This document shows positions 1-64,000 of a stretch of DNA of 64,000 nucleotides, in pieces. How positions within the stretch are numbered: position 1 is the stretch's first letter; the number at the start of each line of letters is the position of its first letter. Position numbers and translations under genes: made by a program. The notes under the pieces were generated by a model, which saw only the letters and a program-made list of their open reading frames with translations, had not been told where the DNA came from and did not search any database. The stretch comes from Bacillota bacterium. Its GTDB lineage: Bacteria > Bacillota > Sulfobacillia > JAJYWN01 > JAJZPE01. The stretch spans positions 26,572-90,571 of the forward strand of contig JAJYMC010000054.1 of assembly GCA_021787335.1 (NCBI GenBank). The letters run 5' to 3'.

Positions 1-51
1 GGCGATGGCGGCAGCGGCACCGAAAATCGCAACCGCGAAAGCTGCAGTCAA
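1..51 (-). CDS. atpE: F0F1 ATP synthase subunit c (N-terminal fragment; gene runs off the 5' edge of the window)
   Basis: Minus-strand translation from a TTG at 51 gives MTAAFAVAIFGAAAAIA..., typical of the hydrophobic N-terminus of subunit c. GGGGGT lies 7 nt upstream. The gene sits directly downstream of atpB in operon order. Confidence 0.45.
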   Translation of the reverse strand, partial: MTAAFAVAIFGAAAAIA

Positions 52-178
52 ACTACTCGACCCCCTTTCCCACAATTGAAATGAGCTGAGTCCGATCCCC
101 CAAAAAACCCTTCCGGAGCGACCGCTTTCCCCAGACCGCCCGGCCCAAGCCGGGGAGGGAAAACTATGTACCGCAAGC

Positions 179-904
179 TTAGTGGTGAGCCTCCTCCACC
201 GCAGTGCTCAGATAGATGGCGGTGAGGAAGGTGAAGATGAAAGCTTGAATGGCCCCGAAGATGATTTCCAGAGCCATGGGAATGATGGGTAGGAAGTACG
301 GGATGGCCATCAGGAGGGCCAGGACGACCGTTTCGCCACCGAACATGTTGGCCACAAGACGCAGGGAGAGGGCGAAGGGCCTGACGACTTCCTCGATGAG
401 CCCCAGCGGAACCAGGAGGGGAGCAAGGTAGATGGGCTGAAACATGTGGGCGAAATACTTGAAGCCCCGTTCCTTGATGCCGTAGAAAAGGACGAGGACA
501 AAGACGATGCCCGCTAGTCCGGCGGTGACGCCCCAGTTGCTGGTCGGCTGGCGCAGACCGCGGACGTGCCCGGCCCCGGGGAGTAGGCCGCTGTAGTTGG
601 AGAAGAGGATGAACAGAAAGAAGCTGGCCAGAATGGGCAGGAACTGCCTGGCCCGCTTCTTGCCGATGAGCGTCCCCAGGAACGACAGCAGCCCGTCGAC
701 AATGAACTCGACCAAAGCCTGCGAACGGCGGCGAGGGACAATTTGCATTCTTCGCGTCCCGATGATGGCGATGGCGAAGAGGAACAGCATGACCCCCCAC
801 ATGGTGGTGACCGCGCTGGTCACCGGGAGGTTGACGCCGGGAATGACAAAAAGGATGTCGGAGTGCTCAGCCGCGCCTTCGGCGGCCAAAAAGAGCGGGT
901 TCAT
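179..904 (-). CDS. atpB: F0F1 ATP synthase subunit a
   Basis: 241 aa, polytopic. The conserved subunit-a region reads ...RPFALSLRLVANMFGGETVVLALL..., including the essential Arg. Confidence 0.9.
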   Translation of the reverse strand: MNPLFLAAEGAAEHSDILFVIPGVNLPVTSAVTTMWGVMLFLFAIAIIGTRRMQIVPRRRSQALVEFIVDGLLSFLGTLIGKKRARQFLPILASFFLFILFSNYSGLLPGAGHVRGLRQPTSNWGVTAGLAGIVFVLVLFYGIKERGFKYFAHMFQPIYLAPLLVPLGLIEEVVRPFALSLRLVANMFGGETVVLALLMAIPYFLPIIPMALEIIFGAIQAFIFTFLTAIYLSTAVEEAHH

Positions 905-1239
905 CTACGCCGAGCCCTCCCTTCATAGTACAACTGCATGACGGTGACGGTCGGAAAGATCAGCAGGCCAAACAGGGTCCCGAGGATCGCCCATTGGTCT
1001 CGCAGAAAGATGAAGGCCACGAAAAGCGCACCCAGGTTGGCGAACGTCCGGAGAAGCATCCGGCGGGCCAGGCCCGGAACGCCGGCCTGCCGCCCGCTCT
1101 CCCTTGAACCTGTCGGACCGGCGGGGCCGGAGGCCTCCGGGGGCCTCTCGGACGGTCTGGGAAGGCCCGTCCGAAGGAGCCAGTAGTTAAACGCTCCGGC
1201 CGCCAAGCCGATGACGATCCCGATGATAGCGGCTTTCAT
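901..1239 (-). CDS. atpI: ATP synthase protein I (AtpI)
   Basis: 112 aa small membrane protein immediately upstream of atpB, overlapping it by 4 nt. Two TM helices. Confidence 0.6.
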   Translation of the reverse strand: MKAAIIGIVIGLAAGAFNYWLLRTGLPRPSERPPEASGPAGPTGSRESGRQAGVPGLARRMLLRTFANLGALFVAFIFLRDQWAILGTLFGLLIFPTVTVMQLYYEGRARRR

Positions 1240-1592
1240 GAATCCTCTCCATCCGGCTTGTCCCGCTTGCTGACCGGCTTGTCCCGCTTACTGACCGGCT
1301 TGTCCCGCTTACTGAAAAGGTCCGGGACAAGTTCTCTGAGGACCGTCCGAAAACCGGCCGTCACGCCGAGCGCAAGGCCGATCAGAGTCAGCCAAGGGTA
1401 GGTGCCGAGGCGCCGATCGAGCCACTGTCCGCCGTACAGCCCGATGACGAACCCCACCGCCAGAGTACCGGCCGCCGAAAAAGCGGTCGAGAAGTATTCC
1501 CCGACCGTCCGCCGCCGGCCTTGATCGTCATCCGTTCGTTTGATGCCGTTCACCCCGCCAGCCTGTCCCGGTGGTGCTGACACTCGCTGCAC
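1236..1592 (-). CDS. AtpZ/AtpI-family putative F0F1-ATPase accessory membrane protein with C-terminal (KRDKPVS)x3 repeat tail
   Basis: 118 aa with two TM helices (VGFVIGLYGGQWLDRRLGTYPWLTLIGLALGV). Overlaps atpI by 4 nt. C-terminus is encoded by a 21-bp x3 tandem repeat. Confidence 0.5.
   Translation of the reverse strand: MQRVSAPPGQAGGVNGIKRTDDDQGRRRTVGEYFSTAFSAAGTLAVGFVIGLYGGQWLDRRLGTYPWLTLIGLALGVTAGFRTVLRELVPDLFSKRDKPVSKRDKPVSKRDKPDGEDS
1253..1315. repeat. 21-bp x3 perfect or near-perfect tandem repeat (encodes KRDKPVS x3 in the AtpZ-like protein)
   Basis: ccggcttgtcccgctt(g/a)ctga repeated three times head to tail. Confidence 0.8.
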
Positions 1593-1691
1593 TGAGGCCC
1601 AGTCTAGGCAAACCGAGGTGGCCTTGTTAAGACAATCACAACCAGGACAAGTTTATTCCATCAAACTGTTTGGAATCCTGCTCAGACTAGG

Positions 1692-2939
1692 CTAATTTTT
1701 TGCCGTACCGGGCCATTTGATGCTCCGTCCCGGGCCATTTGACAAGGCCGGCGCTCGGTCGGCGATGAGGAAGGGGATAAGGCCGAGAAACATCGTCCCC
1801 GAACCGACGGCCAGGAGCGTCCGAACGGACACCACGGACAAGAGGGAGGTAGCGATGAACGGCGCCACCGCCCCGCGCAGACCCATCAGCGTCAGGTGGA
1901 TTCCGTAGTAGGTCGAGGTCTTGGCCCCCGCCAGTCGCATCACCTCGGCCAGCCAACCAACGTCAAGCCCGGCGTCGGCCAGGCCGATCAGGGCTGAGGC
2001 CAGGAGCAGCGGACCAAGGCCATGGGCCAGGGTGTAAGCCAGCGGAGCCAGCGCGTACCCGAGGACGGCGGCGATGAGGACGATGGACGGGCGAGCCCGG
2101 TCGGCCACAAGCCCCCAGACCCGATAACCCACCAGCCATGCCACCGCCCAGGCCAGTGAAAGCAGGGCCACCTGGGCGTAGCTGAGGTGTAACACACGCA
2201 CCTGAAATACCGCGTACAAGGGGAGAACGAACAGGTTGGCCGCCCCGAAGACCATGAAACCGGCGAGGTACGTGACGAAGAGGCGGTCGGTCCTGAGCAC
2301 GGCCATGAAGCGGGCCGGCCTTTCCTCGGCGGGCTGTTCTGAACCCGGGGCCGCGGCCGGTTCGGTCACCCCCGAGAAGATGAGGATCGAGGTCACACCG
2401 AAAGCCACCCCGATGGGAAAGAGGACGCCATGCCCGAACACGTCGAGGGCCTTTCCGGCGAAGTAACTCACGGCGGCGAAGCTGAAGCCCATGAACACGC
2501 GGATGGCCGCCAACAGGCGGCCCCTGTATGCGGCCGGGTAGATCTTCTCCATGAGCCCGCCGTAAGCGGGTGCAGGCACGGCCACAACAAAATTATAAAG
2601 CAAGATGATTGTCGCGTAAACCCAAGGCGCGTGGGTAAATGCCACCAGAAGTAGGGTCAGGCGGCCAATCAGGTTGGGCCAGACCACGAAAGGCAGTTTG
2701 GCCCGCCCGTGGCTGACCTGCCCCCAATAGAAACTGACAAGGGCCCCGAGATACGGGGCCGCTGCGATGAGGCCGATGGCGGTGTTCGACGCGCCCAGGT
2801 GGATGGCCACGACCTGCACGAACGGATTGATGATGGCCGAAAAGACCCCGATGAACAGGGCCGAAGAAGCGTCGAGGTCGAAGTTACGCCGCGTCTGCCG
2901 GTCGAGCAGCGATGGGGAGAACCCGAGCAGGCGCTCCAC
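1692..2939 (-). CDS. MFS transporter
   Basis: 415 aa with about 12 predicted TM segments in an MFS-like arrangement. Confidence 0.75.
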   Translation of the reverse strand: MERLLGFSPSLLDRQTRRNFDLDASSALFIGVFSAIINPFVQVVAIHLGASNTAIGLIAAAPYLGALVSFYWGQVSHGRAKLPFVVWPNLIGRLTLLLVAFTHAPWVYATIILLYNFVVAVPAPAYGGLMEKIYPAAYRGRLLAAIRVFMGFSFAAVSYFAGKALDVFGHGVLFPIGVAFGVTSILIFSGVTEPAAAPGSEQPAEERPARFMAVLRTDRLFVTYLAGFMVFGAANLFVLPLYAVFQVRVLHLSYAQVALLSLAWAVAWLVGYRVWGLVADRARPSIVLIAAVLGYALAPLAYTLAHGLGPLLLASALIGLADAGLDVGWLAEVMRLAGAKTSTYYGIHLTLMGLRGAVAPFIATSLLSVVSVRTLLAVGSGTMFLGLIPFLIADRAPALSNGPGRSIKWPGTAKN

Positions 2940-2942
2940 CAG

Positions 2943-4205
2943 CTAGTCCTTGACCCGGACGATCTTCGCCCCGAGGCCGCGGAACTTGTCGGCCAGCCGC
3001 TCGTAGCCGCGGTCGACGTGCTCGACCCCGCTGATCTCGGTCTGCCCTTCAGCCATCAGGCCGGCGATGACCAGCGCCGCCCCGGCGCGCAGGTCGGTCG
3101 CCCGGACGGGTGCACCCATCAGGCGCGGGACGCCCTCGACGATGGCCGTGCGCCCCTCGACCCGGATGCTGGTGCCCATCCGCTTCAGCTCGTCGACGTG
3201 CTTGAACCGGCCCTCCCAGATGCTCTCCGTGACGTAGCTCGTCCCTTCGGCGGTCGAAAGGAGAACGGTCATGGGCTGCTGGGCGTCGGTAGGGAAACCC
3301 GGGTACGGCAGCGTCTTGACGTTGACCGCCCGCGGCCGCTGACGGGCCATGGTGACACGGACCGAATCCCCGTTCTGGGTCACCTCGGCCCCCGCCTCGA
3401 CAAGCTTGGCGGTGATCGGGTCAAGGTGCTTGGGGATGACGTTTTCGATGAGCACATCTCCGCCGGTGGCGGCGGCGGCGATCATGAAGGTGGCCGCCTC
3501 GATCTCGTCAGGGATGACCGCGTGGACGCATCCGGTCAGGGACTTGACCCCGCGGATGCGAATGACGTCCGTGCCCGCGCCCTGGATCTTCGCCCCGCAG
3601 GAGTTCAGATAGTCCGCGATATCGACGATGTGTGGCTCTTTGGCCACGTTCTCGATGGTCGTCGTGCCCTCAGCCAGGGTCGCCGCGAGCATGATGTTGA
3701 TGGTCGCCCCGACGCTGACGACGTCGAGGTAGATCTGGGCACCGGTGAGACCGTGGGGCGCCCATACCTTGACCACGCCGTGCTCGATGGCCGCCTCGGC
3801 CCCCAGGGCCCGGAAGCCCTTGAGGTGCTGGTCGATGGGCCGGAGCCCGATGTCGCAGCCGCCGGGCAGAGCCACCTCGGCCCGTCCGTACTTGGCCAGG
3901 AGGACGCCGAGAAGATAGTAGGACGCCCGCAGGCGCTGCACGAGCTCCTGCGGGGGGGCGACGCCGGGACCCAGGCCCGACGGGTCGATGCTCATCGACT
4001 CCCGGTCCTGGCGGACACCGATGCCCATGTGGCGCAGGATTTCGGCGAAGACCGCGACGTCGGCGATGGCTGGAAGGTTCTCGATGTGGCTCGGTCCCTC
4101 GGCCAGCAGGGTCGCCGGGATGAGGGCCACCACCGAGTTCTTCCGGCCCGCCACGCGGACCTGACCGCGCAGCCGCCGGCCGCCGGTGATGATGACTCTG
4201 GCCAA
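2943..4205 (-). CDS. murA: UDP-N-acetylglucosamine 1-carboxyvinyltransferase MurA
   Basis: Full-length MurA homology (ARVIITGGRRLRGQVRVAGRKNSVVALIPATLLAEG...). The track ORF extends to 4382. The true start is probably TTG at 4205, preceded by GGGAGGA 6 nt upstream, giving a 421-aa product. Confidence 0.9.
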   Translation of the reverse strand: MARVIITGGRRLRGQVRVAGRKNSVVALIPATLLAEGPSHIENLPAIADVAVFAEILRHMGIGVRQDRESMSIDPSGLGPGVAPPQELVQRLRASYYLLGVLLAKYGRAEVALPGGCDIGLRPIDQHLKGFRALGAEAAIEHGVVKVWAPHGLTGAQIYLDVVSVGATINIMLAATLAEGTTTIENVAKEPHIVDIADYLNSCGAKIQGAGTDVIRIRGVKSLTGCVHAVIPDEIEAATFMIAAAATGGDVLIENVIPKHLDPITAKLVEAGAEVTQNGDSVRVTMARQRPRAVNVKTLPYPGFPTDAQQPMTVLLSTAEGTSYVTESIWEGRFKHVDELKRMGTSIRVEGRTAIVEGVPRLMGAPVRATDLRAGAALVIAGLMAEGQTEISGVEHVDRGYERLADKFRGLGAKIVRVKD

Positions 4206-4336
4206 GTCTTGTCCTCCCGCCTGCTCGCCGCTCCTGGTGGGCTGACACCGGAACGGCTCCATGGAAACTGGAGCCGTCCACGAAGCGGCTGCTGCGGTCT
4301 TATTCGTCGCTAGGTTAGCTTTTCCTTCAGCGCCAA

Positions 4337-5236
4337 TCACTGATTCCACCTGTTCGGATGGTCGTAGACCCAGGTCAGCCAAGCTTTTTGAAGGTCGTCT
4401 CCGGCCAGACCGACGTGCTGCTTCATGGCGCGGTCGAAACTGGTCCCGGAGGCCAGGTCATCGATGAGAGCGTTGAGACGGTCCGGCCCGAACCGCTCGG
4501 AGACGAAGCTCACGAGGGAGAAGGCTTCCCGGTAGGCCAGCGCCTGGTTGGCCAGGCGGTCGAAGCGGTCGGTCAGGTCGGCCAGAGTGTACAGGTTCTG
4601 GTTGAAGGTGGACTCCGGCTCGATCCATACGAAGCCGGTCAGACGGTGCTCCTCATACTGGGCCAGACCCTCGGTGAACCACCGCGGGTAGTTGCCGGCG
4701 GTCTTGTAATCGAGGACGTAATGGGTGAGTTCGTGGGCGATGGGCCCGTTCTTCCGGAACGACCGCTCCATCCTGACCGGGTCGTCGGTGCCCGTCCAGA
4801 CCCGCGGCGAGAGGACCCGGATGACCCCGGTGTAATAGACACCCATGGCATCCTGGGTCGAGGCCCAGCCGAAGCTGTTGCTCAGTTCCTCACGATCGGG
4901 GTAGAGGATGAGGGTCACCTTACCGTGGGGCGTGTAGCCCAGGTCCCGCGTGACCGGGCCGTAGAAGGACTCGGCCGTGCGGAGGACCATCGGGGCCACG
5001 GCGGCGTCGGGGGCCTCGTACTCGAGCATGTAGTGCTGGCTCTCGAGTTTCATGAAGCCGCGCGTGCGAGCCAGGGCCACGGCCTTGCCGCGGTCACGGA
5101 GCTGGTCATAGGTGAACGCTCGGATGGCCTCGGTATGGGTCGCGACGGCATAGGCCACCACGGCCACGACCAGACCGATGGCCAGGACCAGGGCCACCTG
5201 GCGCAGATGAACGAAGAGGACGGCTTTACCGGTCAA
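4337..5236 (-). CDS. membrane-anchored putative zinc metallopeptidase (HExxH...E, peptidase MA-like)
   Basis: 299 aa with an N-terminal TM helix. HELTHY and downstream EGLAQYEEH form a zincin-like motif. TTG start with AAAGGAGGTG RBS, and a TATAAT -10 at 5302-5307. Confidence 0.5.
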   Translation of the reverse strand: MTGKAVLFVHLRQVALVLAIGLVVAVVAYAVATHTEAIRAFTYDQLRDRGKAVALARTRGFMKLESQHYMLEYEAPDAAVAPMVLRTAESFYGPVTRDLGYTPHGKVTLILYPDREELSNSFGWASTQDAMGVYYTGVIRVLSPRVWTGTDDPVRMERSFRKNGPIAHELTHYVLDYKTAGNYPRWFTEGLAQYEEHRLTGFVWIEPESTFNQNLYTLADLTDRFDRLANQALAYREAFSLVSFVSERFGPDRLNALIDDLASGTSFDRAMKQHVGLAGDDLQKAWLTWVYDHPNRWNQ

Positions 5237-5449
5237 ACTGACCCACCTCCTTTGAGAAAGCGGGCGACGAGCGACGTTTGTTACGGTCGACTACCTCTCC
5301 GATTATAACTGATGACCGCGCCTCGAAGCTGTGGTAATTGTTACTTTAGCGGCTATTCCGTCGCCGCCGCCCGGGTTGCTTGCGCTTGATGAGCGGCTGC
5401 AATATTCTTCATGTATGACCAGTTGACGACAGGACAAGGGCTAATCCGC

Positions 5450-5492
5450 AAAGACATTGACAAGCGGCCGTCCGGTTTGACCGGGCGGCCGC
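5450..5492 (-). terminator. intrinsic terminator downstream of the GH lipoprotein gene
   Basis: 12-bp stem gcggccgtccgg/ccgggcggccgc with loop tttga, T-rich on both sides. Confidence 0.5.
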
Positions 5493-5519
5493 CTCGTTTG
5501 TTCCGCTGACCCAGCCACT

Positions 5520-6659
5520 CTACTTGACGTCGCCGCTCAGGACCGTGAAGTCGACGTCACGCGTGTAGCGGTTGTTGGGGTCCCACAGCATGAACTGGTG
5601 GACGCCGACCTGGGCCAGTGCCCGCAGCTGGGCTTCGACCTCGTTCTTGCCGTAGTGGTGACGCAGGCTGAAGTCCTGGATCCAGGGCCGGACGTGGTCG
5701 GCCGACAGGTCGGGCGTCTTGGCCTCGCCCTTCTCGATGGAGGCCAGGACCGTCTCGTACGGGGCCGCGTCAGGGTCCTTCAGTCCGTAGTTCCCCGCGG
5801 AGTAGTGCGACGGGTAGACCATCGGTGAGATATAGTCCACGGCCCGGGCGATCTCCGCGTAGTCCTGCCCGATCATCATATCGTCCCCGACCGTCGTCGT
5901 CAGGCCGAAGACGTCGGCGGAGACGTAGACGTTGTACGGCTCCAGTTCCTTGACGGCGTAGCCGAGGAAGCCGGTGATGGCGTCGACGCGTTTCTCACGT
6001 GACAGGCCGAGGACCGAGGAGGCCAGTTTGCGTTCGGGGAAACGGACGTAGTCGAACTGGATCTCCTTGAACCCGGCCTTGGCCGCCGCCTTAGCGATGT
6101 CCACGTTGTACTTCCAGACGTCCTGATTGAGTGGATCACCCCAGCCGAGACCGCGCGTGTCATGCCACTTGCCGTTGAGGATGGCGAGGTCGGGCCGCTT
6201 CTTGGCGAGCAGCGGGTCGCAGAAGACGACGATCCGGGCGATGGTGTAGATGCCGTTGTCGGCCAGTTCCTGCATGAGGCCGGCCGGGTCGGCGATCTTG
6301 TCAGAGTTGGCTCCAATCTCGGCGGCCAGCGGGATGTCGGTGCGGAAGGAGATGCGGCCGTCGTCGTCCTTGGCGTCGATGACCATGGCGTTGAGCCCCG
6401 ACCTCTTGGCGAAAGCCAGAAGGTCCTCCATCCTCTGCCGTGACCCGGCGGTGTACCCGGTAAGATAGAGGCCACGGACATGCACGGGCGTCTTCGCCGG
6501 CGGCGGAGGTGGTGACGGCGGAGGAGGTGGCGGCGTGATGACCACTTGCCCGGGACCCCGTGGCCAAGGCCACGAGACCTTGAAGCCACTGCCGTTATAT
6601 GCCGTACACCCGCTGACCACGATGCTGAGAAGAAGTGCGGCGACTAGAACCCGTTTCAT
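5520..6659 (-). CDS. lipoprotein, putative TIM-barrel glycoside hydrolase (DUF4015/GH-like family)
   Basis: 379 aa. Lipoprotein signal (LSIVVSGC) followed by a poly-Pro linker (PPPPPPSPPPPP) and a GH-like domain. Confidence 0.55.
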   Translation of the reverse strand: MKRVLVAALLLSIVVSGCTAYNGSGFKVSWPWPRGPGQVVITPPPPPPSPPPPPAKTPVHVRGLYLTGYTAGSRQRMEDLLAFAKRSGLNAMVIDAKDDDGRISFRTDIPLAAEIGANSDKIADPAGLMQELADNGIYTIARIVVFCDPLLAKKRPDLAILNGKWHDTRGLGWGDPLNQDVWKYNVDIAKAAAKAGFKEIQFDYVRFPERKLASSVLGLSREKRVDAITGFLGYAVKELEPYNVYVSADVFGLTTTVGDDMMIGQDYAEIARAVDYISPMVYPSHYSAGNYGLKDPDAAPYETVLASIEKGEAKTPDLSADHVRPWIQDFSLRHHYGKNEVEAQLRALAQVGVHQFMLWDPNNRYTRDVDFTVLSGDVK

Positions 6660-6788
6660 TTCCGTGGACCCTCGATGTAACTGGTCCGAGGAAGCTCAGC
6701 CCCGGACCGCCAGTGTTGTTCGCTATGCTATTCGCCCAGCTATATGCATCTCCTTCTGATTTCGGACCGTCTTTCGACAAAATGTGGG

Positions 6789-6813
6789 AACAAGAAAAGC
6801 GCCTCACGGCGCT
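6789..6813 (-). terminator. intrinsic terminator downstream of GerMN-CapA gene
   Basis: AGCGCC/GGCGCT stem followed by TTTTCTTGTT on the minus strand. Confidence 0.5.
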
Positions 6814-6872
6814 GGTTTGCGGGATCGGACTCGGATTGTGGTGATCGGACCTCTCGCGGACCGCGCGGCACC

Positions 6873-8849
6873 TCACCGCCGGGCTCGGACCGGCGCGTAG
6901 AAATAGCCCTGGGATGGCGTGGCGTCGCCGATGGCCGCGCCCAGCGGCTTCGAGAGGTCGTCCAGCCGTTTCAACTGCGCCGCGGCGGCGGCTTCGCCGG
7001 CCGGACGCGGCTGAGCGTCGACGATGGTAACCGGGACGACGAGGGGGTCGGTGAGGCCGCCGGGCGTCAGCGTGACCATGAAGATGAGGGTCTCGACCTG
7101 CTTCGGTTGGCGCTGGTCGTAGACGTAGTTGCCGAGACTGTAGAGGATGGGGCGCCCGCGATAGAGTTCGATGCCCTGCAGCACGTGGGGGTGCGTGCCG
7201 GCGACGAGGTCGGCACCGGCATCGATGAAGCCGTGGGCCATCGTCCGTTGTGTCGGCAGTGGGAAGTCACTGCCCTCGACGCCCCAGTGAAGATAGACGA
7301 CCACGGCGTCGCTGACCTTCTTGGCCTCTCTCACATCGGCCTCGACCATCGCCTGCCGCAGCGGCGGGGTGCCCGACTGCGTGGCCGTGGCCTCGAAGCT
7401 TCGCGGGTAGTCCAGGCTGAAGTAGAGCGGAGCGAACTCGTTGTACCCGAGGAGGGCCACGCGAAGGCCCTTGGCCTCGATGAAGGCCGGACGGCGGGCG
7501 CGGCCGAGGTCCTCGCCGGCCCCGAAATGGACCACGCCGTTCTGCTGAAGCACATCGAAGGTCTGCAAGAGGGACTCGGTATCGTAGTCGAGGATGTGGT
7601 TGTTGGCCAGGTTGACGGCGTCGATGCCGGCCCCGGTGAGGGCGGGCCCACTCGACGGACGCCCGCGAAGCCAGATCTCCTTGTTCGGCAGCGGGGCACC
7701 TCGGTCGGACAGCGCCGCCTCGAGGTTGGCCACGGTGATGTCCCCGGACTCCAAGATGGCGGCCGTCGGCTGCAGTGGCCAAGCCACGCCGTGTTCGTGA
7801 ATGAGGGTGTCGACTCGCCGTGCCAAGCTGATGTCGCCGACCACGAGGAGGCTTGCCGCCCGCGCCGTTCCCTGGACCGCGGCCTTTTCCTCCGCGGAGG
7901 CCTTCGCCCCATCCCGCGGGTTGGGCCGGCGGGGGAAGCTCAGGGATGCCGGTGAGCCGGGCCAGATCTGATTCAGCGACCGGCTGCCCCGCGCTTCGAA
8001 GGTCACTGTCTGGACCGCGCCGCCCCCGGCCACGTTGAAGGCGAGGACGTCGAGGACAAGCGCCCGGTTGGCCGCGCCGGTGACGCGAGCCAGGTACTCC
8101 GGGGACAAGGTGACCGTCGCCACGGCCCCGTGCCAGGCGGTAAGCTCCGCCTCTCCAGGCTTCGGCAGCAGTTCGAGGACGCTGGTCTGCGCGGCACCCA
8201 TCCCATCCGCCGCCTCGCGCTGGGTCGCCAGGGCCGCGATGATGGCCTGGCCGCGCCGTAGCGGCGTGTCGCCGCCGACGTCCTCCACCCTCTTCCGGGC
8301 GAGGTATACTCGGCTTCCGCTGCGCACGGGGAGGTAGAGGCGTTGCCCGCCCAGGTCCGCCGGGGCGGCCCCCCACGGCCGACCGTCCCTGGTGATGACG
8401 TAGCGGTTAAGGCCCGGCACGGCATCGCGAAGGGTCTCCCCGAGCTGAGCCACCGCCGGCGCGGTCAGATCTCGCCCTTCCAGATCGATCACACCGAAGT
8501 CGTCGCGAAAAGCGACCTTTTTCAAGCTCCATGAGCGGTCCAGGGACGAGGTCAGCCCGGTCTCCGGGGCTGACCCCAGGAGAGCGGCGATGGCCGCATA
8601 GGCCCGCGCCCGCACTGGGGCGCCCGTCAGGCCGATCGGCACCAGCAGATCCGCGGGTACCGTTCCGCCGAATGCCCCGAGCGGGTGGTGATAGACGGTC
8701 ACATCCCCGGCGGCCGCCTCGGCCGATGGGCGATAGTCCAGCGTCGCCAGTCGGGCCGACCGCCACCAGAAGAAGGCCCCGGTGAGGAGCAGGGCCAGGG
8801 CCAGAGCCCCGGCGGTCATGGTCCGTGTCCGGACATCACTCCGACCCAC
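6873..8849 (-). CDS. GerMN-domain / CapA (PgsA)-family metallophosphoesterase fusion protein
   Basis: 658 aa with an N-terminal TM helix. C-terminal half matches CapA (poly-gamma-glutamate synthesis type): ...ANNHILDYD...VVYLHWGVEG...GTHPHVLQGIE... Confidence 0.7.
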   Translation of the reverse strand: MGRSDVRTRTMTAGALALALLLTGAFFWWRSARLATLDYRPSAEAAAGDVTVYHHPLGAFGGTVPADLLVPIGLTGAPVRARAYAAIAALLGSAPETGLTSSLDRSWSLKKVAFRDDFGVIDLEGRDLTAPAVAQLGETLRDAVPGLNRYVITRDGRPWGAAPADLGGQRLYLPVRSGSRVYLARKRVEDVGGDTPLRRGQAIIAALATQREAADGMGAAQTSVLELLPKPGEAELTAWHGAVATVTLSPEYLARVTGAANRALVLDVLAFNVAGGGAVQTVTFEARGSRSLNQIWPGSPASLSFPRRPNPRDGAKASAEEKAAVQGTARAASLLVVGDISLARRVDTLIHEHGVAWPLQPTAAILESGDITVANLEAALSDRGAPLPNKEIWLRGRPSSGPALTGAGIDAVNLANNHILDYDTESLLQTFDVLQQNGVVHFGAGEDLGRARRPAFIEAKGLRVALLGYNEFAPLYFSLDYPRSFEATATQSGTPPLRQAMVEADVREAKKVSDAVVVYLHWGVEGSDFPLPTQRTMAHGFIDAGADLVAGTHPHVLQGIELYRGRPILYSLGNYVYDQRQPKQVETLIFMVTLTPGGLTDPLVVPVTIVDAQPRPAGEAAAAAQLKRLDDLSKPLGAAIGDATPSQGYFYAPVRARR

Positions 8850-8918
8850 GCCGGCACCCCCCGATGCAAAAAGGCCGGAGCAGTCGCCCCGGCCTTGCTT
8901 TTCGTCCTTGGCCTGAAC

Positions 8919-10388
8919 TCAGTGCGCTGGGTAGTAGTTCAACGGGTTGACCACCTTGCCCTCGACGCGGACCTCGAAGTGCAGGTGCGGCCCGGTGCTG
9001 TTGCCGGTACTCCCGACGTACCCGATGAGCTGTCCCTTCTGAACCGTGCTGCCTTCGCTGAGACCGGCGGCGTAGCCGTTCAGGTGTCCGTAGAGGGTCA
9101 CGAGGTGGCCGCCGCCGTGATCGAGCATGATCGTCTTGCCGTATCGCCCCTTGAGGCCCATGAAGACCACCGTCCCGGAATCGGCCGCGGAGACCTCGGT
9201 GGCGCGCGGGGCGGCCAGGTCGATCCCGGTGTGGTAGTTGAGCCTGCGCCAGCCGAAGCCCGAGGTGAGCTGACCGGAGGGCACCGGCCAGTAGAGGCTT
9301 CCAGTACCGAGGTCAGGGGCCCGCTTGGTGCCGTGGACCTCGATCTGGAGCGTCGGCTCAGACAGGATGTGCTCGCTGACGACGCTCGTGTTCTGCTGGC
9401 GGCTGGAGGTCTGCCGCTCGATGCGGTAGGTGACTTCCTTCTGCCCGCCCACGCCCGGCTGTTTGACCGTGACCTGCCAGGGCCACAGGGTGGGGTCCTC
9501 GATGACCTGGATGGGGAACGGGATCCACTCTTTGACCGTCTTGACCTCGACGCTGACGATGCTGATGTAAGGGGTGGCGGCGATGAGGTTCAGCTTCTGG
9601 CCCGGATTGATGGTCAGGGACTTGGGCAGGTCGGGGTTGGCCTTGACCAGGGTGTCCACGGTCATGCCGTGCTTGTTGGCGATGGTCCACAGGGAGTCGC
9701 CCCTGGAAACGACGTAGGTCTCGATCCTGTCGGTGCCACGGGTCAGGATGCGCTTGGCTTCATCCTTGGTCCGTAGCTTGTCGAGGGGAACGGCGGCTGC
9801 TTCGACGGTCACCTTCTGGACGATCTCCAGGCTGCTCACGGAAGCCCCGCGCTGTTTGATGCGGGCGGCTTCCTCGGCCTTGAGTTCGTCGACGACCGCC
9901 TGGGCCTCGTTCTTATCCAAGAGGCCGACCACGTCCTGCCCCTCGACCCTGATCATGAAGCCATCAACGGCCAGTGGCGACAGGCCGCGGAGGACCTCCC
10001 GCACGGCGGCTTCGTTCTTGAGTTCGGCCAGGGTCGGCTGGCCCTTGGCCGCCGGGTTGGACTGACCGGCGCCGGCCTGAGCCACGCCGGCGGCAGCCGC
10101 GTCTGTATCCGACGTGTAGCGAACCAGGGCGACCTGCCGGCCGAGGCTGACCGGCCGGCCGTACTGCTTGGCCGCCTCATCCTTCAGGGCCGCCAGGGCG
10201 GAGCGGACTACGGCCTTCCCATGGACGACGCCGAGGGCCTGCCCATTGACCTCCAGGACATAGGTGCCCGTGGAGGCCATGACTGAAGAAGCCACCAAGC
10301 CGGCGACGAGCAGGGCCGCCGCGACTGTGCCGATGACCTTGGTCTGTGGTTTCCTGATCAGACTAAGCAGCTTGGTGGTCATGTCCAT
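8919..10388 (-). CDS. LysM-domain M23 family metallopeptidase
   Basis: 489 aa with signal/TM, LysM (YVVSRGDSLWTIANKHGMTVDTLVKANP) and a C-terminal M23 domain (HTGIDLAAP...GSTGNSTGPHLHFEV). Confidence 0.85.
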   Translation of the reverse strand: MDMTTKLLSLIRKPQTKVIGTVAAALLVAGLVASSVMASTGTYVLEVNGQALGVVHGKAVVRSALAALKDEAAKQYGRPVSLGRQVALVRYTSDTDAAAAGVAQAGAGQSNPAAKGQPTLAELKNEAAVREVLRGLSPLAVDGFMIRVEGQDVVGLLDKNEAQAVVDELKAEEAARIKQRGASVSSLEIVQKVTVEAAAVPLDKLRTKDEAKRILTRGTDRIETYVVSRGDSLWTIANKHGMTVDTLVKANPDLPKSLTINPGQKLNLIAATPYISIVSVEVKTVKEWIPFPIQVIEDPTLWPWQVTVKQPGVGGQKEVTYRIERQTSSRQQNTSVVSEHILSEPTLQIEVHGTKRAPDLGTGSLYWPVPSGQLTSGFGWRRLNYHTGIDLAAPRATEVSAADSGTVVFMGLKGRYGKTIMLDHGGGHLVTLYGHLNGYAAGLSEGSTVQKGQLIGYVGSTGNSTGPHLHFEVRVEGKVVNPLNYYPAH

Positions 10389-10712
10389 CCCCCGGACGTC
10401 GATTCTGCCTGCACTTCGATGGTTTCGACCGGCATGGGATTTTTTCCTCCCTCACCAGCATAAACGAAGTCAAGGAAAATTGTGTAGGCCAATGGTATTC
10501 TGTGCCGAAACCGGCCGAAACCATGCAATCCCCCCGAAAAGGCCCTCCGGTGCGGACCTTTTTCCATCATTTACATCAAGGTTTTCCGGCCCCGGGGTCA
10601 AAAGAATGACAGGTCAGGTTGCTAAGTCAGGAAAGCTTGCCCTACTCCGTGGCGGTCATCCGCCCGCCCGGCGCCGCGCCGTCCCGGCCGGCCCCGGGCG
10701 CAAGAGAGAGAG

Positions 10713-11714
10713 GTGCGGCAACTGAAAACACACGGTAGGCGAAGACTCCTCGTCGTGGCCTTGGCCGCGGTCGTCGCCGTCTCCGGTCTCGCCGTCAGTG
10801 GGACGGCTCTGGCCAGGAGGATCGAACGCGTTGAGGCCACCGAGCTGACCGCCGATGCCGTTGTCGGGTCCGCTCCGACGGTCTCTGGTTCCCAGGCTGC
10901 GTCGACCGCGACGGCACAGCCATCGACCAGTCAGCCGACGCTCGTGACCTACACCATCCAGTCCGGAGACACCATCTGGGACCTGGCGGCCAAGTATGGG
11001 ACCACGGTCGGCTCGATCATCGGTTCCAACGGCTTGTCCGCCTCGGGGCGCATCGGCCCCGGCCAGACCATCAAGATTCCGACCGCCCCCGGTCTCGCCG
11101 TCACCGTCCAGTCCGGCCAGACTCTCTGGGGCTTGGCTCAGAAATACGGGATCAAGGCCGACGACATCGCTAAGGCCAACGGCCGCGACCTCGAAACCCC
11201 CTTGACAGTGGGCGGCTTGCTGTTCCTGCCCGGGGCGAAGGCCGTCGCGACGCCCATCACCGTGGCTTCCCGAGGCACCAGCCGGGGCGGCACGACCGTC
11301 TCGTCAAGTTCCAGCAGTGGCTCGTCCAGCAACTCGTTGCCCAGTGCGTCCGGCTTCATCTGGCCGGTGCATGGGCCCATCACCTCGCCTTTCGGCCCGC
11401 GCAATGGCGGTTTCCACTCCGGCCTCGACATCGGCGTCCCGACGGGCACCGCCGTCCACGCCGCCAAGGCAGGCACGGTCATCGAGGCGGGCTGGGTGAG
11501 CGGATATGGCTACACCGTCATGATCGACCATGGCAACGGGGTGACGACCCTCTACGGCCACAACTCGAAGCTTCTCGTGAAAGAGGGCCAAGAGGTCGCC
11601 CAGGGCGATATCATCGCGTACTCCGGGTCGACCGGTCACTCCACGGGTCCGCACGTCCACTTTGAGATCCGCATCAACGGGCAACCGGTCAACCCGCGTC
11701 CCCGTCTGAGCTGA
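10713..11714 (+). CDS. LysM(x3)-domain M23 family metallopeptidase
   Basis: 333 aa with a signal peptide, three LysM repeats and a C-terminal M23 domain (HSGLDIGVPTG...GSTGHSTGPHVHFEIRING). Confidence 0.85.
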   Translation: MRQLKTHGRRRLLVVALAAVVAVSGLAVSGTALARRIERVEATELTADAVVGSAPTVSGSQAASTATAQPSTSQPTLVTYTIQSGDTIWDLAAKYGTTVGSIIGSNGLSASGRIGPGQTIKIPTAPGLAVTVQSGQTLWGLAQKYGIKADDIAKANGRDLETPLTVGGLLFLPGAKAVATPITVASRGTSRGGTTVSSSSSSGSSSNSLPSASGFIWPVHGPITSPFGPRNGGFHSGLDIGVPTGTAVHAAKAGTVIEAGWVSGYGYTVMIDHGNGVTTLYGHNSKLLVKEGQEVAQGDIIAYSGSTGHSTGPHVHFEIRINGQPVNPRPRLS

Positions 11715-11818
11715 ACGGCGAACAGTCGCGAAGGCTCAGGGCCAAAACATCAAGCCGGCTGGCTCTGCGCCAGCCGGCTTTTCGTCTTCTGAAACACCCG
11801 GTGTCGGCGCCCGCGAGG

Positions 11819-13222
11819 TCAACGCGAAGAGCGGGCCGCCTTCCGGTACTGCAGGTACAGGGCGCACTCGAGCCGCTTCTTCTGCAACCGGCACCCGGCG
11901 GCGTATGGCTTGGCGATATCGCCGTTGATGAGATGGGCGTTGGCGTTGCACCCGCCGCCGCAATGGAACCTGGCCCAGCAGTGACGGCACTCTTCCTTGG
12001 TGAAGACGTTGCCGGAAGCGAAGGTCCGCGGGAGATCGGGCCGATCGACGCCGCGCCAGACGTCACCGAGCTTGAACCCCTCGCGCCCGACGAACTGGTG
12101 ACACGGGAAGAGCTCGCCGTCGGGGGTGACGGCCAGGTACTCATGGCCGGCCCCGCAACCCGTGGCTCGCTTCTTGAGGCAGGGCCCGTTCTGATCCTCC
12201 AGCTCGAAGTGGAAGAAGATCAGCGGCCGACCTTCCTCGAGGCGCTGGAGGTAGTAGGCCGTCAGGCGGTCGTACTCGGCCTCGGCCCGGGCGAGGTCAT
12301 TGGGGCCGAGGGAGTAGTCGTCGCCCTCCAGTCCGACGACCGGTTCGAGGGACAGCCGGTCGAAGCCGAGGTCGGCCAGATGCCGGACGTCCTCGGTGAA
12401 GTCAAGGTTGCGATTGGTGTAGGTGCCGCGAAGGTAGTAGTCCTGGCCTCCTCGCGAGGCGACCGCCCGCCGGGCACCGTCCAGAACGGCCTCGTAACTC
12501 CCCCGCCCGTTGCGCATCGGGCGCATCGCGTCGTGGACCGCCGGCCGCCCGTCGAGGCTTAGGACCAGGGCGACCTTATGGGCGTTGAGGAAGGCGATGA
12601 CCTCGTCCGTGAGGGGGGTGGCGTTGGTGGTCAGGGTGAAGCGGAAGGCCTTGCCGCTCTCCGCGGCCCGCCGTTCCGCGTAGGGGACGACGTCGAAGAG
12701 GACGTCGCGATCGAGCAACGGCTCACCGCCGAAGAAGTCGATCTCCAGTTGGCGGCGGTCACCTGAGGCGGCGATGAGGAAGTCGATGGCCCGCCTGGCC
12801 GTGTCGGCCGGCATCAGGCGGCGTTCTCCGCCGAACGGCCCCTGGCCGGCGAAGCAGTATCGACAGGCCAGGTTGCAGTCGTGGGCGAGGTTCAGGCAGA
12901 GGGCGTGGACGATCGGGGCGCCGGGCGGAGTCAGGGTGGCCATCTCCTCGGCGGCCGGGCCGGGAGACCACAGCCTGCCCTCCCGCGCCAATCCTTCGAG
13001 TTCGCCCCAGGCCGCCCGAACGGCCTCGGCCCCGTGACGGCCGGCCAACCGGTCGCCCGCGGCGGCCGCGTCGACCAGGCCCGCCTCGTCGAGGCCGATG
13101 ATGTCCCAGGCGACCTCGTCGGCCACGTGGAGCGCTCCGCTGTTCACATCGAGGACCAGCCGCTCGCCCTGGCACTGGAAGCGGTGGACCTGGTCCCTGT
13201 TCTGGTTATCGTGACGGCTCAT
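11819..13222 (-). CDS. scfB: radical SAM/SPASM thioether-forming SCIFF peptide maturase
   Basis: 467 aa. CxxxCxxC (CNLACRYC) plus a Cys-rich SPASM C-terminus (CHQFVG...CRHCWARFHCGGGCNANA). Lies immediately downstream of the SCIFF precursor. GGAGG RBS. Confidence 0.85.
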   Translation of the reverse strand: MSRHDNQNRDQVHRFQCQGERLVLDVNSGALHVADEVAWDIIGLDEAGLVDAAAAGDRLAGRHGAEAVRAAWGELEGLAREGRLWSPGPAAEEMATLTPPGAPIVHALCLNLAHDCNLACRYCFAGQGPFGGERRLMPADTARRAIDFLIAASGDRRQLEIDFFGGEPLLDRDVLFDVVPYAERRAAESGKAFRFTLTTNATPLTDEVIAFLNAHKVALVLSLDGRPAVHDAMRPMRNGRGSYEAVLDGARRAVASRGGQDYYLRGTYTNRNLDFTEDVRHLADLGFDRLSLEPVVGLEGDDYSLGPNDLARAEAEYDRLTAYYLQRLEEGRPLIFFHFELEDQNGPCLKKRATGCGAGHEYLAVTPDGELFPCHQFVGREGFKLGDVWRGVDRPDLPRTFASGNVFTKEECRHCWARFHCGGGCNANAHLINGDIAKPYAAGCRLQKKRLECALYLQYRKAARSSR

Positions 13223-13268
13223 GACAGGCCTCCGAGGCTCACGCGGCGCGCGCCGAAGAGGCGCCGCC

Positions 13269-13312
13269 GGTGACCGAAATGAAGAAGCCCGTCCCGCGAG
13301 CGGACGGGCCCC
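13269..13312 (-). terminator. intrinsic terminator/attenuator between SCIFF precursor and maturase
   Basis: GCCCGTCC/GGACGGGC 8-bp stem followed by TTCTTCATTTCGG on the minus strand. Confidence 0.5.
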
Positions 13313-13330
13313 GTAAACGGCTTTTCGGGC

Positions 13331-13492
13331 TCAGCGAGGGCAGACCTGGTTGCCGACGGTGCAAGAGGTCTTGCAGGCCGACTGGCAAGAGGTCTGGCAG
13401 GACGAGCAGCGTTCGTCCGGGGTCACCCGCTTGAACGGGTCGACGACGGTCTTGATGTGCTTCCCGGCCTCATGCTTCTTGGGCTCGGACAT
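13331..13492 (-). CDS. scfA: SCIFF (six cysteines in forty-five residues) ranthipeptide precursor, 53 aa
   Basis: Manual translation gives MSEPKKHEAGKHIKTVVDPFKRVTPDERCSSCQTSCQSACKTSCTVGNQVCPR with the SCIFF core signature CQTSCQSACKTSCTVGNQ. GGGAGG RBS and TGA stop. Below the ORF-track size cutoff. Confidence 0.85.
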   Translation of the reverse strand: MSEPKKHEAGKHIKTVVDPFKRVTPDERCSSCQTSCQSACKTSCTVGNQVCPR

Positions 13493-13537
13493 GAGTCTTT
13501 TCCTCCCTCGTCAAGTCCTGGATACGATGCCTTATGC

Positions 13538-13546
13538 ATTATAGCA
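13538..13546 (-). promoter_or_regulatory. extended -10 promoter (TGCTATAAT) for the SCIFF precursor, inside the 3' end of the AOR gene
   Basis: Minus-strand TGCTATAAT lies 45 nt upstream of the scfA ATG. Confidence 0.5.
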
Positions 13547-15473
13547 CAAGGCCCTCCTGAGCGTCCACTCTATGCCTTCGCGGGTGTGCCTTCGCGGGAG
13601 CGAGGCACGACGCCACGTCCGACAGGCCGAGTCTTTCGACCTCGGATGGATCAGGCTGTCCGGACTCGTCCAGCTGCATCAGTGAATAGTATTCGGCGAG
13701 CTGTCGCTCAATGTCTGGGACGAGGCCGGCCGCCGGTCCGTCGGGCAAGGGCTCGCGGAAACGCGCCGGGATACGGTCATCCGCCCGGGTCATCCCGAAG
13801 GCGCCGTTGATGAGCCGCTTGAGGGTCCAGATGCGGCGGCCCGTGGTCAGGAACTCCTCAACGCTGTGGTCGAAGCCGGTCGCGGCGTTGAGGGCGGCGA
13901 CCGCCTCTTCCCCGGTGACGATCGACCCGCCCGCGTAGCATAGGGCCAGAGCGCCACCAAGGGCCTGCCCGGCGTCCTGGGCCCGGGCATGCAGGGCGGC
14001 CTTGCCGTCGCTGGTCTGGGCCGAGTCGGGCGGCTCGACCCCGAGGTCGGGGATGTAGGCCATCCCCAGCTCAGCGTAAAAGGTCAACCCGGAGAGGTGC
14101 GAGGCCCCGCGGTCGGAGGTGGCGTACTGCAGGGCCAGGCCGTGCATGGCACGCGGGTCGTGATAGGGCACCTCGACACCCTTGACGGTCATCAGGAACT
14201 CGTCGGCGCCGGGACCGAGGGTCGCCGCGAAGCGCTGGGAGCCCTCGCCGAGAAGTTTGCCGAACCCTTCCCGCCGGGCGATGCGCTGGGTCAGGGCCAC
14301 CGCGGCGCCGGCGTCACCCCAGTTGAGTTCGAGCCCGTCGGTGTCGGCCGGCCCGATGAGGCCCCTTTCATAGGCCTCGAAGGCGTAGGCCAGGGTGCCT
14401 CCGCAGCTGATGGTGTCGAGCCCCTGGCGGTTGCAGATGTCGTTCATCCGGGCCACGGCCCGCGGATTGTCCACCCTGAGACCGGTCCCGAAGGCGGCCA
14501 CGGTCTCATACTCAGGGCCGGGGCCCTGCTCCACGCGGTAGGGCTGATCGTCCACGCGGACGACCCGCTTGCAGCTGACCGGGCAGCCGAAGCAGGTCCT
14601 GCGCCCGGTCAGGATGGTCGCGTTATAGTTGTTGCCCCCGAGGGCCTGCAGGCCTTCCTCCCAGAGCCCTTCGCGCCAATTCTTGGTCGGCATGTCCCCG
14701 ACCATCAGGCTCAGTTCGATGGAAGAGATCGTCCCGACCTCGCGGTAGGTCTGGAGGGTGAGGCTCTCTTTGCCACGTTCGATGAGCTCGCGGCGGAGGC
14801 GGTCGATGGTCGCGCGGTCGGCCAGGGGCACTTCCTGGCGGCCCCGGACGACGACGGCCTTCAGCCTCTTGCTCCCCATGACGGCGCCAAGGCCGCCGCG
14901 CCCGGCGACGTGAGCTCGGTCATGGACGATCGAGGCGAAGCGGACCAACCGCTCGCCGGCCGGCCCGATGGCCAGCACCCGCCAACCATCGGGACTGAAG
15001 CGGGCATGGACCTCATAGGTGTCGAGCCCCCACAGGTCGGAGGCGTCACGAAGCTCAGCGCGGCCGTCATCGATGGCCAGATAGACTGGGCGCTCGGAGG
15101 CCCCGGTGACGACTATCCCATCGTACCCGGCAAACTTGAGGTGCGGTCCGAAGAACCCGCCGACGCTGGATTCACCCCAGATCCCGCTGAGCGGGGAGCG
15201 GGCGACGACGTTGAAGCGTGACGCTGACGGGAACGGGGTCCCGGCCAGCGGCCCGGTCATGATGATGAGTTCATTGTCCGGCCCGAGCGGGTCCGGCCGC
15301 GCCGGTCCGCCATCGGCCGGTCTGACGGCTTCGGCGAAGTACCTGGCGGCCAGACCGCTGCCACCGATGTACCGCCGGAGCCAGTCTTGATCGAGCGGCA
15401 GGTCCTCGAGGCGACCGGCGCTCAGGTCGACCCGCAGGAGACGGCCCATGTAGCCGGTGGCCACGGCCGTCAC
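13539..15473 (-). CDS. tungsten-containing aldehyde:ferredoxin oxidoreductase (AOR family)
   Basis: 644 aa with full-length AOR homology (N-terminal MGRLLRVDLS...YIGGSGLAARY). Confidence 0.9.
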   Translation of the reverse strand: MTAVATGYMGRLLRVDLSAGRLEDLPLDQDWLRRYIGGSGLAARYFAEAVRPADGGPARPDPLGPDNELIIMTGPLAGTPFPSASRFNVVARSPLSGIWGESSVGGFFGPHLKFAGYDGIVVTGASERPVYLAIDDGRAELRDASDLWGLDTYEVHARFSPDGWRVLAIGPAGERLVRFASIVHDRAHVAGRGGLGAVMGSKRLKAVVVRGRQEVPLADRATIDRLRRELIERGKESLTLQTYREVGTISSIELSLMVGDMPTKNWREGLWEEGLQALGGNNYNATILTGRRTCFGCPVSCKRVVRVDDQPYRVEQGPGPEYETVAAFGTGLRVDNPRAVARMNDICNRQGLDTISCGGTLAYAFEAYERGLIGPADTDGLELNWGDAGAAVALTQRIARREGFGKLLGEGSQRFAATLGPGADEFLMTVKGVEVPYHDPRAMHGLALQYATSDRGASHLSGLTFYAELGMAYIPDLGVEPPDSAQTSDGKAALHARAQDAGQALGGALALCYAGGSIVTGEEAVAALNAATGFDHSVEEFLTTGRRIWTLKRLINGAFGMTRADDRIPARFREPLPDGPAAGLVPDIERQLAEYYSLMQLDESGQPDPSEVERLGLSDVASCLAPAKAHPRRHRVDAQEGLVL

Positions 15474-15476
15474 CCC

Positions 15477-15914
15477 TTACTGGGTGAGATCGGCCCGGCC
15501 GATCTCCTTCAGGTATTGCGGGTACAGTTCAAAGGCCGGCTTGATGACCGGGATGAGCTTGATGATGCTCTGGATGGGACCGACCGCCTTCATCTGCCCC
15601 TTGGCGAGGGCGGCCACCAGGTTCACCTTGCCCAGCCAGAACTGGTGGGCGACGTCGGCCTTCATCGACATCACGACGTCCGGCTTGAAGTTGATGTCGC
15701 CCTCGTAGATGGTGTAAGGCTCCCCTGGGGGCGGGTTCTTGGCGTCGACGGTGATGGCGCTGTCGGGGTCGCTGTAGTTGAAACGGACCGAGATCTTTGA
15801 GTCACTGACCTTCTGCGCCAGGGGCTCGGTCAGGGCCCGCCGGAAGAGACCGCCGATGCACAGGTAGACTTCGGAAGCATCCTTGAAGACCGCCATTCTC
15901 CTGTTACCTCCCAT
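15477..15914 (-). CDS. SCP2 sterol-binding domain protein
   Basis: 145 aa SCP-2-like fold signature, translationally close to AOR. Confidence 0.65.
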   Translation of the reverse strand: MGGNRRMAVFKDASEVYLCIGGLFRRALTEPLAQKVSDSKISVRFNYSDPDSAITVDAKNPPPGEPYTIYEGDINFKPDVVMSMKADVAHQFWLGKVNLVAALAKGQMKAVGPIQSIIKLIPVIKPAFELYPQYLKEIGRADLTQ

Positions 15915-15952
15915 CAGACTGGTTGGACAAGAAGCCCGGGGGCCGGAAGCCC

Positions 15953-17146
15953 TCAGACGACCTTCTTCAACACCTCGAGCAGTTCCTCAGCCGTGGCCGG
16001 GCGTGGGTTGGTGAAGATGGCCCCGTCCATGACCGCGGCTTCGGCCGCTTCGTTGAGACTGCTCTCCGAAACGCCCGCGTCTCTGAGCCGCGCCGGAAGC
16101 CCGCAAGACTTAGCCAGAACCTTGACCGCCTCGATGACCGCCCGAGCTGTCTCTTCTTCGGAGCCCGACGGCCAGACCCCGAACGATGGAGCAAGCTCGG
16201 CGATGCGACCGGCGGCCACGTCGAGGTTGTACTCCAAGCCCGGCGCCAGGAGGATGGCGTTAGCCAGCCCGTGGGGGACGTCGAAGAGCCCGCCCAGGGC
16301 GTGAGCCATGGCGTGGACGCAGCCGACGAGGGAGTTGGAAAAGGCGGCGCCGGCCAGGTTGCTGCCGATGAGCATCCAATAGCGAGCCTCGACGCTGGAG
16401 CCCACAAGGGTGGCCCTGGGTAGCCACTGGTTGATGACCCTGATGGCATAGAGGGCCAGCCCGTCGCTGATTGGATTGGCCGATACCGAGAGATAGGCCT
16501 CGACGGCGTGGGTCAGGGCGTCCATCCCGGTGGAGGCAGTCAGGCCGGGGGGCAGGCCGAGGGTCATCTCCGGATCGAGGACGGCCAGGTCCGGGCCCAA
16601 GTAGGGGCTCGTGAAGCTGTACTTGACCCGAGCGGCGGGATCCTTGATGACGGCCATGTTGGTCACTTCGCTGCCGGTCCCGGCGGTCGTCGGGACGGCC
16701 ACCAGCTTGCCGAGGGGCTCGTTGATGAGCCCGAGGCCCTGGTAGTCCATGAGGTTCCCGCCCTTGGAGAGGACCATGTTCATACCCTTGGCCGTGTCGA
16801 TGACACTCCCGCCGCCGATGGCCACCAGGACGTCACCCCCCGCCTCGCCCGCGGCCGCGGCCGCCCGCTCGACCACGTTGACATCGGAGTTGGGCGGGAC
16901 GTCCAGGAACTCCCCGACGACGGTCACGCCGCCGGCAGTCAGTCCCTGCCTGGCCCGCTCGACCAGACCGAGCTTCTCAAGGGTCCGATCGGAGACGATG
17001 AAGGCCCTTTCCACTCCCAGGCGGGTCACCTGGTCACCCAGTTCCCGGACCAGGCCGGCCGCGCCCATCACCCGGGTCCGCATGGAGAAATCGAGGAACT
17101 CGGGTAGCATGTCAGATTCCCCCTCGGGCGTTCTTGGTGGGTGCAC
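15953..17146 (-). CDS. iron-containing alcohol dehydrogenase
   Basis: 397 aa with Fe-ADH family motifs (GGGSVIDTAK, metal-binding His cluster). Confidence 0.85.
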   Translation of the reverse strand: MHPPRTPEGESDMLPEFLDFSMRTRVMGAAGLVRELGDQVTRLGVERAFIVSDRTLEKLGLVERARQGLTAGGVTVVGEFLDVPPNSDVNVVERAAAAAGEAGGDVLVAIGGGSVIDTAKGMNMVLSKGGNLMDYQGLGLINEPLGKLVAVPTTAGTGSEVTNMAVIKDPAARVKYSFTSPYLGPDLAVLDPEMTLGLPPGLTASTGMDALTHAVEAYLSVSANPISDGLALYAIRVINQWLPRATLVGSSVEARYWMLIGSNLAGAAFSNSLVGCVHAMAHALGGLFDVPHGLANAILLAPGLEYNLDVAAGRIAELAPSFGVWPSGSEEETARAVIEAVKVLAKSCGLPARLRDAGVSESSLNEAAEAAVMDGAIFTNPRPATAEELLEVLKKVV

Positions 17147-17158
17147 ACTGCCGGGTCA

Positions 17159-18406
17159 TCAATCGAAGACGAAGGTGGCCTTGATGAGACCGTTGCCGCC
17201 CTTGTCGAGGGCGGTCTCGAACGCTTGCCGATAATCAGCCAGGGCGAAGCGGTGGGTCAGGAGGCCGACGAAAGGAACGGCTCGCGCGGACATCAGTTGA
17301 AGGGCCTTTTCGAAGCTCGAGACGGCCTGCCCATCGATGTCCTCGAGCCCGCTGGCATAGGTGCCGGCGATGGTCAGCTGGCTCTGCCAGACGCGGCTCC
17401 AGTCCACCCCGCTGGGTATCGAGGCCAGTCCGGCCAGGACGACCCGTCCGCCTGAACCGGCCAACCGTAACGCGTCGCTGATGCTCCGCGAGTTGCCCAC
17501 GCACTCGTAGATCAATCCCGGACCCCCGCGGATGACCGGCGGCCCAAGAATCGGCCGGTGGACGGAGGCTCCGACCAGAGAGGCCACCTTGCGGTCGTAA
17601 TCGCCCCGCGCCCGGACCACTTCGTCGGCCCCCATCCGCGCGGCTGCTTCGCCCTGATGCTCGTGGCGGGCCAGGGCGATGATCCGGTTCTTGTGGCCGA
17701 GGGCGCGCAGGGAGGCGATGACGCCCAAGCCGATGATGCCGGCCCCGACGACCAGGACGACCTCGCCGTCCGCCGGCCGGTGGCGGGCCACCGCGTGCAG
17801 CGAGCACGACAGGGGTTCGACGAGGACGGCTTCCTCGTCGCTCAGATCATCGGGGATGTGGTGCAACTGGGTCTCGTGGGCGACGAAGGACTCGCTCCAA
17901 CCGCCTCCGGTGTCGCGGCAGTTCCCGATGAGCATCCCGCGGGCGAGGTCACCCCGGGTGAAGTTGTCGCAGATGGAGAAGTCTCCCCGCTGGCAGTGCG
18001 GGCAGGGGGGCTCGATCTCCCTGGCCTCGCAGGCCAGCAGGGGGTCTACGGCCACGCGGTCGCCGGGTTGGAAGCCCTTGACCGCCGGACCGACCTCGCC
18101 TACAGTACCGACGTTCTCATGCCCGACGGTGAACGGGAACGAGACGAACGGCGAGAGCGACGGGCTATTGTGCAACCTGATAAGGTTCAGGTCGCTGCCG
18201 CAGATGCCGGCCAGACGCGTGCGGACCCGGACCCAACGCTGGCCGGGCAGGCGCGGCTCGGGCACGTCGCGATAGAGCAGGTTGCCGAGCGAGCTCAGGT
18301 GGATACCCGGATAGACCTGGCCGAGGGCCTTCCCCAGGGCGTAGCGGAACTTGCTGTCGGTGAACTGGAGCGCCTTCAGAGCGCCATCCCCCCATCGCCC
18401 CGGCAT
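17159..18406 (-). CDS. zinc-binding alcohol dehydrogenase (MDR superfamily)
   Basis: 415 aa with GICGSDLN catalytic-zinc motif, structural-zinc Cys cluster and GxGxxG Rossmann motif. Confidence 0.85.
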   Translation of the reverse strand: MPGRWGDGALKALQFTDSKFRYALGKALGQVYPGIHLSSLGNLLYRDVPEPRLPGQRWVRVRTRLAGICGSDLNLIRLHNSPSLSPFVSFPFTVGHENVGTVGEVGPAVKGFQPGDRVAVDPLLACEAREIEPPCPHCQRGDFSICDNFTRGDLARGMLIGNCRDTGGGWSESFVAHETQLHHIPDDLSDEEAVLVEPLSCSLHAVARHRPADGEVVLVVGAGIIGLGVIASLRALGHKNRIIALARHEHQGEAAARMGADEVVRARGDYDRKVASLVGASVHRPILGPPVIRGGPGLIYECVGNSRSISDALRLAGSGGRVVLAGLASIPSGVDWSRVWQSQLTIAGTYASGLEDIDGQAVSSFEKALQLMSARAVPFVGLLTHRFALADYRQAFETALDKGGNGLIKATFVFD

Positions 18407-18570
18407 CGATACTTGCTGTGGGAATTTTTCGATGAACGGTCGCGGTCTCCTACCGATGGGCGGTCCTTGGCTTCAGGGAATTATTCGTTTCGGGCGAATG
18501 GATGCGGCGATACCGTGGGAATCCGCTCATTCCGCGGCCACTGGCGCTGTCGCCCGGGCCCTGCGCCCTG

Positions 18571-19041
18571 TCAACGTGGTAGAAGACCGGCCCGATGCGC
18601 TTCGACCAGGCGACTCAGAATGGGTTTGATGGGCGGGGCGGTGTCCTTGGGCAGGGCCTCAAGCTCAAAGAAACGGACCTCCAGTCCCTCACCGTCCCGC
18701 GGTGAAACTTCGCCGTGGAAGTACCGGGTCAGGTAGGCGACGGTGACGTTCCATACCTCGTCGCCGTTAGGTTAATGGTGGAACAGACCGGGCCCGGAAA
18801 AGACACCGAAGAGAGTCAGGTCCCCGAGCTCCAGGCCGGTCTCCTCGGCAGTCTCGCGGCGAGCGGTGGTCTCGGTGTCCTCACCGGGATCGGTGCCCCC
18901 GCCAGGGACCCCCCAGGCCCCTGAGTCGGTGCGGCGTTGCATCAGCAGTCGGTCCCGCTCATCGAGGACAATTGCGCAAGCACCGGCGAGGACCAGGGGA
19001 CGATGTCCGATCAAGGCCCGCAGTTCTGCGATGTAGCTCAT
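18571..19041 (-). pseudogene. NUDIX hydrolase interrupted by in-frame TAA (at 18772-18774)
   Basis: Nudix box GGGTDPGEDTETTARRETAEETG lies upstream of the stop. The same reading frame continues after TAA (PNGDEVWNVTVAYL...AHRAGLLPR*) to TGA at 18571-18573. Confidence 0.6.
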
Positions 19042-19071
19042 GAGAACCTCCGCGTGATGGGCGTGCTCGAA

Positions 19072-20658
19072 TCAAAAGGTATATTGACCCGGGTCGGGAT
19101 GGGCCGGCGGGAAGAGGACGCCGAAGGCATGCTTGACCGCGCGGGGCAGGTTGAGCTCGGTCAGAAGGTCTTCGCCGGGCCAGGAGCAGCCCAGGGCGAG
19201 GCGGGTCAGCGCCTGCGGCGTCAGGCGGAGGTTCGGGCGCCAATCGACCGGGCGGACCGCGACGCCGTCGTAGTCGTATACCAGCGACACGCTCTGGCCG
19301 CCAAGGTCTATGGCGATGGTCCCGACCCCGTCACCACCCCGGTCGACCCACCGGGACGAGAGGACCGGTTCGAGGGATTTCAGGAAGGCGTACGGCGCCA
19401 CCACCTTGGTGAATCCGGCGTTGGGCCGGACCATGCGGAAGCTGCCGCGGGCCCGCATGCCCGCCCGGGCCAAGCGATTGCCGGGTCCGGCGACGATGGC
19501 GAACTCCTCCGTACCCCGCGCGGTCGCCCGCCGGGCGAGGTCTTGCAGGGCGCGGTCGGCCGCTTCGTCATCGGCCGCGGCGCCGTCCGTTACGACCATC
19601 CGCCCTTCCCTTTCGTCGATGTAGGCATGTGCGGTTGGCGTCCCACCGTGCCGCAGGACGAACAGCCGCGCAGGGTCGGGGAAGGGCCGGTGGACCAGCT
19701 CGGCCCTTTTCACGTTATCGACGGCGATCTCACGGCGCCACCAGTCGAGCGGGCGGACCGGGGCGAGACAACCGCGGGAGGCCTCGCGGCCCCACAGTTC
19801 GGCCAGGCCCGGGGCATCTGCCGCCACGACCGGTTCCATGGTCTCGCCGGGTGGCTCACCGACCTCGCCGCCCTTCCCGGCGGCCCCAAGCACACGGTCG
19901 GGCCGGACGACCACCTCATAGTACGGCAGGCACTTGACGAACCCGGCCCGCAGATAGTAATCGGGCACCCCGTGGAGGAGGACCAGCGTTCCGCCGTGGG
20001 CGACGACTTGTCGTTCGAGCTCCTCGATGAGCCTGACCATGTACCCGCGGCCCCGGTACTCCTTGAGCGTGGCCGCCGGGGACAGCATCCAACTGTCGAT
20101 GACCGCTCCGCCGATGTAGGTCGGGCGGGGGAACATGCCAACCAGACTGACGAGGCGACCGTCAGCCTCGCCGACCACCAGCCACTCTGGTCTGAAGTCC
20201 GGCAAATGGTAGAGGTACTCGAAGAGGTCGCGCTCGTCCGGGTTCTCCCGGACTCCGCCGTAGTAGCCGAAACGAAATGACTCCTCGATGACGTCGAGGA
20301 CCTGGGGGATGTCTTCTGCGCGGCCTGTCCGTATCCTCAGTTCGCTCACTTCATCCCTCCTTTGGCCGGTAGGCGGGTGACCAACCGTACCCTTAGCGGC
20401 CTCTTCGTGTGCCACTCCAGCCCCGGGTCGCACCGGTTCGTCGACCATGTATAGATAGCCGTCGCGCCGCCCATCGTGCCCGATCTGCCCGTCATCGTCG
20501 TACCAGAGACGGCCGGGCTGATGTGAGAAGGCCTCCGCCAGTTCCCGCCATTGGGTGATGGTACTCCCCGGGCGCAGCACTTCGAAGGCCTTGTCCGAAC
20601 CGTTGAACCATGGGCGATACCAGTCCACCCTGTCGGGCTTCATGTCCATGCCCCCCAC
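19072..20658 (-). CDS. Eis-like GNAT N-acetyltransferase with SCP2-like C-terminal domain (N-terminal extension of unknown function)
   Basis: 528 aa with a GNAT core (IRTGRAEDIPQVLDVIEESF...) and Eis-type tandem architecture. Start uncertain. Confidence 0.55.
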   Translation of the reverse strand: MGGMDMKPDRVDWYRPWFNGSDKAFEVLRPGSTITQWRELAEAFSHQPGRLWYDDDGQIGHDGRRDGYLYMVDEPVRPGAGVAHEEAAKGTVGHPPTGQRRDEVSELRIRTGRAEDIPQVLDVIEESFRFGYYGGVRENPDERDLFEYLYHLPDFRPEWLVVGEADGRLVSLVGMFPRPTYIGGAVIDSWMLSPAATLKEYRGRGYMVRLIEELERQVVAHGGTLVLLHGVPDYYLRAGFVKCLPYYEVVVRPDRVLGAAGKGGEVGEPPGETMEPVVAADAPGLAELWGREASRGCLAPVRPLDWWRREIAVDNVKRAELVHRPFPDPARLFVLRHGGTPTAHAYIDEREGRMVVTDGAAADDEAADRALQDLARRATARGTEEFAIVAGPGNRLARAGMRARGSFRMVRPNAGFTKVVAPYAFLKSLEPVLSSRWVDRGGDGVGTIAIDLGGQSVSLVYDYDGVAVRPVDWRPNLRLTPQALTRLALGCSWPGEDLLTELNLPRAVKHAFGVLFPPAHPDPGQYTF

Positions 20659-20663
20659 GGGTC

Positions 20664-21503
20664 TTATCGGCTACGTACGACCCGCCCTCCCAGCTCGCGC
20701 TCGGCCACGAGGCACAGGCTCTCGTACCGGGCCCGGTCGAACGCCGGCAGCCGGGCGAGTTCCGTCTTGACCCCGTTCGGCCGGAAGGGGATGAGCCGGA
20801 GGCGGGTGCGCCCGTCAAGCCCCTTCACCAGCCTGGCGATGGCGGTTATCTCCGCCTCGTCGTCGGTAAAGCCTTCGACGATGACCGTGCGGACCTCGTG
20901 GAGGTGCCCCTCCCGCGAGGTCCGGGCGATGTTCTCGAGGATCACCCGGTTGTCGGCCCCCGTCAGCTGGGTGTGCTTGTCCGCGTCGAGGGCCTTGAGG
21001 TCGAACATGAAGCCGTCGGTCACCGGCAGGAGGGTCTCAAGGGCCTCCTGGCTCATCTGGCCGTTGGTGTCGATGAAGGTGGTCAGGGACGTGTCCGCCT
21101 TGACCCGTCGGAAGAGTTCGGCCACGAACTCGTGCTGCAGGGTGCACTCCCCGCCGGAGACGGTCACGCCGTCGAGGAAGTCTTGGAGCTCCAGCAGCCG
21201 CGCGTGGACCTCGTTGACGTCGACCAGCCGGTACTTGGGCGAAGAGAAGTGCGGGCAGACTTTGAGACAGGTGTCGCAGCTGCGGCAACGCCCCGGGTCA
21301 TGGACGACGCGGCCGTCGACCAGGCTCAGGGCCCCGGCCGGGCAGGTGGCCACGCACTCGCCGCAGTCGACGCACACCCGCTGGGTCTCCGGGTTATGGC
21401 AATAGTTGCAGGCCAGGTTGCAGCCTTGCAGAAAGACCACAAGGCGGTTGCCCGGCCCGTCGATCAGGGAATGCTCGATTATCCTATTGACCGTCGCCTT
21501 CAC
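20664..21503 (-). CDS. yjjW: glycyl-radical enzyme activating protein (YjjW-like, extra 4Fe-4S clusters)
   Basis: GPGNRLVVFLQGCNLACNYCHNPE radical-SAM site plus two ferredoxin-like Cys clusters. The track ORF extends to 21578. The probable start is GTG at 21503, giving a short overlap with the upstream gene. Confidence 0.75.
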   Translation of the reverse strand: MKATVNRIIEHSLIDGPGNRLVVFLQGCNLACNYCHNPETQRVCVDCGECVATCPAGALSLVDGRVVHDPGRCRSCDTCLKVCPHFSSPKYRLVDVNEVHARLLELQDFLDGVTVSGGECTLQHEFVAELFRRVKADTSLTTFIDTNGQMSQEALETLLPVTDGFMFDLKALDADKHTQLTGADNRVILENIARTSREGHLHEVRTVIVEGFTDDEAEITAIARLVKGLDGRTRLRLIPFRPNGVKTELARLPAFDRARYESLCLVAERELGGRVVRSR

Positions 21504-22998
21504 GGACAGCCCTGACCCTTCTCTCCAGGGTCCGGTTGTTCTTGATGCTGTCGGCGCCGAGCTTGACGGTGCCCTCACGGACCGGCTCCCCGCGGAAGTA
21601 ACGGTCGACCTCGCACCGCTTGACGAGGTAGCCGGTGATGCGGATGAGCTCTGAGTCGGAGGTGTTCAGGGCCATGATCCGCATCCCGTTCTTCATCGCC
21701 CCCCGGACGATGCGGAGCACCCCGTCGGGGTTGTCGCGGGCGTTGGCCTCGAAGATGTAGATGTCATTGACTCCCGTATCAAAGTGGCGTTGCAGCGCGC
21801 TCTGCAGCCTGATCTGGTCGTAGAGGGCGGGCTCGTCGCCGATGCGGGAGCGGACGCCGGCCGTGACATCGACGTCGGTGTCGATGCCCGATTGGGCGTG
21901 CACGCCGAGCAGGCCGCCAAAGACCTTGCCGTAAGCCGTCTTGTGCATCTTGACGAGGTCGTGAGCCCGGCCCATGATGGCCAGGGCCATCTCGTCGGCC
22001 CCCTTGTCGTGGCCCATCCGGCGCCCGCCGGAAAAGGCCTGGACCCCTTCATAGAGCCCGAAGAAGCCGGCCATGGCGGTGAACTTGCGCCGGTCGATCA
22101 GGCCCTCCTGGGCCAGGAAGGACGACTCGAAGAAGCCGGCCTCTTCAACAATGAAGCGGATGCGGGCGTTGATCAGCTCGGCCTGAGCGTCGACGACCTC
22201 GGGGAGCACGTCGGCCATGAACTGATCGTAGTCCCGCGCCCCGCGGGCGGCTTCCTTGAGGTTCAGCCGGACCAGGGTGAAGCTGCCGCCCCCGATCTTC
22301 AGGGAGTTGTAGCAGCTGGCGATGCCGTAGTCGTCGCCGCCGAAGACGCGGCGGAGTTCCGCATGGTTGACGAAGTAGGGCTTGGAGGTGTCGAGGGCCG
22401 TGGTCACGGCCAACCGGGCGAATTCAGGCGGCGTCTCTTCGCTGAATTTCAGGGACAGGTTGGGCACGGCCTTTTTCAGTTCGCCCTCCAGTTTGAGGAC
22501 GAGCCGGCCGACGGCGGTCGCCCGGGGGCCGATGTTCATGTGGACGAAGGCGTCCGGCAACGTCCGGTCGATGTTCACCAGGAACATCCGGAGCAACCGC
22601 TCGGCCTCGGCCGGGCTGACCGTGTCGATGAAACCTTCGAGGACGTCGTCGATCTGGCCGAGGTAGACCGGGTAGCCGGTGACTGAGGGGACATTCCGGT
22701 AGAGGATGAGCAGCGCGTTGACCGCCTCGTAGAGGTCGCGGGGGGCGGGCAGGTCCAGGTGCCGGCTGCCCTGGCGGATGAACTTGACGTAATCCGGTAG
22801 GATGTAGCGCGGGCGATAGGGCGCGTGCCCCTCGCCGAGGTCGTGGAGCACCCCACTGTCCATCAGTTCCTGGACGCGCCGGCCGACCTGCAGGTAGGGC
22901 AACGAGTTCTCGGCGGCCGCGGCCAGTTCGTGCCGCTTCTGAGGGTATGTCAGGCGACGGTCTTTGACCAGTTCGATGACCTTGTCCACCCAAGCCAC
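21484..22998 (-). CDS. yjjI: YjjI-family (DUF3029) putative glycyl radical enzyme
   Basis: 504 aa with a C-terminal glycyl-radical-like motif RITGY. Located immediately upstream of its activase. Confidence 0.65.
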   Translation of the reverse strand: MAWVDKVIELVKDRRLTYPQKRHELAAAAENSLPYLQVGRRVQELMDSGVLHDLGEGHAPYRPRYILPDYVKFIRQGSRHLDLPAPRDLYEAVNALLILYRNVPSVTGYPVYLGQIDDVLEGFIDTVSPAEAERLLRMFLVNIDRTLPDAFVHMNIGPRATAVGRLVLKLEGELKKAVPNLSLKFSEETPPEFARLAVTTALDTSKPYFVNHAELRRVFGGDDYGIASCYNSLKIGGGSFTLVRLNLKEAARGARDYDQFMADVLPEVVDAQAELINARIRFIVEEAGFFESSFLAQEGLIDRRKFTAMAGFFGLYEGVQAFSGGRRMGHDKGADEMALAIMGRAHDLVKMHKTAYGKVFGGLLGVHAQSGIDTDVDVTAGVRSRIGDEPALYDQIRLQSALQRHFDTGVNDIYIFEANARDNPDGVLRIVRGAMKNGMRIMALNTSDSELIRITGYLVKRCEVDRYFRGEPVREGTVKLGADSIKNNRTLERRVRAVREGDGQ

Positions 22999-23078
22999 CT
23001 CCGATTCGATTATAGCAGACGGGGCGGCGGTGGGGTTTCCCCTCGGCTTGGTTTTCCTGCCGTCGAGCTAAATAGCCC

Positions 23079-23120
23079 TTGCCAAAGCCACGGCCTGGCT
23101 GTATATTTTGTTCTATACAG
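23079..23120 (+). promoter_or_regulatory. marR promoter (TTGCCA-17-TATATT) with overlapping 7-bp inverted repeat CTGTATA-N8-TATACAG (candidate MarR operator)
   Basis: -35 at 23079-23084, -10 at 23102-23107. The palindrome spans 23099-23120, overlapping the -10 and start region. Confidence 0.55.
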
Positions 23121-23150
23121 AACGTTTCCTGGTGAACGAGGTGAGCGTCG

Positions 23151-23606
23151 ATGCCCAGAGCGCCCAACGAGATCGGCGACTTGTGGTGGGCCATCAACCG
23201 CCGCTTGCATGACCGTTTTCGCGAGGCCTTCCGTGGGTCCGAACTGCCCCCCATGGCCCTGGTCTTCCTCCGGCAGGTCGACCACTCCCCTGGGGTGACC
23301 ATCGGCGAGTTGGCGCGGCGGTCGGGCACGGTCAAGAGCCATGTCTCGAAGATGGTCGAGCATCTGGTCCGCCAGGGCTACCTGGAGAAACGGGCCGACC
23401 CGGCCGACCAGCGCCTGGTCCGGGTATACGCCTCCAAACTGGCGGCTGAGACCAAGTCGGCGATGGAGGCGCGGGTCCGCGAGGCCTGGCTGGGAGTGAC
23501 CGGCGAGATCCCGGAGGGACAACTCGAGAGCGTCGTCGGGTCACTGCGGACCCTCCTCGAGGCCCTCGAGAGGTCCAACGCCAAAGATTGTTTGGACCGG
23601 AGTTGA
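23151..23606 (+). CDS. MarR family transcriptional regulator
   Basis: 151 aa winged-HTH MarR fold. GAGGTGA RBS. Divergent from yjjI. Confidence 0.85.
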   Translation: MPRAPNEIGDLWWAINRRLHDRFREAFRGSELPPMALVFLRQVDHSPGVTIGELARRSGTVKSHVSKMVEHLVRQGYLEKRADPADQRLVRVYASKLAAETKSAMEARVREAWLGVTGEIPEGQLESVVGSLRTLLEALERSNAKDCLDRS

Positions 23607-23621
23607 CAAAACCGGGCCCAT

Positions 23622-25379
23622 ATGGGCTCGGTCGATGGGAGATGGAGCTTCGTGATCAAGTTGTCCCGTTTTTTGAAGCCATATCGGGCCGCCGTGGCCG
23701 CCGTACTGGGCTTCGTCTTTCTGCAGACCATAGCGGAGTTGAGCCTGCCGACCCTGATGGCGGACATCATCAACACCGGGGTGATGAAGGGCGACACCAA
23801 CTATATCTGGCACGTCGGCGGACGGATGCTGCTCGTCGCCGGCGGCAGCGCCATCGCCGCCGTCCTGGTGAGCTACCTATCGGCCCGAGTCGCGTCCGGC
23901 TTCGGCCGGGACCTCCGCGGCCGGGTCTTCTCCCGCGTGGAGAGCTTCTCCCTGCACGAGTTCGATAAGATCGGCACGGCCACCCTCATCACCCGGACGA
24001 CCAACGACATCACACAGGTCCAGATGGTCACGGTGATGATCCTGCGGATGATGGTCATGGCCCCGATCATGGCCATCGGCGGCACGATCTTGGCCGTGTC
24101 CAGGGACGGCTCTCTATCGCTGATTCTCGTGGTCTCCGTTCCGCTGCTGGCCGGGGTCATCGCCCTCCTGGCCTCGCGGGCCATTCCCCTCTTCACCCTG
24201 ATGCAGACCAAGCTCGACAAGCTCAACCGGGTCCTGCGGGAAGGCCTCACTGGCATCCGCGTAATCCGCGCCTTCGACCGCGTTGACTATGAGCGCCGCC
24301 GCTTCGAGGAGGCCAATCGCGACCTGACGGCCACGGCCATCCGGGTCAACCGGATCCTGGCCATCCTCTTCCCCGTCCTGATGCTGACGATGAACTTCAC
24401 TTCCATCGCCATCGTCTGGTTCGGCGGGATCCGCATCGACAATGGGCATCTGGCCATCGGCGACATGATGGCCTTCATCCAATACGCCATGCAGATCATG
24501 TTCTCACTGGTGATGGTGTCGATGATGTTCGTCATGATCCCGCGGGCCGAGGCCTCGGCTGTCCGCGTCAATCAAATCCTCGAGACCGCCCCCGAGATCA
24601 ACGACCCAAGCCGGCCGGCATCGGCCACCGGGCAGCGCGGCCGGGTCGAGTTCAAGGACGTCACCTTCGGTTACGCCGGGGCTGAGCAGCCGGCCCTGAG
24701 CCATATCTCGTTCCGGGCGGAACCCGGTCAAGTGACGGCGGTCATCGGCGGTACCGGCTCAGGGAAGACCTCCTTGATAAGCCTGATCCCGCGATTCTAC
24801 GACGTTGACAGCGGCCAAGTCCTGGTCGACGGGGTCGATGTCCGCGAGATGACCCAGGAAGAGTTGCGGGCGAAGATCGGCTTCGTGCCGCAGAAGGCGG
24901 TCCTTTTCACCGGGACCATCGCCGATAACATCCGCTACGGTAAGGAAACGGCCACTGATGAGGAGGTCCGGCGGGCGGCCGAGGTCGCTCAGGCGACTGA
25001 GTTCATCTCCGGCATGAAGGACGGCTACGACTCGGAGATCGCGCAGGGCGGGACGAACGTCTCGGGCGGCCAGAAACAGCGCCTGTCCATCGCCCGCGCC
25101 CTGGTCAGGAAGCCTGAAGTCTACGTCTTCGATGACAGCTTCTCGGCCCTCGACTTCAAGACTGACTCGCGGCTCAGGCACGCCCTCCGGAAGGAGACGG
25201 CCGACGCCACCGTCCTCATCGTCACCCAGCGAGTCAGCACGGTCATGGACGCCGACCAGATCATCGTCCTCGACGAGGGCAAGATCGCCGGCATCGGCCG
25301 GCACAAGGAGTTGCTGACGACCTGCCCCGTTTACCGGGAAATCGTCTCGTCGCAGCTGTCCGAGGAGGAAATGGCATGA
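23622..25379 (+). CDS. ABC exporter, fused permease/ATPase (heterodimer subunit A)
   Basis: 585 aa with six TM helices, Walker A GGTGSGKTS, LSGGQKQRLSIARAL and Walker B VYVFDDSFSALD. Confidence 0.9.
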   Translation: MGSVDGRWSFVIKLSRFLKPYRAAVAAVLGFVFLQTIAELSLPTLMADIINTGVMKGDTNYIWHVGGRMLLVAGGSAIAAVLVSYLSARVASGFGRDLRGRVFSRVESFSLHEFDKIGTATLITRTTNDITQVQMVTVMILRMMVMAPIMAIGGTILAVSRDGSLSLILVVSVPLLAGVIALLASRAIPLFTLMQTKLDKLNRVLREGLTGIRVIRAFDRVDYERRRFEEANRDLTATAIRVNRILAILFPVLMLTMNFTSIAIVWFGGIRIDNGHLAIGDMMAFIQYAMQIMFSLVMVSMMFVMIPRAEASAVRVNQILETAPEINDPSRPASATGQRGRVEFKDVTFGYAGAEQPALSHISFRAEPGQVTAVIGGTGSGKTSLISLIPRFYDVDSGQVLVDGVDVREMTQEELRAKIGFVPQKAVLFTGTIADNIRYGKETATDEEVRRAAEVAQATEFISGMKDGYDSEIAQGGTNVSGGQKQRLSIARALVRKPEVYVFDDSFSALDFKTDSRLRHALRKETADATVLIVTQRVSTVMDADQIIVLDEGKIAGIGRHKELLTTCPVYREIVSSQLSEEEMA

Positions 25380-27334
25380 GCACAGAACAGCGAGGACAGC
25401 AGAATGGCGGCGCGGGCGCCGGCCCGCGGCCGGGGGCAGGCCCTGGAGCCGGCCCCGGCTTCGGCCCCGGGCGGGATCCCGGGCGCGGAGGCCCCATGGG
25501 TGGCGGACCCCACGCCGGGATGATGATGCCAGGCGAGAAGGCCAAGGACACCCGCGGCACGCTCCGCCGCCTGGTGGTCTACCTCCAGCCCCGCCGCCCC
25601 CAACTGTCCGTCATCATCGGTATGGCCGTCCTCAGCACCATCTTCAGCATCGTCGGGCCGAAGATCCTCGGCAAGGCGACGACCAAGCTGTTCGAGGGGA
25701 TCGTCGCCAAGATGATGCGGGTGCCGGGGGCCCACGTCGATTACACCTACATCGGCCGGATCATCCTGCTCCTGGCCGGCCTGTATCTCCTGAGCGCCCT
25801 GTTCTCCTATATCCAGCAGTACATCATGGCCGGCGTGGCCCAGAACACGGTCTTTGACATGCGCCGCGACGTCGAGGCTAAGCTGGCGCGGCTTCCCCTG
25901 AAGTACTTCGACTCCCGGACGCACGGCGAGATCCTCAGCCGGGTGACCAACGACATCGACATGGTCAGCAGTACCCTTCAGCAGGGCGTGACCCAGCTAA
26001 TCACATCCGCGGTCACCATCGTCGGCGTGCTCATCATGATGCTGACCATCAGCCCGCTCCTGACCCTCATCGCCGTCGTCACGCTCCCGCTGTCGTTCGT
26101 GGCCACGATGGCCATCGCCAAGCGGTCGCAAAGGTACTTCGGCACCCAGCAGAAGACCATCGGCGAGTTGAATGGCCATGTCGAGGAGATGTACACAGGG
26201 CACGCCATCGTCAAGGCCTTCGGGCGTGAGAAGCGGTCGGTCGCCGAGTTCGGGGCAATCAACGACCGGCTCTACGACGCGGCCTGGCGGGCCCAGTTCG
26301 TCTCGGGGATCCTCTTCCCGCTGATGAACTTCATCAACAACATCGGCTATGTCTTCGTCTCGGTGGTCGGCGGGATCATGGTCACCAAGCGGACCATCGA
26401 GATCGGCGACGTCCAGGCCTTCATCCAGTACTCGCGGCAGTTCAGCCAGCCCATCGTGCAGACGGCCAACATCGTCAACATCATCCAGTCGACCATCGCC
26501 GCCGCCGAGCGCGTCTTCGAGGTCCTCGACGAGGCCGAGCAGATCCCGGACCCGGTGCCGGCCAAGGTCGTCAAGGAACCGAAGGGCGACGTCCGGTTCG
26601 ACCACGTCGATTTCAGCTATAAGCCTGACGTCCCGCTCATCGAGGACATGAACCTGGAGGTCAAGCCAGGCGAGAGCATCGCCATCGTCGGCCCGACCGG
26701 GGCCGGGAAGACGACCCTCGTGAACCTGTTGATGCGCTTCTACGAGGTCCGTGACGGCCGCATCACCGTGGACGGCGTCGACATCCGGAACATGAAACGC
26801 GGCGACCTGCGGCGGATGACCGGCATGGTCCTTCAGGACACCTGGCTCTTCAACGGGACCATCCGGGACAACATCGCCTATGGGCGCGAGGGGGCCACCG
26901 AGGAGGAGATCGTCCAGGCGGCCAAAGCGGCCCGCGCCGACCGCTTCATCCGGAGCCTGCCGGAGGGCTACGATACCGTCCTGAACGAGGAAGCCTCGAA
27001 CATCTCCCAGGGCCAGAAGCAGCTCCTGACCATCGCCCGGGCCATCCTGGCCGACCCGGCCATCCTCATCCTCGACGAAGCCACCAGCAACGTCGACACC
27101 CGGACCGAGGTCCTCATCCAGCGCGGCATGCGGGAACTGATGAAGGGGCGGACCAACTTCGTCATCGCCCACCGCCTCTCGACCATCCGCGACGCCGGCC
27201 TCATCCTGGTGATGAACAACGGCCGGGTGATCGAGCAGGGCACGCACCACGAGCTGTTGGCCAAGAATGGGTTCTACGCCGATCTCTATAACAGCCAGTT
27301 CGCGAAGGCCGGGACGGTCGAGGCGGTGGGGTAA
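25376..27334 (+). CDS. ABC exporter, fused permease/ATPase (heterodimer subunit B) with Gly/Pro-rich N-terminal extension
   Basis: 652 aa. ATGA start/stop overlap with the upstream gene. Walker A GPTGAGKTT, LSQGQKQLLTIARAI and ILILDEATSNVD. Confidence 0.9.
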   Translation: MSTEQRGQQNGGAGAGPRPGAGPGAGPGFGPGRDPGRGGPMGGGPHAGMMMPGEKAKDTRGTLRRLVVYLQPRRPQLSVIIGMAVLSTIFSIVGPKILGKATTKLFEGIVAKMMRVPGAHVDYTYIGRIILLLAGLYLLSALFSYIQQYIMAGVAQNTVFDMRRDVEAKLARLPLKYFDSRTHGEILSRVTNDIDMVSSTLQQGVTQLITSAVTIVGVLIMMLTISPLLTLIAVVTLPLSFVATMAIAKRSQRYFGTQQKTIGELNGHVEEMYTGHAIVKAFGREKRSVAEFGAINDRLYDAAWRAQFVSGILFPLMNFINNIGYVFVSVVGGIMVTKRTIEIGDVQAFIQYSRQFSQPIVQTANIVNIIQSTIAAAERVFEVLDEAEQIPDPVPAKVVKEPKGDVRFDHVDFSYKPDVPLIEDMNLEVKPGESIAIVGPTGAGKTTLVNLLMRFYEVRDGRITVDGVDIRNMKRGDLRRMTGMVLQDTWLFNGTIRDNIAYGREGATEEEIVQAAKAARADRFIRSLPEGYDTVLNEEASNISQGQKQLLTIARAILADPAILILDEATSNVDTRTEVLIQRGMRELMKGRTNFVIAHRLSTIRDAGLILVMNNGRVIEQGTHHELLAKNGFYADLYNSQFAKAGTVEAVG

Positions 27335-27344
27335 GCACCGAAAT

Positions 27345-27385
27345 GAAGAAGGGGGGCCTGATGGCCTCCCCTCTTCTGCTTTTCT
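27345..27385 (+). terminator. intrinsic terminator of marR-ABC exporter operon
   Basis: About 14-bp imperfect stem followed by TGCTTTTCT. Confidence 0.55.
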
Positions 27386-27436
27386 GGACCGGTTCCTCGG
27401 CGGACCGTGGCCTTCCCCGCGCCGTGCGCGGGCGCG

Positions 27437-27478
27437 ACCACAAAAGAAGGAGGCCGCCAACTTGGCGACCTCCTCTTC
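27437..27478 (-). terminator. intrinsic terminator downstream of tRNA-Thr
   Basis: GAAGGAGGCCGCC...GGCGACCTCCTCTTC stem followed by TTTTGTGG on the minus strand. Confidence 0.45.
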
Positions 27479-27488
27479 GATTTCTCTG

Positions 27489-27560
27489 AGCCGGCGATGG
27501 GACTTGAACCCGCAACCTGCTGATTACGATTCAGCTGCTCTACCATTGAGCTACGCCGGC
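27489..27560 (-). tRNA. tRNA-Thr (anticodon CGT)
   Basis: Manual cloverleaf: GCCGGCG acceptor stem, GCTGA/TCAGC anticodon stem with loop ATCGTAA, TTCAAGT T-loop. CCA is not encoded. Confidence 0.8.
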
Positions 27561-27592
27561 TTATATCAGTGCGGCAATCAGCCGCGCTGTCT

Positions 27593-27621
27593 ATCATAGC
27601 ACATTTCGAAGGTTACGGCAA
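27593..27621 (-). promoter_or_regulatory. tRNA-Thr promoter (TTGCCG-17-TATGAT)
   Basis: Minus-strand hexamers lie 30-60 nt upstream of the tRNA 5' end. Confidence 0.45.
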
Positions 27622-27627
27622 CCTGCC

Positions 27628-28134
27628 TCAGCGACCGCGACCCGTGCGCCGCACGGCTTTGACCGGCTTGGCCGCCCGGCCCGGCTTGGTGACCTTGGCC
27701 CTGGGTTTGGCCGCCGCCGGGGTTATCGGCTGAGCCAGCTTGCGCTGCCTCCAGGCCATGTGCCGCCTGACCAGTTCCTCGATCTGGCCCATGTATCGTG
27801 GGTTCTTGCGCTCCTCGCGGAGCTGGCCGATCCAGGGCTCGACGGCCATCCAGACGCCGATATGCTCGCCGGTGGTCGAGAAGAAGAGCTCTTCGTTGAG
27901 CACGCCCTGCAGGACGAGGGCCGCGACCATGTCCCAGTAGCTCGTCACCTGACGGAAGAAGGCGTTGGCGTCGGAACCCGGGGGGCACTGAGCCTTGAAC
28001 TCGTTGACGGTCTTCGCTTTGAGCTCAGAGGAGAACCACTTGCGCGCTTTGCGTAGGAGTTCTTCGCGCCTCATGTCATAGAGGCGCAGGATCAGGTCGG
28101 CATCCTGATAGGTGGGTTTAGCCAAGTCCATCAC
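27628..28134 (-). CDS. hypothetical protein with Lys/Ala/Pro-rich basic C-terminal tail
   Basis: 168 aa with no family I can name. C-terminus AAKPRAKVTKPGRAAKPVKAVRR is histone-H1-like. Flanked by two tRNA genes. GGAGGG RBS. Confidence 0.5.
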   Translation of the reverse strand: MMDLAKPTYQDADLILRLYDMRREELLRKARKWFSSELKAKTVNEFKAQCPPGSDANAFFRQVTSYWDMVAALVLQGVLNEELFFSTTGEHIGVWMAVEPWIGQLREERKNPRYMGQIEELVRRHMAWRQRKLAQPITPAAAKPRAKVTKPGRAAKPVKAVRRTGRGR

Positions 28135-28207
28135 CCTCCGCGCGATTGATGTTTCGTACAGCTAAATGTTAGCACAGCTTGTCTGCGGAGGCAACGACTG
28201 GCAGCCG

Positions 28208-28244
28208 ATAGAAAACGAATCGCCGACCGGTTGACCGGTCGGCG
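28208..28244 (-). terminator. intrinsic terminator downstream of tRNA-Gly
   Basis: Perfect CGCCGACCGG/CCGGTCGGCG stem with loop TTGA, followed by ATTCGTTTTCTAT on the minus strand. Confidence 0.55.
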
Positions 28245-28247
28245 CTG

Positions 28248-28319
28248 AGCGGGAGACGGGATTCGAACCCGCGGCCTTCGGCTTGGGAAGCCAACGTTCT
28301 ACCACTAAACTACTCCCGC
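28248..28319 (-). tRNA. tRNA-Gly (anticodon CCC)
   Basis: GCGGGAG acceptor stem, anticodon loop TTCCCAA, GGTTCGAATCC T-arm. A downstream hairpin plus T-tract lies at 28208-28244. Confidence 0.8.
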
Positions 28320-28336
28320 GATGTCTGCAAGGCTTA

Positions 28337-29512
28337 TTATAACCGATACGTTTGGGCGATGCAAGTTCCGCCCATCGCCGCCAAATGCCCATCTTGGGCT
28401 TCAATGCGCCCTTTCTTTGACCGCTCAGCCCTGTTTTGCAGGTCAAGCAGCTTTAGCAGCGGCCGCGCGCCCGAGCCCGGCCGGACGGCTGAGAACTGAT
28501 GGTTGCGCCGTTCGGCCGAGGTCCAGCGGTATTTGTAGTCTTCGGCCCCACGGAGGAAGTCGAAGAGCCGGAGACCCTCCGCGATGGCCCGCTGGATGGA
28601 GTGGGCGACCACGAGGCTGCCCACCCCGGCCCAGGACCAGGCCGGATCGAAGCCGCCGGAGTAGTAGAAGGTCCCGGCCGAGGTCCGGAAGCTGTACTGG
28701 CTGGCCACGCATTCGCCGTTGGCATAGGCCAGGTAGAGGCGCAGGCGGCCCTCGTCGAGGAACCGGCGGGCGACGTCGAGGTGGAACCGCCGCACGGATG
28801 GCAAGGCGAAACTGCCGGGCATCCCCCGCCGCTGCCACCGCCGCTGGTGAAGGCGGAACATCTCAGCCATTGCCGCAGGCAGGGCGGCCGGATCCTCGAC
28901 CAGCCGGATCTCGAACTGGCTCTCCTTCTCGATCCGGCGGCGGTAGTAATCGAGGTGCTTGCGGGTCTTCTTGCCGAGCGTCGCACGCAGTTCCTCCCAG
29001 GTCCCGGGGAGCTCGAGGTACGGGCAGACCTCCTGCGGCAATAGAACCGACGGCCAACCGGCGGCCGCGGCCGCGCTCCGGAAGGCGGCCAGGGCCGGAG
29101 AGTCGCCGGGCACTTCTTCGAGGGTCAGGAGTTGCCAGGCGCGCCCGTGGGCGGCCAGAAAGGCGACGAGAGCCTTGGCCAAGTCCTCTTCCTTCCCCCG
29201 GGTGAGGATCAGGTCGAGGTAATCGCTGTTGCCGGCGCCCATCAGGCGGAGCCGCCGGACCGGCACCCCGGGGACGAGCCACTCACGATAGAACGGGGCC
29301 AGACCGGTTAGCCGGCCTTCCCCGTCCCGTAGAGTCACGATGAACAGCCGTTTGCCCGCGCGGTGGTGGTCCCACCAGCACGAGGCCCAGGTCCAGGTGG
29401 AAAAAGGGCGGTTCTCCGAGCTGCGCTCGAGGAGCTCGTCCCATTCATGGCGTAACGCCTTCAGGTCCGCCTCGTCGGCCGCCACGGAGACCGTATACTC
29501 AGCGTCTGACAC
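28337..29512 (-). CDS. BioF2-like / FemAB-superfamily GNAT acetyltransferase (CelD-like)
   Basis: 391 aa with the characteristic C-terminal GNAT/Fem-like fold (YLAYANGECVASQYSFRTSAGTFYYSGGFDPAW). Confidence 0.55.
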   Translation of the reverse strand: MSDAEYTVSVAADEADLKALRHEWDELLERSSENRPFSTWTWASCWWDHHRAGKRLFIVTLRDGEGRLTGLAPFYREWLVPGVPVRRLRLMGAGNSDYLDLILTRGKEEDLAKALVAFLAAHGRAWQLLTLEEVPGDSPALAAFRSAAAAAGWPSVLLPQEVCPYLELPGTWEELRATLGKKTRKHLDYYRRRIEKESQFEIRLVEDPAALPAAMAEMFRLHQRRWQRRGMPGSFALPSVRRFHLDVARRFLDEGRLRLYLAYANGECVASQYSFRTSAGTFYYSGGFDPAWSWAGVGSLVVAHSIQRAIAEGLRLFDFLRGAEDYKYRWTSAERRNHQFSAVRPGSGARPLLKLLDLQNRAERSKKGRIEAQDGHLAAMGGTCIAQTYRL

Positions 29513-30116
29513 GGCGGATAGTCCACCACCAAGCGCCCCCGATGACGACGACGGCCAGGGTGATGACCCAGGCCAGGTGGGGCTTGATCAGATTGATGAC
29601 GACTTCATAGTGCCCGCTGAAGGCATAAAACAGCCAGAGCCAACCGGCCGTCCAGGTCGCCTCGGCGATGAGCTGGTAGAGGACGTAGGCGTCGAGCCGC
29701 ATCTTGCCAAGCCCGGCGGCGATGATGGCCGGCGTCCGGATGATGCCGAACCAGCGGGCGGCGACCATGGTGGCCCCGCCATAGCGAGCAAAGTAGCCTT
29801 GGACTTTGGTCAGTTCCTTGTCGGTGACGCCGAGCCGCCGGCCATAACGGTCGACGACGGCGCGCCCCCCGCGGTACCCCACCCAATAGCCGCCGAGGTT
29901 GCCCAGAGTCTCGCCGATCGTGGCGATGACCCAGACCACGGGGAAGCTCATCTTCCCTTGGACCATCAGAAGCCCGGCCACGATAAAGTGGATCTCGATG
30001 GGAATCGGGAGACCCGTGCCCTCAAGGACAGTGGCGGCGAAGATACCGCCGTAGCCGTATTTGACGGCCCAGCCGTAGAAGATGCCGGCCCATCCGCCCA
30101 GGGCTCCAATGTCCAT
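29499..30116 (-). CDS. DedA family membrane protein
   Basis: 205 aa with the DedA/SNARE-associated signature (FIVAGLL...GNLGGYWVGYRGGR). Confidence 0.8.
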   Translation of the reverse strand: MDIGALGGWAGIFYGWAVKYGYGGIFAATVLEGTGLPIPIEIHFIVAGLLMVQGKMSFPVVWVIATIGETLGNLGGYWVGYRGGRAVVDRYGRRLGVTDKELTKVQGYFARYGGATMVAARWFGIIRTPAIIAAGLGKMRLDAYVLYQLIAEATWTAGWLWLFYAFSGHYEVVINLIKPHLAWVITLAVVVIGGAWWWTIRRVRR

Positions 30117-30168
30117 TTGGTCTCCTCGCAGCCGTGGTGCCCTTGTCCATCAGGCGCCGGCGTCCTGG

Positions 30169-31452
30169 TCAGAAAGCCTCGGTCAGGGCCAGGGTCTGGG
30201 TCCGCTCGCGGCCGACTGAGACGAGGCCGATCTTCGTCTTGGTGAGGTCCTCGACAAGTGACAGATAAGCCCGGGCCGCCTGCGGGAGTTGGTCAAAGGA
30301 GGTGAGGCGGTCGAGGTCGGCCGGCCAGCCCTCGAGTTCCTCGTAGACCGGCTGGCACTGGGCCAGGTCGTCAAGGGAGGCCGGGAATTCGGCCACCTTC
30401 TGGTCTCCCTTTCGGTAGTGGGTGCAGACCTTGACCTTGTCGATCCCGCCGAGGGTGTCCAGGCGAGTGACGGCGAGCAGCCCGATGCCGCTGGTCCGGA
30501 CGGCGTAGCGGACGATGACCAGGTCGAGCCAGCCGCACCGGCGCGGCCGCCCGGTGGTGGTCCCGTATTCAGCGCCTCGTTGGCGGATCCACTCCCCGGT
30601 CTCGTCGAGGAGTTCGGTCGGGAAGGGCCCATCGCCGACGCGCGTCGTGTAGGACTTCATGACCCCGACGACACGGCCGATCCTGGTCGGCCCGATACCG
30701 GCCCCGATGCAGGCTCCCCCGGCGATTGGGTGAGATGACGTCACGTAAGGGTATGTGCCCAGGTCGATGTCGAGAAGCGTGCCCTGGGCGCCTTCGAAGA
30801 GCACCTTCCGGCCTTCGTCGATGGCCTGGTTGATGACCAGCGACGTGTCGGCCACGAAGGGCCGGATCCGCTCGTAGACCCGCTCGACCTCGCCGATGAT
30901 CTCGTCGACGGTGAACCCCGGCTGGCCGTAGACGCGCTCCAATAGCCGGTTCTTCTCATCCAGGGCCATGGCCAGCTTGGCCCGGAAGGACGCCCGGTCG
31001 GCCAGGTCGCAGACGCGGAGCCCGATGCGCGCGGTCTTGTCGGCGTAGGCGGGGCCGATGCCGCGGCGGGTGGTGCCGATGCGGTTCTTCCCTTTGCGCT
31101 CTTCGTCGACCTCGTCGAGACGGCGGTGATACGGCAACAACAGGTGGGCGCGGTCGCTGATCTTGAGGTTGAAGCTCCTGACGCCTTGCTCCTTCAGGTA
31201 GTTCAACTCGTGGTCGAGGACCTCGAGGTCGAGGACGACTCCGTTGCCGATGACGCAGACCTTCTCGGGATAGAAGATGCCCGAGGGGATGAGATGAAGC
31301 TTGTACTCACGCCCCTTGACCACGACGGTGTGCCCCGCGTTGTTGCCTCCCTGGTAGCGGACCACCATATCGACCTTCTCGGCCAGATAGTCGGTGATCT
31401 TTCCCTTGCCTTCGTCGCCCCACTGGGCGCCAACGATGACGGTCGCCGGCAA
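30169..31452 (-). CDS. purA: adenylosuccinate synthetase
   Basis: 427 aa with [10 protein letters not shown]-loop and GGNNAGHTV. Full-length PurA. Confidence 0.95.
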
Positions 31453-31455
31453 CGG

Positions 31456-32865
31456 TCATTCCTCCCCGGTGATGCCTTCTCGTCTGAGGATTTCCTGGGC
31501 CACATGGACGCCGGAGGCTGAAGCCTGGACCAACCCGCGGGTGACCCCGGCCCCGTCCCCGGCGGCGAAGAGATTGTGGATCTTCGTCTCGAGGGCGTTG
31601 GACAGCTCCAGCCGTTGCGAATAGAACTTGACCTCCACCCCGTACAGGAGGGTGTGGCGGGAGTATACACCGGGGAGGATCTTGTCCATCGCCTGGAGCA
31701 TCTCGAGGATGCTGGTCAGGTGGCGATATGGCAGGACCAGGCTGAGGTCCCCCGGGGTGGCATCCTTGAGGGTTGGCTCGACCATGCCTCGTTGCAGGCG
31801 CTTCTGGGTCGAGCGCCGGCCGGCCAGGAGGTCCCCGAGGCGCTGGACGAGGACGCCGCCGCCGAGCATATTGGCCAGGGTGGCGATGTCCTTGCCGTAG
31901 GCCAGGGGCTCTTTGAACGGCTCGGTGAACGTCTTGCTGACCAGGAGGGCGAAGTTCGTGTTGTCGGTGCGCTTGTCGAGATAGCTGTGGCCGTTGACGG
32001 TGAGCAGGCCGCCGCTGTTCTCGATGACCACTTCACCGTACGGGTTGACGCAGAAGGTCCGCACCTGGTCGTCGAAGGACTTGGAGTAGTAGATGAGCTT
32101 GGCCTCGTATAGCTCGCGGGTGAAGGCTTCGAGGACGACGGCCGGAAGCTCGACGCGGACGCCGATGTCGACCGGGTTGTTGGCCAGGGGCAGGTTCAGT
32201 TTCTTGGCCTGGCCGGCGAACCACTCGGCGCCCTCCCGCCCGGGGACGACGACGACATAGTGGCTCTTGACCTCCTGCCCGCGGGTGAGCCGGACGCCCG
32301 TGACCCGGTCATCCCGGCTGATGAGTTCCTCCGCCTGCACGTGGGTCCGAACCTCGACGCGGGACTCCAGGTGCCCGCGCATGGCGGTGAGGACCTCAAG
32401 GCATCGGTCGGTGCCGAGATGGCGGACGTGGGTCGAGACCAGAGACAGGTCGGCCGTGGCCGCCTGGCGCTGGAGTTCGCGGAAGATTTCGTTGTTGGTG
32501 CCGTAGACCGTCTCAGGAGCGCCGTACTTCAGGTAGACCTGGTCGACGTAGCTGATCAGCTTGACCAGAGCCGAGCGGCCGATGTACTGCTCGAGCCAGC
32601 CGCCGACGGCCGGGGTCAGGGTCAACTTCCCGTCGCTGTAAGCGCCGGCGCCTCCCCACCCCGAAAGGATGAGGCACGGCTTGCACCGCGTGCACCCGGT
32701 GGTCTTGACCTGCATCGGGCAGTGACGCTTGGCGATGTCCGGCCCTTTCTCGACGATGAGGACTTTCAGCTGGGGGGCCTTGTCGGCCAGTTCGAGAGCG
32801 GTGAAGATGCCGGCGGGCCCGGCACCGACGATGACGACGTCGTATGTCTCTTTGCCTTCGGGCAT
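31456..32865 (-). CDS. FAD-dependent dehydrogenase (COG2509-like NAD(FAD)-utilising family)
   Basis: 469 aa with VVIVGAGPAGIFTALEL dinucleotide-binding motif. AGGAGG RBS. 3-nt gap to purA. Confidence 0.75.
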   Translation of the reverse strand: MPEGKETYDVVIVGAGPAGIFTALELADKAPQLKVLIVEKGPDIAKRHCPMQVKTTGCTRCKPCLILSGWGGAGAYSDGKLTLTPAVGGWLEQYIGRSALVKLISYVDQVYLKYGAPETVYGTNNEIFRELQRQAATADLSLVSTHVRHLGTDRCLEVLTAMRGHLESRVEVRTHVQAEELISRDDRVTGVRLTRGQEVKSHYVVVVPGREGAEWFAGQAKKLNLPLANNPVDIGVRVELPAVVLEAFTRELYEAKLIYYSKSFDDQVRTFCVNPYGEVVIENSGGLLTVNGHSYLDKRTDNTNFALLVSKTFTEPFKEPLAYGKDIATLANMLGGGVLVQRLGDLLAGRRSTQKRLQRGMVEPTLKDATPGDLSLVLPYRHLTSILEMLQAMDKILPGVYSRHTLLYGVEVKFYSQRLELSNALETKIHNLFAAGDGAGVTRGLVQASASGVHVAQEILRREGITGEE

Positions 32866-32901
32866 CTGCCTGCCTCCTGTCTGGACTAGTCTTGCACTTT
32901 G

Positions 32902-32945
32902 GCGCAGAAAAACAACCGGCCGTCTGGGGCCCCCCGGTCGGCCGG
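32902..32945 (-). terminator. leader intrinsic terminator (candidate attenuator) upstream of FAD-dehydrogenase/purA
   Basis: GC-rich hairpin CCGGCCG...CGGCCGG followed by TTGTTTTTCTGCGCC on the minus strand. Located between the promoter and the AGGAGG RBS. Confidence 0.5.
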
Positions 32946-32978
32946 CAATGTTCTGTTCTCAGTGGAGGCCCGCCTCTT

Positions 32979-33026
32979 ATCATACCAGGGGTTGGTCGAT
33001 TGGTCAACGTCTAACCGAACGTTCTA
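32979..33026 (-). promoter_or_regulatory. promoter (TTGACC-17-TATGAT) with adjacent PurBox-like CCGAAC/GAACGTTC palindrome, for the FAD-dehydrogenase-purA operon
   Basis: Minus-strand -35 at 33002-33007 and -10 at 32979-32984. The palindrome GAACGTTC, containing CCGAAC, lies at 33014-33025. Confidence 0.45.
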
Positions 33027-33140
33027 CGGCGTCGGCTCTTTAATGTTCGTCCATCGGGACTGCGGCTGTGGCAGCCGGGTCTTCTCCTCCGTATGATGTG
33101 AGGCGGGTATGCCCGTCAATCATGGGAGGGAAGTGCCCCA

Positions 33141-34256
33141 ATGAGTCAGTCCGCATCACTGTCGTCCAGCCCCGAATTGCAGGCCGCGTTGCGGCGGGCT
33201 GGTCCGGGTCAGGTTATCGGACTCGACGGCCTGGACACGAACGCTGGTCGGCGGTTGAACCTGGTGGTCAACGACGGCGGCCAATCCCTGCTCTTCTCGA
33301 ACGACCCCGAGAGCATCACTCAACCCAACCGCGTCCTTGCCCGGGAGCCGAGCTTGCCCCAGGGGGAGAACCGCGTCTTCTTCCATCATCAGAACGGGAC
33401 CCACCGCCCGCAACGGGTGGCCCTGGTGGCCCGCGGCGGTCCCGGCGGTTCCTGGGTGGCGGTGCGTCGAAGTGGTGTGGGCGGCCCGTGGAGCGACCCG
33501 CTCGTCGTCGGTCGGCGGGCCTTCTATCGTTGGTTGTCCGACAACCAGTACTATCCGGCCGTGCGTCTGGCTGAGGGCGAGGTCACGATACTAGATCCGT
33601 CCCTGGCCACGCTGACGGTCGACCAGGGGCAGACCATCGGGGGCATCATCGACATCGGCGTCTTCCCGGGAACCCCGGTCGAAGTGGCCGTCGTGGCCTG
33701 TGACCCGGAGGTGCCTATGGAGAAGGCTTACCCGTCGCTCTTGGCCCACCCGCGCAGCGGCAACGAGTTCGTCCGGGGAACCGCGAAGGCCTGTGACCGC
33801 CTGCTCGATATGGCCAATGACGGCATTCATGACGCGGCCTACGACACGTCCTGGGGGGTGGCCTACTATCGGGCCGGCGACGGCGTCGTCGACCCATTCT
33901 TGGCGGTGGCCGACAGGCTGACGCCTTCCGGAGACCCACAGCCGTTGGCCGGCAACTTCGGACTGCTCTATCGTTTCCATCTCTGGCTGACCGGGAGCGA
34001 CGGCCAGGCCGTGGCCTTGCTCGTCAACCCGTGCGGGACCGACTATGGTGGCGCCATCAAGGTGGCCCCCGGCCTTGACGGGGGCGGCGACGTCTACCTG
34101 CCCTGGTCCCCCGACTCGATCCGCGACCCATTCCAGGCCGTGCTGGCCGGGCGGTATCTGCCGCGAGCCGGCGTGAGCCTGTGGTTCCAGTTCATGATTC
34201 CGGGCGGCTCAAACGCCCCCATCAATCTGGTCTTGGTCCCGTACCACCCGGCCTGA
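33141..34256 (+). CDS. hypothetical protein (orphan, no recognisable domain)
   Basis: 371 aa with no signal peptide or TM helices. GGGAGGG RBS. The only plus-strand gene for about 20 kb. Confidence 0.5.
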   Translation: MSQSASLSSSPELQAALRRAGPGQVIGLDGLDTNAGRRLNLVVNDGGQSLLFSNDPESITQPNRVLAREPSLPQGENRVFFHHQNGTHRPQRVALVARGGPGGSWVAVRRSGVGGPWSDPLVVGRRAFYRWLSDNQYYPAVRLAEGEVTILDPSLATLTVDQGQTIGGIIDIGVFPGTPVEVAVVACDPEVPMEKAYPSLLAHPRSGNEFVRGTAKACDRLLDMANDGIHDAAYDTSWGVAYYRAGDGVVDPFLAVADRLTPSGDPQPLAGNFGLLYRFHLWLTGSDGQAVALLVNPCGTDYGGAIKVAPGLDGGGDVYLPWSPDSIRDPFQAVLAGRYLPRAGVSLWFQFMIPGGSNAPINLVLVPYHPA

Positions 34257-34273
34257 GCCGGGCTTCTTTTCTG

Positions 34274-34960
34274 TCATCCGGCCTTTCCGTCACCGACCGC
34301 TTCGGCCCACGGTTCCCGGACCAGAGCTGCCGGCCGAGGGCCTCTGCCGGCCAGAAAGCGCCCGAGGGCCGCGGCTTGCTCCAGGGCACCGGCTTTCAGC
34401 CTTATCTCCCCGCGGCTGTCCACGCCGGGGAAGTACAACCCGCCGGCGTACTTGAAGTCGTTGGTCCGGAAGAAGGCCCGTGCCTCGGCCACGACCCCGC
34501 GGAAGATCTCGGGGTTCCGGAGCCCGGACACGGCGATGGTCACCCCGAACCGACTCGGCGCGCCGGCGTCTGGCCGGTCCCGGCGGGTCGCGCCTCCATC
34601 GGGCGGGGTCTTGAGGCGGTATTTGCGGACCCAGACCGCCTGGCAGCGGTCGAACATCGCCTTGGTCTGGGAGGTGACCCCGCCGAAGAAAACCGGGGAA
34701 GCGACAACCACGCGGTCGGCCTCACGGAGCTTTGGGTAAAGCTCTTGCATGGCGTCGGCGACGATACACCGCCCGGTCCGGTCGCAGCCGCCGCACTCGC
34801 GGCACCCCTCGAAGGCGAGCCGCGCGAGGACGACCTTGTCGACCTCGGCTCCGCCGGCGGCCGCCGCCTCGAGGGCGGCGTCGAGTAGGAGCTCGGTGTT
34901 GCCGTGGCGGCGCGGGCTTCCTGAGAAGGCCAGTAGGCGCAGGGGGCGTCCGGCCGTCAA
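34274..34960 (-). CDS. iron-sulfur flavoprotein / NAD(P)H-dependent FMN reductase family
   Basis: 228 aa flavodoxin-like (LLAFSGSPRRHGNTELL) with a compact Cys cluster CRECGGCDRTGRC. Confidence 0.75.
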   Translation of the reverse strand: MTAGRPLRLLAFSGSPRRHGNTELLLDAALEAAAAGGAEVDKVVLARLAFEGCRECGGCDRTGRCIVADAMQELYPKLREADRVVVASPVFFGGVTSQTKAMFDRCQAVWVRKYRLKTPPDGGATRRDRPDAGAPSRFGVTIAVSGLRNPEIFRGVVAEARAFFRTNDFKYAGGLYFPGVDSRGEIRLKAGALEQAAALGRFLAGRGPRPAALVREPWAEAVGDGKAG

Positions 34961-35742
34961 GAAGCCTCACCCGCCTGGCTCTGACCGGCTTTGGCAGCCA
35001 CGAAGTAGATGCGGGCCGTCTCGTCCTCGGGAGGGTCAAAGCTGTAGGCACTGTAAGCACCGAGGAGTCGAAGCCTCGCTCGGGCGATGGCCGCGGTGAT
35101 CTCCTCGAGTGTGTAGGCCCTTTCCTTGTGGACCTCCTTGAACTGCCGGTACAGTTCTCCTTCAGAGCGGACGAAACCGGTCAGCTTGATCTGCCAGATT
35201 CGGTCCCTCTGATGGAACTGGTTCTCCCAGACCAGTGAGAAGCCGTCATCCTCGACGAACATGGTCGTGTCGGGAATATTGGATAAGCGGTAGGCTGAGT
35301 TGACGTCGAAGATGAACAGGCCGCCCGGACTGAGGGCCCCCTCCACATGCCGGCAGACCTCGACCAGTTCGTCAAGGTCCAGGACGTAGTTGACGCTGTC
35401 GTACAGGCATGTGACCAGGTCCACGGGACTCGCCACCGTGAAGTGGCGCATGTCGGCCTGGGTGAACGGAATGGACAAGCCGGCCTGCTCCGTCTTGCGT
35501 CGGGCAATGGCCAGCATCTCGGGTGACCGGTCGACCCCGGCCACGGCGTAGCCCCGCTGGGCGAAGGGTAGGGTCGTGTTGCCTGTGCCACAGGCGAGGT
35601 CGAGGACGGTCCGCGGTTTGGCCCCAAAGCGAGCGAGGAGTTGTTCTATGTAGTCGACCCAGAGGTCATAGCCGACGTCCTGCATCACGCGGTCATAAAG
35701 CCTGGCGAAGTAGGTGTAGGGTTCAGCGAATCTCATCTCCAC
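34957..35742 (-). CDS. class I SAM-dependent methyltransferase
   Basis: 261 aa with VLDLACGTGNTT motif I. 4-nt overlap with the downstream flavoprotein gene. Confidence 0.8.
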   Translation of the reverse strand: MEMRFAEPYTYFARLYDRVMQDVGYDLWVDYIEQLLARFGAKPRTVLDLACGTGNTTLPFAQRGYAVAGVDRSPEMLAIARRKTEQAGLSIPFTQADMRHFTVASPVDLVTCLYDSVNYVLDLDELVEVCRHVEGALSPGGLFIFDVNSAYRLSNIPDTTMFVEDDGFSLVWENQFHQRDRIWQIKLTGFVRSEGELYRQFKEVHKERAYTLEEITAAIARARLRLLGAYSAYSFDPPEDETARIYFVAAKAGQSQAGEAS

Positions 35743-35781
35743 GGCCGTGCCTCCCGTGTCCCCGGATGGCTCATACCAAGG

Positions 35782-37137
35782 TCAGGCCAATCGCCGCTCG
35801 TAGCGGAGCAGTCGCTGCTCGATTTCGAAGCCCAAGGCGGCTGCGCGGCTCAGGGCGTCGTGTCCACCGTCCGAGACCCTGGCCTGCAGCTCGCCGGTGT
35901 GCCGCCGGCCAGCCTCGCTGATGAGCAGGGCGAGCATGGCCTCGTATATCTCGCCGCCCATCTCTTCGGGGACGACCTCCGCGAGCCCGTGCCCCGCAGC
36001 CGACAGCCACCACAAGCCGACGGGGCTGTCTCCCCGAAGGACCAAGCTGAGTCGGGCGGTCCAGCCGCGGAAGAGTGGCGTGTCGTCGGCCCGGACGATG
36101 TCCATCGCCGTCAACCAGCCGTCGGCCGGTGTTCGAGCCAGTCGGCGGCCGAGGGCCGCGAGAAGATCGGCGTCTTCCAGGCCGGCGTAGGGGCGGACCT
36201 CGTAGCCCGGCGGCAGCGCGACCTCGCCCTGCCTCCCGAGTGGATGGACCATCTGCCAGTAGGGCCCCGCCGGTACGAAGCCGTGCTCGCTGAGGAAAGC
36301 CCCCTGGCTGACATTCTCCTCCGGCAGCGAAGTCTCGAGCCAGAGGGCCCCGCGGTCGCGGGCCATCGCGATGAGCGAATCCAAGAGCCGCCCGCCGACG
36401 CCCTGGCCGCGATAGCCCGGACGGACGAACGGTCCATAGACGGCAAGATGACCTGGCCGGTGCACCGAGCCGTCCGACACCAGGGCGCCGAAGCCGATGG
36501 GTTCTCCGGACCACTCAGCGATCAGCCCGTCGTCGAGGGGGCCGGCCCACCCCTCCGGAGTGAACTCGCGCAGTCGCAGGCGATCCTCCGGCCGCGGGCG
36601 CCGGAAGTCGACGTCCGCCATTGCCAGGTACAGGAGGACGGGGAGCTCCTCGGCCGAATCCCGTAGGTGAACAACCAGTTCGATGGCTTCGATGTCCTCC
36701 TGGCCGGCCCGGCGGCCTCGGCGGATGAGCTCCTCGGCGACGAGCCGGCTGATCGGTCGCCAGTAGTCTTTCCGGGAAAGGACGGTGTTCTCGGCCCCGC
36801 CCTCGAGACTCATGGCCAGTTCGGCGTGGACGACCGTGGCCGGCACCGCGCGTTGAGTGGCGACCTCCTCGAGCCGCCCGAGCATCCCCTGGATCTCCTT
36901 CAGAGTGTGCCCCCGTTCCTTGAGGAGGGCGATGAGGAAGAGTGTCTGGAGGACGTCTCGCGGGTAGAAGCCGCTGCGCCCGCCGGACGGCAGGTTCCTG
37001 ACCACGGCGTGTGGCAACAGGCCCTGTGAGGCATAGAGCCTCAGGGTCCGGTGGTTGATGTCGATGCCCTGCTGCCGGGCCATCTTGATGAACTGTTCGG
37101 TCGGAACCAACTGGGTGACCGGGTCGGAAGCGGCCAC
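35782..37137 (-). CDS. MerR-family HTH / GNAT acetyltransferase fusion protein
   Basis: MerR HTH (FIKMARQQGIDINHRTLRLYASQGLL) plus a C-terminal GNAT domain (RPGYRGQGVGGRLL). The track ORF starts at 37191, inside the -10 hexamer. The likely start is GTG at 37137, preceded by GGGGGT. Confidence 0.65.
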   Translation of the reverse strand: MAASDPVTQLVPTEQFIKMARQQGIDINHRTLRLYASQGLLPHAVVRNLPSGGRSGFYPRDVLQTLFLIALLKERGHTLKEIQGMLGRLEEVATQRAVPATVVHAELAMSLEGGAENTVLSRKDYWRPISRLVAEELIRRGRRAGQEDIEAIELVVHLRDSAEELPVLLYLAMADVDFRRPRPEDRLRLREFTPEGWAGPLDDGLIAEWSGEPIGFGALVSDGSVHRPGHLAVYGPFVRPGYRGQGVGGRLLDSLIAMARDRGALWLETSLPEENVSQGAFLSEHGFVPAGPYWQMVHPLGRQGEVALPPGYEVRPYAGLEDADLLAALGRRLARTPADGWLTAMDIVRADDTPLFRGWTARLSLVLRGDSPVGLWWLSAAGHGLAEVVPEEMGGEIYEAMLALLISEAGRRHTGELQARVSDGGHDALSRAAALGFEIEQRLLRYERRLA

Positions 37138-37189
37138 ACGACAGACCCCCAATGTGGAAGGGCAGGGAGATCCTGCCTGAATCAAGACC

Positions 37190-37219
37190 ATCGTACACCG
37201 GACAGTTGTCCGGTGTCAA
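37190..37219 (-). promoter_or_regulatory. MerR-type promoter TTGACA-18-TACGAT with 9-bp perfect inverted repeat CACCGGACA-ac-TGTCCGGTG in the spacer
   Basis: Minus-strand -35 at 37214-37219, -10 at 37190-37195, dyad at 37196-37215. Classic MerR operator placement. Confidence 0.6.
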
Positions 37220-37228
37220 ATGTATTGG

Positions 37229-37276
37229 GGCTGGGCGAGATACAAGAGGCCCCCGGCGCGCACGATGCGTGCTCCC
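37229..37276 (-). terminator. hairpin terminator downstream of dnaB
   Basis: GGCCCCCGG...CCGGGGGCC long GC stem with a short T-rich tail. Confidence 0.4.
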
Positions 37277-37329
37277 GGGGGCCCCGATAATCCCTATAAT
37301 ATGGTTCGGACAGGTGGACGCTAGATACC

Positions 37330-38667
37330 TCAGGCCGGCTTGCGGAACTTCTCGGGGTCGGCGAAACGCCCGATTTCCTTCATGAAGACCAGTTCGACCG
37401 AACCGGTCGGGCCGTTCCGCTGCTTGGCGACGATGATCTCGGCGACGTTCTTCTTCTCCGTATCGGGCTTGTAGTACTCCTCGCGGAAGATGAAGGCCAC
37501 CAGGTCGGCGTCCTGCTCGATGGCGCCGGACTCACGGAGGTCGGAGAGCATCGGCTTCTTGTCATCACGTTGCTCGACGGCCCGGCTGAGCTGCGAGCCG
37601 ATGATCACCGGGACCTTCAGTTCACGGGCCAGCGCTTTCAGCGACCGGGAGATCTCCGAGATCTCCTGTTGGCGGTTCTCCACCCGTCCCCGCGTCCGCA
37701 TGAGCTGGATGTAGTCGACGACGATGAGCCCGAGGTCATGCTCGGCCTTGATCCGGCGCGCTTTGGCCCTGAGCTCCATGACCGAGATCGAAGGGGTGTC
37801 GTCGATGAAGACCGGGGCGTCGCTCAGCCGACCCAGGGCGTGCGACAACCGAGGCCAGTCGGCATCCATCAGGTGGCCGGTACGCAGCCGCTGGCCGTCA
37901 ACGCCGGCTTCGGCGCAAAGAAGGCGCTGGGCCAGTTGTTCTTTGGACATCTCCAGGCTGAAAATGGCGACCGGGACCGACTTGGACAGCGCGGCGTTCC
38001 GAGCCATGTTCAGGAGCAGGGTGGTCTTGCCCATCGACGGGCGGGCGGCGATGACGATGAGGTCCGACGGCTGGAGACCCGAGGTCAGGGCGTCCAGACC
38101 CTTGAACCCCGTGGGCACGCCGGTGACCCCTTCCTTGTTGCTGTACAGGAACTCGATCCGTTCGAAGGCGTCCAGGAGGACGCCCCTGATGGCCGCGTAG
38201 CCTTCGGTCGACCGCCGCTGAGCGATCTCGAAGATGCGCCGCTCGGAGTCGTCGATCAATACGGCGACTTCCTCAGCGCCCTGATAACCCTTGGCGACGA
38301 TGTCCGTCGCCACCGTGATGAGCTCGCGAAGAAGGGCCTTCTCCTCGACGATGCGCGCATAGTACTCGGCGTTGGCCGCCGTGGGGACGGCGTTGGCGAG
38401 GGCCGTCAGATAGGCCACGCCGCCGATGTTCTCCAGGAGCCCCCGCTTCCTCAGCTCGTCGGTAACGGTGACGAGGTCGACGGCCTCCCCATGTTCGTGA
38501 AGGTTGACCACCGCCTGGAAGACCTCGCGGTTGGCCTCGCGGTAGAAGTCCTCCTGGTGGAGGATGTCGGCCGCCTTGATGAGCGCCTCGCGCTCGATGA
38601 GCATCGAACCGAGGACCGCCTGCTCGGCTTCGAGGTTCTGCGGCGGGACCCTCTCGAGGATGCTCAT
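37330..38667 (-). CDS. dnaB: replicative DNA helicase
   Basis: 445 aa. N-terminal PPQNLEAEQAVLGSML, Walker A GARPSMGKTT, RecA-like C-terminus. Confidence 0.95.
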   Translation of the reverse strand: MSILERVPPQNLEAEQAVLGSMLIEREALIKAADILHQEDFYREANREVFQAVVNLHEHGEAVDLVTVTDELRKRGLLENIGGVAYLTALANAVPTAANAEYYARIVEEKALLRELITVATDIVAKGYQGAEEVAVLIDDSERRIFEIAQRRSTEGYAAIRGVLLDAFERIEFLYSNKEGVTGVPTGFKGLDALTSGLQPSDLIVIAARPSMGKTTLLLNMARNAALSKSVPVAIFSLEMSKEQLAQRLLCAEAGVDGQRLRTGHLMDADWPRLSHALGRLSDAPVFIDDTPSISVMELRAKARRIKAEHDLGLIVVDYIQLMRTRGRVENRQQEISEISRSLKALARELKVPVIIGSQLSRAVEQRDDKKPMLSDLRESGAIEQDADLVAFIFREEYYKPDTEKKNVAEIIVAKQRNGPTGSVELVFMKEIGRFADPEKFRKPA

Positions 38668-38684
38668 GAGACTCCCCCCCTTGC

Positions 38685-40703
38685 CTACGAAGCGGACTTG
38701 CCGGTCGTGGTCGCGTTCCCGGCCAGCGCTAGCTGAAGGGCTTCTTCGGCGGTCTCGACCGCGATGACCTCGATGCCCTTGATGTCCACCGGGATGTCTT
38801 TGACGTTCTCCCTGGGAAGGATGATGCTCTTCATCCCGGCCTGCTTGGCGCCGTAGATCTTCTCGAACACGCCGCCGATGGCCCGGATGCGCCCCTGGAT
38901 GGAGAGTTCCCCGGTGATGGCCACATCCTGGCGGATGGGCACGCCCTCCATGGAGCTGTAGATGGCCAGGAAGATGGCCAGCCCGGCCGAGGGACCGTCG
39001 ATGTTGCCCCCGCCGATGGCGTTGACATGGAGGTCGAAGTCGGCCACTTCTTTGCCGGTCAGGCGCCTGATGACGGAGGCCGCGTTGAACACGGAATCCT
39101 TGGCCATCGACCCGGCGGTCTCGTTGAACCGGAAGGTCCCCTTGCCGGGGTCCCGCGCCGGGTAGACCATGGCCTCGACTTCGATGACCGAACCGAGGTA
39201 GCCATAGACGCCGAGTCCGAAGGCCTTCCCGATTTCCGGCCGGTCGCTGGCCTTCTGAGGGCTGTTCGGGAGCATCCGGCCGACCTGGATGACCTGCAGG
39301 ATGTGGTCGCGGGAGAGCCGGACGCGACTCGCACCGCGTTGCGGCTGGCCGTGGGGCGCCACTTCACGGCCCTCGGCCGTCGCGGCCACCTCGCGGCTGG
39401 CGTGGTGGGCGTTCTGGTAGAGCGCCAGCCCGTAGGCGTCGGCCAGGATGCCGATGGCCTTACGGCCTTCGATGGTGTACTCGCTGATGATATCGGGGAT
39501 GGCCCGGTCCAACCGGACCTTCAGTTTGCCCGCGGCGTTCTTGACGATGAGCTTGATGTCGCCCGGCCCGAGGGGATCGAAGAAGACTTCGGCGCAGCGG
39601 GAACGGATGGCCGGGCTGATGTCGGACGGGTCCCGGGTCGTCGCCCCGATGAGGACGAAGTCGGCCGGAGCGCCCTCTTCGAAGAGTTTCCTGACGTACT
39701 TGGGGACGTTCGGGTCATCGGGGTCGTAGTAGGACGAATCGAAACTGACCCGCTTGTCCTCGAGGACCTTCAGGAGCTTGGCCAGGAGCATCGGCTCGAG
39801 TTCACCGATCTCGTCGATGAAGAGGATGCCCCCGTGGGCCTCGGTGACCAGACCCAGCTTGGGCTCGGGGACACCGCCCTCGGCCAGCTCCCGTCGGGCC
39901 CCCTGGTAGATGGGATCGTGAACGGACCCGAGGAGGGGGTTGGTGACCTCCCTGGGATCCCAGCGCAGAGTGGTCCCATCGACTTCGATGAATGGCGCGT
40001 CCTTGGCGAAGGGGGAATGCTTGAGTCGCTTGGCCTCCTCCAGACAGAGGCGGGCGACGGTGGTCTTGCCGACGCCGGGCGGTCCGTAGAGGATGACATG
40101 CTGCGGGTAGGGCGAGGAGATCTTGGCCAAGAGGGCCTTGATCGCCCGGTCCTGCCCGACCACCTCGCCGAGGGTGGCCGGACGGATGACGTCGATGGCC
40201 GAGCGGGACAGCTGCTTATGCTCCAGCTTCTCGAGGATGGCGTACTTCTTGAGGGTCTGCGCGTTCTCAGGACCGCCGTCTTCCTTGGCGATCTGCATCT
40301 TGATGTCCCGGATGTACTCCTCGTGACGTTGCTGCATGCGCTCGGCGATCTTCCGCTCGACCTTGTCCTCGACGGTCTTCCGGGCGATGATGTCGGCGAT
40401 CTCGTCCTCGATGCCGTCGAGCACCGATGACACGTCGCTCAGATTGGGCGGCCCTTCTATGGTCGGGTCTTCATACACTACCTTCTGGAGCGCCAGGACC
40501 TGCTGCCCGAGGTCGTCCGAGCGCATGCCTTCCAACGCTTCGAGCTTGCCCGCCCGAAGGACCAGCTTGTCCGCCCCGTAGATGTCTGACAGCAGCCCGA
40601 AAAGGGCGCTGACCTGACGGCGCAGCATGTCCTCCTCGCTGAGCTTGCCTTCCACGCCGGCCCGGGGATTGCTCCGGACCAACCTGTCAAGAAACGGCTT
40701 CAA
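38685..40703 (-). CDS. Lon-like ATP-dependent protease, sporulation LonC/LonB type (AAA+ plus S16 domain)
   Basis: 672 aa. Walker A GPPGVGKTT. S16 catalytic region DGPSAG...EKIYGAK. Confidence 0.85.
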   Translation of the reverse strand: MKPFLDRLVRSNPRAGVEGKLSEEDMLRRQVSALFGLLSDIYGADKLVLRAGKLEALEGMRSDDLGQQVLALQKVVYEDPTIEGPPNLSDVSSVLDGIEDEIADIIARKTVEDKVERKIAERMQQRHEEYIRDIKMQIAKEDGGPENAQTLKKYAILEKLEHKQLSRSAIDVIRPATLGEVVGQDRAIKALLAKISSPYPQHVILYGPPGVGKTTVARLCLEEAKRLKHSPFAKDAPFIEVDGTTLRWDPREVTNPLLGSVHDPIYQGARRELAEGGVPEPKLGLVTEAHGGILFIDEIGELEPMLLAKLLKVLEDKRVSFDSSYYDPDDPNVPKYVRKLFEEGAPADFVLIGATTRDPSDISPAIRSRCAEVFFDPLGPGDIKLIVKNAAGKLKVRLDRAIPDIISEYTIEGRKAIGILADAYGLALYQNAHHASREVAATAEGREVAPHGQPQRGASRVRLSRDHILQVIQVGRMLPNSPQKASDRPEIGKAFGLGVYGYLGSVIEVEAMVYPARDPGKGTFRFNETAGSMAKDSVFNAASVIRRLTGKEVADFDLHVNAIGGGNIDGPSAGLAIFLAIYSSMEGVPIRQDVAITGELSIQGRIRAIGGVFEKIYGAKQAGMKSIILPRENVKDIPVDIKGIEVIAVETAEEALQLALAGNATTTGKSAS

Positions 40704-40778
40704 GCGATACCCTCCCCGGCGCTCCCCCTCGGAGCGCCACCCCTGACCGCTTGGCGCGGTCCAGCCGATTCGGGTCCC

Positions 40779-41237
40779 TCAAACGGCCCGGTCTTCCGGT
40801 TCGACGACGATCTTGATCACCGCGCCGACCTTTGGATGTAGCTTTATCTGCACTTCATGAGCGCCAAGGGTCTTGATGGCGTCCTCGAGGACCACCTTGC
40901 GCCGGTCGACCTCGACGTGGGCCGCCTTCTGCACCCTTTCGGCGATGTCCTTGCTGGTGATGGAGCCGAACAGCCGCCCGCCTTCCCCGGCCTTGGCCCG
41001 GATGATCACGGTCAGGCCCTTGAGCTTGGCGGCAGCCTCCTCGGCGGCGGCCAACTCATGGTCGGCGCGGGTCTCGATGCGCTTCTTCTCGTTCTCGAAG
41101 TGGCGGACGGCGCCGCCCGCGGCCTCCACGGCCAGTCCCCTGGGCAACAGGTAGTTGCGGGCGTAACCTTCCGCGACGTTGACGGTTTCACCCTTTCGGC
41201 CCAATGTCTTCACGTCTTTGGTCAGGATGACCTGCAC
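40779..41237 (-). CDS. rplI: 50S ribosomal protein L9
   Basis: 152 aa, beginning MQVILTKDVKTLGRKGETVNVAEGYARNYLLPRGLA. Confidence 0.95.
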   Translation of the reverse strand: MQVILTKDVKTLGRKGETVNVAEGYARNYLLPRGLAVEAAGGAVRHFENEKKRIETRADHELAAAEEAAAKLKGLTVIIRAKAGEGGRLFGSITSKDIAERVQKAAHVEVDRRKVVLEDAIKTLGAHEVQIKLHPKVGAVIKIVVEPEDRAV

Positions 41238-41270
41238 GGCGGATTCCTCCAGTCGCTTTCCCGGTCCGGC

Positions 41271-42191
41271 TCAGTTGGCGGGCTTGGCCCGCAGTCGCCG
41301 GTAGTCGAAAAGGTAGTCGAAGATCCCGAACCACATGGCCAGTCTCGCCGTGACCATGTTGATCATGAGGAGCAGCACAAGAACGACCCTGAGCACCGGC
41401 GGCACCTTGACCGCGGTCAGGAAGAAGTAAGCGACGGCCAACCCCTCGATGATGAAGGCGATGGTGCACAAGGAGTACAGGTTGCTGGCGACCGGCACGA
41501 ACCGAGCGAGTTGCGGGAACCGGCCGGCCCCGCTGAGGACGATCAGGCCGACCGCCCACACCAGCAGGATCGGCATGAGCGGCAACTGCCACCGGGCGAA
41601 CGGCGGGAATCGGGGAACCGTGATGCCGACCCGCGGCAGCACCCAGCCGGCGGCCAGGTAGACGATGAGGGCCATGAACAGGGCCGAGCCGATAAGCATG
41701 GCCAGAACGTACTTGTGGGCCCAGTCGGTGGCCACGGAGGTCTGTCGCTGGAGCAGGTCGATCTGGTCCGGGGTGAGCCGGGCGCCGTTGACTCGAATGA
41801 ACTCCTTGATGGCCTCGGTCAAGGACGCCCCCGCTTGGGCCACACTATCCTCACCCATGATGAGCAGTGTTCCGGCCCAGGTGGCGACCGCACCCACGGT
41901 GGTGGCAGCCGCCGTGATGGCGTAGGACGCCAGGGCCCCCAGCTTGCGGCGGACCGCGAAGCCATAGCTCAAGGCCATCAGCCACAGGCCACCACCGATG
42001 AGAAGCCCGTTGGCGAGCCCCATGAAGGCGATGGTCAGAAGGGCCGTGGCGACCACCGCCACGAGGGTGATCCGCAGGCCGTGCCTGACCTGCAGGATGA
42101 TGAGGGGAATGGGGACGAAGAACAAGGTCACCAGGCCGATGATCGGGGCGTAGACACTGAAAAGGGTGATGGCGACGGTAAGCGCTGCCAT
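41271..42191 (-). CDS. YybS-like (DUF2232) polytopic membrane protein
   Basis: Polytopic membrane protein in the conserved yybS-rplI-dnaB neighbourhood. The track ORF extends to 42506 with a non-membrane low-complexity N-terminus. The likely start is ATG at 42191. Confidence 0.5.
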   Translation of the reverse strand: MAALTVAITLFSVYAPIIGLVTLFFVPIPLIILQVRHGLRITLVAVVATALLTIAFMGLANGLLIGGGLWLMALSYGFAVRRKLGALASYAITAAATTVGAVATWAGTLLIMGEDSVAQAGASLTEAIKEFIRVNGARLTPDQIDLLQRQTSVATDWAHKYVLAMLIGSALFMALIVYLAAGWVLPRVGITVPRFPPFARWQLPLMPILLVWAVGLIVLSGAGRFPQLARFVPVASNLYSLCTIAFIIEGLAVAYFFLTAVKVPPVLRVVLVLLLMINMVTARLAMWFGIFDYLFDYRRLRAKPAN

Positions 42192-42436
42192 CAACGCGCC
42201 TTCGATGAGGGGCCTGGTCCTAGAGTCACTGGCCAACTGGTTTCGGTCTCCTTGCTGGACGCGCTTAAAATGGCCCTTAAGCAGGCCTTGGGGTCGCGCA
42301 TACCGGGGATAGCATACCCGGAAGGGGTCAAAAAACGGCTCGGGAGGCCCTTTTGAGCATGCCACCGGCCGTGTCTGATATGAATTCGCCGCCCCCGCTG
42401 GTTCTCCTTTTGTCGAAGACTGTTCCAGCGGCTCGT

Positions 42437-42475
42437 AAAAACAGGAAAAGGCGAGACGGACTGTCCCGTCTCGCC
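42437..42475 (-). terminator. intrinsic terminator downstream of motB
   Basis: Perfect 10-bp stem GGCGAGACGG/CCGTCTCGCC followed by TTTTCCTGTTTTT on the minus strand. Confidence 0.65.
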
Positions 42476-42531
42476 GCGTTCGTCGTGGCCGTCCGGCGGC
42501 CCTCATAAGCCGGCCGCCGAGTCCATCTATC

Positions 42532-43293
42532 CTACTTTCCGGTGTCGATCAGGCGCCCCTGGTCGTTGACCGGGGCCGCCTTGAGGATGACGATGTCCAC
42601 GCGCCGGTTCATGGCCCTGTTTCGCTCGGTGTTGTTCGGCGCAACCGGCCGGTATTCACCGTAGCCGACGACGAAGAAGCGCGAAGCCGGTATCTTCGAG
42701 GAGTCGACCAGGTAGTGGATGACGTTGGTCGCCCGCCTCGCGGATAGCTCCCAGTTGGAGGGGAAATCGTGGGTGCTGATAGGCAGGTTGTCGGTGTACC
42801 CTTCGACACTTACGTAATTCGGCACCTTGGCGATGGTCGGTGAGACCTTGTCCAGGATGGCCTTGGCTTCGCTCAAGAGGTCGGCCTCGCCAGGCCGGAA
42901 GAGGACGGCCCCGAGGCTGATGGTCAGGCCGCGGTCGCCGTAGTAGATGGACACCGAACCCTGCGAGGACAGGCTCTCCGTCTCCGCGGCCAGCTCGTAG
43001 CCGAGGTCCTCGAGGACGTCGCCCCCGCCTCCCTCGGCTCCGCCCGCACCGCCCGGCATGAACCCGGTGCCCGAGGAGCCCCCGGAGGAGCCGCTGAAGA
43101 AGGACGACCGGAGCGACCCGGCCAGGGCCTTGAACTTCTCGGCGTCCACCCGCGACATCGAGTACAGGACGGTGAAGAAGACCATCAGTAGGGTGATCAG
43201 GTCGGAGTAGGTCAGGAGCCAGCGCATCCCGCCGGCGCCGTCGTGCCCTCCTCCGTCGTGTCCCGCGCCATTACCGCCCTTGCCCCTAATCAC
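42532..43293 (-). CDS. motB: MotB/OmpA-family stator protein
   Basis: 253 aa with an N-terminal TM helix (RWLLTYSDLITLLMVFF) and a C-terminal OmpA-like peptidoglycan-binding domain. Confidence 0.8.
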   Translation of the reverse strand: MIRGKGGNGAGHDGGGHDGAGGMRWLLTYSDLITLLMVFFTVLYSMSRVDAEKFKALAGSLRSSFFSGSSGGSSGTGFMPGGAGGAEGGGGDVLEDLGYELAAETESLSSQGSVSIYYGDRGLTISLGAVLFRPGEADLLSEAKAILDKVSPTIAKVPNYVSVEGYTDNLPISTHDFPSNWELSARRATNVIHYLVDSSKIPASRFFVVGYGEYRPVAPNNTERNRAMNRRVDIVILKAAPVNDQGRLIDTGK

Positions 43294-44086
43294 TGGGTCC
43301 TCCGCCCTTCCCCTTCTCCTCGGTCTTCGCGGCGGCCTGTAACTTGGGCGGGAGGAAGACCTCGAGTTTCTCGCGGACGATGCGGGGGTTCTCGCCGGCC
43401 TGGATGGACAGGATGCCTTCCAGGATCATCTCCTTGATCAGCAGTTCGGCCTTGCTTTTATGCTTCAGTTTGTTGGCCAGGGGCAGCCAGATGAGGTTGG
43501 CCGTGCTGATGCCGTAGAAGGTGGCGAGGAAGGCCACGGAGATGGCCGGACCGAGCTCGGACGCATTCTCCAGGTTGGCGAGCACCTTGATGAGTCCGAC
43601 GACGGTCCCGATGATGCCCAAGGTCGGAGCGAAACCGCCGGCGGTCTCCAACATGCTGGCGCCGATGCTGTGCCGTTTCTCGAGGAAGACGATCTCGGTC
43701 TCGAGGATGTTCCGGACCAGTTCGGGGTCGGCTCCGTCGATGACCAGGTTCATCCCGCGGACCAGGAACTTGTCATCGGTGTCCTTGATGAACTCCTGGA
43801 GGATGAGAAGGCCTTCGCGGCGGGCCTTCTCGGCGTATCCGACCAGCAATTCGATGAACTTGAGGGGCTCGGTCTCCTGCTTCCTGAAGGCCAGACCAAG
43901 GATCTTCGGCAGGGCGGCGGCGTCCTCGATGGAATAGGACATGACGGTGGCCCCGAAGGTGCCGCCGAAGACGAGGATGAAGGCCGAGATATTCAGGAGA
44001 GAGGCCAGGTTGGTGCCTTCGATGACGGCCGCCCCGAGAACAGCGACCCAGGCCCCGGCCAGTCCGATAATGGTTGCGAGGTCCAC
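43286..44086 (-). CDS. motA: MotA/TolQ/ExbB proton-channel protein
   Basis: 266 aa with four TM helices in MotA/PomA-like arrangement. 8-nt overlap with motB. Confidence 0.8.
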   Translation of the reverse strand: MDLATIIGLAGAWVAVLGAAVIEGTNLASLLNISAFILVFGGTFGATVMSYSIEDAAALPKILGLAFRKQETEPLKFIELLVGYAEKARREGLLILQEFIKDTDDKFLVRGMNLVIDGADPELVRNILETEIVFLEKRHSIGASMLETAGGFAPTLGIIGTVVGLIKVLANLENASELGPAISVAFLATFYGISTANLIWLPLANKLKHKSKAELLIKEMILEGILSIQAGENPRIVREKLEVFLPPKLQAAAKTEEKGKGGGPSD

Positions 44087-44100
44087 GGTCTAACCCCCTG

Positions 44101-44141
44101 CAGAATGAAGAAGCCCTTCGCTTATATAGTCGAAAGGCTTC
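44101..44141 (-). terminator. intrinsic terminator downstream of rpsR
   Basis: GAAGCCCTTCG/CGAAAGGCTTC stem followed by TTCATTCTG. Confidence 0.45.
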
Positions 44142-44185
44142 AAGCATTTCTTTAGGGTTTTATGTAACCTAGCCTCGCGAGCCGG

Positions 44186-44599
44186 CTATTCCTGCGTGAA
44201 CGGCAGGAGGGCGATGCTACGGGCCCGCTTGATGGCCACGGTCAGCTGGCGCTGATGCTTGGCGCAGTTGCCGGAGATCCGTCGCGGAAGGATCTTGCCC
44301 CGCTCGGTCAGATACCGGCGCAGCCTGACGACATCCTTGTAGTCGATGTCCTTGACCTTGTCCACGCAGAAGCTGCAGACACGCCTCCTGGGACGACGGC
44401 CCTTCTCGCGGCGAGGCCTGGACTCGCGCCGCGGGCCACCAGGACCACGGTCGCCGGGACCACGGTCACCGGGACCACGGTCGCCGGGGCCACGGTCGCC
44501 GCCCGGGATCCGCGGACCCATCGGAGCAGGGCCTGAAGGACCGATCGGCCCCTGGCTGGAGGCCGGGGAGGTGGGAACGGCTCCCTCGATTCTTTCCAT
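44186..44599 (-). CDS. rpsR: 30S ribosomal protein S18 with about 60-aa N-terminal (PGDRG)x4 repeat extension
   Basis: C-terminal 75 aa are canonical S18 ([60 protein letters not shown]). ATG at 44599 has GAGGTG 6 nt upstream. Confidence 0.85.
44443..44502. repeat. 15-bp x4 tandem repeat (encodes PGDRG x4 in the S18 N-terminal extension)
   Basis: gaccacggtcgccgg-like unit repeated four times. Confidence 0.8.
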
Positions 44600-44609
44600 C
44601 TATTTCACC

Positions 44610-45029
44610 TCAGAATGGTATGTCATCTTCGGATACCTTGACGTCGTCGCCGCCGCCTTCGGCCGCCGGTCCGGGGCCGCTGGGGCCGCTGGAACCGCCG
44701 GATTCCTTCGGTCGGTCGAGGAATTGGACGTTGTCGGCGACCACTTCGGCCTTCTGCCTCTTCTGGCCATCCTGCGTCTCGTAAGAGCGGATCTGGAGGC
44801 GCCCTTCGACGCCCACCAGCCGGCCCTTCCCGAGGTGCTGGGCGCAGTTCTCGGCCAGCTTACGCCAGGTCACGATATCAATGAAGTCCGTCTCTCGCTG
44901 CCCGGTCTGGCTGTTCGTGAAGGTCCTGTCGACCGCCAGACGAAAGGTCGCCACCGGGATTCCGTTTGGCGTGTAGCGAAGTTCGGGCTCTTTGACCAGG
45001 CGCCCGATGAGGATGATTCGGTTCAACAC
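44610..45029 (-). CDS. ssb: single-stranded DNA-binding protein
   Basis: 139 aa with an OB-fold N-terminus and a Gly/Pro-rich tail ending DDIPF. Confidence 0.9.
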   Translation of the reverse strand: MLNRIILIGRLVKEPELRYTPNGIPVATFRLAVDRTFTNSQTGQRETDFIDIVTWRKLAENCAQHLGKGRLVGVEGRLQIRSYETQDGQKRQKAEVVADNVQFLDRPKESGGSSGPSGPGPAAEGGGDDVKVSEDDIPF

Positions 45030-45050
45030 GGCTCAGCACCACCCGAGGGC

Positions 45051-45338
45051 TCAGCTTTCCTGGCGAATAACCAGGTCCCGGATTACTTCGTCGGTGATCT
45101 TCATAACCCTTTCGAGTTCGGCTGCGGCGCCGGCCTCGCTTTCGAATTGGACCACCACGTACTGACCCTCGAGGTAGTCTTTTAGCTCGTAAGCCAACCG
45201 GCGCTTTCCCCACTTCTCGGTCTTAGTGACGGTCGCGCCCTGGTTGGTCAGCAAGTTCTGGAATTTCTCTATGACTGCGGTCGTCTGCTCTTCGTCCAGG
45301 TCTGGACGAATGATGTACATGACTTCATACTTCCTCAT
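45051..45338 (-). CDS. rpsF: 30S ribosomal protein S6
   Basis: 95 aa, beginning MRKYEVMYIIRPDLDEEQ. Confidence 0.95.
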   Translation of the reverse strand: MRKYEVMYIIRPDLDEEQTTAVIEKFQNLLTNQGATVTKTEKWGKRRLAYELKDYLEGQYVVVQFESEAGAAAELERVMKITDEVIRDLVIRQES

Positions 45339-45413
45339 GGCTCTTCACCTCCTCCCCTTGGACTGAACGGCTTCATACGCTCTGGTATGAAGCGGGGCAG
45401 CCATGCGGCCACA

Positions 45414-45443
45414 ATTATACCATCTGCGCAGGGTTGAAAGCAA
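45414..45443 (-). promoter_or_regulatory. rpsF-ssb-rpsR promoter (TTGCTT-18-TGgTATAAT, extended -10) with leader hairpin
   Basis: Minus-strand -35 at 45438-45443 and -10 at 45414-45419. Leader contains a GCTTCATAC/GTATGAAGC hairpin. Confidence 0.6.
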
Positions 45444-45566
45444 GGCGACCCTCATGCTGGCCTCATTCGCGGCTCGGCTGGCCGTTCCGATGGTAATGCG
45501 AAGCCGCTCGGCGACGAGGCCGAGCGGCTTTCCACGCGGTCTGAAAACGGCATCGGGGGTGACCGG

Positions 45567-48500
45567 TCAGGCCCTGGAGAGCGGCGCTCGACTGGCTTTT
45601 TCCTGTTTGAGGCGGTACATGCGCTCATCCGCTCGGGCCACCAACTCGGCCGGTCGAGTGCCGTCCTCAGGATAGACGGCGATACCGACGGTGACCCCGG
45701 GCAGGTTGAACTGATGCCCTTGCACCGTGATGCTGCGGCTGGAGATGCCGGCGGACAGCCGGTCGGCCGCCTGTCGTGCTTCTGCCGTCCCGGCGGCGGG
45801 CATGATGATCCCGAATTCGTCGCCACCGTAACGGGCGATGGTGTCAGTCGGGCGATAGTTTCGAGTGACGACGGCCGCCAGTTCGACCAGGGCCCGGTCA
45901 CCGGCCAGGTGCCCGTAAACGTCGTTGACCAGCTTCAGGCTGTCCACATCGAGAAGGACGACCGCCAGTAAGGCTGATTCGCGGCGGGCCCGTTCGAGTT
46001 CCTCTTCCAGGCGGCGGTAGAAATGCGAATGGTTGTAGGTGCCGGTGAGTCCGTCGTGCGTCGCGGCGTGGGCGACCTGTTCGTGGTACCTGGCCACCTC
46101 GATGGCGATAGAGATCTGGCCGGCGACCGCGCTCAGGAGATACAGGTCATCCCTGGAGAAGGCGTTCAGCTGGTCGGATTCGATGTCCAGGACACCGATG
46201 GTGCGACCTTCGACGACGAGTGGGACGGCCAGGGCGGAACGGGCACGGATGTTCGGTCCCCAGTGATATCGGGCATCGGTCCTGACATCCCCGACGACCT
46301 GGGGCAGCCCGTGCTCGGCCACCCAGCCGGTGATGCCGACGCCCTTCTGGACCCGGAGTTCCGGCCCCTCGAGCGGAAGGCCCACGCAGGCCTTGACGAT
46401 GAGGTCCCCGGTGTCCGGTTCGGTCAGCAGGAGGGTGTAGACGTTGGGTCCCATGGCGTCGTAGAGGATGGTAAGGATCCGGTGCATGAGGTGGGACAGG
46501 TTAAGGAGAGAGCGGGTCTCGAGGGAGATCTGATAGAGGATCCCGAGTTCCTTCCCGTGGACGGGGAGGATGCGGCCGATGGCCGCCCCGGCGTGGTCCT
46601 CGGTCAGGTCCGGGGCCTCTTCGTGGGTCCTCTTCGCGAGGGCGATGTATGCCGGATCCCGGGCTTCTTTCAGCCTGCGGAGGTGGGCCGAGAAGGCCTC
46701 GACGACGACCGGGTCGAATTGCGTGCCGCTGCCGGCCAGGAGGCGGTTGAGGGCTTCTTCAGGGGTCAGCCCCAGACGATAGGGCCGGTCCGTGGTCATG
46801 GCATCGAAGGCATCGGCGACGGCCAACACCCTGGCCCCCAACGGGATGGCCGGACCGCTCAGGCCGTCGGGATACCCCCCGCCGGCGAACCATTCGTGGT
46901 GGTGCTTGACCAGGGGGACGATTTCCCGGAAGGCGGCGACCTGCTGCAGGATGTTGGCGCCCTTGGTCGGGTGCTCCATCATCTGGGCCCTCTCGAGCGG
47001 ATCGAGGATGCCCTTCTTCCTGAGGATGCCGTCGTCAAGGCCGATCTTCCCGATGTCGTGGAGGAGTCCGGCGTATTCGATGGTCGCCAGATCCTCGGCC
47101 GGAAGGTCTATCTGATGGGCGATCATCAGGGCGTATCGAGCCACCCGGGTGGAGTGGGCCCTGGTGTGATGGTCGCGGGCGTCGACGGCTTCGGCCAGCG
47201 TCTTCACGGCCGATAGGTAGAGTTCACGTTCGCGTCGGAAGACGTTGGCGTTGTGAATGGCGATGGCCAGTTGGCGGGCCAGGATGTCGATGGCCGTGAC
47301 CTCGTCAGGTGTGAAGACGCCGGGCTTCGTCGAATTCAGGTCGAGCACGCCCAGGACTTCTTGGCCGACGACCAGCGGAAGGCACATGCGTGCCTTCGCC
47401 GGGAGCTTCTGCCCGGCGACCTCGGCCTGGCCGGTCGCCCCCTCGGAGACCAGCGGTTTGGCGTTACGGACGGCCCATCCGGTGAGACCAAGGTTGACGC
47501 TCTGCCGATAGCCGTCGGGAACGAGGTCGGCCAGGTTCCCGGCCTTGGCTTCCAGGTGGATCTCCTCGGCCTCTTTGTCGAAGAGGAACAGCCCGGCATA
47601 GTCGTAACCCAGCTCGTTAGCCAGAAAAGCGACGACCTCCTGAAGGAGGACCGGGAGGTCAAGGATGGCTGTGAGATGGTGGCTGGCCCGGCTGATCGCC
47701 GTCAGTTGGCTGACCTTGCGTTCGAGCTTGCCCCGCAGCTTGGCTTCCTGGATCGCCGTGGCGATCTGGCCGGCCAACCCCTTGATTATCTGCTCATGCT
47801 TGGCGGTCAGGCGGGTCCCCGACTGGCACGAGATGATCAGGACTCCAAGGTTCTCCCCACCGCTCTTGAGGGGACTGACGGCCACGAGGCCAGGACCCAG
47901 CGGGGCGAGGAGGTCTTTGAACCTATGCTGGCCGGGGTCTGGGATGATGGTTAGGTCGGCCGAGTTTATCAGGTTGAGTACATCGCCGTCGATGGGTAGC
48001 CGATCCATCGCTGTCGGTCCGGCAGGCAGGCCGGGCCTCTCCCTGAAGGCCAGGCTGGAGAAGCGTCCGTCCGGCTCGGGCAAGTGAATCTGGAAGTCCT
48101 GGTGCTCCAGCACCCGGGCAAGGCAGGTGGCGGCCACGGAGTAAACTTCCTGGAGGTCGGCCCGCCGGGCGACCGCCCTGGCCACTTCAAGCAGGGCCGT
48201 TGAGGTGTCGGCCTCCTCGCGCACCTTCTCATACAGCCGGGAGTTCTCGATGGACCCGGCCAACTGCGCGGCTACCCGACCGATGAAGTCCGTTTCCTCG
48301 AAGCTGAACTCGGGCCCCGGCATCCGGGAAAGGTTCAGAGTGCCTAGAGCGCGGCCGTTGAACTCGATGTCGGCGGTAGTCCGGGTGGCCTTGACGGCGC
48401 CCCAAGGACCGCCGAAGGCGGCTTCGACGGCCTGGTCTTCGGAGTCCGGGTGGCTGGGAATGCGGAGCCGTCGGAGTTCCCAGTCACCATTACCGCCGGT

Positions 48501-50081
48501 GGCGAGACCGGCGGCAATGACTTCAAAGGGGCCCCCGTCAGACTTGAGGGCCAGGCTGAGATAATCCAGGGAGAGTACTTCGGACATGGCCGCAGCCAAT
48601 TGCGGCACCAAGGCCTCCAGGGCGGGGGCCGTGGTCACCGCCCGGATGATCCAGTTCAGGGCGGCGTTCTGCTCGGCCCGGCGCTTGACCTGTTCATGCA
48701 TCACTGAGTTATTGACGGCCACGGCGAGGTTGTCGACGATAGGGCCCAACACCTGCAGGGTGAGATCGTCATAGGCCTCCGGCCGGACGCTGGCAATGTT
48801 GAGTGCGCCGAGGCAGTTCTCGCCGAACACGAGCGGCAGACAGAGAGTGCACCTTAACCCGTTGGCCCGGAGATGTTCGTCTTCCGTGAACTGCAGGTCG
48901 GCATCGAGGTCGCGGGTCAGGAGGGGAGCCTTCGTTTCCATCACCCGGCCGATGCGGCTGCCGTCCAGTGGCTGCCACTCCTGGTCGTTGAAGACCACGT
49001 TGCGCCGGCCCTGGACGGCCACGGGCCGAAACAGCCGGCCCTCCGCGTCGACGACGGCCAAGGATAGCCGGTCGTAGGGGACGATCTCGCCGATGGCCCG
49101 GCCCAGGGCTCGCAGGACCGTGCCCAGGTCCAGGCTGGAACTGAGGGCCAGGGCGGCTTCGGTGGCCGCCTTCAGGTGGGCCTGCGCTCGGCGTTCGTTG
49201 GAAATGTCCCTGATGGTCGTCAGCCGGCCCGCCGCTGTGCCTTTGGCGTCGTACACCGGGGTGCTGAACAGGCTGTAGGTCGTCTCGGGTGGGTGCCCGA
49301 GGTCGATTTCCTCTTTGATGGTCTTGGTAGCAGTGGCGAAGGCGCCGACCAGCAGCCGCTCGAGCTTCTTGGGGCTGGCCGCCCGCTCGCCCAGCCGCTC
49401 CACGAGGGCGGCTGGGCCCTTCCGGCCGCGAAGCCAGGCAGGGTCGACCCCCAGGAGTTCGCCGGATTTCAGGTTGGCCACCTGGATGCGATGGTTGTTA
49501 TCCGTCATCAGGATGCCGGCGTCCGAGGCGTTCAGGAGGGCCTCCAGACGCTGGCTCCAGTCTCTGGCGTTCTGATAGAGCGTGGCGTGCTCGACGGCCA
49601 GCGCGGCTTCGTCAGCGAAGGCCCTCAATCCGGGAAGCATGTCGGCGGTGAAGGCGTTCAGCCGCGGGCTCTGCAGATCAAGGACGCCCAGCAGCTTGGA
49701 ATCGCGGATCATCGGCAGGCACAGCTCGGACCGGGTCATCACGGAGAAGTCTCGGATGAAGTAGGGGTTCTTGCTGACGTCATTGGCCAATTGGATCTTC
49801 CGGGTCAATGCGGCCTGGCCGATCATTCCCTGGCCGACCTTGAGGCGGTAGCCAGCAACGGGGGTGTCTCGGCTGGCCCGCCGCCCGACGGCCACGGTAA
49901 GCTCCCCGCTCTCTCCGTCAAAGAGCAGAACGGACGCGTCGCTCAAACCAAAAGTGGAGACGACCTCTTCCATCATCTGGCCGAGGACCTGTTTGAGGTC
50001 GATCTTGGCCAGGATGCGGCGGGTCGCCTCGGAGACGGATGGCCGGGTAGCCGGTTCCTTGTTGGATTCGCTCCGCGCCAT
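45567..50081 (-). CDS. multi-GAF/PAS sensor protein with HD-GYP phosphodiesterase and GGDEF diguanylate cyclase domains
   Basis: 1504 aa with at least five GAF-like repeats. HD-GYP domain (HHTRAHS...LLHDIGK...GGGYPDGL). C-terminal GGDEF domain (RYGGDEF) with an RxxD I-site (RPTD) 5 aa upstream. Confidence 0.85.
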   Translation of the reverse strand: MARSESNKEPATRPSVSEATRRILAKIDLKQVLGQMMEEVVSTFGLSDASVLLFDGESGELTVAVGRRASRDTPVAGYRLKVGQGMIGQAALTRKIQLANDVSKNPYFIRDFSVMTRSELCLPMIRDSKLLGVLDLQSPRLNAFTADMLPGLRAFADEAALAVEHATLYQNARDWSQRLEALLNASDAGILMTDNNHRIQVANLKSGELLGVDPAWLRGRKGPAALVERLGERAASPKKLERLLVGAFATATKTIKEEIDLGHPPETTYSLFSTPVYDAKGTAAGRLTTIRDISNERRAQAHLKAATEAALALSSSLDLGTVLRALGRAIGEIVPYDRLSLAVVDAEGRLFRPVAVQGRRNVVFNDQEWQPLDGSRIGRVMETKAPLLTRDLDADLQFTEDEHLRANGLRCTLCLPLVFGENCLGALNIASVRPEAYDDLTLQVLGPIVDNLAVAVNNSVMHEQVKRRAEQNAALNWIIRAVTTAPALEALVPQLAAAMSEVLSLDYLSLALKSDGGPFEVIAAGLATGGNGDWELRRLRIPSHPDSEDQAVEAAFGGPWGAVKATRTTADIEFNGRALGTLNLSRMPGPEFSFEETDFIGRVAAQLAGSIENSRLYEKVREEADTSTALLEVARAVARRADLQEVYSVAATCLARVLEHQDFQIHLPEPDGRFSSLAFRERPGLPAGPTAMDRLPIDGDVLNLINSADLTIIPDPGQHRFKDLLAPLGPGLVAVSPLKSGGENLGVLIISCQSGTRLTAKHEQIIKGLAGQIATAIQEAKLRGKLERKVSQLTAISRASHHLTAILDLPVLLQEVVAFLANELGYDYAGLFLFDKEAEEIHLEAKAGNLADLVPDGYRQSVNLGLTGWAVRNAKPLVSEGATGQAEVAGQKLPAKARMCLPLVVGQEVLGVLDLNSTKPGVFTPDEVTAIDILARQLAIAIHNANVFRRERELYLSAVKTLAEAVDARDHHTRAHSTRVARYALMIAHQIDLPAEDLATIEYAGLLHDIGKIGLDDGILRKKGILDPLERAQMMEHPTKGANILQQVAAFREIVPLVKHHHEWFAGGGYPDGLSGPAIPLGARVLAVADAFDAMTTDRPYRLGLTPEEALNRLLAGSGTQFDPVVVEAFSAHLRRLKEARDPAYIALAKRTHEEAPDLTEDHAGAAIGRILPVHGKELGILYQISLETRSLLNLSHLMHRILTILYDAMGPNVYTLLLTEPDTGDLIVKACVGLPLEGPELRVQKGVGITGWVAEHGLPQVVGDVRTDARYHWGPNIRARSALAVPLVVEGRTIGVLDIESDQLNAFSRDDLYLLSAVAGQISIAIEVARYHEQVAHAATHDGLTGTYNHSHFYRRLEEELERARRESALLAVVLLDVDSLKLVNDVYGHLAGDRALVELAAVVTRNYRPTDTIARYGGDEFGIIMPAAGTAEARQAADRLSAGISSRSITVQGHQFNLPGVTVGIAVYPEDGTRPAELVARADERMYRLKQEKASRAPLSRA

Positions 50082-50137
50082 TGTTGCTCCCCCGTGAAGA
50101 TGTAATGCTCGGCTTCCAAGTTATCGGATTTTTGGCT

Positions 50138-50176
50138 CTAAGAATTAAGACCCCCGGGGACAGTGTCCCCAGGGTC
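50138..50176 (-). terminator. intrinsic terminator downstream of DUF951 gene
   Basis: GACCCCCGGGGACA/TGTCCCCAGGGTC stem followed by TTAATTCTTAG on the minus strand. Confidence 0.5.
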
Positions 50177-50187
50177 CTAATCTGCGT

Positions 50188-50604
50188 TCACGGTTGCTTC
50201 GGAGGTTTGGACGGGCGGCTCGGTCTGGGGCCGGTCGGCCGATCGGCTCGTGGGCCGCTCGGGCGCCCCCGGCTGGAATGCGGCGGCTGACCCTGCGCTG
50301 CTGGTGGGCGGCCCCTGCCGCCGGGCGAGGGACGTCCGCGCCCGGGCCCGACCGGTCGGCCTTGGTCGCGGCGTGGCGGCGGTAACGGCGGTAACGGCAC
50401 GCCCAACGGGAAGAGGTCCTTCACCCCGTGCTCGAACTTGGCCCGTGGGAGCATCACCCGGCGTCCGCAGCCATGGCACTTCAAGCCGAAATCAATGCCT
50501 GTGCGAGTGATCTCCCACAGGTCACTGCCGCACGGGTGGGCCTTCTTCATTCTGACGGTATCACCGACCTGATACCGGACGAACGGCTTATTCATGTGGG
50601 TCAC
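50188..50604 (-). CDS. DUF951 family protein with Pro/Gly/Arg-rich C-terminal extension
   Basis: N-terminal 70 aa match DUF951 (GDTVRMKKAHPCGSDLWEITRTGIDFGLKCHGCGRRVMLPRAKFE). The C-terminal tail is low complexity. Confidence 0.55.
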   Translation of the reverse strand: MTHMNKPFVRYQVGDTVRMKKAHPCGSDLWEITRTGIDFGLKCHGCGRRVMLPRAKFEHGVKDLFPLGVPLPPLPPPRRDQGRPVGPGRGRPSPGGRGRPPAAQGQPPHSSRGRPSGPRADRPTGPRPSRPSKPPKQP

Positions 50605-51488
50605 CCCTTGTGCGACGGCTTGCGGCCGGAATCGGCCTGGGCGTCGCCGATGGGACTCTGCCCTAACTCAATGCCGTGTCCGGCGAAGGTCTTTCTGACC
50701 GCCGCCCGGATGGCCCTCTCCACGCGCCACTGGCTGTTGGCGTTTGTCTCTGCCTGGATCAGATAGGTCGCCCCGGTGGGTCCGAAGGCGCTGATGCCAA
50801 GGACGCGAGGGCCGTCCTTGACGTCGGGGTCGGCCTGCCGGACTTCATCCGCGGCCTCGTTCAACGCCCGGATGACGTCCTCGGTGCTCACGCGATAGGC
50901 CACGGGAATCTCCACCAGGGCCCGCATGTCACTCCGGCTGAGGTTCGTCACCTTGTCGATCATCCCGTTGGGGATGGTGTGAATCTGTCCACCGAAGTCC
51001 TTGATGCGGGTGGTGCGAAGGCCGATGTCCAGAACCGTCCCGGTGAGGCCGGTGGTCTCGATCACTTCGCCCACGGTGTACTCGTCCTCGAAAAGGATGA
51101 AGAACCCGGCGATGATGTCCTTCACGAGGTTCTGGGCGCCGAAGCCGACGGCCAGGCCGATGAACCCAGAAAGGGCCAAGACGGAGGCCACCGGTACGTT
51201 GAAGAGGCCGAGGATGGTCAGGAGGGCGACAAAGTCGACGAGATACCGGAAGACGCTTCGGAGCAGCGAGGCCAGGGTCATCGCCCGCCTCTCGTCGAGG
51301 TAGGCGGGGTGACCGTGGCGGCGGTCGAGGAGGCGGCCGATCGAGCCATTGCCCAGCTTGATCAGCGCCCACGCGGCCAGTAAGACGAGCATGAGCTGAA
51401 GCGCCCGGCTGATGGTCAGCCTGAGCCAGGGGTCGGCGGTCACCAAGAAGCTGCTCAACGAGGTCCACTCCCTAAGCCATGCGGGCAT
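50601..51488 (-). CDS. small-conductance mechanosensitive channel (MscS family)
   Basis: 295 aa with three TM helices plus the MscS beta-domain. Confidence 0.85.
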   Translation of the reverse strand: MPAWLREWTSLSSFLVTADPWLRLTISRALQLMLVLLAAWALIKLGNGSIGRLLDRRHGHPAYLDERRAMTLASLLRSVFRYLVDFVALLTILGLFNVPVASVLALSGFIGLAVGFGAQNLVKDIIAGFFILFEDEYTVGEVIETTGLTGTVLDIGLRTTRIKDFGGQIHTIPNGMIDKVTNLSRSDMRALVEIPVAYRVSTEDVIRALNEAADEVRQADPDVKDGPRVLGISAFGPTGATYLIQAETNANSQWRVERAIRAAVRKTFAGHGIELGQSPIGDAQADSGRKPSHKG

Positions 51489-51534
51489 AGCCGATGGACT
51501 GCGGCACGACCGGTTCAGGGGCCGGACCGCGGGC

Positions 51535-52257
51535 TCATTTGGGGAGTACGCGGCCCACGGTCCACGGCCCGAAGACGGTGAAGGCCCTCAGGAACATGGG
51601 GGCCAGACGAGACGAGGATACTGCCTGGACCCACGGCCGGTGGTTGGTCATGGCCAGGAACGGGGTGGCCAGCCCCAGGCCCAAGGTGACCAGAAGCCCG
51701 GCCAGGATGAGCCCGATGAGGGCGCCGCCGGCGCGGTTCAGGCCTTCCCCGGCGGCGAGATCGAAGCCCTTGCTGGCGAGTGGGGCGAGCAGCCTGAACG
51801 CGAGCGAGACGGCAGCCATGAGGATGGCGAAGGCCAGGCCATCCATGACCGCCCCGGCCAGAGCCCGGGCCAAGACCTGGTTCAATCCCCCGCCGTTGCC
51901 GCCCGCGGCGGCTACGGCTGAAAGCTTGGCGATGTAGGCGGAGACCGAGGAGGCATACGGCTCAGGAAGCTTGAGCGCGGCGGTGAGCTGTTCAGCGAAT
52001 CGTGGCGACAAGACCGTCTGCGCGCCCCCGGTGAGGCCGGTGAGGGCCAATCTCGGGGCGAGGAAGGAGGACAGACGGCTGCTCAGATGCCAGGCACCCT
52101 CGAGGTAACGAGCCAGTCGGTCGTGGAAGATGACCGACACGGCCAGCGAGGCGACCAGTCCGATAGCCTCGAAGACCAATCGGGCCAAGCCTTTGATGAA
52201 CCCGAAGACAAGGCCGGCTGCCAGCACTATGAGGATGCCCGCGTCAATGGCATTCAT
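51535..52257 (-). CDS. CvpA-family membrane protein
   Basis: 240 aa with an N-terminus resembling CvpA (MNAIDAGILIVLAAGLVFGFIKG). Confidence 0.55.
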   Translation of the reverse strand: MNAIDAGILIVLAAGLVFGFIKGLARLVFEAIGLVASLAVSVIFHDRLARYLEGAWHLSSRLSSFLAPRLALTGLTGGAQTVLSPRFAEQLTAALKLPEPYASSVSAYIAKLSAVAAAGGNGGGLNQVLARALAGAVMDGLAFAILMAAVSLAFRLLAPLASKGFDLAAGEGLNRAGGALIGLILAGLLVTLGLGLATPFLAMTNHRPWVQAVSSSRLAPMFLRAFTVFGPWTVGRVLPK

Positions 52258-52613
52258 TCCCTTGCCCCCCTAGGTTTACGTGGGACGAAGGCCATGAAGG
52301 CATAGGCGCCGATGGCCGGAAGGGCCAGCCCGACCTCGGTCCCCGTCCACAGCCTGCCGGCGGTGATGGCGCCGGCTGCCACGAGTCCAAGGAACACGAA
52401 GACCAGGAGTTCTCGAAGGAAGTCCTCGTAGAAGATGAGACCGGAGAAGCCTCTGGCGAGGGCCTCCATGATGTCTCCAGCCGTCTTGGTGAGGGCGAAG
52501 ACGATGACCGCACGGGCCACCAGATGGAGATGGGTCCGGCCCAGCAGGGCGGCTATGGCATAGGAGCAAGTCCCGGCGACGAAAGCGGCCAGAACTCGCT
52601 GGCGGGTAGTCAC
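52254..52613 (-). CDS. hypothetical membrane protein
   Basis: 119 aa with 3-4 TM helices. 4-nt overlap with the CvpA-like gene. Confidence 0.4.
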   Translation of the reverse strand: MTTRQRVLAAFVAGTCSYAIAALLGRTHLHLVARAVIVFALTKTAGDIMEALARGFSGLIFYEDFLRELLVFVFLGLVAAGAITAGRLWTGTEVGLALPAIGAYAFMAFVPRKPRGARE

Positions 52614-52634
52614 AACCGGGTCACCTCTCTCCCC

Positions 52635-53804
52635 TTACGGGCCGGTCTTGCCTGCCGAGGGCAAGGGGTAACCGGCCAACTTGGAAGCGGTGAGGACGAC
52701 GACTTGGCCACCAGCCGCGGGCACGACGACCTGCTTTGGAGCATCCGTCAGGGCCAGGGTCCAACGCCCCCGCCCCCCCGCGTCAAGGGCGTACAGGCGG
52801 TCCTCGACGAGGACCAGCAGGCCGCCCGAAGGGATCTCCACGAGGTCCACCGGGGCACCGGCCAGTTGCCGCTGCCAGTTTGTCTGGCCGTCGCGGCCGA
52901 TTGAAAGCACGAGACCTTTCTCCGTGGCCACATGGACTTCCCCACTGAGAGCGAAGCCACCGGCCAACGGGCCTTCCACGGCGATCGACCGCGTGGACCC
53001 CGATTTGGTTTCGATGAGCCAGGCCTGGGTGGCATCGAGAGCCAGGATGGCGTCTTCGTGGGAGTCCAGGTACATCCGAAAGACCGGGTCGGGGCCGAGG
53101 TCGAATCGCCCCTTGAAGGCTCCGTCCGGCGTCAGGAAGGCAACCGAGGCGTGGGGCTGGGCGCCCGGAATGAACGTGGCCACGGCGAACCCTCCCTGGC
53201 TGCCGGCGTCGACGGCCGTGACCACGCCCTCCGTCACGTCGACCTCCCATCGCTTGCGTCCGTCCGGGGTCAGGCACAGGAGATTCCCGGCCGGACTTGT
53301 CCCGCCTGGCGGACCAGCCAACACCAGGAGGGTCTCTCGGCGCCCGAAGGCCGAGATCGCCGTGGCCGGAGTCGCGCCCACATCGATGGGGATCCAGGTC
53401 ACCCCACCGGCCTGGAGGCGGCCGATGGCCGGGGGGTCGGTGCGGAGCAAAACCGGGCGGGCTCCTGTCCCGACGACGAGGGCGGCACCTTGGGCCGCGC
53501 CCTGTTGCCTGAGGGTGCCGTCCGGAGCCAGGCGGACGATGCTGGCGTCGCCGGCGTTCGTGGTCAGGAGGGCTATCCCGTCACCGTCGGCGGTCACGAG
53601 CGAGCGCGGACCGACGGCGCGGGTCCAGACCGGTGTCGCCGGTGCCGGTGTCGGGAGAAGGCCCCGCCAGCCTGAACCGGACCACGGCCTTTGGGCGATG
53701 GCGACGAAGGCGAAGACGGCCAGGAAGAAGAGCCCCAACCACGGTCCGCCGGTCGGTCGCGGTGGTCTTGCGTGGTTTCGACCGGCGCCGGCCGCGACGG
53801 GCAC
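52635..53804 (-). CDS. PQQ-like beta-propeller repeat protein (secreted/membrane anchored)
   Basis: 389 aa with an N-terminal TM/signal sequence and repeated Gly/Ala-rich beta-propeller-like blades. Confidence 0.5.
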   Translation of the reverse strand: MPVAAGAGRNHARPPRPTGGPWLGLFFLAVFAFVAIAQRPWSGSGWRGLLPTPAPATPVWTRAVGPRSLVTADGDGIALLTTNAGDASIVRLAPDGTLRQQGAAQGAALVVGTGARPVLLRTDPPAIGRLQAGGVTWIPIDVGATPATAISAFGRRETLLVLAGPPGGTSPAGNLLCLTPDGRKRWEVDVTEGVVTAVDAGSQGGFAVATFIPGAQPHASVAFLTPDGAFKGRFDLGPDPVFRMYLDSHEDAILALDATQAWLIETKSGSTRSIAVEGPLAGGFALSGEVHVATEKGLVLSIGRDGQTNWQRQLAGAPVDLVEIPSGGLLVLVEDRLYALDAGGRGRWTLALTDAPKQVVVPAAGGQVVVLTASKLAGYPLPSAGKTGP

Positions 53805-53843
53805 GTGGCTCCCTCCCTACCGTTATCGTTTCGTTTAACACTA

Positions 53844-54968
53844 CTAGCTTGCTGGCCATCTTCCTGCCTTGAAGCGACGAATGACCGCAACTATGATGAC
53901 TGCTAGGCCGCCCGCGCCGGCCATCGGGTAGAGGATGGCGATCGCCCGAGCGAAGCCAAGCTTCGTGACGGGTAGGCAGATTACCACCGCGGCGACCGCC
54001 CACCGGTTGATGGGTCCACGGAGCAGCTTGGCGAGGCGAGTGCCGAGTCCGTAGGCGTTGGCCGTGCCCGACATGACCATGGCCAGCCAGAGGGCGACTG
54101 AGACCAATCCCTGCCGGCCGGGCCAGCGCTGAGCCACGGCATAGGCGGTCGGAATGTCGACGCCGGCCACGGTCGGCCAGAGCGCCAGGCTCAGGGCCGT
54201 GGTCGCCAGGGCGCAGAACCCGAGGACGAGTCCGCCGGCCAGGGCCGCGAAGGCCGCCTCGCCCGGCGACTTCGCCCGTCTGGTGGCCGGGGGCAGAATG
54301 GACAAACCGACGACCAGGTTGTAGCCGGCATAGAGGAGGGCCATCAGCCACCAGGGCAGCCCCGCCGCCGCGGGACTGATGTTCACGAGCCGCGCCAGGG
54401 GGATCGGTGAGGCCCGCAGGGTAGCGATGGCCACCGCCAGTTGCCCGCTGAGGAGGAGCGGCACGAGGACGCCATTGACCCAAAGGAGGCCGCGCAGGTC
54501 TGAGACCAGGATGAGGACGATGACTGAGGAGGTGGCCGCGGTGCCCGCGGTATAGTCCCAGCCGAGTTGCTGGTGCGCCAGGGCTCCCCCTCCGGCGAGC
54601 ATGATAGCCAGGGCACTGGCGAGGGTGAGGGTCATCAGGACGCTGAAGCCCTCGCCGAGCCTCGGGCCGCTGACATGGACGACCAAGTCCCGGTAGTCGT
54701 GGCGGCCGCTCAGCCGGGAGAGATAGGCAGCCGCCGCTCCCAGCCCCGCGAAGGCTAGGGTGGCCAGGGCCGCCCCGGCCAGCCCTCGCCCGCCGTGGAC
54801 GGCGAAGAACTGGACGACCTCGCGGCCTGAGACGAAGCCGGCGCCGATGACGGCGCCTGCATAGGCCACGCTGATGAGAAACACGCGCCAGAGTCGACTG
54901 CTCACGCGACGGCCCTTCCTCCGGGCGCTCGGACCGCCCTGGCTAATGGTTATGAGCGTCGCGCGCAT
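53844..54968 (-). CDS. YkvI-like transporter-family membrane protein
   Basis: Polytopic. Motif AGAVIGAGFVSGREVVQFF resembles YkvI (GTVVGAGFASGQEILQFF). Start probably internal. Confidence 0.5.
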   Translation of the reverse strand: MRATLITISQGGPSARRKGRRVSSRLWRVFLISVAYAGAVIGAGFVSGREVVQFFAVHGGRGLAGAALATLAFAGLGAAAAYLSRLSGRHDYRDLVVHVSGPRLGEGFSVLMTLTLASALAIMLAGGGALAHQQLGWDYTAGTAATSSVIVLILVSDLRGLLWVNGVLVPLLLSGQLAVAIATLRASPIPLARLVNISPAAAGLPWWLMALLYAGYNLVVGLSILPPATRRAKSPGEAAFAALAGGLVLGFCALATTALSLALWPTVAGVDIPTAYAVAQRWPGRQGLVSVALWLAMVMSGTANAYGLGTRLAKLLRGPINRWAVAAVVICLPVTKLGFARAIAILYPMAGAGGLAVIIVAVIRRFKAGRWPAS

Positions 54969-55025
54969 ATCTTTCCGGGCCTTCCCATATACTTCTTACC
55001 AGCACTCAAGCTGGGGGGAAAGGCT

Positions 55026-55628
55026 TTGCTCGACCTTCGCTATCGCGATCGTCCCCGCGCTGGTGGCCCTGAACACCGCGTCGACGTCACCGACCCACTG
55101 GCCTCTGAGCGCGTGGCCTTCTTCCTTCGCGGTCTCCTGGCTGAGTGCTTTCCAGTCGCGGAGCAGTTCATCGTCCTTTGCATCGGGACTGACCGGTCGA
55201 CCGGCGACTGCCTGGGTCCGCTGATCGGGAGCGAACTCGAGGGGACCGGGATGCCCAACGTGACCGTTCTCGGGACCCTCGACCACCCGGTCCACGCCAG
55301 CAACCTGAGTGAGACCCTTCGTCAGGTCCGGCAGACCGGGCATGGCCGGCCTCTGGTGGCCATCGACGCGTGCCTGGGCAACCTGGACAGTGTTGGGACC
55401 ATCACTCTGGGGCTCGGGCCGCTTCGGCCCGGAGCCGGGGTGAATAAGGCGCTGCCGGAGGTCGGCGATCTGTCGATCACCGGCGTCGTCAACGTCGGCG
55501 GGTTCATGGAGTACTTCGTGCTCCAGAACACGCGGTTGAACCTGGTCTTCCGGATGGCGAAGACCATCGCCGGCGGGCTCGCGGCCGGCCTTTCCCGGTC
55601 TCTGATGGCCCAGTCGTCGCCGCTCTGA
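55026..55628 (+). CDS. yyaC: spore protease YyaC (DUF1256)
   Basis: 200 aa with the conserved VLCIGTDRSTGDCLGPLIGS block. Confidence 0.8.
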   Translation: MLDLRYRDRPRAGGPEHRVDVTDPLASERVAFFLRGLLAECFPVAEQFIVLCIGTDRSTGDCLGPLIGSELEGTGMPNVTVLGTLDHPVHASNLSETLRQVRQTGHGRPLVAIDACLGNLDSVGTITLGLGPLRPGAGVNKALPEVGDLSITGVVNVGGFMEYFVLQNTRLNLVFRMAKTIAGGLAAGLSRSLMAQSSPL

Positions 55629-55706
55629 GGCGCATGCCCCGGTCTCTTCGTGGAAATGGAAAATGGCCAGGTCGCTCGAGCGGCCTGGCCCTCTGTTTCT
55701 TGGCGC

Positions 55707-55961
55707 TCACTCTTCGATGGAGAGCTTCTCCTTGACCGAACGGAGGACATCCTCCGGCGTCTGCCCGTCGGCGTTGATGACGGGAACCTCAGCCACCATG
55801 TCTTGGCGGCCCATCAGGTTGTCATCGGAACCGCTGACGACGATGACATTGGCGCCGCTGAGGTCGTCTTCGATGTCAATCACCTGGTACCCCTGGCGCC
55901 GTAGGATGTCGGCAATCGGTCTCAAGGTGCCCTCGACGGCGATCGTGCCTTTCAAGCCCAT
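55707..55961 (-). CDS. UPF0180 (YkuS-like) family protein
   Basis: 84 aa small acidic protein resembling YkuS. Confidence 0.55.
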   Translation of the reverse strand: MGLKGTIAVEGTLRPIADILRRQGYQVIDIEDDLSGANVIVVSGSDDNLMGRQDMVAEVPVINADGQTPEDVLRSVKEKLSIEE

Positions 55962-55973
55962 ACCCCCCGAATC

Positions 55974-56648
55974 TCAAGTCCTGAGTTCGGGGTTAGCGTG
56001 TCCGACCGCCGAGACGCCTATGCCGTCCTCAAGCAGGTCGATGACCTCTTCGTCGGTGGTCTGGGCGAACTGCCGGTAGAACTGACCGACGGCGTAGAAA
56101 GGGTCCGGCGAGGAGACGACGACCACCCGGTCGGCCTCCTCTCGCAGCTTTATCAGGGTGTCTGGGGCGGCGACCGGTACCGCCAGGATGAGCTGCCGGG
56201 GCTCTTGCCGGCGCAGATAACGCATGGCGGCGAGGACCGTGTAGCCCGTGGCCACGCCATCGTCGACGAGGATGACCGTGCGGTCCTTGACCTCACGAGC
56301 TGGTCGGCCATGGCGGTAGAGCGCAGTCCGCCGCTTTATCTCCTCGATCTGATGGGCCGCCTCGCGGCGGAGATAGTCTTCAGTCACCCCGAGGTAGGCC
56401 ACCAAGGTCTCATCCACGTATAGCGTCCCGTCTTCGGCGACGGCGCCAATGGCGAGTTCCTCGTTGTGAGGGGAAGTGAGCTTGCGCGGGACGACCACGT
56501 CGAGCGGCGCACCGAGGCGACCGGCGACCGGCGCGGCGACGATCACTCCGCCGCGGGGGATGCCGAAAACTAGGGGCTGCTGCCCAAGATAGCCAGCCAA
56601 CCTGGTCGCGAGTAGTTCACCGGCTTCTCGGCGGTCGGCGAAAAGCAT
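55974..56648 (-). CDS. phosphoribosyltransferase-domain protein (COG1926-like)
   Basis: PRTase motif VILVDDGVATGYT. The track ORF starts at 56759. The likely start is ATG at 56648, preceded by GAGGTG. Confidence 0.7.
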   Translation of the reverse strand: MLFADRREAGELLATRLAGYLGQQPLVFGIPRGGVIVAAPVAGRLGAPLDVVVPRKLTSPHNEELAIGAVAEDGTLYVDETLVAYLGVTEDYLRREAAHQIEEIKRRTALYRHGRPAREVKDRTVILVDDGVATGYTVLAAMRYLRRQEPRQLILAVPVAAPDTLIKLREEADRVVVVSSPDPFYAVGQFYRQFAQTTDEEVIDLLEDGIGVSAVGHANPELRT

Positions 56649-56673
56649 ACCGATCACCTCTTTGACGCTGACC

Positions 56674-57561
56674 TTATGCCGAAGGGAGCGGGGCTCCAGC
56701 CACGGCCAGGGCCCCGGGGATGAGTTCGAAAGTGACCGGCGTCTGCCCAATGATCTCACCGTCGGCCTGGACCAGGAGCGGGACAGGTGACTCGATGCTG
56801 ACCTTGACCGCCCGGTATGTCTTGACTTTTGGGTGGGTGATGTGGGTGCCGGTGAAGACCCTCGGCAAGACGGCGAGGGTCTCCGCTTTCCCGAAGTCGC
56901 CGCCCACGATGACGTCGAGCAACCCGTCGTCCGGAACGGCTTCGGGACAGATCTTCAGCCCGCCCCCGTAGTAGCGGCCGTTCCCCGCCGAGACCAGCAG
57001 GCAGGGCTGTTCGAGGACCCGGCCGTCGAGATTGATCCTTAGCGTGATGGGGCTGTATCTCGGTAGGACGCGGAAGATGCTGACCAGGTAGCCGGCGGCG
57101 CCTTTGATGTATTTGGGGATGCGATTGGCTTCCCCGGCTACCTCGGCGTCGAAGCCCACGCCGGCCACGTTCATGTAGTAGCGGTCATTGGCCCGGGCCA
57201 GGTCAATGCGGCGAACCCGCCCGCTGTCGATGGCGGCCAGAGCCTGGCTCGGGTCTTTGGGCAAGGCGAGGGTCTTGGCGAAGTCGTTGCCGGTGCCGGC
57301 CGGGATGACTCCCAGGACGACGGGCGATTGGGCGAGGCCATTGACCGTCTCGTGGACGGTCCCATCCCCACCCACGGCGATGATCCGCTGGAAGCCGCGG
57401 CTGACGGCGTCTCTGGCGAGCTCCGTGGCATGGCCCGGGCGCAGCGTCTCGAGCCATTCGTATTCAGAACCGCGCGCGAGCAGTACGGGACGAATCTGCT
57501 CCCAGATGCGGGCAGCCCTTCCATGTCCGGCCGCCCTGTTGACAATGACCAGCGTGCTCAC
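56674..57561 (-). CDS. dagK: diacylglycerol kinase-family lipid kinase (DagK/YegS-like)
   Basis: 295 aa with a DAGK catalytic domain (IAVGGDGTVHETVNGL, GTGNDFAKTL). Confidence 0.85.
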   Translation of the reverse strand: MSTLVIVNRAAGHGRAARIWEQIRPVLLARGSEYEWLETLRPGHATELARDAVSRGFQRIIAVGGDGTVHETVNGLAQSPVVLGVIPAGTGNDFAKTLALPKDPSQALAAIDSGRVRRIDLARANDRYYMNVAGVGFDAEVAGEANRIPKYIKGAAGYLVSIFRVLPRYSPITLRINLDGRVLEQPCLLVSAGNGRYYGGGLKICPEAVPDDGLLDVIVGGDFGKAETLAVLPRVFTGTHITHPKVKTYRAVKVSIESPVPLLVQADGEIIGQTPVTFELIPGALAVAGAPLPSA

Positions 57562-57590
57562 GGCTTGTCAGTCCTTCCTAGTCTCTTCAG

Positions 57591-57629
57591 GCCCCAATAA
57601 AATTAACCCAATCACCAGGCGATTGGGTT
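57591..57629 (-). terminator. intrinsic terminator downstream of bactofilin gene
   Basis: AACCCAATC/GATTGGGTT stem followed by AATTTTATTGGGG on the minus strand. Confidence 0.55.
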
Positions 57630-57649
57630 AGTGCAAGGTCTGTTGCGGC

Positions 57650-58048
57650 TTAGGCCGGTGAAGGCTTGGGTTTGAGGGTCGATTTCTCGTCGCCTGTCTT
57701 CATTTCGCTATTCCCCCGGAAGACCGCGCCCTCGCCGATGATCAGCCCAGCGACCTTGATGTCCCCGTAAAGCCTGCCCGTCGTCACCAGTTCCAGCTTG
57801 CCCTCGGCTTCGACGTTGCCCTTGACCTGGCCGGCGATGCTGATGTGCCGGGCCTGGATGATGGTGGCCACGATGACCCCGGTCTCCCCGACCACAAGGT
57901 CTCCGCGGTGGTGGATCTCCCCTTCGACCTTGCCATCGATCCGGAGTACCCCGGAGGAGTTGAGGACGCCTTTGAACTCGGTCTCCTTGCCGACGATGGT
58001 GTCGATCTTCTCCAAACTGATGTCCCGCCCATCCTTTTTCCCTAACAT
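57650..58048 (-). CDS. bactofilin
   Basis: 132 aa with the DUF583 beta-helix repeat pattern. Confidence 0.85.
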   Translation of the reverse strand: MLGKKDGRDISLEKIDTIVGKETEFKGVLNSSGVLRIDGKVEGEIHHRGDLVVGETGVIVATIIQARHISIAGQVKGNVEAEGKLELVTTGRLYGDIKVAGLIIGEGAVFRGNSEMKTGDEKSTLKPKPSPA

Positions 58049-58094
58049 GTCAGCCTCCTGGTTTCATGCCCGTCCTTGGGCCGGGCGGAGTGAC

Positions 58095-59090
58095 TTACTG
58101 GGTGATGTAGGGACGTGGGTTGACCGGTTTGCCGTTGATCCAGACCTCATAATGCAGGTGGGGACCGGTGCTGCGGCCGGAACTCCCCACGTAGCCGATG
58201 GTCTGACCCTTCTTGACCCGGTCACCCACGTTGACGATGATCTTCTGGGTGTGCCCGTAAAGGCTGCTGAAGCCATACCCGTGGTCGATGATGGCGGCCC
58301 GGCCAAGGCCCCCGCGCCAGCCGACAAAGACGACCTGGCCGTCACCGGTGGCGATGATGGGGGTTCCATAGGCGGCAGCGATGTCGAGCCCGGAGTGGTA
58401 CTCTGTACCAAAGCGGAGGGGCGAGGGCCGGAAGCCGAAGCCTGAGGTGATGACCCCGTTGGTCGGGAAGACCGATGGCTTGGCCGCCTGGTAGAGCTGA
58501 TTCTCGGTGAGTTCCTTGCGCAGGTCCTCGAAACTGACGACCCGGTTGCTCATGTCCTTCTGGACGGCGTTGAGGTCGCTTTGCAGCTGGGCCGCGCGGG
58601 CCAGGATGTCCGGGCTGACCGAACTCCCGCGGTCATCGCCGGGGAGGATGGAGGCTGTAGTGTATTTGCTCTGGTCGCTGACCGTCTCTGGGGTCGGCCC
58701 GGTGGCGAAAGTGCTGGGCTGGTAGGAGGTAGAAAGCTGGACGCGAGAGAAGTCTCGACTGGTCTTGATGATCTCGCGGATCTGCCTGTCCAACTCAGAG
58801 AGTTGCTGCATGCTCTCTTTAAGATCATTCGTTTCACTCATCAGTTTTTCGAGTTCTTGGCGCTGCTCACGATTAACTAGGCGCAGCTCCTTGAGCTCGG
58901 TCATGTTGGCCTTCATGTCCTGATAGACGTTGGCGAAGATCAGGAGGGACAAGCTGATCGCGATTAAGAGGAAACTTGCCACCTGGACCGTGGTGAGGTG
59001 AATGCTAAAGCTATAGACCGACCTCTCCGAGTGGGGAATAATCATCACGGTAAAAAGTTTTCTGCCGCGACGAGCGGTCAAGCTTTTCAC
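58095..59090 (-). CDS. coiled-coil M23 family metallopeptidase (EnvC-like)
   Basis: 331 aa with an N-terminal TM helix, a long coiled coil and a C-terminal M23 domain (HSGLDIAAAYGTPI...GSSGRSTGPHLHYEV). Confidence 0.8.
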   Translation of the reverse strand: MKSLTARRGRKLFTVMIIPHSERSVYSFSIHLTTVQVASFLLIAISLSLLIFANVYQDMKANMTELKELRLVNREQRQELEKLMSETNDLKESMQQLSELDRQIREIIKTSRDFSRVQLSTSYQPSTFATGPTPETVSDQSKYTTASILPGDDRGSSVSPDILARAAQLQSDLNAVQKDMSNRVVSFEDLRKELTENQLYQAAKPSVFPTNGVITSGFGFRPSPLRFGTEYHSGLDIAAAYGTPIIATGDGQVVFVGWRGGLGRAAIIDHGYGFSSLYGHTQKIIVNVGDRVKKGQTIGYVGSSGRSTGPHLHYEVWINGKPVNPRPYITQ

Positions 59091-59204
59091 CTCCCACAGT
59101 AGTTGAAGTGTCGGTCTGGCCTAAGGTAACTTTGTGTATTCGTCGCCGCCCTGCCAAATCCTGCTTGCATTGGGCGGTTTTCCGGTCAGCCCGGCGAGGC
59201 TTGA

Positions 59205-59762
59205 TCAGCTGCCGGCTGGGTTCTGCGCTGGGGTTCTACCCGCTACGGCGGCCTTCTTGGACCAGTCGATCGCGGCCAGGTAGATCGCTTCTTTCTCCTC
59301 GGCCGTCAACTGGTAGGTCGACTGGCCGCCCCGCAGCGGCTTGGCGTAGACCCGGGATTCATCCCGCCCGAAGAGGCTGGAGAGGACGACCCCGTCCTTG
59401 TGGCCATCCAGCAAGGCGATGGAAAAGCTCAGGTCGCTGCCGACGCCTTCGAAGGCGTTGAACCGAACCATTCCGAGCCCCTGATAACAGTACTCGAGGT
59501 GCTCGGTGAGACTCTGCCGGGCCGTCTTGAGTTCGGCCAAGCCCTCGTCGGTCTGGCGCAGCCGGGCGTCGACGGCCCTGAACAGCGTTTCCAGATCCGT
59601 CCCGTCTGCGCCCTGATACAAACTCCGGTACAGGCGGTCCGCTGAGAGCAGGCGGCGATAGGTGATGACGAAAATGACCAGCACGAAGAGGAGAAGGAAG
59701 AGGGTTATCACCAAGACGGTCTCGAGCGGAAGGACGCCGAAGAAGGTGCTGGGGTCGGTCAT
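59205..59762 (-). CDS. DUF4446-like membrane-anchored protein
   Basis: 185 aa with an N-terminal TM helix. Family assignment tentative. Confidence 0.45.
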   Translation of the reverse strand: MTDPSTFFGVLPLETVLVITLFLLLFVLVIFVITYRRLLSADRLYRSLYQGADGTDLETLFRAVDARLRQTDEGLAELKTARQSLTEHLEYCYQGLGMVRFNAFEGVGSDLSFSIALLDGHKDGVVLSSLFGRDESRVYAKPLRGGQSTYQLTAEEKEAIYLAAIDWSKKAAVAGRTPAQNPAGS

Positions 59763-60015
59763 GGCAGGGACGACCTCCTAGTCTGTTGAGGGCGCCGCCT
59801 TGCGGAGCCCGCGGAAAGCTGCCCAGTTTATTCAACAGACTGAGGCGTTATCCTGCCGTTACGAACCCCCCCGGTCCGGCTACTACCCATGTTTATCGAA
59901 GGCCGGCGGCTTGTCCTTGAGGGTCTTGGTTTGACAGGTGAGCTTGCTTATACTACGATGCGGGTAGCCGGGGCCGCGGCGCCCGGCATTTTTTGACGAG
60001 GGACGGTGCGGGGGC

Positions 60016-60786
60016 TTGGATGAGAGGAACCTACGGAAGCTTCTGGAGCGGCTGAAGGCTGGGGCCGTCGGGGTCGATGAAGCCTTCACCGCCCTCAAGA
60101 CTCTGCCCTATGAGGAATTGCAGTTCGCCAAGGTGGACCACCACCGCGGGCTCCGTACCGGCTATCCCGAGGTCGTCTTCTGCCAGGGCAAGACGACGGC
60201 CCAGATCGTCGCCATCCTTGGCCGCCTGGCCGCCCACAATGACCGGGTCATGGCCACCCGGGCCTCGGCCGAGGTCTTCGAGGCCGTCCGCGCCGAGATT
60301 CCCGGGGCAAGCTACCACGAGGTGGCAAGGATCGTCGTGGTTGAACGGCCCGGCCTGCCGCAGATCGAGGGCATTGGCCGGGTGGCGGTGGCGACTGGCG
60401 GGACGGCCGACGTGCCGGTAGCTGAGGAGGCCGCCGTCACCGCGGAGGTCATGGGCGCCTCAGTCGAGCGCATCTACGATGTCGGAGTGGCCGGCCTGCA
60501 TCGTCTCCTTGACCGCCAGCAGGCTCTGTCGGATGCCCGCGTGGTCGTTGCCGTCGCCGGCATGGAGGGGGCCCTCCCCGGTGTCATCGCGGGCCTCGTG
60601 GACAAGCCGGTCGTTGCCGTACCTACCAGTGTTGGCTACGGTGCTAACTTCGGGGGGCTCTCCGCCCTCCTGACCATGCTGAACAGCTGCGCGGCCGGCA
60701 TCGGCGTGGTCAACATAGACAACGGCTTCGGGGCCGGCTACCTGGCGGCTCAGATCAACCGGTTGGGAGGAGGTCAGTCCAGTTGA
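60016..60786 (+). CDS. larB: nickel-pincer cofactor biosynthesis protein LarB (PurE-like carboxylase/hydrolase)
   Basis: 256 aa with a PurE-like C-terminal domain (VAVATGGTADVPVAEEA, GMEGALPGVIAG). Confidence 0.85.
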   Translation: MDERNLRKLLERLKAGAVGVDEAFTALKTLPYEELQFAKVDHHRGLRTGYPEVVFCQGKTTAQIVAILGRLAAHNDRVMATRASAEVFEAVRAEIPGASYHEVARIVVVERPGLPQIEGIGRVAVATGGTADVPVAEEAAVTAEVMGASVERIYDVGVAGLHRLLDRQQALSDARVVVAVAGMEGALPGVIAGLVDKPVVAVPTSVGYGANFGGLSALLTMLNSCAAGIGVVNIDNGFGAGYLAAQINRLGGGQSS

Positions 60787-62000
60787 AGGTCGCGTTCTTC
60801 GACTGCTTCCACGGGGCGGCCGGGGACATGATGGTCGGCGCCCTGCTCGATGCCGGGCTTTCCTTCGGGACTTGGCGCCAGGCCCTGGCCGGGCTTGGTG
60901 TTTCAGGCTATTCGCTGGCGGCGGAGAAGGTCACGCGGGGCGGGTTGACCGGCACATGGTTTTCGGTGAAGGTCAATGACCCCACGCCTCCCCATCGCCA
61001 CCTGGGAACGATCATTGACATCATTGATCGTGCTTCCCTGCCGGGCCGGGTCAAGGAGCAGGCCCAGTCGGTCTTTACCAGGCTCGGGCAAGTGGAGGCC
61101 GCGGTCCATGGGATTCCCGTGGAGAAGGTCCATTTTCACGAGGTCGGGGCCATCGACTCGCTGGTCGACATCGTTGGCACCCTACTCGGTCTCGAGATGC
61201 TGGGCGTCCAGCGGGTCTACACATCGGTCCTGACCCTTGGGGCAGGGACCGTTCAGACGGCTCACGGCCTGCTTCCCGTCCCGGCGCCGGCCACAGCTCG
61301 CCTGGTTGAGGGCTTTCCGGTGCGCCCGGGCCCGGCGGAAGGAGAGCTTTTGACGCCTACCGCCGCCGCCCTGCTGACGTCCCTATCGGCCGGCGTGGGG
61401 GACATGCCGAGCATGCGCGTCGAGCAAGTCGGTTATGGCGCCGGGACTCGCCAGACCGCTGTCGCCAACCTGCTTCGCGTGTTCATCGGCGAAGCTACGC
61501 CCGACGTTGAGGTCACGCGCACCGGGGGCAAGGCGATATCCGCTGAGCTGTCGCGGGATGAAGTCATCGTCCTCGAGGCGAACATCGATAACGCGACCCC
61601 CGAGATGTTGGGGTATGCAAACGAACGCCTGTTCGCCGGGGGGGCGCTCGACGTTTACACCGTTCCCATCGGGATGAAGAAGTCGCGCCCGGGCGTGCTC
61701 CTTGGGGTTATCGCGCCGACAGGTCTGGGGGAGGAGTTGGCCCAGGTCGTCCTGCAGGAGACTCCGACCCTCGGCGTTCGGGCCCACGCCTGCCAGCGCT
61801 GGGTTTGCCCGCGTGAGGTCATCTCAGTTGACACGGCCTGGGGGCCGGTGCGGGTCAAGGTCAGCTGGGTGGGAGATACGCGGCAGGTGGCCCCGGAGTT
61901 TGAGGACTGCCGGGAGCTCGCGCTGTCGTCCGGCGTGCCGTTCAAGACGATCAGCGACGCAGCCCGCGCGTCGGCCTGGACAAAGGTGCTGGGGCGGTAG
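60783..62000 (+). CDS. larC: nickel insertion protein LarC (DUF111)
   Basis: 405 aa, beginning MKVAFFDCFHGAAGDM. 4-nt overlap with larB. Terminator hairpin at 62084-62116. Confidence 0.85.
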   Translation: MKVAFFDCFHGAAGDMMVGALLDAGLSFGTWRQALAGLGVSGYSLAAEKVTRGGLTGTWFSVKVNDPTPPHRHLGTIIDIIDRASLPGRVKEQAQSVFTRLGQVEAAVHGIPVEKVHFHEVGAIDSLVDIVGTLLGLEMLGVQRVYTSVLTLGAGTVQTAHGLLPVPAPATARLVEGFPVRPGPAEGELLTPTAAALLTSLSAGVGDMPSMRVEQVGYGAGTRQTAVANLLRVFIGEATPDVEVTRTGGKAISAELSRDEVIVLEANIDNATPEMLGYANERLFAGGALDVYTVPIGMKKSRPGVLLGVIAPTGLGEELAQVVLQETPTLGVRAHACQRWVCPREVISVDTAWGPVRVKVSWVGDTRQVAPEFEDCRELALSSGVPFKTISDAARASAWTKVLGR

Positions 62001-62083
62001 CCAGCTCCGCCTGAACCAGGGATTTTTGGAGAAGGCGGTACGGTTTCAGCGTGGCCAGGAGATTCAAGGTTCCGAGAAAACCA

Positions 62084-62116
62084 GGGAGCCGGTCATCGAC
62101 CGGCTCCCTCAATTTG
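62084..62116 (+). terminator. intrinsic terminator of larBC
   Basis: Perfect 11-bp stem GGGAGCCGGTC/GACCGGCTCCC with 3-nt loop, followed by TCAATTTG. Confidence 0.6.
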
Positions 62117-62187
62117 CTGGGCGAGGATATCGGCCCGTGGGTGGTGGCAAGGGTGTCTTGGACTTGCCCTGGACTTGCCCCGATCAT

Positions 62188-63396
62188 TCAGTCGCTTCGC
62201 CCGGAGGCGGCGACCGGCCAGCGATCTGTCACCCGGTCCCCCTCGATGACGGCGAGGGCCCTCGCCAGGTTGGCGACAACGCAGGCGTGATTGGGGATGA
62301 TCTCGACCGTATCGCCGAGCCGCGGGAGGGGGCTGCCGGCGGTGTCCGGGGCCGTGATGGCCACCCCATGCTCTTCCGACAACCGTTCCAGACGGAGACC
62401 CGGCCAGCCAAGGATCCGTCCGAATCCCTGAACGACTGATGTGCCATGGGCGCCGCGGTCGAGACCCAGAGTCTTGCTGCCGGCGTCGAGGACCACGCGG
62501 TCTGCCGCCGGTCGAGAGATGACGGTGGCCAGGACCCTGAGGGAACAGCGTGCCTCGGGCACAACCCCGAGTCCGACCTGGATGGCATCGTGGAAGACGT
62601 AGTTGCCGGGTCGGATCTCTGTCACGCCGGTCACCGCCCCCGCGGTCTTGGCCGTTGGGGTCGAACCCACGCTGACCTCGTCTACCGGCAGTCCTTCCGA
62701 CCTCAGGATTTCAGCTATGCTGACCATCAGCGTGCCCTCATGGCGGCCGATCTCCGCCACCTCGCTCGGCGAGGATGCGCCATAGACTTGACCAGCGTGG
62801 GTGAAGATCCCCCTGAGCTCCAAGTGGGCGAAGGTGGCCACAAGCCTGGCGAGTTCGAGAGCGGCACCGGCATCCGGGACCCCGCAGCGGTGCAGGCCGG
62901 CATCGACCTCGATGAGGACCCCAAGCTTCGTCCCTGTGGCCCGCGCGGACCGATCGAGGAGGGGCAGGTTGGCCGCGTTGTCGACGGCCACCGCCAGGCG
63001 GGTCTTTGGAGAGAGGGCCAGGAGCCGGTCGACTTTTGTCGGAGTGACGATCTCATTGGCGACGAAGATGTCACGGACCCCGGCAGCGGCCATCACCTCA
63101 GCTTCGCCGATCTTTGCCACGGTGATGCCGACTGCACCGGCGTCTATTTGCCGCCTGGCGATGTCCGGTGACTTGTGAGCCTTCACATGGGGGCGTAGCT
63201 TGAGGTGATGGTCGGCGGCAAACCGCGCCATTTCAGCGATATTCGTGTCGAGGACATGTCGGTCGATGACGACCGCTGGGGTGTCAAGGTCGTCCTTCCT
63301 GGTGGCAGGTCGCACTGTTCGGTCCTTCCTTTCGAGGTGGAGAGGGTGTTCAACGTTTTGGACGGCAAATGTCTTCGGACGGATGGCCATAGACAA
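62188..63396 (-). CDS. DSD1-family PLP-dependent enzyme (alanine-racemase-like fold; D-serine dehydratase / D-threonine aldolase type)
   Basis: PLP-lysine context RPHVKAHKSP. Start probably internal to the 402-aa track ORF. Confidence 0.65.
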   Translation of the reverse strand: MSMAIRPKTFAVQNVEHPLHLERKDRTVRPATRKDDLDTPAVVIDRHVLDTNIAEMARFAADHHLKLRPHVKAHKSPDIARRQIDAGAVGITVAKIGEAEVMAAAGVRDIFVANEIVTPTKVDRLLALSPKTRLAVAVDNAANLPLLDRSARATGTKLGVLIEVDAGLHRCGVPDAGAALELARLVATFAHLELRGIFTHAGQVYGASSPSEVAEIGRHEGTLMVSIAEILRSEGLPVDEVSVGSTPTAKTAGAVTGVTEIRPGNYVFHDAIQVGLGVVPEARCSLRVLATVISRPAADRVVLDAGSKTLGLDRGAHGTSVVQGFGRILGWPGLRLERLSEEHGVAITAPDTAGSPLPRLGDTVEIIPNHACVVANLARALAVIEGDRVTDRWPVAASGRSD

Positions 63397-63469
63397 GAGT
63401 AGCCGCCAGGGTCTGGTGGCGGCTGCTCGTATTATTCCCCTCTAATCGGCAGTGTCTTGTGTCTTGTGC

Positions 63470-64000
63470 TCAGGTCGGGAAGTCTTTGGCCGCTGCCGCC
63501 CGGTTGTCAGGTATAACTCGACGCCCGAGGACCAGGTCGAGAATCCGTTCTAAGTCTTCCCGGCTGTAATACTCGACCTCGATTCGGCCCTTGACCTTCC
63601 CTCTGTTCTGTCTGACGTGCACCTGAGTGCCAAAAGCGCGCCTGAGGTTCTCCTCGACTTCCTTGAGGGCGGGTTCCAGGGTGGTCGCCGAGTGCCCTTT
63701 GGGGGGCTTCAGTTTCGTGAGCTCCTTGGCCAGCTGCTCGGCTTGCCTTACCGACAGGTGCCTGGCTTTGATCGCCTCAGCGAGCCGGTCCCTAAGCTCG
63801 TCCCGGTCGAGCGAGAGGATGGCCCGTGCGTGTCCCGCCGAGATTGTTCCACGTGAAACATCCTCGCGAATCCCTTCCGGAAGGCTCAGCAGGCGTAGCG
63901 AGTTGGCCACCGCCGGTCGGCTCCTCCCCACCCTCTTTGCCACATCTTCCTGGGTGAGGTTGAACTCCTCCATCAGCCGTCTAAAGGCGTCCGCCTCTTC
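63470..64000 (-). CDS. parB: chromosome partitioning protein ParB/Spo0J (C-terminal part; N-terminus beyond window end)
   Basis: HTH region NLTQEDVAKRVGRSRPAVANSLRLLSLP and a C-terminal dimerisation domain. Confidence 0.85.
   Translation of the reverse strand, partial: EEADAFRRLMEEFNLTQEDVAKRVGRSRPAVANSLRLLSLPEGIREDVSRGTISAGHARAILSLDRDELRDRLAEAIKARHLSVRQAEQLAKELTKLKPPKGHSATTLEPALKEVEENLRRAFGTQVHVRQNRGKVKGRIEVEYYSREDLERILDLVLGRRVIPDNRAAAAKDFPT

What the first reader, a model, noticed from the sequence alone, without database searches (positions are those of the whole stretch)
13331..13492. Hidden 53-aa SCIFF ranthipeptide precursor missed by the ORF track
Reading the minus strand from ATG at 13492 to TGA at 13331 gives MSEPKKHEAGKHIKTVVDPFKRVTPDERCSSCQTSCQSACKTSCTVGNQVCPR. 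The C-terminal half carries six Cys in the spacing typical of SCIFF peptides (C-x2-C-x3-C-x3-C-x3-C-x6-C), and the core CQTSCQSACKTSCTVGNQ is almost invariant in that family. A GGGAGG RBS lies upstream, and the next gene downstream (11819-13222) is a radical SAM/SPASM enzyme of the SCIFF-maturase type. The peptide is shorter than the 60-aa ORF cutoff, so it is invisible in the supplied track. SCIFF is a known family, but its function and mature structure in vivo remain uncharacterised.
Basis: partly seen in the sequence, partly recalled or inferred. Interest (0 to 1): 0.75.

Follow-up and report, generated by a model that had tools for sequence, protein, structure and literature searches.

The report
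Ordinary, already-annotated SCIFF peptide operon
The short gene is real and encodes the six-cysteine precursor peptide SCIFF next to its radical-SAM modifying enzyme, but this pair is a well-known, widespread family and this exact peptide already carries that name in GenBank, so the finding is correct but ordinary.

Summary
Window 13492..13331 (-) is a 53-codon ORF with exactly the reported translation. It passes the curated cut-offs of TIGR03973 (63.7 bits, cut-off 50) and Pfam SCIFF (65.3 bits, cut-off 27). The gene 108 nt downstream (13222..11819, -) passes TIGR03974, the SCIFF maturase ScfB model (547 bits, cut-off 425). It aligns end to end with the crystallised CteB and keeps all ten Fe-S ligand cysteines.

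The peptide is not really hidden. Only the 60-aa cut-off of the supplied ORF track misses it. Public gene callers call this exact sequence on at least 10 contigs, and NCBI names it "six-cysteine ranthipeptide SCIFF [Bacillota bacterium]".

What I add:
- A conserved promoter, RBS and leaky-terminator hairpin frame scfA.
- The peptide belongs to a small divergent clade with a 10-aa N-terminal extension, a ...DERCxxC junction and a ...NQVCPR end.
- The operon does not sit in the usual TIGR04086-scfAB-secDF setting. It lies next to LysM/G5/M23 peptidoglycan peptidases, as in every non-secDF locus I examined (Syntrophothermus, Thermincola, Desulfofundulus and others).

Inferred mechanism: ScfB binds the leader and makes a radical Cys40-to-Thr thioether. 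The physiological role is still unresolved. Interest is low and the status is already known.

The parts
13538..13567 (-). Sigma-70-type promoter-like site of scfA: -35 TGGACG (13567-13562), 18-nt spacer, extended -10 TGcTATAAT (13546-13538). The stop codon of the upstream AFOR gene (13541-13539) lies inside the -10 hexamer.
   Evidence: 10 of 12 matches plus the TG, and the only promoter-like site in 11500-14000 (shuffles give 0.2). GTGGACG and TGTGCTATAAT are conserved in the diverged orthologous loci L087/L088 and L090 while flanking sequence varies. They are kept in L087 even though two other genes lie between AFOR and scfA there. Transcription itself was not tested.
13502..13507 (-). Ribosome-binding site GGGAGG, 9 nt upstream of the scfA ATG
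   Evidence: sequence. It is invariant in the orthologues of alignment A1, including L090, where the start codon is GTG.
13331..13492 (-). scfA: 53-aa SCIFF precursor peptide including the stop codon. Inferred leader is residues 1-26 (13492-13415), with a 10-aa N-terminal extension before the KHIKT motif. Inferred core is residues 27-53 (13414-13334), with Cys29/32/36/40/44/51.
   Evidence: TIGR03973 63.7 bits, PF13165 65.3 bits. (NCBI name). (GC3 0.89; synonymous-only change in the core outside residues 30-31). The leader/core boundary is inferred by alignment with CteA (PMC6231123).
13274..13312 (-). Terminator-like hairpin (stem GCCCGTCC/GGACGGGC, 7-nt loop) followed by the T-rich tail TTCATTTCGG in the 108-nt scfA-scfB spacer. 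Inferred to be a leaky terminator that sets a high peptide:enzyme transcript ratio.
   Evidence: 11 pairs, 8 of them G-C; the stem and tail are invariant and the loop is variable in L087, L088 and L090; a hairpin plus T tail occurs in the same spacer in 37 of 78 other species (36 distinct sequences), against 2.9 expected from shuffles and 3 in the upstream control. Against: the whole-spacer fold is not a thermodynamic outlier (z = -1.31), and no compensatory changes were seen.
13229..13233 (-). RBS GGAGG, 6 nt upstream of the scfB ATG
   Evidence: sequence. CGGAGG is conserved in L087/L088.
11819..13222 (-). scfB: 467-aa radical SAM/SPASM thioether-forming SCIFF maturase. RS cluster ligands C116/C120/C123, Aux I ligands C356/C374/C425, Aux II ligands C412/C415/C421/C444.
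   Evidence: TIGR03974 547 bits, cut-off 425; NF040492 'not_ScfB' 468 bits, below its 855 cut-off. (CteB 5wgg, E = 4e-141, residues 11-459 aligned to 6-450). (all ten CteB ligand cysteines conserved).
11752..11780 (.). Bidirectional intrinsic-terminator-like hairpin (12 pairs) ending the scfAB unit and the convergent LysM-M23 gene

Best explanation
This is a bona fide two-gene scfA-scfB (SCIFF ranthipeptide) operon in the chromosome of an uncultured, about 65% G+C Bacillota bacterium.

Shown here:
- A 53-aa precursor and a 467-aa radical SAM/SPASM maturase both meet the curated family models.
- The precursor has its own conserved promoter and RBS.
- A conserved hairpin with a T-rich tail separates the two genes.

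Inferred from the characterised homologues CteA/CteB and Tte1186a/Tte1186:
- Transcription starts near 13531.
- Most transcripts stop at the hairpin and some read through into scfB, giving excess peptide over enzyme.
- The N-terminal RRE domain of ScfB binds the leader (the KHIKTVV...RVTPD region) as an added beta-strand.
- The RS cluster cleaves SAM, and the 5'-deoxyadenosyl radical abstracts an H atom from a Thr side chain. The candidates are Thr45 or Thr42, equivalent to CteA Thr37 and Thr34.
- The thiol of Cys40 (the 4th Cys, equivalent to CteA Cys32), probably held on the open iron of Aux I, forms a non-alpha (C-gamma) thioether.

The fate of the other five Cys, leader removal, export and the physiological role are not established for any SCIFF. 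A signalling or regulatory role has been proposed.
For: ORF and translation. HMM membership above curated cut-offs for both genes. Identical sequences already named SCIFF and SCIFF maturase by NCBI and IMG. The ORF is called by gene callers on at least 10 contigs with the same neighbours. ScfB aligns over its full length with CteB (E = 4e-141), and all ten cluster-ligand Cys are conserved. Purifying selection: core changes are synonymous apart from residues 30-31, and GC3 is 0.89. Promoter, RBS and hairpin are conserved in diverged orthologues. A hairpin plus T tail recurs in the scfA-scfB spacer of 37 of 78 other species, against 2.9 expected. A SCIFF gene lies upstream of the ScfB homologue in 78 of 80 genomes from other species. 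Chemistry of the homologues: PMC8326336, PMC6231123, PMC10177961.
Against: There are no expression, mass-spectrometry or genetic data for this locus or this organism. The cross-link position is transferred from homologues for which the literature itself disagrees (Thr37 versus Thr34, PMC8326336). The leader is unusually divergent: a 10-aa N-terminal extension, a one-residue deletion, and PDER in place of KKGG before Cys1. Leader recognition could therefore differ in detail. The hairpin's T tail is weak (TTCATTT), its stem shows no compensatory changes, and the spacer fold is not an energetic outlier. The attenuator role is plausible but unproven.
Confidence: 0.93

Rival explanations
1. The radical SAM gene is one of the ScfB-related 'orphan' maturases (NCBIfam NF040492, 'not_ScfB') that act on something other than SCIFF, and the small ORF is incidental.
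For: NF040492 is the second-best hit of the 467-aa protein (468 bits).
Against: 468 bits is far below that model's cut-off of 855, while TIGR03974 passes (547 bits against 425). A peptide passing the SCIFF equivalog model lies 108 nt upstream on the same strand and is conserved with it.
Confidence: 0.01
2. It is a different thioether system of the same enzyme superfamily: PapB/freyrasin-type (six Cys-Asp C-beta links), QhpD-type (quinohemoprotein amine dehydrogenase maturation) or a true sactipeptide (C-alpha links).
For: The enzyme also hits QhpD (275 bits) and PapB (265 bits). Six Cys could in principle give several rings.
Against: Both scores are below their cut-offs (453 and 340). The peptide has no CX3D repeats, and its only Asp residues are in the leader. 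No QhpA/QhpC-like neighbours are present. Published work reclassified SCIFFs away from sactipeptides (PMC8326336).
Confidence: 0.03
3. In this clade SCIFF is part of a larger cell-wall-linked module. The conserved neighbouring LysM/G5/M23 peptidase, and the PGA_cap/Germane protein beyond it, process the peptide or are regulated by it, so the locus works differently from the classical secDF-linked SCIFF.
For: A LysM-G5-M23 gene follows scfB in every non-secDF lineage examined: the window clade, L092, L001-3, L006, L095, L096 and L097. In L092, L095 and L097 it is co-directional and 3-110 nt away. The PGA_cap protein shows weak family-level similarity to the lasso-peptide epimerase MslH.
Against: In the window a convergent gene and a bidirectional terminator separate scfB from these genes. 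The whole region (purA, Peptidase_MA_2, FAD protein) is syntenic in L095 and L096, so linkage may only reflect conserved chromosome order. M23/LysM/G5 proteins are ordinary peptidoglycan hydrolases. The MslH score is 100 bits against a cut-off of 700.
Confidence: 0.05
4. The ORF is a chance open frame in GC-rich DNA and is not translated.
For: High-GC DNA carries many spurious ORFs. Two antisense frames across the same stretch are also open.
Against: HMM E-values are 1e-17 to 1e-18. GC3 is 0.89 in this frame. Substitutions in the core are synonymous, the RBS is conserved, and the start is conserved as ATG or GTG. The peptide is present upstream of ScfB in 78 of 80 other species.
Confidence: 0.005

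Closest known systems
CteA/CteB (thermocellin system) of Clostridium thermocellum; CteB structures 5WGG/5WHY
   Same: ScfB aligns with CteB over residues 11-459 against 6-450 with E = 4e-141. The RS motif CX3CX2C and the three Aux I plus four Aux II cysteines are all conserved. The peptide core from Cys2 to Cys6 is essentially the canonical SCIFF core, including the cross-linking Cys (4th Cys) and both candidate acceptor Thr residues.
   Different: The enzymes are roughly half identical across the aligned region. The peptide has a 10-aa N-terminal extension and a one-residue shorter spacer between KHIKT and Cys1. It has PDER instead of KKGG before Cys1, SS instead of GE between Cys1 and Cys2, and ends in CPR instead of CE(N/K)K. 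The genomic context differs (no TIGR04086 protein or secDF).
Tte1186a/Tte1186 of Caldanaerobacter subterraneus
   Same: It belongs to the same SCIFF/ScfB family. One Cys32-Thr37 thioether was shown in vitro, and it has three [4Fe-4S] clusters with the same ligand pattern as CteB (PMC8326336, PMC10177961).
   Different: I did not compare it directly here. The differences in leader and context are as described for CteA.
SCIFFs of uncultured Bacillota P0017 and P0018 (...VDERCxxCQSSC...NQVCPR)
   Same: These are the nearest relatives outside the window's own 90% cluster. They share the DERC junction and the NQVCPR end. P0017 also has LysM-M23, LysM-G5-M23 and PGA_cap/Germane neighbours.
   Different: They are only 68-72% identical over about 80% of the peptide, scoring 61-63 bits against 114 for self. 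Their N-termini differ, their core reads CQSSC instead of CQTSC, and the LysM-M23 gene lies upstream and divergent rather than downstream and convergent.
PapA/PapB (freyrasin) and QhpD
   Same: They are homologous radical SAM/SPASM thioether-forming enzymes with the same cluster architecture (PMC10177961).
   Different: They form Cys-Asp or Cys-Glu links on different substrates (CX3D repeats, or the QhpC subunit). Their scores are below the family cut-offs, and the peptide lacks those motifs.

Membership tests
SCIFF precursor (TIGR03973 / PF13165) | Score above the curated cut-off of the family HMMs | tested here: met
   TIGR03973 63.7 bits against 50. PF13165 65.3 bits against 27. Residues 11-51/52 cover the whole profile.
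SCIFF precursor (TIGR03973 / PF13165) | Six Cys in the C-terminal half with spacing C-x2-C-x3-C-x3-C-x3-C-x6-C and the core CQ(T/A)SCQSACKTSCTV(G/A)NQ | tested here: met
   Cys at residues 29, 32, 36, 40, 44 and 51. The core is identical to the consensus of 78 other species.
SCIFF precursor (TIGR03973 / PF13165) | About 45 residues with the N-terminal leader motif (M)KHIKT | tested here: met
   KHIKT is present at residues 11-15. The total length is 53 aa because of a 10-aa N-terminal extension, which is conserved in the clade and has no alternative start codon. Other SCIFFs with extensions exist.
SCIFF precursor (TIGR03973 / PF13165) | Encoded immediately upstream of, and co-directional with, an ScfB maturase | tested here: met
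   A 108-nt spacer on the same strand. The same arrangement is found in 78 of 80 other species.
SCIFF precursor (TIGR03973 / PF13165) | Occurrence in Clostridia and related Bacillota | tested here: met
   NCBI labels the source MAGs 'Bacillota bacterium'. The nearest ScfB sequences are from Thermincola, Desulfofundulus and Desulfovirgula. Class-level placement was not determined.
SCIFF precursor (TIGR03973 / PF13165) | Usual (not defining) neighbourhood: TIGR04086 membrane protein upstream and secDF downstream | tested here: not met
   57 of 80 loci have secDF and 30 have TIGR04086. The window has AFOR upstream and LysM/M23 genes downstream. This is a contextual feature, not part of the family definition.
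ScfB maturase (TIGR03974) | Score above the curated cut-off and not captured by the exception model NF040492 | tested here: met
   547 bits against 425. NF040492 scores 468 bits against 855.
ScfB maturase (TIGR03974) | CX3CX2C radical SAM motif plus seven SPASM cysteines (three for Aux I, leaving an open site, and four for Aux II) | tested here: met
   C116/120/123, C356/374/425 and C412/415/421/444 align with CteB C104/108/111, C344/362/413 and C400/403/409/432.
ScfB maturase (TIGR03974) | N-terminal RRE (leader-binding) domain | tested here: inconclusive
   The N-terminal 100 residues align with the RRE region of CteB in the full-length HMMER alignment. No structure prediction or RRE-specific profile was run.
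Ranthipeptide (radical non-alpha thioether peptide) | Thioether from Cys sulfur to a C-beta or C-gamma of the acceptor residue, installed by the rSAM enzyme | not testable with these tools
   This needs MS/MS and NMR of the modified peptide. It is known only for homologues (PMC8326336).
Sactipeptide | Cys sulfur to C-alpha thioether (sactionine) | not testable with these tools
   The literature reports that SCIFF products lack sactionine-type fragmentation (PMC8326336). Not tested here.

The most novel reading that the evidence does not exclude
The window's SCIFF belongs to a small, previously undiscussed clade with an N-terminally extended leader, a DERCxxC junction and a CPR end. With other non-Clostridiales Bacillota, this clade keeps scfAB beside LysM/G5/M23 peptidoglycan peptidases (and here a PGA_cap/Germane protein) rather than beside secDF. 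If that linkage is functional, SCIFF could be a cell-wall or sporulation-linked signal whose leader is removed by the M23 peptidase. That would give the long-unknown role of SCIFF a testable handle.
Probability: 0.06. Interest if true: 0.5.

Novelty: already known. Interest (0 to 1): 0.12.

Why it matters
It matters little as a discovery. SCIFF/ScfB is a curated, structurally characterised RiPP family found in well over a thousand sequence clusters (1732 at E <= 0.001), and these exact sequences are already annotated.

The practical lesson is methodological: a 60-aa ORF cut-off hides RiPP precursors, so small-ORF-aware calling is needed.

Three minor points have value. The divergent leader paired with a roughly 50%-identical maturase is a natural variant for studying RRE-leader recognition. 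The recurring hairpin between scfA and scfB supports a general stoichiometry-setting attenuator in SCIFF operons. The split between secDF-linked and M23-linked contexts may help future work on the function of SCIFF.

Tried and rejected
1. I first thought the window peptide broke an invariant 'G-C-G-E-C' motif, because it differed from 78 of 78 neighbours of ScfB homologues. I rejected this. The wider protein search shows the two residues between Cys1 and Cys2 vary freely across the family (GE 65, RE 18, GT, GK, SS, VN and others). Within the window's own cluster they are SS, AS or VN. The 78-locus sample was dominated by gut Clostridia.

2. The genome-contig scan with ScfB did not return the source genome. 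The organism could therefore not be placed below 'Bacillota'. I chose not to spend another whole-database protein search on taxonomy because it would not change the verdict.

3. Folding the whole scfA-scfB spacer gave no significant energy excess (z = -1.31). The attenuator claim rests on the pattern scan and on conservation and recurrence, not on thermodynamics.

4. An Rfam scan of the whole window found only two tRNAs. There is no known RNA element near scfA.

5. I considered M23 peptidases as leader proteases, because the canonical SCIFF leader ends in Gly-Gly. The window peptide has Glu-Arg there, and a convergent gene and a terminator intervene. I kept this only as a low-probability lead.

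6. The PGA_cap neighbour's hit to the lasso-peptide epimerase MslH is 100 bits against a cut-off of 700. That is family-level similarity only.

7. I checked the antisense ORFs 13270-13434 (+) and 13350-13544 (+). They are shadow frames of GC-rich coding DNA and have no support.

Full report
**1. The observation**

Reading the minus strand from 13492 gives ATG...TGA (stop at 13333-13331). The translation is MSEPKKHEAGKHIKTVVDPFKRVTPDERCSSCQTSCQSACKTSCTVGNQVCPR, exactly as reported. The mechanical ORF list holds it as 13331..13492 (-), 53 aa, and 13492 is the first start codon after the preceding in-frame stop. GGGAGG lies at 13507-13502, 9 nt before the ATG. The six cysteines (residues 29, 32, 36, 40, 44, 51) have the stated spacing. 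The next minus-strand gene is 13222..11819 (467 aa), preceded by GGAGG 6 nt upstream.

**2. Family tests**

- The peptide scores 63.7 bits (E = 1.1e-17) against TIGR03973 'six-cysteine ranthipeptide SCIFF' (equivalog, cut-off 50).
- It scores 65.3 bits against Pfam PF13165 (cut-off 27). Residues 11-51/52 cover the whole profile.
- The 467-aa protein scores 547 bits against TIGR03974 'thioether cross-link-forming SCIFF peptide maturase' (cut-off 425).
- The look-alike exception model NF040492 ('ScfB-related orphan maturase') reaches only 468 bits against a cut-off of 855.
- QhpD, PapB and all other rSAM/SPASM maturase models are well below their cut-offs.

The only solved relative by sequence is CteB (5WGG/5WHY), with E = 4e-141, aligned over residues 11-459 of the query and 6-450 of the chain. 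I used the published ligand list for CteB: RS C104/C108/C111, Aux I C344/C362/C413, Aux II C400/C403/C409/C432 (PMC10177961). Allowing for the +3 chain offset, all ten ligands are conserved here as C116/C120/C123, C356/C374/C425 and C412/C415/C421/C444.

**3. It is not hidden in public data**

Gene callers have called the exact 53-aa sequence on at least 10 public contigs, with a precomputed Pfam SCIFF hit and the same neighbours. The cluster look-up shows that NCBI names it 'MAG: six-cysteine ranthipeptide SCIFF [Bacillota bacterium]' (MHB0885873.1 and others). IMG names it 'predicted ribosomally synthesized six-cysteine peptide SCIFF'. The 467-aa protein is named 'thioether cross-link-forming SCIFF peptide maturase'. 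The peptide is therefore invisible only to an ORF track with a 60-aa floor.

**4. Evidence that it is a functional gene**

- GC content by codon position is 0.48, 0.54 and 0.89, the pattern of a real gene in a 65% G+C genome.
- Against the orthologues in L087 (peptide P0002) and L090 (P0004), the core (residues 29-53) has 3-7 synonymous codon changes. Its only non-synonymous changes are at residues 30-31.
- The leader changes mainly in the N-terminal extension, while KH(I/V)(K/R)TVV.PFKRVTPDERC is kept.
- The start is ATG in most loci and GTG in L090, at the same position behind the same RBS.

**5. Anatomy of the operon**

A promoter-like site lies at 13567-13538. It reads TGGACG, an 18-nt spacer, then TGcTATAAT, with 10 of 12 matches plus the extended -10 TG. 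It is the only such site between 11500 and 14000, and shuffles give 0.2. The stop codon of the upstream aldehyde:ferredoxin oxidoreductase gene lies inside the -10 hexamer. In alignment A1 the GTGGACG and TGTGCTATAAT blocks, the short 5' UTR and the RBS are conserved in L087/L088 and L090 while surrounding sequence diverges. In L087 two unrelated genes separate AFOR from scfA, yet the promoter stays with scfA.

In the 108-nt spacer there is a hairpin at 13312-13284, with stem GCCCGTCC/GGACGGGC, a 7-nt loop and then the tail TTCATTTCGG. The stem and tail are invariant and the loop varies among the orthologues. There are no compensatory changes, and the whole-spacer fold is not an energetic outlier (z = -1.31).

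Across 78 other species, a hairpin with a T-rich tail occurs in the scfA-scfB spacer in 37, as 36 distinct sequences. Shuffles predict 2.9, and an equal-length stretch upstream of scfA gives 3 (with the window clade included, 49 of 92 against 3.6). I read this as a leaky terminator that gives more peptide than enzyme transcript, as is common for RiPP precursors. This is inference, not shown.

A 12-bp bidirectional terminator-like hairpin at 11752-11780 closes the unit.

**6. How this SCIFF compares with others**

SCIFF genes were found upstream of the ScfB homologue in 78 of 80 genomes of other species. Aligned with them, the window peptide has the consensus core from Cys2 onward. It differs in five ways:
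- a 10-residue N-terminal extension;
- a one-residue deletion in the leader;
- PDER instead of KKGG before Cys1;
- SS instead of GE between Cys1 and Cys2;
- CPR instead of CE(N/K)K at the end.

This looked like a break of an invariant GCGEC motif, but the whole-database search corrected that. There are 1732 clusters at E <= 0.001. Among the 120 closest, the two inter-Cys residues are GE (65), RE (18), GT, GK, GQ, SS, VN and others.

The window peptide's 90% cluster has five members (SS, AS or VN at residues 30-31). The next relatives are P0017 and P0018, which share ...VDERCxxC...NQVCPR but score only 61-63 bits against 114 for self. It is therefore a divergent but unremarkable branch of the family. 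N-terminal extensions also occur elsewhere (P0018, P0035, P0075).

**7. Genomic context**

The window is ordinary chromosomal DNA of origin-proximal Firmicutes type: atpB, murA-like, purA, dnaB, rplI, ssb-rpsR, motAB.

Upstream of scfA lie AFOR, a 139-145-aa unknown protein, an Fe-ADH and a Zn-ADH. Downstream lie a convergent LysM-M23 peptidase, then a LysM-G5-M23 peptidase and a PGA_cap protein on the scfAB strand.

In the 80 reference loci, 57 have secDF immediately downstream, 30 have the TIGR04086 membrane protein upstream, and some have tgt. That is the classical SCIFF setting. The window lacks all of these.

A LysM-G5-M23 gene follows scfB in the window clade, in L092, in the four closest GTDB ScfB loci (Thermincola, Desulfofundulus, Desulfovirgula, UBA2595), and in three further lineages sampled on purpose (Syntrophothermus L095, L096, L097). 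L095 and L096 also share purA, the FAD protein or Peptidase_MA_2 with the window. The linkage may therefore be conserved chromosome order rather than function. In the window a convergent gene and a terminator intervene. I record it as a lead with low probability.

**8. Mechanism (inferred from homologues)**

In CteB the leader of CteA adds a beta-strand to the RRE domain, and a substrate Cys binds the open iron of Aux I (PMC6231123). Tte1186 and CteB make one thioether from the fourth Cys (Cys32) to Thr37 in vitro. In E. coli the link was reported to Thr34 at C-gamma, and this discrepancy is unresolved (PMC8326336). Selenocysteine work supports direct binding of the cross-linking residue to Aux I (PMC10177961).

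By alignment, the equivalents here are Cys40, Thr45 and Thr42, and the leader/core boundary falls after Asp26.

Knock-outs in Clostridium beijerinckii changed expression of sporulation and agr genes, which led to a quorum-sensing proposal (PMC8102284; Chen et al. 2020, as cited there). The native mature product, the leader protease, the exporter and the receptor are unknown for every SCIFF. None is evident here.

**9. Verdict**

The finding is a textbook, already-annotated member of a known RiPP family. Its only peculiarities are a divergent, extended leader and a non-classical but recurrent neighbourhood. Novelty: already known. Interest: low.

Noticed in passing
window 8919-10388 (-), 10713-11714 (+), 6873-8849 (-); L092, L095, L096, L097, L001-L003, L006: SCIFF operons fall into two context types. 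57 of 80 reference loci have secDF downstream, often with the TIGR04086 membrane protein upstream. The window clade and every non-secDF lineage examined (Syntrophothermus, Thermincola, Desulfofundulus, Desulfovirgula and uncultured Bacillota) have a LysM-G5-M23 peptidase downstream instead. In the window and L092 a PGA_cap/Germane protein follows it. This could be functional linkage or only conserved chromosome order.
   Followed up: partly
scfA-scfB spacers of L001-L080: A hairpin with a T-rich tail lies between the precursor and maturase genes in 37 of 78 species, as 36 different sequences. Shuffles predict 2.9, and an upstream control gives 3. This suggests a general attenuator in SCIFF operons.
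   Followed up: partly
window 13539-13541 and 13538-13543: The stop codon of the aldehyde:ferredoxin oxidoreductase gene (13539-15473, -) lies inside the -10 hexamer TATAAT of the scfA promoter-like site. The two genes are only 46 nt apart, so read-through from AFOR into scfA is also possible.
   Followed up: no
window 6873-8849 (-): A 658-aa PGA_cap (CapA-like) protein has weak similarity (100 bits, cut-off 700) to the lasso-peptide C-terminal Trp epimerase MslH. This is probably only family-level resemblance.
   Followed up: no
window 21484-22998 (-): A YjjI-like glycyl radical enzyme (PF11230, 617 bits). The adjacent ORFs, a possible activase among them, were not examined.
   Followed up: no
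window 45567-50081 (-): A 1504-aa signalling protein with a PAS domain, four GAF domains, an HD(-GYP-type) domain and a GGDEF domain lies just downstream of ssb-rpsR.
   Followed up: no
window 15477-15914 (-): A 139-145-aa ORF between Fe-ADH and AFOR has no Pfam or NCBIfam hit. It is conserved in the same position in L081-L091.
   Followed up: no
L097 5001-5162 and 5090-6571: In this public MAG the called ScfB gene overlaps the SCIFF gene by about 70 nt. This is probably an over-extended start call in the deposited annotation.
   Followed up: no

What the first reader, a model, noticed from the sequence alone, without database searches (positions are those of the whole stretch)
20664..22998. 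YjjI/YjjW-type glycyl radical enzyme pair of unknown function
A 504-aa DUF3029/YjjI-like protein with a C-terminal RITGY glycyl-radical-like motif is followed, with overlap, by an activase. The activase has the CNLACNYC radical-SAM site plus two extra ferredoxin-like Cys clusters. No substrate or reaction is known for the YjjI family. The pair is divergently arranged with a marR-ABC exporter operon, which hints at induction by a small-molecule stress signal.
Basis: partly seen in the sequence, partly recalled or inferred. Interest (0 to 1): 0.55.

Follow-up and report, generated by a model that had tools for sequence, protein, structure and literature searches.

The report
Orphan YjjI glycyl-radical enzyme and activase
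This is a genuine but ordinary copy of the YjjI/YjjW glycyl-radical enzyme and activase pair, whose reaction is still unknown; comparing about 95 related loci shows the pair sits next to nucleoside-breakdown genes far too often for chance, which gives a testable lead.

Summary
Window 21484-22998(-) encodes a full-length YjjI-family glycyl radical enzyme (TIGR04040, 637 bits against a cutoff of 498). Window 20664-21578(-) encodes its YjjW activase (TIGR04041, 344 bits against 250), with CX3CX2C and two CX2CX2CX3C motifs. The likely real starts are GTG 22989 and GTG 21503, so the genes overlap by 20 nt, not 95.

No paper in the searched library assigns a function. The MarR/ABC-exporter neighbourhood recurs only as MarR in the closest MAG, so the 'stress induction' hint is weak.

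New lead: nucleoside uptake or catabolism genes lie within 10 kb in 23 of 80 genome loci. They also flank the pair in E. coli, Edwardsiella, Haemophilus and three of five very distant homologues. None lies in this 64-kb window.

Verdict: a new member of a known orphan family. Interest is moderate.

The parts
21484..22989 (-). yjjI: YjjI-family glycyl radical enzyme. About 501 aa from GTG 22989; the maximal ORF starts at 22998.
21628..21642 (-). Glycyl-radical loop R453-I-T-G456-Y457 (ORF numbering). G456 is the codon at 21631-21633.
   Evidence: R453, G456, Y457, L458 and K460 are invariant in 71 sequences. The loop aligns to PFL (I)RVSGY. The equivalent Gly465 of E. coli YjjI (VTG465YMVR) was labelled by a radical-trapping probe in live cells (bioRxiv 10.64898/2026.08.13.742689).
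22306..22317 (-). Cys loop S228-C229-Y230-N231. C229 (22312-22314) is the presumed thiyl-radical residue.
   Evidence: C229 is invariant in 71 sequences. It is the only Cys shared with E. coli YjjI, where it is C236. It aligns to PFL C419, with S228 at the position of PFL C418.
20664..21503 (-). yjjW: radical-SAM activase. About 279 aa from GTG 21503; it overlaps the yjjI 3' end by 20 nt.
   Evidence: TIGR04041 at 343.9 bits (cutoff 250.2); next best is the general GRE-activase subfamily TIGR02494 at 169 bits. L082 has a called 279-aa gene with a 20-nt overlap. Overlaps of 1-28 nt occur in 60/80 loci.
21399..21422 (-). CX3CX2C (CNLACNYC): the site of the radical-SAM [4Fe-4S] cluster.
   Evidence: Read directly from the sequence. 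Pfam Radical_SAM and Fer4_12 match.
21255..21374 (-). Two ferredoxin-type CX2CX2CX3C motifs (CVDCGECVATC and CRSCDTCLKVC) for auxiliary [4Fe-4S] clusters.
   Evidence: Read directly from the sequence. Pfam Fer4_7, Fer4_10 and Fer4_9 match residues 67-110.
22990..23014 (-). Short yjjI leader: -10-like TATAAT (23009-23014) and GGAGG (22998-23002) ahead of GTG 22989.
   Evidence: Read directly from the sequence. This block is the best-conserved part of the intergenic region shared with L001. Promoter function is inferred, not shown.
23151..27334 (+). Context only: divergent marR (23151-23606) and a heterodimeric ABC exporter pair (23622-25379, 25376-27334).
   Evidence: Pfam MarR_2/MarR and ABC_membrane+ABC_tran. 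No NCBIfam model reaches its cutoff, so these are generic MsbA/SmdAB-like exporters. The linkage to yjjIW is not conserved.
18571..20349 (-). Context only: downstream Eis-like GNAT (about 19072-20349) and a NUDIX gene interrupted by an in-frame TAA (18571-19041).
   Evidence: Acetyltransf_9 match. The same gene order YjjI-YjjW-GNAT(425 aa)-NUDIX occurs in the 94%-identical relative L082. The in-frame stop is shown.

Best explanation
The locus is a two-gene, translationally coupled operon. It encodes a YjjI-family glycyl radical enzyme and its dedicated YjjW activase.

How it most likely works:
1. Under anoxia, YjjW binds S-adenosylmethionine at the CX3CX2C [4Fe-4S] cluster. It is fed electrons through two auxiliary ferredoxin-type clusters.
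2. YjjW cleaves SAM reductively and abstracts the pro-S hydrogen of Gly456 of YjjI. This leaves a stable glycyl radical.
3. In each turnover the radical passes to Cys229 at the tip of the Cys loop in the centre of the ten-stranded barrel.
4. The thiyl radical abstracts a hydrogen atom from a small substrate, and the hydrogen is returned to the product radical.

These steps are inferred from family membership, not shown here.

C229 is the only conserved Cys. The Cys+2 residue is Asn rather than Glu. The chemistry is therefore most likely a redox-neutral conversion (elimination, rearrangement or cleavage) of a type different from PFL, class III RNR and the C-x-E eliminases.

Based on gene neighbourhoods in many lineages, the substrate is most likely a metabolite of anaerobic nucleoside utilisation. 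The common denominator of the neighbouring enzymes is a ribose or ribose-phosphate moiety. Invariant Arg64, Lys206 and Arg244 would suit an anionic, for example phosphorylated, substrate.

Confidence by step: identity of the pair about 0.97; glycyl/thiyl radical mechanism about 0.8; link to nucleoside metabolism about 0.5; a ribose-phosphate-type substrate about 0.15.
For: Identity:
- TIGR04040, TIGR04041 and PF11230 all score far above their cutoffs.
- G456 and C229 are invariant.
- The confident model is a GRE barrel.
- yjjW lies immediately downstream in 73/80 loci and overlaps yjjI in 60/80.

In vivo radical and anaerobic role, from the E. coli orthologue:
- Gly465 was labelled by a radical probe.
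- yjjI is directly FNR-activated (PMC3688515).
- The pair is anaerobically induced in Yersinia (PMC3792023).

Single-Cys chemistry:
- The window protein has only two Cys, and only C229 is shared with E. coli.
- The loop reads S-C-Y-N.

Nucleoside link:
- psuK/psuG, deoA/B/C/D, rihB, cdd, PNP/Udp-type phosphorylases or Bmp-type nucleoside ABC transporters lie within 10 kb in 23/80 loci.
- In 15 of these they are on the same strand within 3 kb, or divergent and adjacent.
- In L012 the order is psuK-psuG-crp-yjjI-yjjW-deoC-deoD-deoB-bmp.
- In Lacrimispora/Hungatella, yjjI-yjjW heads a Bmp transporter/phosphorylase/cdd gene string.
- E. coli and Edwardsiella have deoCABD divergent from the pair, and Edwardsiella also has nupC.
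- H. influenzae has yjjI, the radical SAM gene and nupC together (PMC5609409).
- Homologues only 35-36% identical sit among IU_nuc_hydro, ADP_ribosyl_GH, PfkB, PNP_UDP_1 and Bmp/BPD_transp_2 genes.
- Twenty unrelated control proteins hit 0-3 loci each, apart from EF-G paralogues.
- The other recurrent neighbour families are generic.

The family is compact: about 25 full-length 50%-identity representatives among 1.84 billion. This fits one conserved function.
Against: - No biochemical data exist for any family member.
- About 70% of sampled loci, and this window itself (no hit in 64 kb), have no nucleoside gene near the pair.
- Many of the 23 positive loci are related. They reduce to roughly 12-16 independent arrangements.
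- The chance expectation is my own rough estimate, not a genome-wide permutation.
- The union of hits for the 20 control proteins, which include multi-copy families, is 16 loci. The excess therefore rests on functional coherence, single-copy genes such as psuG (8 loci) and operon-like spacing.
- The active-site assignments (R64/Y65 at the PFL R176 / NrdD C175 position; R244 at PFL R435) come from low-confidence profile alignments (hhalign probability 14-43%) and from my own motif reading. I had no access to model coordinates.
- E. coli expression clusters yjjI with nitrate/nitrite genes, not deo genes (PMC3228777).
Confidence: 0.6

Rival explanations
1. YjjI is a divergent class III (anaerobic) ribonucleotide reductase, or an RNR-like reductase. 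It would use formate or a thiol to deoxygenate a ribonucleotide or ribose derivative. One public record names a 94%-identical fragment this way.
For: - P0002 is annotated 'anaerobic ribonucleoside-triphosphate reductase, partial'.
- Pfam NRDD gives a partial hit at 38 bits, E 8.9e-10.
- The nucleoside gene neighbourhoods and deoC adjacency would fit production of deoxyribose compounds.
Against: - The protein has only two Cys, so there is no C-terminal Cys4 Zn ribbon as seen in E. coli NrdD.
- At the position of the NrdD bottom-face Cys175 the family has an invariant Tyr65. This alignment is low-confidence.
- There is no ATP-cone, and the protein is 504 aa against 712.
- The activase is the 280-aa two-ferredoxin-cluster type, not the 154-aa NrdG type. 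TIGR02491 NrdG scores 48 bits against a cutoff of 126.
- E. coli NrdD found no hit among the ORFs of these loci.
Confidence: 0.07
2. YjjI is a small pyruvate formate-lyase-like 2-oxoacid lyase.
For: - The only sequence-level matches to solved structures are PFLs, around the Cys loop: PNLSLK...DYGIASCYN against PNMTILWS...DYAIACCVS.
- R244 aligns with PFL R435 in 'RLNL'/'RANL'.
- The Gly loop resembles IRVSGY.
Against: - PFL chemistry needs the C418-C419 pair. YjjI has Ser at the C418 position in almost all members, and S228 is at least 90% conserved.
- TIGR01255 scores 16.8 bits against a cutoff of 994.
- The protein lacks about 250 residues of PFL.
- Only one locus (L062) has a FocA-like formate-channel gene nearby, and phosphotransacetylase was not searched for.
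Confidence: 0.05
3. In this organism the pair is part of a MarR-controlled response to a toxic small molecule. YjjI would transform the compound that the adjacent ABC exporter pumps out.
For: - marR-ABC-ABC is divergent from yjjI with about 160 bp between the starts.
- A MarR 67% identical is kept next to yjjI in the closest MAG, L001.
- An inverted repeat CTGTATA-N8-TATACAG lies in the shared intergenic region.
Against: - The linkage is absent from the other 79 genome loci and from all additional loci.
- Only L024 has similar ABC genes, and there they are in the same orientation as yjjI.
- In L001 the ABC pair is replaced by an MFS gene, with only short ABC-like remnants.
- The inverted repeat overlaps the marR promoter-like -10 (23079-23107) and is poorly conserved in L001. 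The conserved block is the yjjI -10/RBS.
- The L001 synteny is as expected from recent common ancestry.
Confidence: 0.1

Closest known systems
E. coli YjjI (b4380) / YjjW (b4379); families TIGR04040, PF11230 (DUF3029) and TIGR04041
   Same: - Same two-gene architecture, with overlapping genes (29 nt in E. coli).
- About 40-44% identity between E. coli YjjI and relatives of the window protein.
- Same Gly loop and the same single conserved Cys.
- Both HMMs score above cutoff.
   Different: - The genomic context differs. E. coli has deoCABD divergent from the pair. The window has marR plus an ABC exporter divergent, and GNAT plus NUDIX downstream.
- The host is a high-GC (about 65%) Bacillota-like MAG lineage.
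- Cys357, present in 69 of 71 mostly Bacillota-type sequences, is Gly here, in P0001 and in E. coli.
Class III ribonucleotide reductase NrdD (e.g. PDB 9d3x, 4u3e, 8p23)
   Same: - Same barrel, with Cys finger loop and C-terminal Gly loop.
- A weak Pfam NRDD hit.
- A shared (S/R)-L-N-L motif after the Cys loop.
   Different: - 13-16% identity.
- No Zn ribbon, no second catalytic Cys, no ATP-cone.
- A different activase class.
Pyruvate formate-lyase PflB/TdcE (PDB 1h16, 2pfl)
   Same: - Closest at the sequence-motif level around the Cys loop and the Gly loop.
- Arg244 aligns to the substrate-binding Arg435.
   Different: - Ser replaces Cys418.
- About 250 residues shorter.
- PflA-type activases lack the ferredoxin insert that YjjW has.
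C-x-E glycyl radical eliminases (glycerol/propanediol dehydratase, CutC, HypD, IslA) with two-cluster activases
   Same: - Single catalytic Cys.
- The activase has two auxiliary CX2CX2CX3C clusters. It scores 169 bits on the TIGR02494 subfamily and 173 bits on the HypD-activase model, both below cutoff.
   Different: - The Cys+2 residue is Asn231, not the catalytic Glu.
- The protein is about 300 residues shorter.
- No microcompartment or pathway genes are nearby.

Membership tests
YjjI family glycine radical enzyme (TIGR04040 / PF11230) | Full-length HMM match above the curated cutoff | tested here: met
   TIGR04040 at 637.2 bits against 498.3, residues 6-496 on profile positions 2-497 of 497. 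PF11230 at 617 bits against 23.
YjjI family glycine radical enzyme (TIGR04040 / PF11230) | C-terminal glycyl-radical motif R-[IV]-[TS]-G-Y with a conserved Gly | tested here: met
   RITG456YLVK is present. R453, G456, Y457, L458 and K460 are invariant in 71 sequences.
YjjI family glycine radical enzyme (TIGR04040 / PF11230) | Conserved Cys-loop cysteine | tested here: met
   C229 is invariant. It aligns to PFL C419 and E. coli YjjI C236.
YjjI family glycine radical enzyme (TIGR04040 / PF11230) | Adjacent dedicated YjjW-type activase | tested here: met
   TIGR04041 at 343.9 bits against 250.2, overlapping the 3' end of yjjI. The same arrangement occurs in 73/80 loci.
YjjI family glycine radical enzyme (TIGR04040 / PF11230) | Formation of a glycyl radical on the protein | not testable with these tools
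   The only support is indirect: probe labelling of Gly465 in E. coli YjjI in vivo (preprint).
Glycyl radical enzyme superfamily | Ten-stranded alpha/beta barrel fold with a Cys loop and a Gly loop | tested here: met
   [not shown]
YjjW family activase (TIGR04041) | HMM score above cutoff, CX3CX2C, and two ferredoxin-like Cys clusters | tested here: met
   343.9 bits against 250.2. CNLACNYC, CVDCGECVATC and CRSCDTCLKVC are present. The GGE motif VSGGE is seen in the translation.
Class III ribonucleotide reductase (NrdD) | C-terminal Cys4 Zn site, second active-site Cys, NrdG-type activase | tested here: not met
   The protein has only two Cys. Tyr65 sits at the C175 position, by a low-confidence alignment. 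The activase fails the NrdG models (TIGR02491 at 48 bits against 126).
Pyruvate formate-lyase (TIGR01255) | Adjacent Cys-Cys pair and HMM score above cutoff | tested here: not met
   The pair is S228-C229. TIGR01255 scores 16.8 bits against 994.2.
GRE 1,2-eliminases (dehydratases, CutC, IslA) | G-C-x-E motif with a catalytic Glu two residues after the Cys | tested here: not met
   The loop is S-C-Y-N, and N231 is at least 90% conserved.

The most novel reading that the evidence does not exclude
YjjI/YjjW is the missing oxygen-independent radical step of nucleoside utilisation. It would be a new mechanistic class of glycyl radical enzyme: a single Cys, no C-x-E motif, and a Tyr/Arg-lined pocket. 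It would act on the ribose or ribose-phosphate moiety, or on a modified nucleoside, released by PsuG, nucleoside hydrolases and phosphorylases. In some Clostridia it would be controlled by a yjjI-specific structured 5' leader RNA that could be a riboswitch for its substrate.
Probability: 0.3. Interest if true: 0.75.

Novelty: new member of a known kind. Interest (0 to 1): 0.42.

Why it matters
YjjI is one of the few glycyl radical enzyme families, and one of the remaining conserved E. coli y-genes, with no known reaction. It is widespread in gut and sediment anaerobes: more than 2,600 clusters at 90% identity were found among the scored candidates. It is very well conserved across phyla.

This window's copy adds little. 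It shows the family in a high-GC Bacillota lineage, in a context that says nothing about substrate.

The cross-lineage association with pseudouridine, nucleoside and deoxyribose genes narrows the substrate search to a short list that can be ordered from a catalogue. The yjjI-specific leader RNA offers an independent route to the ligand. If the link holds, it would add a new reaction type to radical enzymology. It would also add a new anaerobic step to nucleoside metabolism in gut bacteria.

Tried and rejected
1. Single conserved neighbour. All-vs-all clustering of 1,254 ORFs from 80 loci found none beyond YjjW; the maximum was 10/80, a generic ABC ATPase.
2. Pfam census of the positions one and two genes away on each side. 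There is no theme other than Bmp, Indigoidine_A (PsuG) and related nucleoside genes.
3. MarR/ABC linkage as a functional clue. Rejected because it is not conserved.
4. GNAT as a third operon member.
   - The maximal ORF starts 5 nt after the yjjW stop.
   - The GNAT domain begins at residue 108, and the L082 gene call is 425 aa with a 157-nt gap.
   - GNATs are neighbours in only 3/143 cases.
   - Left as context only.
5. Rfam search for a riboswitch upstream of yjjI in eight Clostridial loci. Nothing at gathering threshold, and only a spurious miRNA hit at E <= 10. The glycine riboswitches found lie about 6 kb away and are unrelated.
6. Profile alignments to E. coli NrdD and PflB for residue mapping. 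They are low-confidence (hhalign probability 14% and 43%), so I used them only for motif-level statements.
7. Profile search of PDB sequences. It gave only weak PFL-type matches, and no YjjI structure has been solved.
8. Literature. E. coli papers give regulation only (FNR, a nitrate bicluster, anaerobic induction). A transposon hit in an RNA-folding screen was not followed up by its authors.
9. I could not read the model coordinates, so I made no distance-based description of the active site.
Full report
**1. Observation**

The ORF listing shows a 504-aa ORF at 21484-22998(-) and a 304-aa ORF at 20664-21578(-), exactly as reported.
- The first matches NCBIfam TIGR04040 'YjjI family glycine radical enzyme' over its full length: 637.2 bits against a curated cutoff of 498.3, E 1.6e-191. 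It also matches Pfam PF11230 at 617 bits.
- The second matches TIGR04041 'YjjW family glycine radical enzyme activase': 343.9 bits against a cutoff of 250.2.

The sequence itself shows several further details.
- GGAGG lies 8 nt before a second GTG at 22989. This start is conserved in the closest relative.
- A GTG at 21503 is the residue just before the TIGR04041 match begins.
- The 94%-identical relative L082 has a called 279-aa YjjW gene that overlaps yjjI by 20 nt.
- The real overlap is therefore about 20 nt. Across 80 related loci, 60 show an overlap of 1-28 nt, which indicates translational coupling.
- In YjjW I read CNLACNYC, CVDCGECVATC and CRSCDTCLKVC.

**2. What the enzyme looks like**

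The family is large: at least 2,676 clusters at 90% identity were found among the scored candidates.

Alignments of 18 and 71 diverse homologues (47-81% identical to the window protein) show these invariant residues: G456 with R453, Y457, L458 and K460; C229; and E56, R64, Y65, H153, N180, K206, R244, E298, E317, H367-A368-Q369, D375, R383 and R493.

The window protein has only two cysteines. Only C229 is shared with E. coli YjjI, where it is C236. A Cys at position 357 is present in 69 of 71 sequences. It is Gly in the window protein, in P0001 and in E. coli, so it cannot be essential.

- then, closely, PflD (26.8), CutC (25.7), IslA, propanediol dehydratase, HPAD and PFL (24-25).

At the sequence level the only matches to solved proteins are PFLs, around the Cys loop. 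There S228-C229 aligns with C418-C419, and R244 aligns with R435.

Taken together:
- It is a minimal glycyl-radical barrel.
- It is not an RNR. It has no Zn ribbon, no second Cys and no ATP-cone, and its activase is not of the NrdG type.
- It is not a PFL. It has no Cys pair, and TIGR01255 scores 16.8 bits against a cutoff of 994.
- It is not a C-x-E eliminase. The loop reads S-C-Y-N.

**3. What is known**

Full-text searches for YjjI, YjjW, DUF3029, TIGR04040 and PF11230 returned no functional assignment.
[quoted passage not shown] It reports probe labelling of its Gly465 in living E. coli.
- E. coli yjjI is directly activated by FNR (PMC3688515).
- It co-clusters with nitrate/nitrite genes (PMC3228777).
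- The pair is induced anaerobically in Yersinia intermedia (PMC3792023).
- Searches combining glycyl radical enzymes with pseudouridine, nucleoside, uracil or ribose found nothing relevant.

**4. Neighbourhood in the window**

Upstream and divergent lie a MarR regulator and a heterodimeric ABC exporter of generic MsbA/SmdAB type. Downstream on the same strand lie an Eis-like GNAT and a NUDIX gene interrupted by an in-frame TAA. The GNAT probably starts at residue 104 of its maximal ORF.

The closest MAG (L001; YjjI 81% identical) shares the flanking tRNA-Gly, DUF4760, tRNA-Thr and DedA genes. It keeps a 67%-identical MarR next to yjjI, but has an MFS gene where the window has the ABC pair.

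The inverted repeat CTGTATA-N8-TATACAG (23099-23120) overlaps the marR promoter-like site and is poorly conserved in L001. The block conserved between the two is the yjjI TATAAT/GGAGG/GTG region. Nothing here argues that MarR controls yjjIW. The linkage is absent from all other loci.

**5. Comparative genomics**

I fetched 80 genome loci with up to 10 kb on each side, called ORFs and clustered them.
- YjjW follows YjjI in 73 of 80 loci.
- No other family is present in more than 10 loci.

The recurrent specific families nevertheless share a theme:
- an HTH-PfkB kinase (YeiI/PsuK-like);
- Indigoidine_A (pseudouridine-5'-phosphate glycosidase, PsuG);
- Bmp-type nucleoside ABC transporter components;
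- PNP_UDP_1 phosphorylases;
- a Crp-family regulator.

Searching all ORFs with E. coli DeoA/B/C/D, Cdd, RihB, PsuG, PsuK and YeiI, and with the Bmp and PNP representatives, gave 23 of 80 loci with at least one such gene. In 15 of them the gene is on the same strand within 3 kb, or divergent and adjacent. Examples:
- L012: psuK-psuG-crp-yjjI-yjjW-deoC-deoD-deoB-bmp.
- Five Lachnospiraceae loci: yjjI-yjjW followed directly by Bmp, the ABC genes, crp, two phosphorylases and, in one locus, cdd.
- L004 and L007: a pyrimidine-nucleoside phosphorylase homologue, divergent, at -126 and -80 nt.
- L075: deoC 698 nt upstream.
- L079: rihB and a PfkB kinase directly upstream.

Outside this sample:
- E. 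coli has deoCABD divergent from yjjI.
- Edwardsiella has deoCABD on one side and nupC on the other.
- H. influenzae has yjjI, the radical SAM gene and nupC together (PMC5609409).
- Proteus has none.

I also looked up five homologues only 35-39% identical to the window protein.
- Three sit directly among IU_nuc_hydro, ADP_ribosyl_GH, PfkB, PNP_UDP_1, Bmp or BPD_transp_2 genes.
- One has such a transporter 6 kb away.
- One has none.

As a rough control, 20 unrelated E. coli proteins hit 0-3 loci each, except for EF-G paralogues. A single-copy gene such as psuG would be expected in about 0.3 of 80 windows of 16 kb (my estimate), yet it is seen in 8, in at least four different arrangements. The other recurrent families are generic or confined to one lineage.

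I conclude that yjjIW is linked to nucleoside uptake and catabolism in roughly a quarter to a third of lineages, across at least five phyla. This is comparative inference, not proof. The window itself carries no such gene in 64 kb.

**6. Mechanism**

- Shown here: family membership, motifs and predicted fold.
- Established for the superfamily (general knowledge of PFL, NrdD, glycerol dehydratase and CutC): the activase makes a 5'-deoxyadenosyl radical from SAM and abstracts hydrogen from the conserved Gly. The glycyl radical then generates a thiyl radical on the Cys loop, and the thiyl radical abstracts hydrogen from the substrate.
- Inferred here: with only one conserved Cys and no Glu at Cys+2, the net reaction is probably redox-neutral and of a type not yet described.
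- Inferred here: the invariant basic residues R64, K206 and R244 suggest an anionic substrate. R244 lies at the position of PFL R435, and R64/Y65 at the strand position of PFL R176 and NrdD C175.
- Inferred here: the products shared by the neighbouring enzymes (PsuG; hydrolase plus kinase; phosphorylase plus mutase) are ribose phosphates. I therefore rank a ribose or ribose-phosphate-derived substrate first, at low absolute probability (about 0.15). A modified nucleoside or a pyrimidine-derived compound is the alternative.

**7. Verdict**

The finding is real and correctly interpreted. It is another member of a known orphan family, in an uninformative local context. Its value lies in the family-level question, for which the nucleoside association and the leader RNA described under 'noticed in passing' give concrete experiments.

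Noticed in passing
L021, L038, L045, L055, L068, L069, L072, L073, L074, L080 (about 100 nt upstream of yjjI, e.g. L072 4800-4917) and metagenome loci L090, L092-L100. Not present in the window.: A conserved 5' leader lies upstream of yjjI in a subset of Clostridia. Its layout is: -10 TATAAAAT, then TTAAC-AGCAU, a variable hairpin of 8-70 nt, AUGUU-AAACAACC, a second hairpin AACC...GGUU, then AAAAU...GGAG and the start codon. RNAalifold finds 13 pairs, 5 of them with compensatory changes. Ten of eleven metagenome matches to the core pattern lie directly upstream of a yjjI ORF. There is no Rfam 15 match. It is a candidate yjjI-specific cis-regulatory RNA, possibly a riboswitch.
   Followed up: partly
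window 18571-19041 (-): A NUDIX hydrolase gene is interrupted by an in-frame TAA at 18772-18774 (...GLFHH*PNGDEVWNVTVAY...). The reading frame continues for 66 more codons. It is a pseudogene or a sequencing error. The same YjjI-YjjW-GNAT-NUDIX order occurs in L082.
   Followed up: partly
window 19072-20658 (-): The maximal 528-aa ORF downstream of yjjW begins 5 nt after the yjjW stop. However, the Eis-like GNAT domain starts at residue 108, and the orthologue in L082 is called as 425 aa with a 157-nt gap. The first ~100 codons are probably non-coding.
   Followed up: partly
window 23079-23120 (+): The perfect 7-bp inverted repeat CTGTATA-N8-TATACAG overlaps the -10 of a promoter-like site (TTGCCA-17-TATATT) ahead of marR. 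This looks like a MarR auto-operator. It is only partly conserved in L001.
   Followed up: partly
L001 3700-6500 compared with window 23151-27560: In the closest MAG, the ABC exporter pair between tRNA-Thr and marR is replaced by a 175-aa ORF and an MFS transporter on the other strand. Two short ABC-like peptide remnants lie next to marR. This suggests deletion or replacement of the exporter.
   Followed up: partly
window 13539-18406 (-): A same-strand run of redox genes lies downstream of the NUDIX gene: a tungsten-type aldehyde:ferredoxin oxidoreductase (AFOR_N/AFOR_C), a 145-aa ORF with no Pfam hit, an iron-containing alcohol dehydrogenase and a zinc alcohol dehydrogenase. It may be an aldehyde/alcohol module of an anaerobe. 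A link to yjjIW was not examined.
   Followed up: no
L055, L069, L080 (about 6-8 kb downstream of yjjI): Several glycine riboswitch aptamers (RF00504, 40-54 bits), including tandem pairs, flank an amino-acid permease gene. They are unrelated to yjjI.
   Followed up: no
L011, L016, L021, L045: yjjI lies in the same 10-kb neighbourhood as mltG (YceG) and an O-methyltransferase (Methyltransf_3). In L011 and L016 these lie directly upstream, and in L011 a U32 peptidase lies between them and yjjI. From memory this resembles the B. subtilis yrrL-yrrM-yrrN/O tRNA-ho5U34 modification cluster. The uridine-related link is weak at best.
   Followed up: no

What the first reader, a model, noticed from the sequence alone, without database searches (positions are those of the whole stretch)
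32902..33026. Leader with intrinsic terminator and PurBox-like palindrome upstream of an FAD-dehydrogenase-purA operon
A good promoter (TTGACC-17-TATGAT, minus strand) is followed within about 50 nt by a strong GC hairpin and TTGTTTTTCT, a T-run that is rare in this roughly 70% GC sequence. Only then come the AGGAGG RBS and the start of the FAD-dependent dehydrogenase, which is followed 3 nt later by purA. A terminator inside a leader implies attenuation or antitermination control. Immediately upstream of the -35 lies GAACGTTC, which contains CCGAAC, the half-site of the Firmicute PurR PurBox. The 110-nt leader is too short for the known purine riboswitches, so the mechanism may be protein- or small-RNA-mediated.
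Basis: partly seen in the sequence, partly recalled or inferred. Interest (0 to 1): 0.55.

Follow-up and report, generated by a model that had tools for sequence, protein, structure and literature searches.

The report
PurR-controlled purA promoter with leader terminator
This is the control region of an adenine-nucleotide synthesis operon in an uncultured high-GC Bacillota bacterium: an ordinary purine-repressor (PurR) binding site and promoter, followed by a conserved transcription stop signal in the leader whose trigger is unknown.

Summary
On the minus strand there is a promoter (TTGACC-17-TGgTATGAT), then a -21 kcal/mol GC hairpin with TTGTTTTTCT, then AGGAGG and ATG of a 469-aa FAD-dependent protein. 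purA follows 3 nt later.

The "GAACGTTC palindrome" is not the functional unit. The conserved element is a canonical Bacillus-type PurR operator: two inverted 14-bp PurBoxes (CGAAC-N24-GTTCG, 33054-33011) with a 16-bp spacer, ending 3 nt before the -35. In four relatives (83-93% protein identity) the box cores, spacing, promoter, hairpin and T-run are kept. The spacer and the hairpin loop drift, and the palindrome is lost in two of the relatives.

No Rfam family matches the leader, and I found no conserved antiterminator fold or leader peptide. Analogous promoter-proximal terminators precede FAD-purA operons in other Bacillota classes (6/15 loci versus 5/65 FAD loci without purA).

Best reading: PurR repression, which is well supported, plus a genuine leader terminator acting as an attenuator. 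Its read-through is probably set by a trans-acting factor or by nucleotide pools rather than a riboswitch; this last step is inferred and unproven.

The PurR part is already known. The aptamer-less purA leader terminator is a modestly novel variant.

The parts
33041..33054 (-). PurBox 1 (ATGGACGAACATTA; core CGAAC at 33049-33045)
   Evidence: Read directly. It is part of the only CGAAC-N24/25-GTTCG match in the 64 kb (0.24 expected). GAAC is invariant in five clade sequences.
33025..33040 (-). 16-bp spacer between the two PurBoxes
   Evidence: Its length is invariant and gap-free in five sequences, but only 1 of 16 positions is invariant. This matches the 16-17 bp spacer reported for B. subtilis (PMC8789054).
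33011..33024 (-). PurBox 2, inverted (GAACGTTCGGTTAG; core GTTCG at 33020-33016).
   Evidence: GTTCGG is invariant in five sequences, and 8 of 14 positions are invariant. The box ends 3 nt before the -35. The same GTTCGG-N7-TTGAC geometry occurs in L118 and L102.
33002..33007 (-). -35 hexamer TTGACC
   Evidence: Found by the promoter scan. TTGAC is invariant in relatives.
32979..32987 (-). Extended -10, TGgTATGAT
   Evidence: Found by the promoter scan, with a 17-nt spacer and TG present. TG.TAT.AT is conserved in relatives.
32964..32973 (-). Predicted transcription start (G at 32973-32971) and 5'-terminal GGGCCUCC box
   Evidence: The start is inferred from the 6-8 nt distance to the -10. GG at 32971-32970 is invariant. 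The box can pair with the SD or with the G-run in the hairpin loop. That pairing is not better than shuffles in most relatives.
32947..32960 (-). A-rich tract GAGAACAGAACATT, 5' of the hairpin
   Evidence: Nearly invariant in 4 of 5 clade sequences. It pairs with the U-tract in the MFE and consensus folds. It is unique in the window.
32915..32946 (-). Terminator hairpin GCCGGCCG-(16-nt loop)-CGGCCGGU
   Evidence: dG is -18 to -24 kcal/mol in all five relatives, with z from -2.4 to -3.4. 95% of cells are paired, and two pairs change on both sides. The loop sequence is variable.
32906..32914 (-). U-tract TGTTTTTCT
   Evidence: GTTGTTTT is invariant in relatives. It contains one of only 10 T>=5 runs on this strand.
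32873..32878 (-). Shine-Dalgarno AGGAGG, 7 nt before the ATG at 32865
   Evidence: GGAGG is conserved in relatives.
31456..32865 (-). FAD-dependent protein (COG2509-like; PF21688 C-terminal domain), 469 aa
   Evidence: Pfam hits. Homologues at 55-93% identity are widespread.
30169..31452 (-). purA, adenylosuccinate synthase, 427 aa, TTG start 3 nt after the FAD stop
   Evidence: PF00709 at 612 bits and NF002223 at 620 bits. The gene junction is read.
28221..30116 (-). Probable remainder of the transcription unit: DedA/VTT gene (29499-30116), FemAB-like GNAT gene (28337-29512), tRNA-Gly(CCC) (28247-28319) and an end terminator (28244-28221)
   Evidence: Gene calls and Pfam hits. tRNA. Terminator. 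The tRNA may have its own promoter.
33068..34256 (+). Divergent promoter (GTGGCA-18-TATGAT, 33068-33097) and a 371-aa gene of unknown function (33141-34256). They share the PurBox region with the purA promoter.
   Evidence: Promoter scan. The -10 is conserved in relatives that carry the gene. The gene has no Pfam or NCBIfam match. It is absent in L086, which keeps the PurBox-promoter-leader module.

Best explanation
This is a two-layer control region for an FAD-protein-purA operon.

Layer 1, well supported. A Bacillus-type PurR repressor binds two inverted PurBoxes (33054-33011) that abut the -35 of a strong sigma-A-type promoter. By analogy with B. subtilis, it blocks initiation when PRPP is low or (p)ppGpp is high, and lets go when PRPP rises. 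Because the boxes sit between two divergent promoters, PurR may also affect the 371-aa gene.

Layer 2, partly inferred. Transcripts start at about 32972. Within about 65 nt they meet a canonical intrinsic terminator: an A-tract, an 8-bp GC stem and UUGUUUUU. This stops a fraction of them as an RNA of about 65-70 nt, before the ribosome-binding site.

The leader has no room for, and no trace of, a known aptamer, a conserved antiterminator fold or a leader peptide. So the fraction that reads through is most likely set in one of two ways. One is a trans-acting factor that binds the conserved A-rich tract or stem base. The other is kinetic: nucleotide pools or NusA/NusG acting at the U-tract. A riboswitch is unlikely.

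What is shown and what is inferred:
- Shown: the sequence elements, their exact geometry, their conservation, and the absence of known RNA families.
- Inferred: PurR occupancy, actual termination, and any conditionality of read-through.
For: PurR layer:
- CGAAC-N24-GTTCG is the only such site in 64 kb (0.24 expected). It lies 3 nt from the -35.
- B. subtilis PurBoxes are 14-bp AT-rich boxes with a central CGAA/TTCG, in inverted orientation, separated by 16-17 bp, just upstream of the -35. purA is the strongest PurR ChIP peak there (PMC8789054).
- In five clade sequences the region from box 1 to the -10 aligns without gaps. Invariant positions are 5/14 (box 1) and 8/14 (box 2) against 1/16 in the spacer.
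- The same N24 geometry precedes the orthologous operon in low-GC Bacillota L003, L005 and L008. N25 is found in L124.
- The PurBox-promoter-leader module stays with FAD-purA in L086, where the upstream neighbour differs.

Terminator layer:
- dG is -18 to -24 kcal/mol in all five relatives.
- The stem and U-tract are invariant or change compensatorily, while the loop drifts.
- It is as strong as the gene-end terminators of the same window.
- The reverse strand gives only a poor T-tail, read directly.
- Promoter-proximal hairpin+T-runs recur upstream of FAD-purA in Desulfotomaculia-like, Moorella, Negativicutes and other high-GC loci (L003, L006, L007, L009-11, L014, L016, L118, L124). The count is 6/15 purA-linked loci against 5/65 unlinked FAD loci (Fisher p = 0.004).
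- Loci lacking PurBoxes tend to have the terminator, and the reverse also holds.

Against a riboswitch:
- No Rfam hit at E<=10 in the window leader, or at E<=5 in ten related leaders.
Against: - No purR gene is in the window or in any fetched locus, so the repressor's presence in this organism is unverified.
- Box flanks are less AT-rich than in Bacillus. Box 1 reads ACGAAC rather than CCGAAC, and is TGAAC in L086.
- Only five or six distinct clade sequences exist. The covariation support for the hairpin is therefore weak (40/500 shuffles reach it).
- No alternative structure that would make termination conditional is conserved. The terminator could simply be constitutive.
- The closest GTDB relatives (L001, L004) and L091, L120 and L122 have no such leader. 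There the FAD gene directly follows an upstream gene.
- The enrichment test ignores phylogenetic non-independence and GC differences.
Confidence: 0.5

Rival explanations
1. PurR is the only regulator. The leader hairpin+U-tract is a constitutive, partially efficient terminator. It acts as a fixed damper on a strong promoter and produces a functionless short RNA, with no conditional read-through.
For: No conserved antiterminator, aptamer or leader peptide. The hairpin loop is variable, as in ordinary terminators. PurR alone is reported for B. subtilis purA (PMC8789054).
Against: A strong unconditional terminator in front of a biosynthetic gene is costly. The architecture also recurs in distant Bacillota lineages, including ones with no PurBoxes, where it would be the only recognisable control element. 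The 13-nt A-rich tract is more conserved than simple U-tract pairing requires.
Confidence: 0.28
2. The hairpin does not terminate transcription in vivo. It is a 5'-UTR structural element that stabilises the mRNA, or part of a translational switch in which the 5'-terminal CUCC box masks the Shine-Dalgarno sequence.
For: The MFE of the full leader pairs GCCUCC (about 32968-32963) with GGAGGC at the SD, enclosing the hairpin. The CUCC box and GG at the predicted +1 are conserved.
Against: The box:SD duplex is no better than shuffled boxes in 4 of 5 sequences, and is absent from the MFE of L086 and L089. The invariant U-tract directly after the stem has no role in this model. T-runs are rare in this genome.
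Confidence: 0.1
3. An undescribed small riboswitch or pseudoknot. The 5' box pairs with the G-rich apical loop of the terminator (GGGCCUCC with GGGGGCCC), and a metabolite stabilises one state.
For: Truncated transcripts of the window, L084 and L086 fold this way. The duplex beats shuffles in the window (0.3%) and in L084 (1.3%). There is one apparent C-G to U-A exchange between the window and L084, though with a 1-nt register shift (my reading of the alignment).
Against: It is not significant in L083, L086 or L089. G-rich and C-rich runs pair easily at 65% GC. The pairing does not touch the basal stem that drives termination. No Rfam similarity. Distant leaders share no aptamer-like conserved core.
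Confidence: 0.07
4. The promoter-to-terminator unit is primarily a PurR-controlled small RNA gene of about 65-70 nt with C-rich seed motifs acting in trans. purA expression is a by-product of read-through.
For: It is a discrete promoter+terminator unit. C-rich motifs (CCUCC, GCCCC) resemble the anti-SD seeds of Firmicute sRNAs (from general knowledge, not tested).
Against: No second promoter can be found between the terminator and the SD, so the operon depends on read-through (my reading; the scan reports none there). There is no Rfam sRNA match. The motifs are not well conserved in L089.
Confidence: 0.05

Closest known systems
Bacillus subtilis PurR operator (PurBox pair) at purA and the pur operon
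   Same: Two inverted boxes with a CGAA/TTCG core, a 16-bp spacer, and a position immediately upstream of the -35. The target gene is purA, the strongest PurR ChIP site in B. subtilis (PMC8789054).
   Different: The flanks are GC-richer. The operon begins with a COG2509-type FAD protein. The operator sits between two divergent promoters. The repressor gene was not seen, and the organism is an uncultured high-GC Bacillota bacterium.
B. subtilis pur operon and xpt-pbuX dual control (PurR at the promoter plus a guanine-riboswitch terminator in the leader)
   Same: The logic is the same: a PurR operator at the promoter followed by an intrinsic terminator in the 5' leader of a purine gene.
   Different: There is no purine aptamer (RF00167) or any other Rfam family. 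Only about 25 nt lie between the predicted start and the hairpin. The gene is purA, which is not known to have a leader attenuator (my knowledge; nothing found).
B. subtilis pyrG attenuator (CTP-sensitive reiterative transcription; recalled from memory, Meng, Turnbough and Switzer 2004)
   Same: It is an aptamer-less leader terminator whose read-through depends on the first transcribed nucleotides. Here too the transcript probably starts with a G-run (GGG/GGC).
   Different: The third and fourth transcribed nucleotides vary (GGGC, GGGU, GGCU). The terminator 5' arm is not a pyrimidine tract that poly-G could sequester. The gene belongs to the purine pathway.
Protein-mediated attenuation in Bacillota (PyrR, TRAP, LicT/SacY-type RAT, HutP)
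   Same: A conserved single-stranded tract directly 5' of, and overlapping, a leader terminator (GAGAACAGAACAUUG) is where such proteins act.
   Different: There is no match to the PyrR element or other Rfam leader models. There are no GAG/UAG repeat arrays, and no candidate RNA-binding protein was identified.

Membership tests
Bacillus-type PurR operator (PurBox pair) | Two boxes with a central CGAA and, inverted, TTCG | tested here: met
   CGAAC at 33049-33045 and GTTCG at 33020-33016. The cores are invariant in five relatives.
Bacillus-type PurR operator (PurBox pair) | 14-bp boxes separated by 16-17 bp | tested here: met
   N24 between the 5-nt cores equals a 16-bp spacer between 14-bp boxes. 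The spacing is gap-free in five relatives. The criterion comes from PMC8789054.
Bacillus-type PurR operator (PurBox pair) | AT-rich sequence flanking the cores | tested here: inconclusive
   Box 1 has ATTAAAG on its 3' side. Box 2 has TAGAAC and GTTAG. Both are richer in A/T than the 65% GC background, but much less so than Bacillus boxes.
Bacillus-type PurR operator (PurBox pair) | Located at or just upstream of the -35 of a purine-metabolism promoter | tested here: met
   Box 2 ends 3 nt before TTGACC, and the operon contains purA.
Bacillus-type PurR operator (PurBox pair) | The genome encodes PurR (PuR_N winged helix plus PRT domain) | not testable with these tools
   tblastn with a recalled B. 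subtilis PurR sequence finds nothing in the window or in 127 fetched loci. The rest of the genome is not available.
Bacillus-type PurR operator (PurBox pair) | Binding relieved by PRPP and enhanced by (p)ppGpp | not testable with these tools
   This needs EMSA or footprinting.
Intrinsic (Rho-independent) terminator used as a leader attenuator | Stable GC-rich hairpin immediately followed by a U-tract on the transcribed strand | tested here: met
   -21 to -24 kcal/mol, followed by UUGUUUUUCU. Conserved in five relatives.
Intrinsic (Rho-independent) terminator used as a leader attenuator | Lies between the transcription start and the start codon | tested here: met
   It lies between the conserved promoter and the SD/ATG. 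The start site itself is predicted, not measured.
Intrinsic (Rho-independent) terminator used as a leader attenuator | A mutually exclusive antiterminator structure or other conditional mechanism | tested here: not met
   No conserved alternative pairing that sequesters the basal stem. No leader ORF.
Intrinsic (Rho-independent) terminator used as a leader attenuator | Condition-dependent ratio of terminated to full-length RNA | not testable with these tools
   This needs Term-seq, a northern blot or in-vitro transcription.
Purine riboswitch (RF00167) and other described riboswitches or leaders | Match to the family covariance model | tested here: not met
   cmscan of 32500-33500 at E<=10 gives only chance-level hits, none of them to a riboswitch or leader family or on the leader strand. 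Ten related leaders are also negative at E<=5. Twenty loci scanned at gathering score gave only tRNA and SRP RNA.
pyrG-type reiterative-transcription attenuator | Invariant initially transcribed G-run followed by the sensed nucleotide, and a complementary pyrimidine tract in the terminator 5' arm | tested here: not met
   Only GG is invariant, and positions 3-4 vary. The 5' arm GCCGGCCG is not a pyrimidine tract.

The most novel reading that the evidence does not exclude
The hairpin+U-tract could belong to an undescribed, aptamer-less attenuator that controls COG2509-purA operons across several Bacillota classes. It might be read out by an unknown RNA-binding protein that recognises the conserved A-rich or stem-base sequence, or directly by nucleotide pools at the U-tract. 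In lineages without PurBoxes it would substitute for PurR.
Probability: 0.22. Interest if true: 0.6.

Novelty: new variant of a known kind. Interest (0 to 1): 0.38.

Why it matters
The PurR part only extends a textbook Bacillus regulon to an uncultured high-GC Bacillota lineage.

Two things go beyond that.
- purA, which is thought to be controlled by PurR alone, here carries a strong, conserved leader terminator with no recognisable sensor. Similar terminators recur in distant Bacillota. If read-through is conditional, this points to an unrecognised way of tuning the AMP branch of purine synthesis.
- The uncharacterised COG2509/PF21688 FAD protein is repeatedly placed behind PurBoxes and co-transcribed with purA. 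That gives a testable lead to a purine-related function for a widespread protein family of unknown role.

Tried and rejected
- Known RNA families: Rfam scans of the window leader, of 20 related loci at gathering score and of 10 related leaders at E<=5. Nothing was found in any leader.
- Antiterminator or anti-SD switch involving the 5'-terminal CUCC box: the duplex energies are not better than shuffles in most relatives.
- Leader peptide: no in-frame conserved start codon.
- More clade sequences: a metagenome scan with the PurBox2-promoter pattern returned 26 loci, but only two were clade members, both identical to L086.
- Shared sequence motif among distant FAD-purA leaders: alignment and 8-mer analysis found only T-runs. 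MFE folds show no common architecture.
- Resemblance of GUCCAGACAGGAGGC to the PyrR binding motif: rejected. It is mostly the SD itself, it is not conserved in L084, and there is no Rfam PyrR hit.
- ZTP-like CCGCCUGGGC in the hairpin: rejected, no Rfam hit.
- Second promoter downstream of the terminator: none is credible.
- Inverted repeat linking the two divergent promoters (GTATGATnnGAGGCGGG): not conserved in L083, so treated as coincidence.
- purR gene in the window or fetched loci: not found.
- Literature on a purA leader attenuator: nothing found in the searchable library. Rappu et al. 1999 is not held.

Full report
**What is in the sequence**

Read on the minus strand, the 275-nt intergenic region 33140-32866 lies between a divergent 371-aa gene of unknown function (plus strand, 33141-34256) and a 469-aa FAD-dependent protein gene (32865-31456). 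The FAD protein matches PF07992 and PF21688.

purA follows the FAD gene (31452-30169). It scores 620 bits against NF002223. Its TTG start lies 3 nt after the FAD stop, behind its own GGGGAGGAA ribosome-binding site. A DedA/VTT gene and a FemAB-like GNAT gene come next on the same strand. After them come tRNA-Gly(CCC) and a strong terminator.

- -35 TTGACC at 33007-33002.
- A 17-nt spacer.
- TG-extended -10 TATGAT at 32984-32979.
- It matches 10 of 12 consensus positions.

The hairpin is GCCGGCCG-N16-CGGCCGGU (32946-32915), followed by TGTTTTTCT (32914-32906).
- It folds at -24.1 kcal/mol with its flanks (z = -2.4).
- It is among the strongest hairpin+T-run features on that strand of the window.
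- That strand has only ten T>=5 runs in 64 kb.

The SD AGGAGG (32878-32873) and the ATG (32865) follow. Window GC is 65.5%, not about 70%.

**The PurBox**

The real unit is larger and extends beyond the given coordinates: CGAAC (33049-33045), then 24 nt, then GTTCG (33020-33016).
- This is the only CGAAC-N24/25-GTTCG site in the window. Shuffles give 0.24 expected.
- Written as 14-bp boxes it is ATGGACGAACATTA, a 16-bp spacer, and GAACGTTCGGTTAG. It ends 3 nt before the -35.
- Anderson et al. (PMC8789054) describe B. subtilis PurR sites in these same terms: 14-bp AT-rich boxes, a central CGAA or inverted TTCG, a 16-17 bp spacer, and a position just upstream of the -35.
- purA is the strongest PurR ChIP peak in B. 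subtilis and carries PurBoxes.

**Comparative evidence for the operator**

The window contig is a metagenome assembly (ENA ERZ27236928). Its closest species representative in GTDB is a Bacillota MAG at 71% protein identity.

Protein search and contig look-ups gave four further distinct relatives at 83-93% identity: L083, L084/85, L086-88 and L089/90.

Their upstream regions align with the window without a single gap from box 1 to the -10. Invariant positions per element:

| Element | Invariant positions |
|---|---|
| PurBox 1 | 5 of 14 |
| Spacer | 1 of 16 |
| PurBox 2 | 8 of 14 |
| -35 | 5 of 6 |
| -10 | 5 of 6 |

The GAACGTTC palindrome is not conserved. It is AATCGTTC in L084 and GAATGTTC in L089. 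It is therefore a by-product of box 2.

The same CGAAC-N24-RTTCG geometry precedes the orthologous FAD-purA operon in low-GC Bacillota (L003, L005, L008). An N25 version is in L124.

In L086 the divergent 371-aa gene is absent and the upstream neighbour is co-directional with its own terminator. The PurBox-promoter-leader module is still intact there. It therefore belongs to the FAD-purA operon.

The missing piece is the repressor gene. It is not in the window or in any fetched locus.

**The leader terminator**

- In all five clade sequences the hairpin folds at -18 to -24 kcal/mol, with z from -2.4 to -3.4.
- The stem base and GTTGTTTT are invariant.
- One stem pair runs G-C, G-U and A-U across the sequences, and another flips G-C to C-G.
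- The 16-nt loop drifts.
- With only six rows the covariation statistics are weak. 40 of 500 shuffles reach the observed score.
- A 13-nt A-rich tract (GAGAACAGAACAUU) directly 5' of the stem is nearly invariant in four of five sequences. It pairs with the U-tract in the folds.
- On the opposite strand the tail after the hairpin is T-poor, so the element is directional.

**Is termination conditional?**

I looked for the usual devices. None was found.
- No Rfam family matches the leader strand even at E<=10.
- Only about 25 nt separate the predicted start (invariant GG at 32971-32970) from the hairpin.
- The 5'-terminal GGGCCUCC can pair with the SD, or with the G-run in the hairpin loop. These duplexes beat shuffled controls only in the window and L084, and are absent in L089.
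- No leader ORF with a conserved start exists.
- No second promoter lies between the terminator and the SD.

The structure that is robustly conserved is therefore simply a strong terminator.

**Wider context**

Among 80 genome loci carrying the FAD gene, 15 have purA directly downstream, nearly all of them labelled Bacillota.
- A hairpin+T-run within 100 nt of the start codon occurs in 6 of these 15, against 5 of the 65 others. Fisher p = 0.004, not corrected for phylogeny.
- By eye there are weaker examples in L003, L006 and L007. There are further ones in L118 and L124, which are high-GC at 66-69% protein identity.
- In these loci a good promoter lies upstream of the hairpin. Where the upstream gene is dnaB, it has its own separate terminator (L007, L011). 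These are therefore leader features.
- Loci with PurBoxes but short leaders (L002, L005, L008) lack the terminator.
- PurBox-less loci (L006, L007, L009-11, L014, L016) have it.
- The window clade, L003, L118 and L124 have both.
- The distant leaders share no sequence motif beyond the T-run, no common fold and no Rfam match.

This argues against one conserved aptamer. It is compatible with a trans-acting factor, kinetic control, or independent recruitment of terminators.

**Conclusion**

The PurR operator and promoter are an ordinary, well-supported member of a known regulon type. I put about 0.8 on PurR-type repression.

The leader element is very likely a functional intrinsic terminator (about 0.65). 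Whether read-through is regulated, and how, is unresolved (about 0.35-0.4 that it is).

My committed model is PurR repression plus attenuation read out by a trans factor or by nucleotide pools. The main rival is a constitutive damper.

The library I could search describes no purA leader attenuator. The arrangement is therefore a modest new variant of the PurR-plus-leader-terminator logic known from the B. subtilis pur operon. It differs in lacking the riboswitch.

Noticed in passing
L002, L003, L005, L008 (about 100-165 nt upstream of the FAD start); L102; L126:1300-1360: The uncharacterised COG2509/PF21688 FAD-dependent protein gene sits behind PurBox pairs or a PurBox2 half-site abutting the -35 in many Bacillota. 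This includes Tepidanaerobacter acetatoxydans Re1, where purA is not downstream. The family may belong to the PurR regulon and have a purine-related function.
   Followed up: partly
L010:2905-2925, L011:2900-2925, L014:1395-1415 (approximate): An identical 20-mer, TTTGGGTTATTTTTATGCCG, is shared by three genomes whose leaders are otherwise diverged. It covers the terminator 3' arm, the U-tract and ATG CCG. The ATG opens a 5-21 codon upstream ORF that overlaps the FAD start in two of them. L009 and L016 have GAGG-U7-AUG/GUG at the same place.
   Followed up: no
L118:1390-1440: A PurBox-like pair, GGAAC-N25-GTTCG, lies inside the transcribed leader of a 69%-identical FAD-purA operon. This is in addition to a GTTCGG half-site 7 nt upstream of its -35, and a terminator 10 nt before the SD.
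   Followed up: no
L124:1270-1400: The 235-nt leader of another FAD-purA operon contains a direct repeat, GATTAGRCTCAAGRTAGRAARCAG (two copies about 90 nt apart). It recalls the CTCAAA stem base conserved in the Desulfotomaculia-type leader terminators.
   Followed up: no
window 33141-34256 (+): A 371-aa soluble protein with no Pfam or NCBIfam match is transcribed divergently from the same PurBox-containing intergenic region. It is conserved in L083, L084 and L089 and absent in L086.
   Followed up: partly
window 32969-32985 and 33091-33107: The two divergent promoters share a 17-nt inverted repeat, GTATGATnnGAGGCGGG, covering the -10 and the first transcribed bases. It is not conserved in L083, so it is probably coincidental.
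   Followed up: partly
window 37330-42506 (-): Conserved Bacillota origin-proximal synteny: DUF2232 (yybS-like), rplI, a Lon-like AAA protease and dnaB. In this clade a MerR-GNAT gene, a methyltransferase, an FMN reductase and the 371-aa gene are inserted between dnaB and FAD-purA.
   Followed up: partly
window 27488-27560 and 28247-28319 (-): tRNA-Thr(CGT) and tRNA-Gly(CCC) lie directly downstream of the purA operon, each followed by a strong terminator. tRNA genes also follow purA in L003, L004, L008-L011.
   Followed up: no
window 21484-22998 (-): A YjjI-like glycyl radical enzyme (PF11230, 617 bits), which suggests an anaerobic lifestyle.
   Followed up: no
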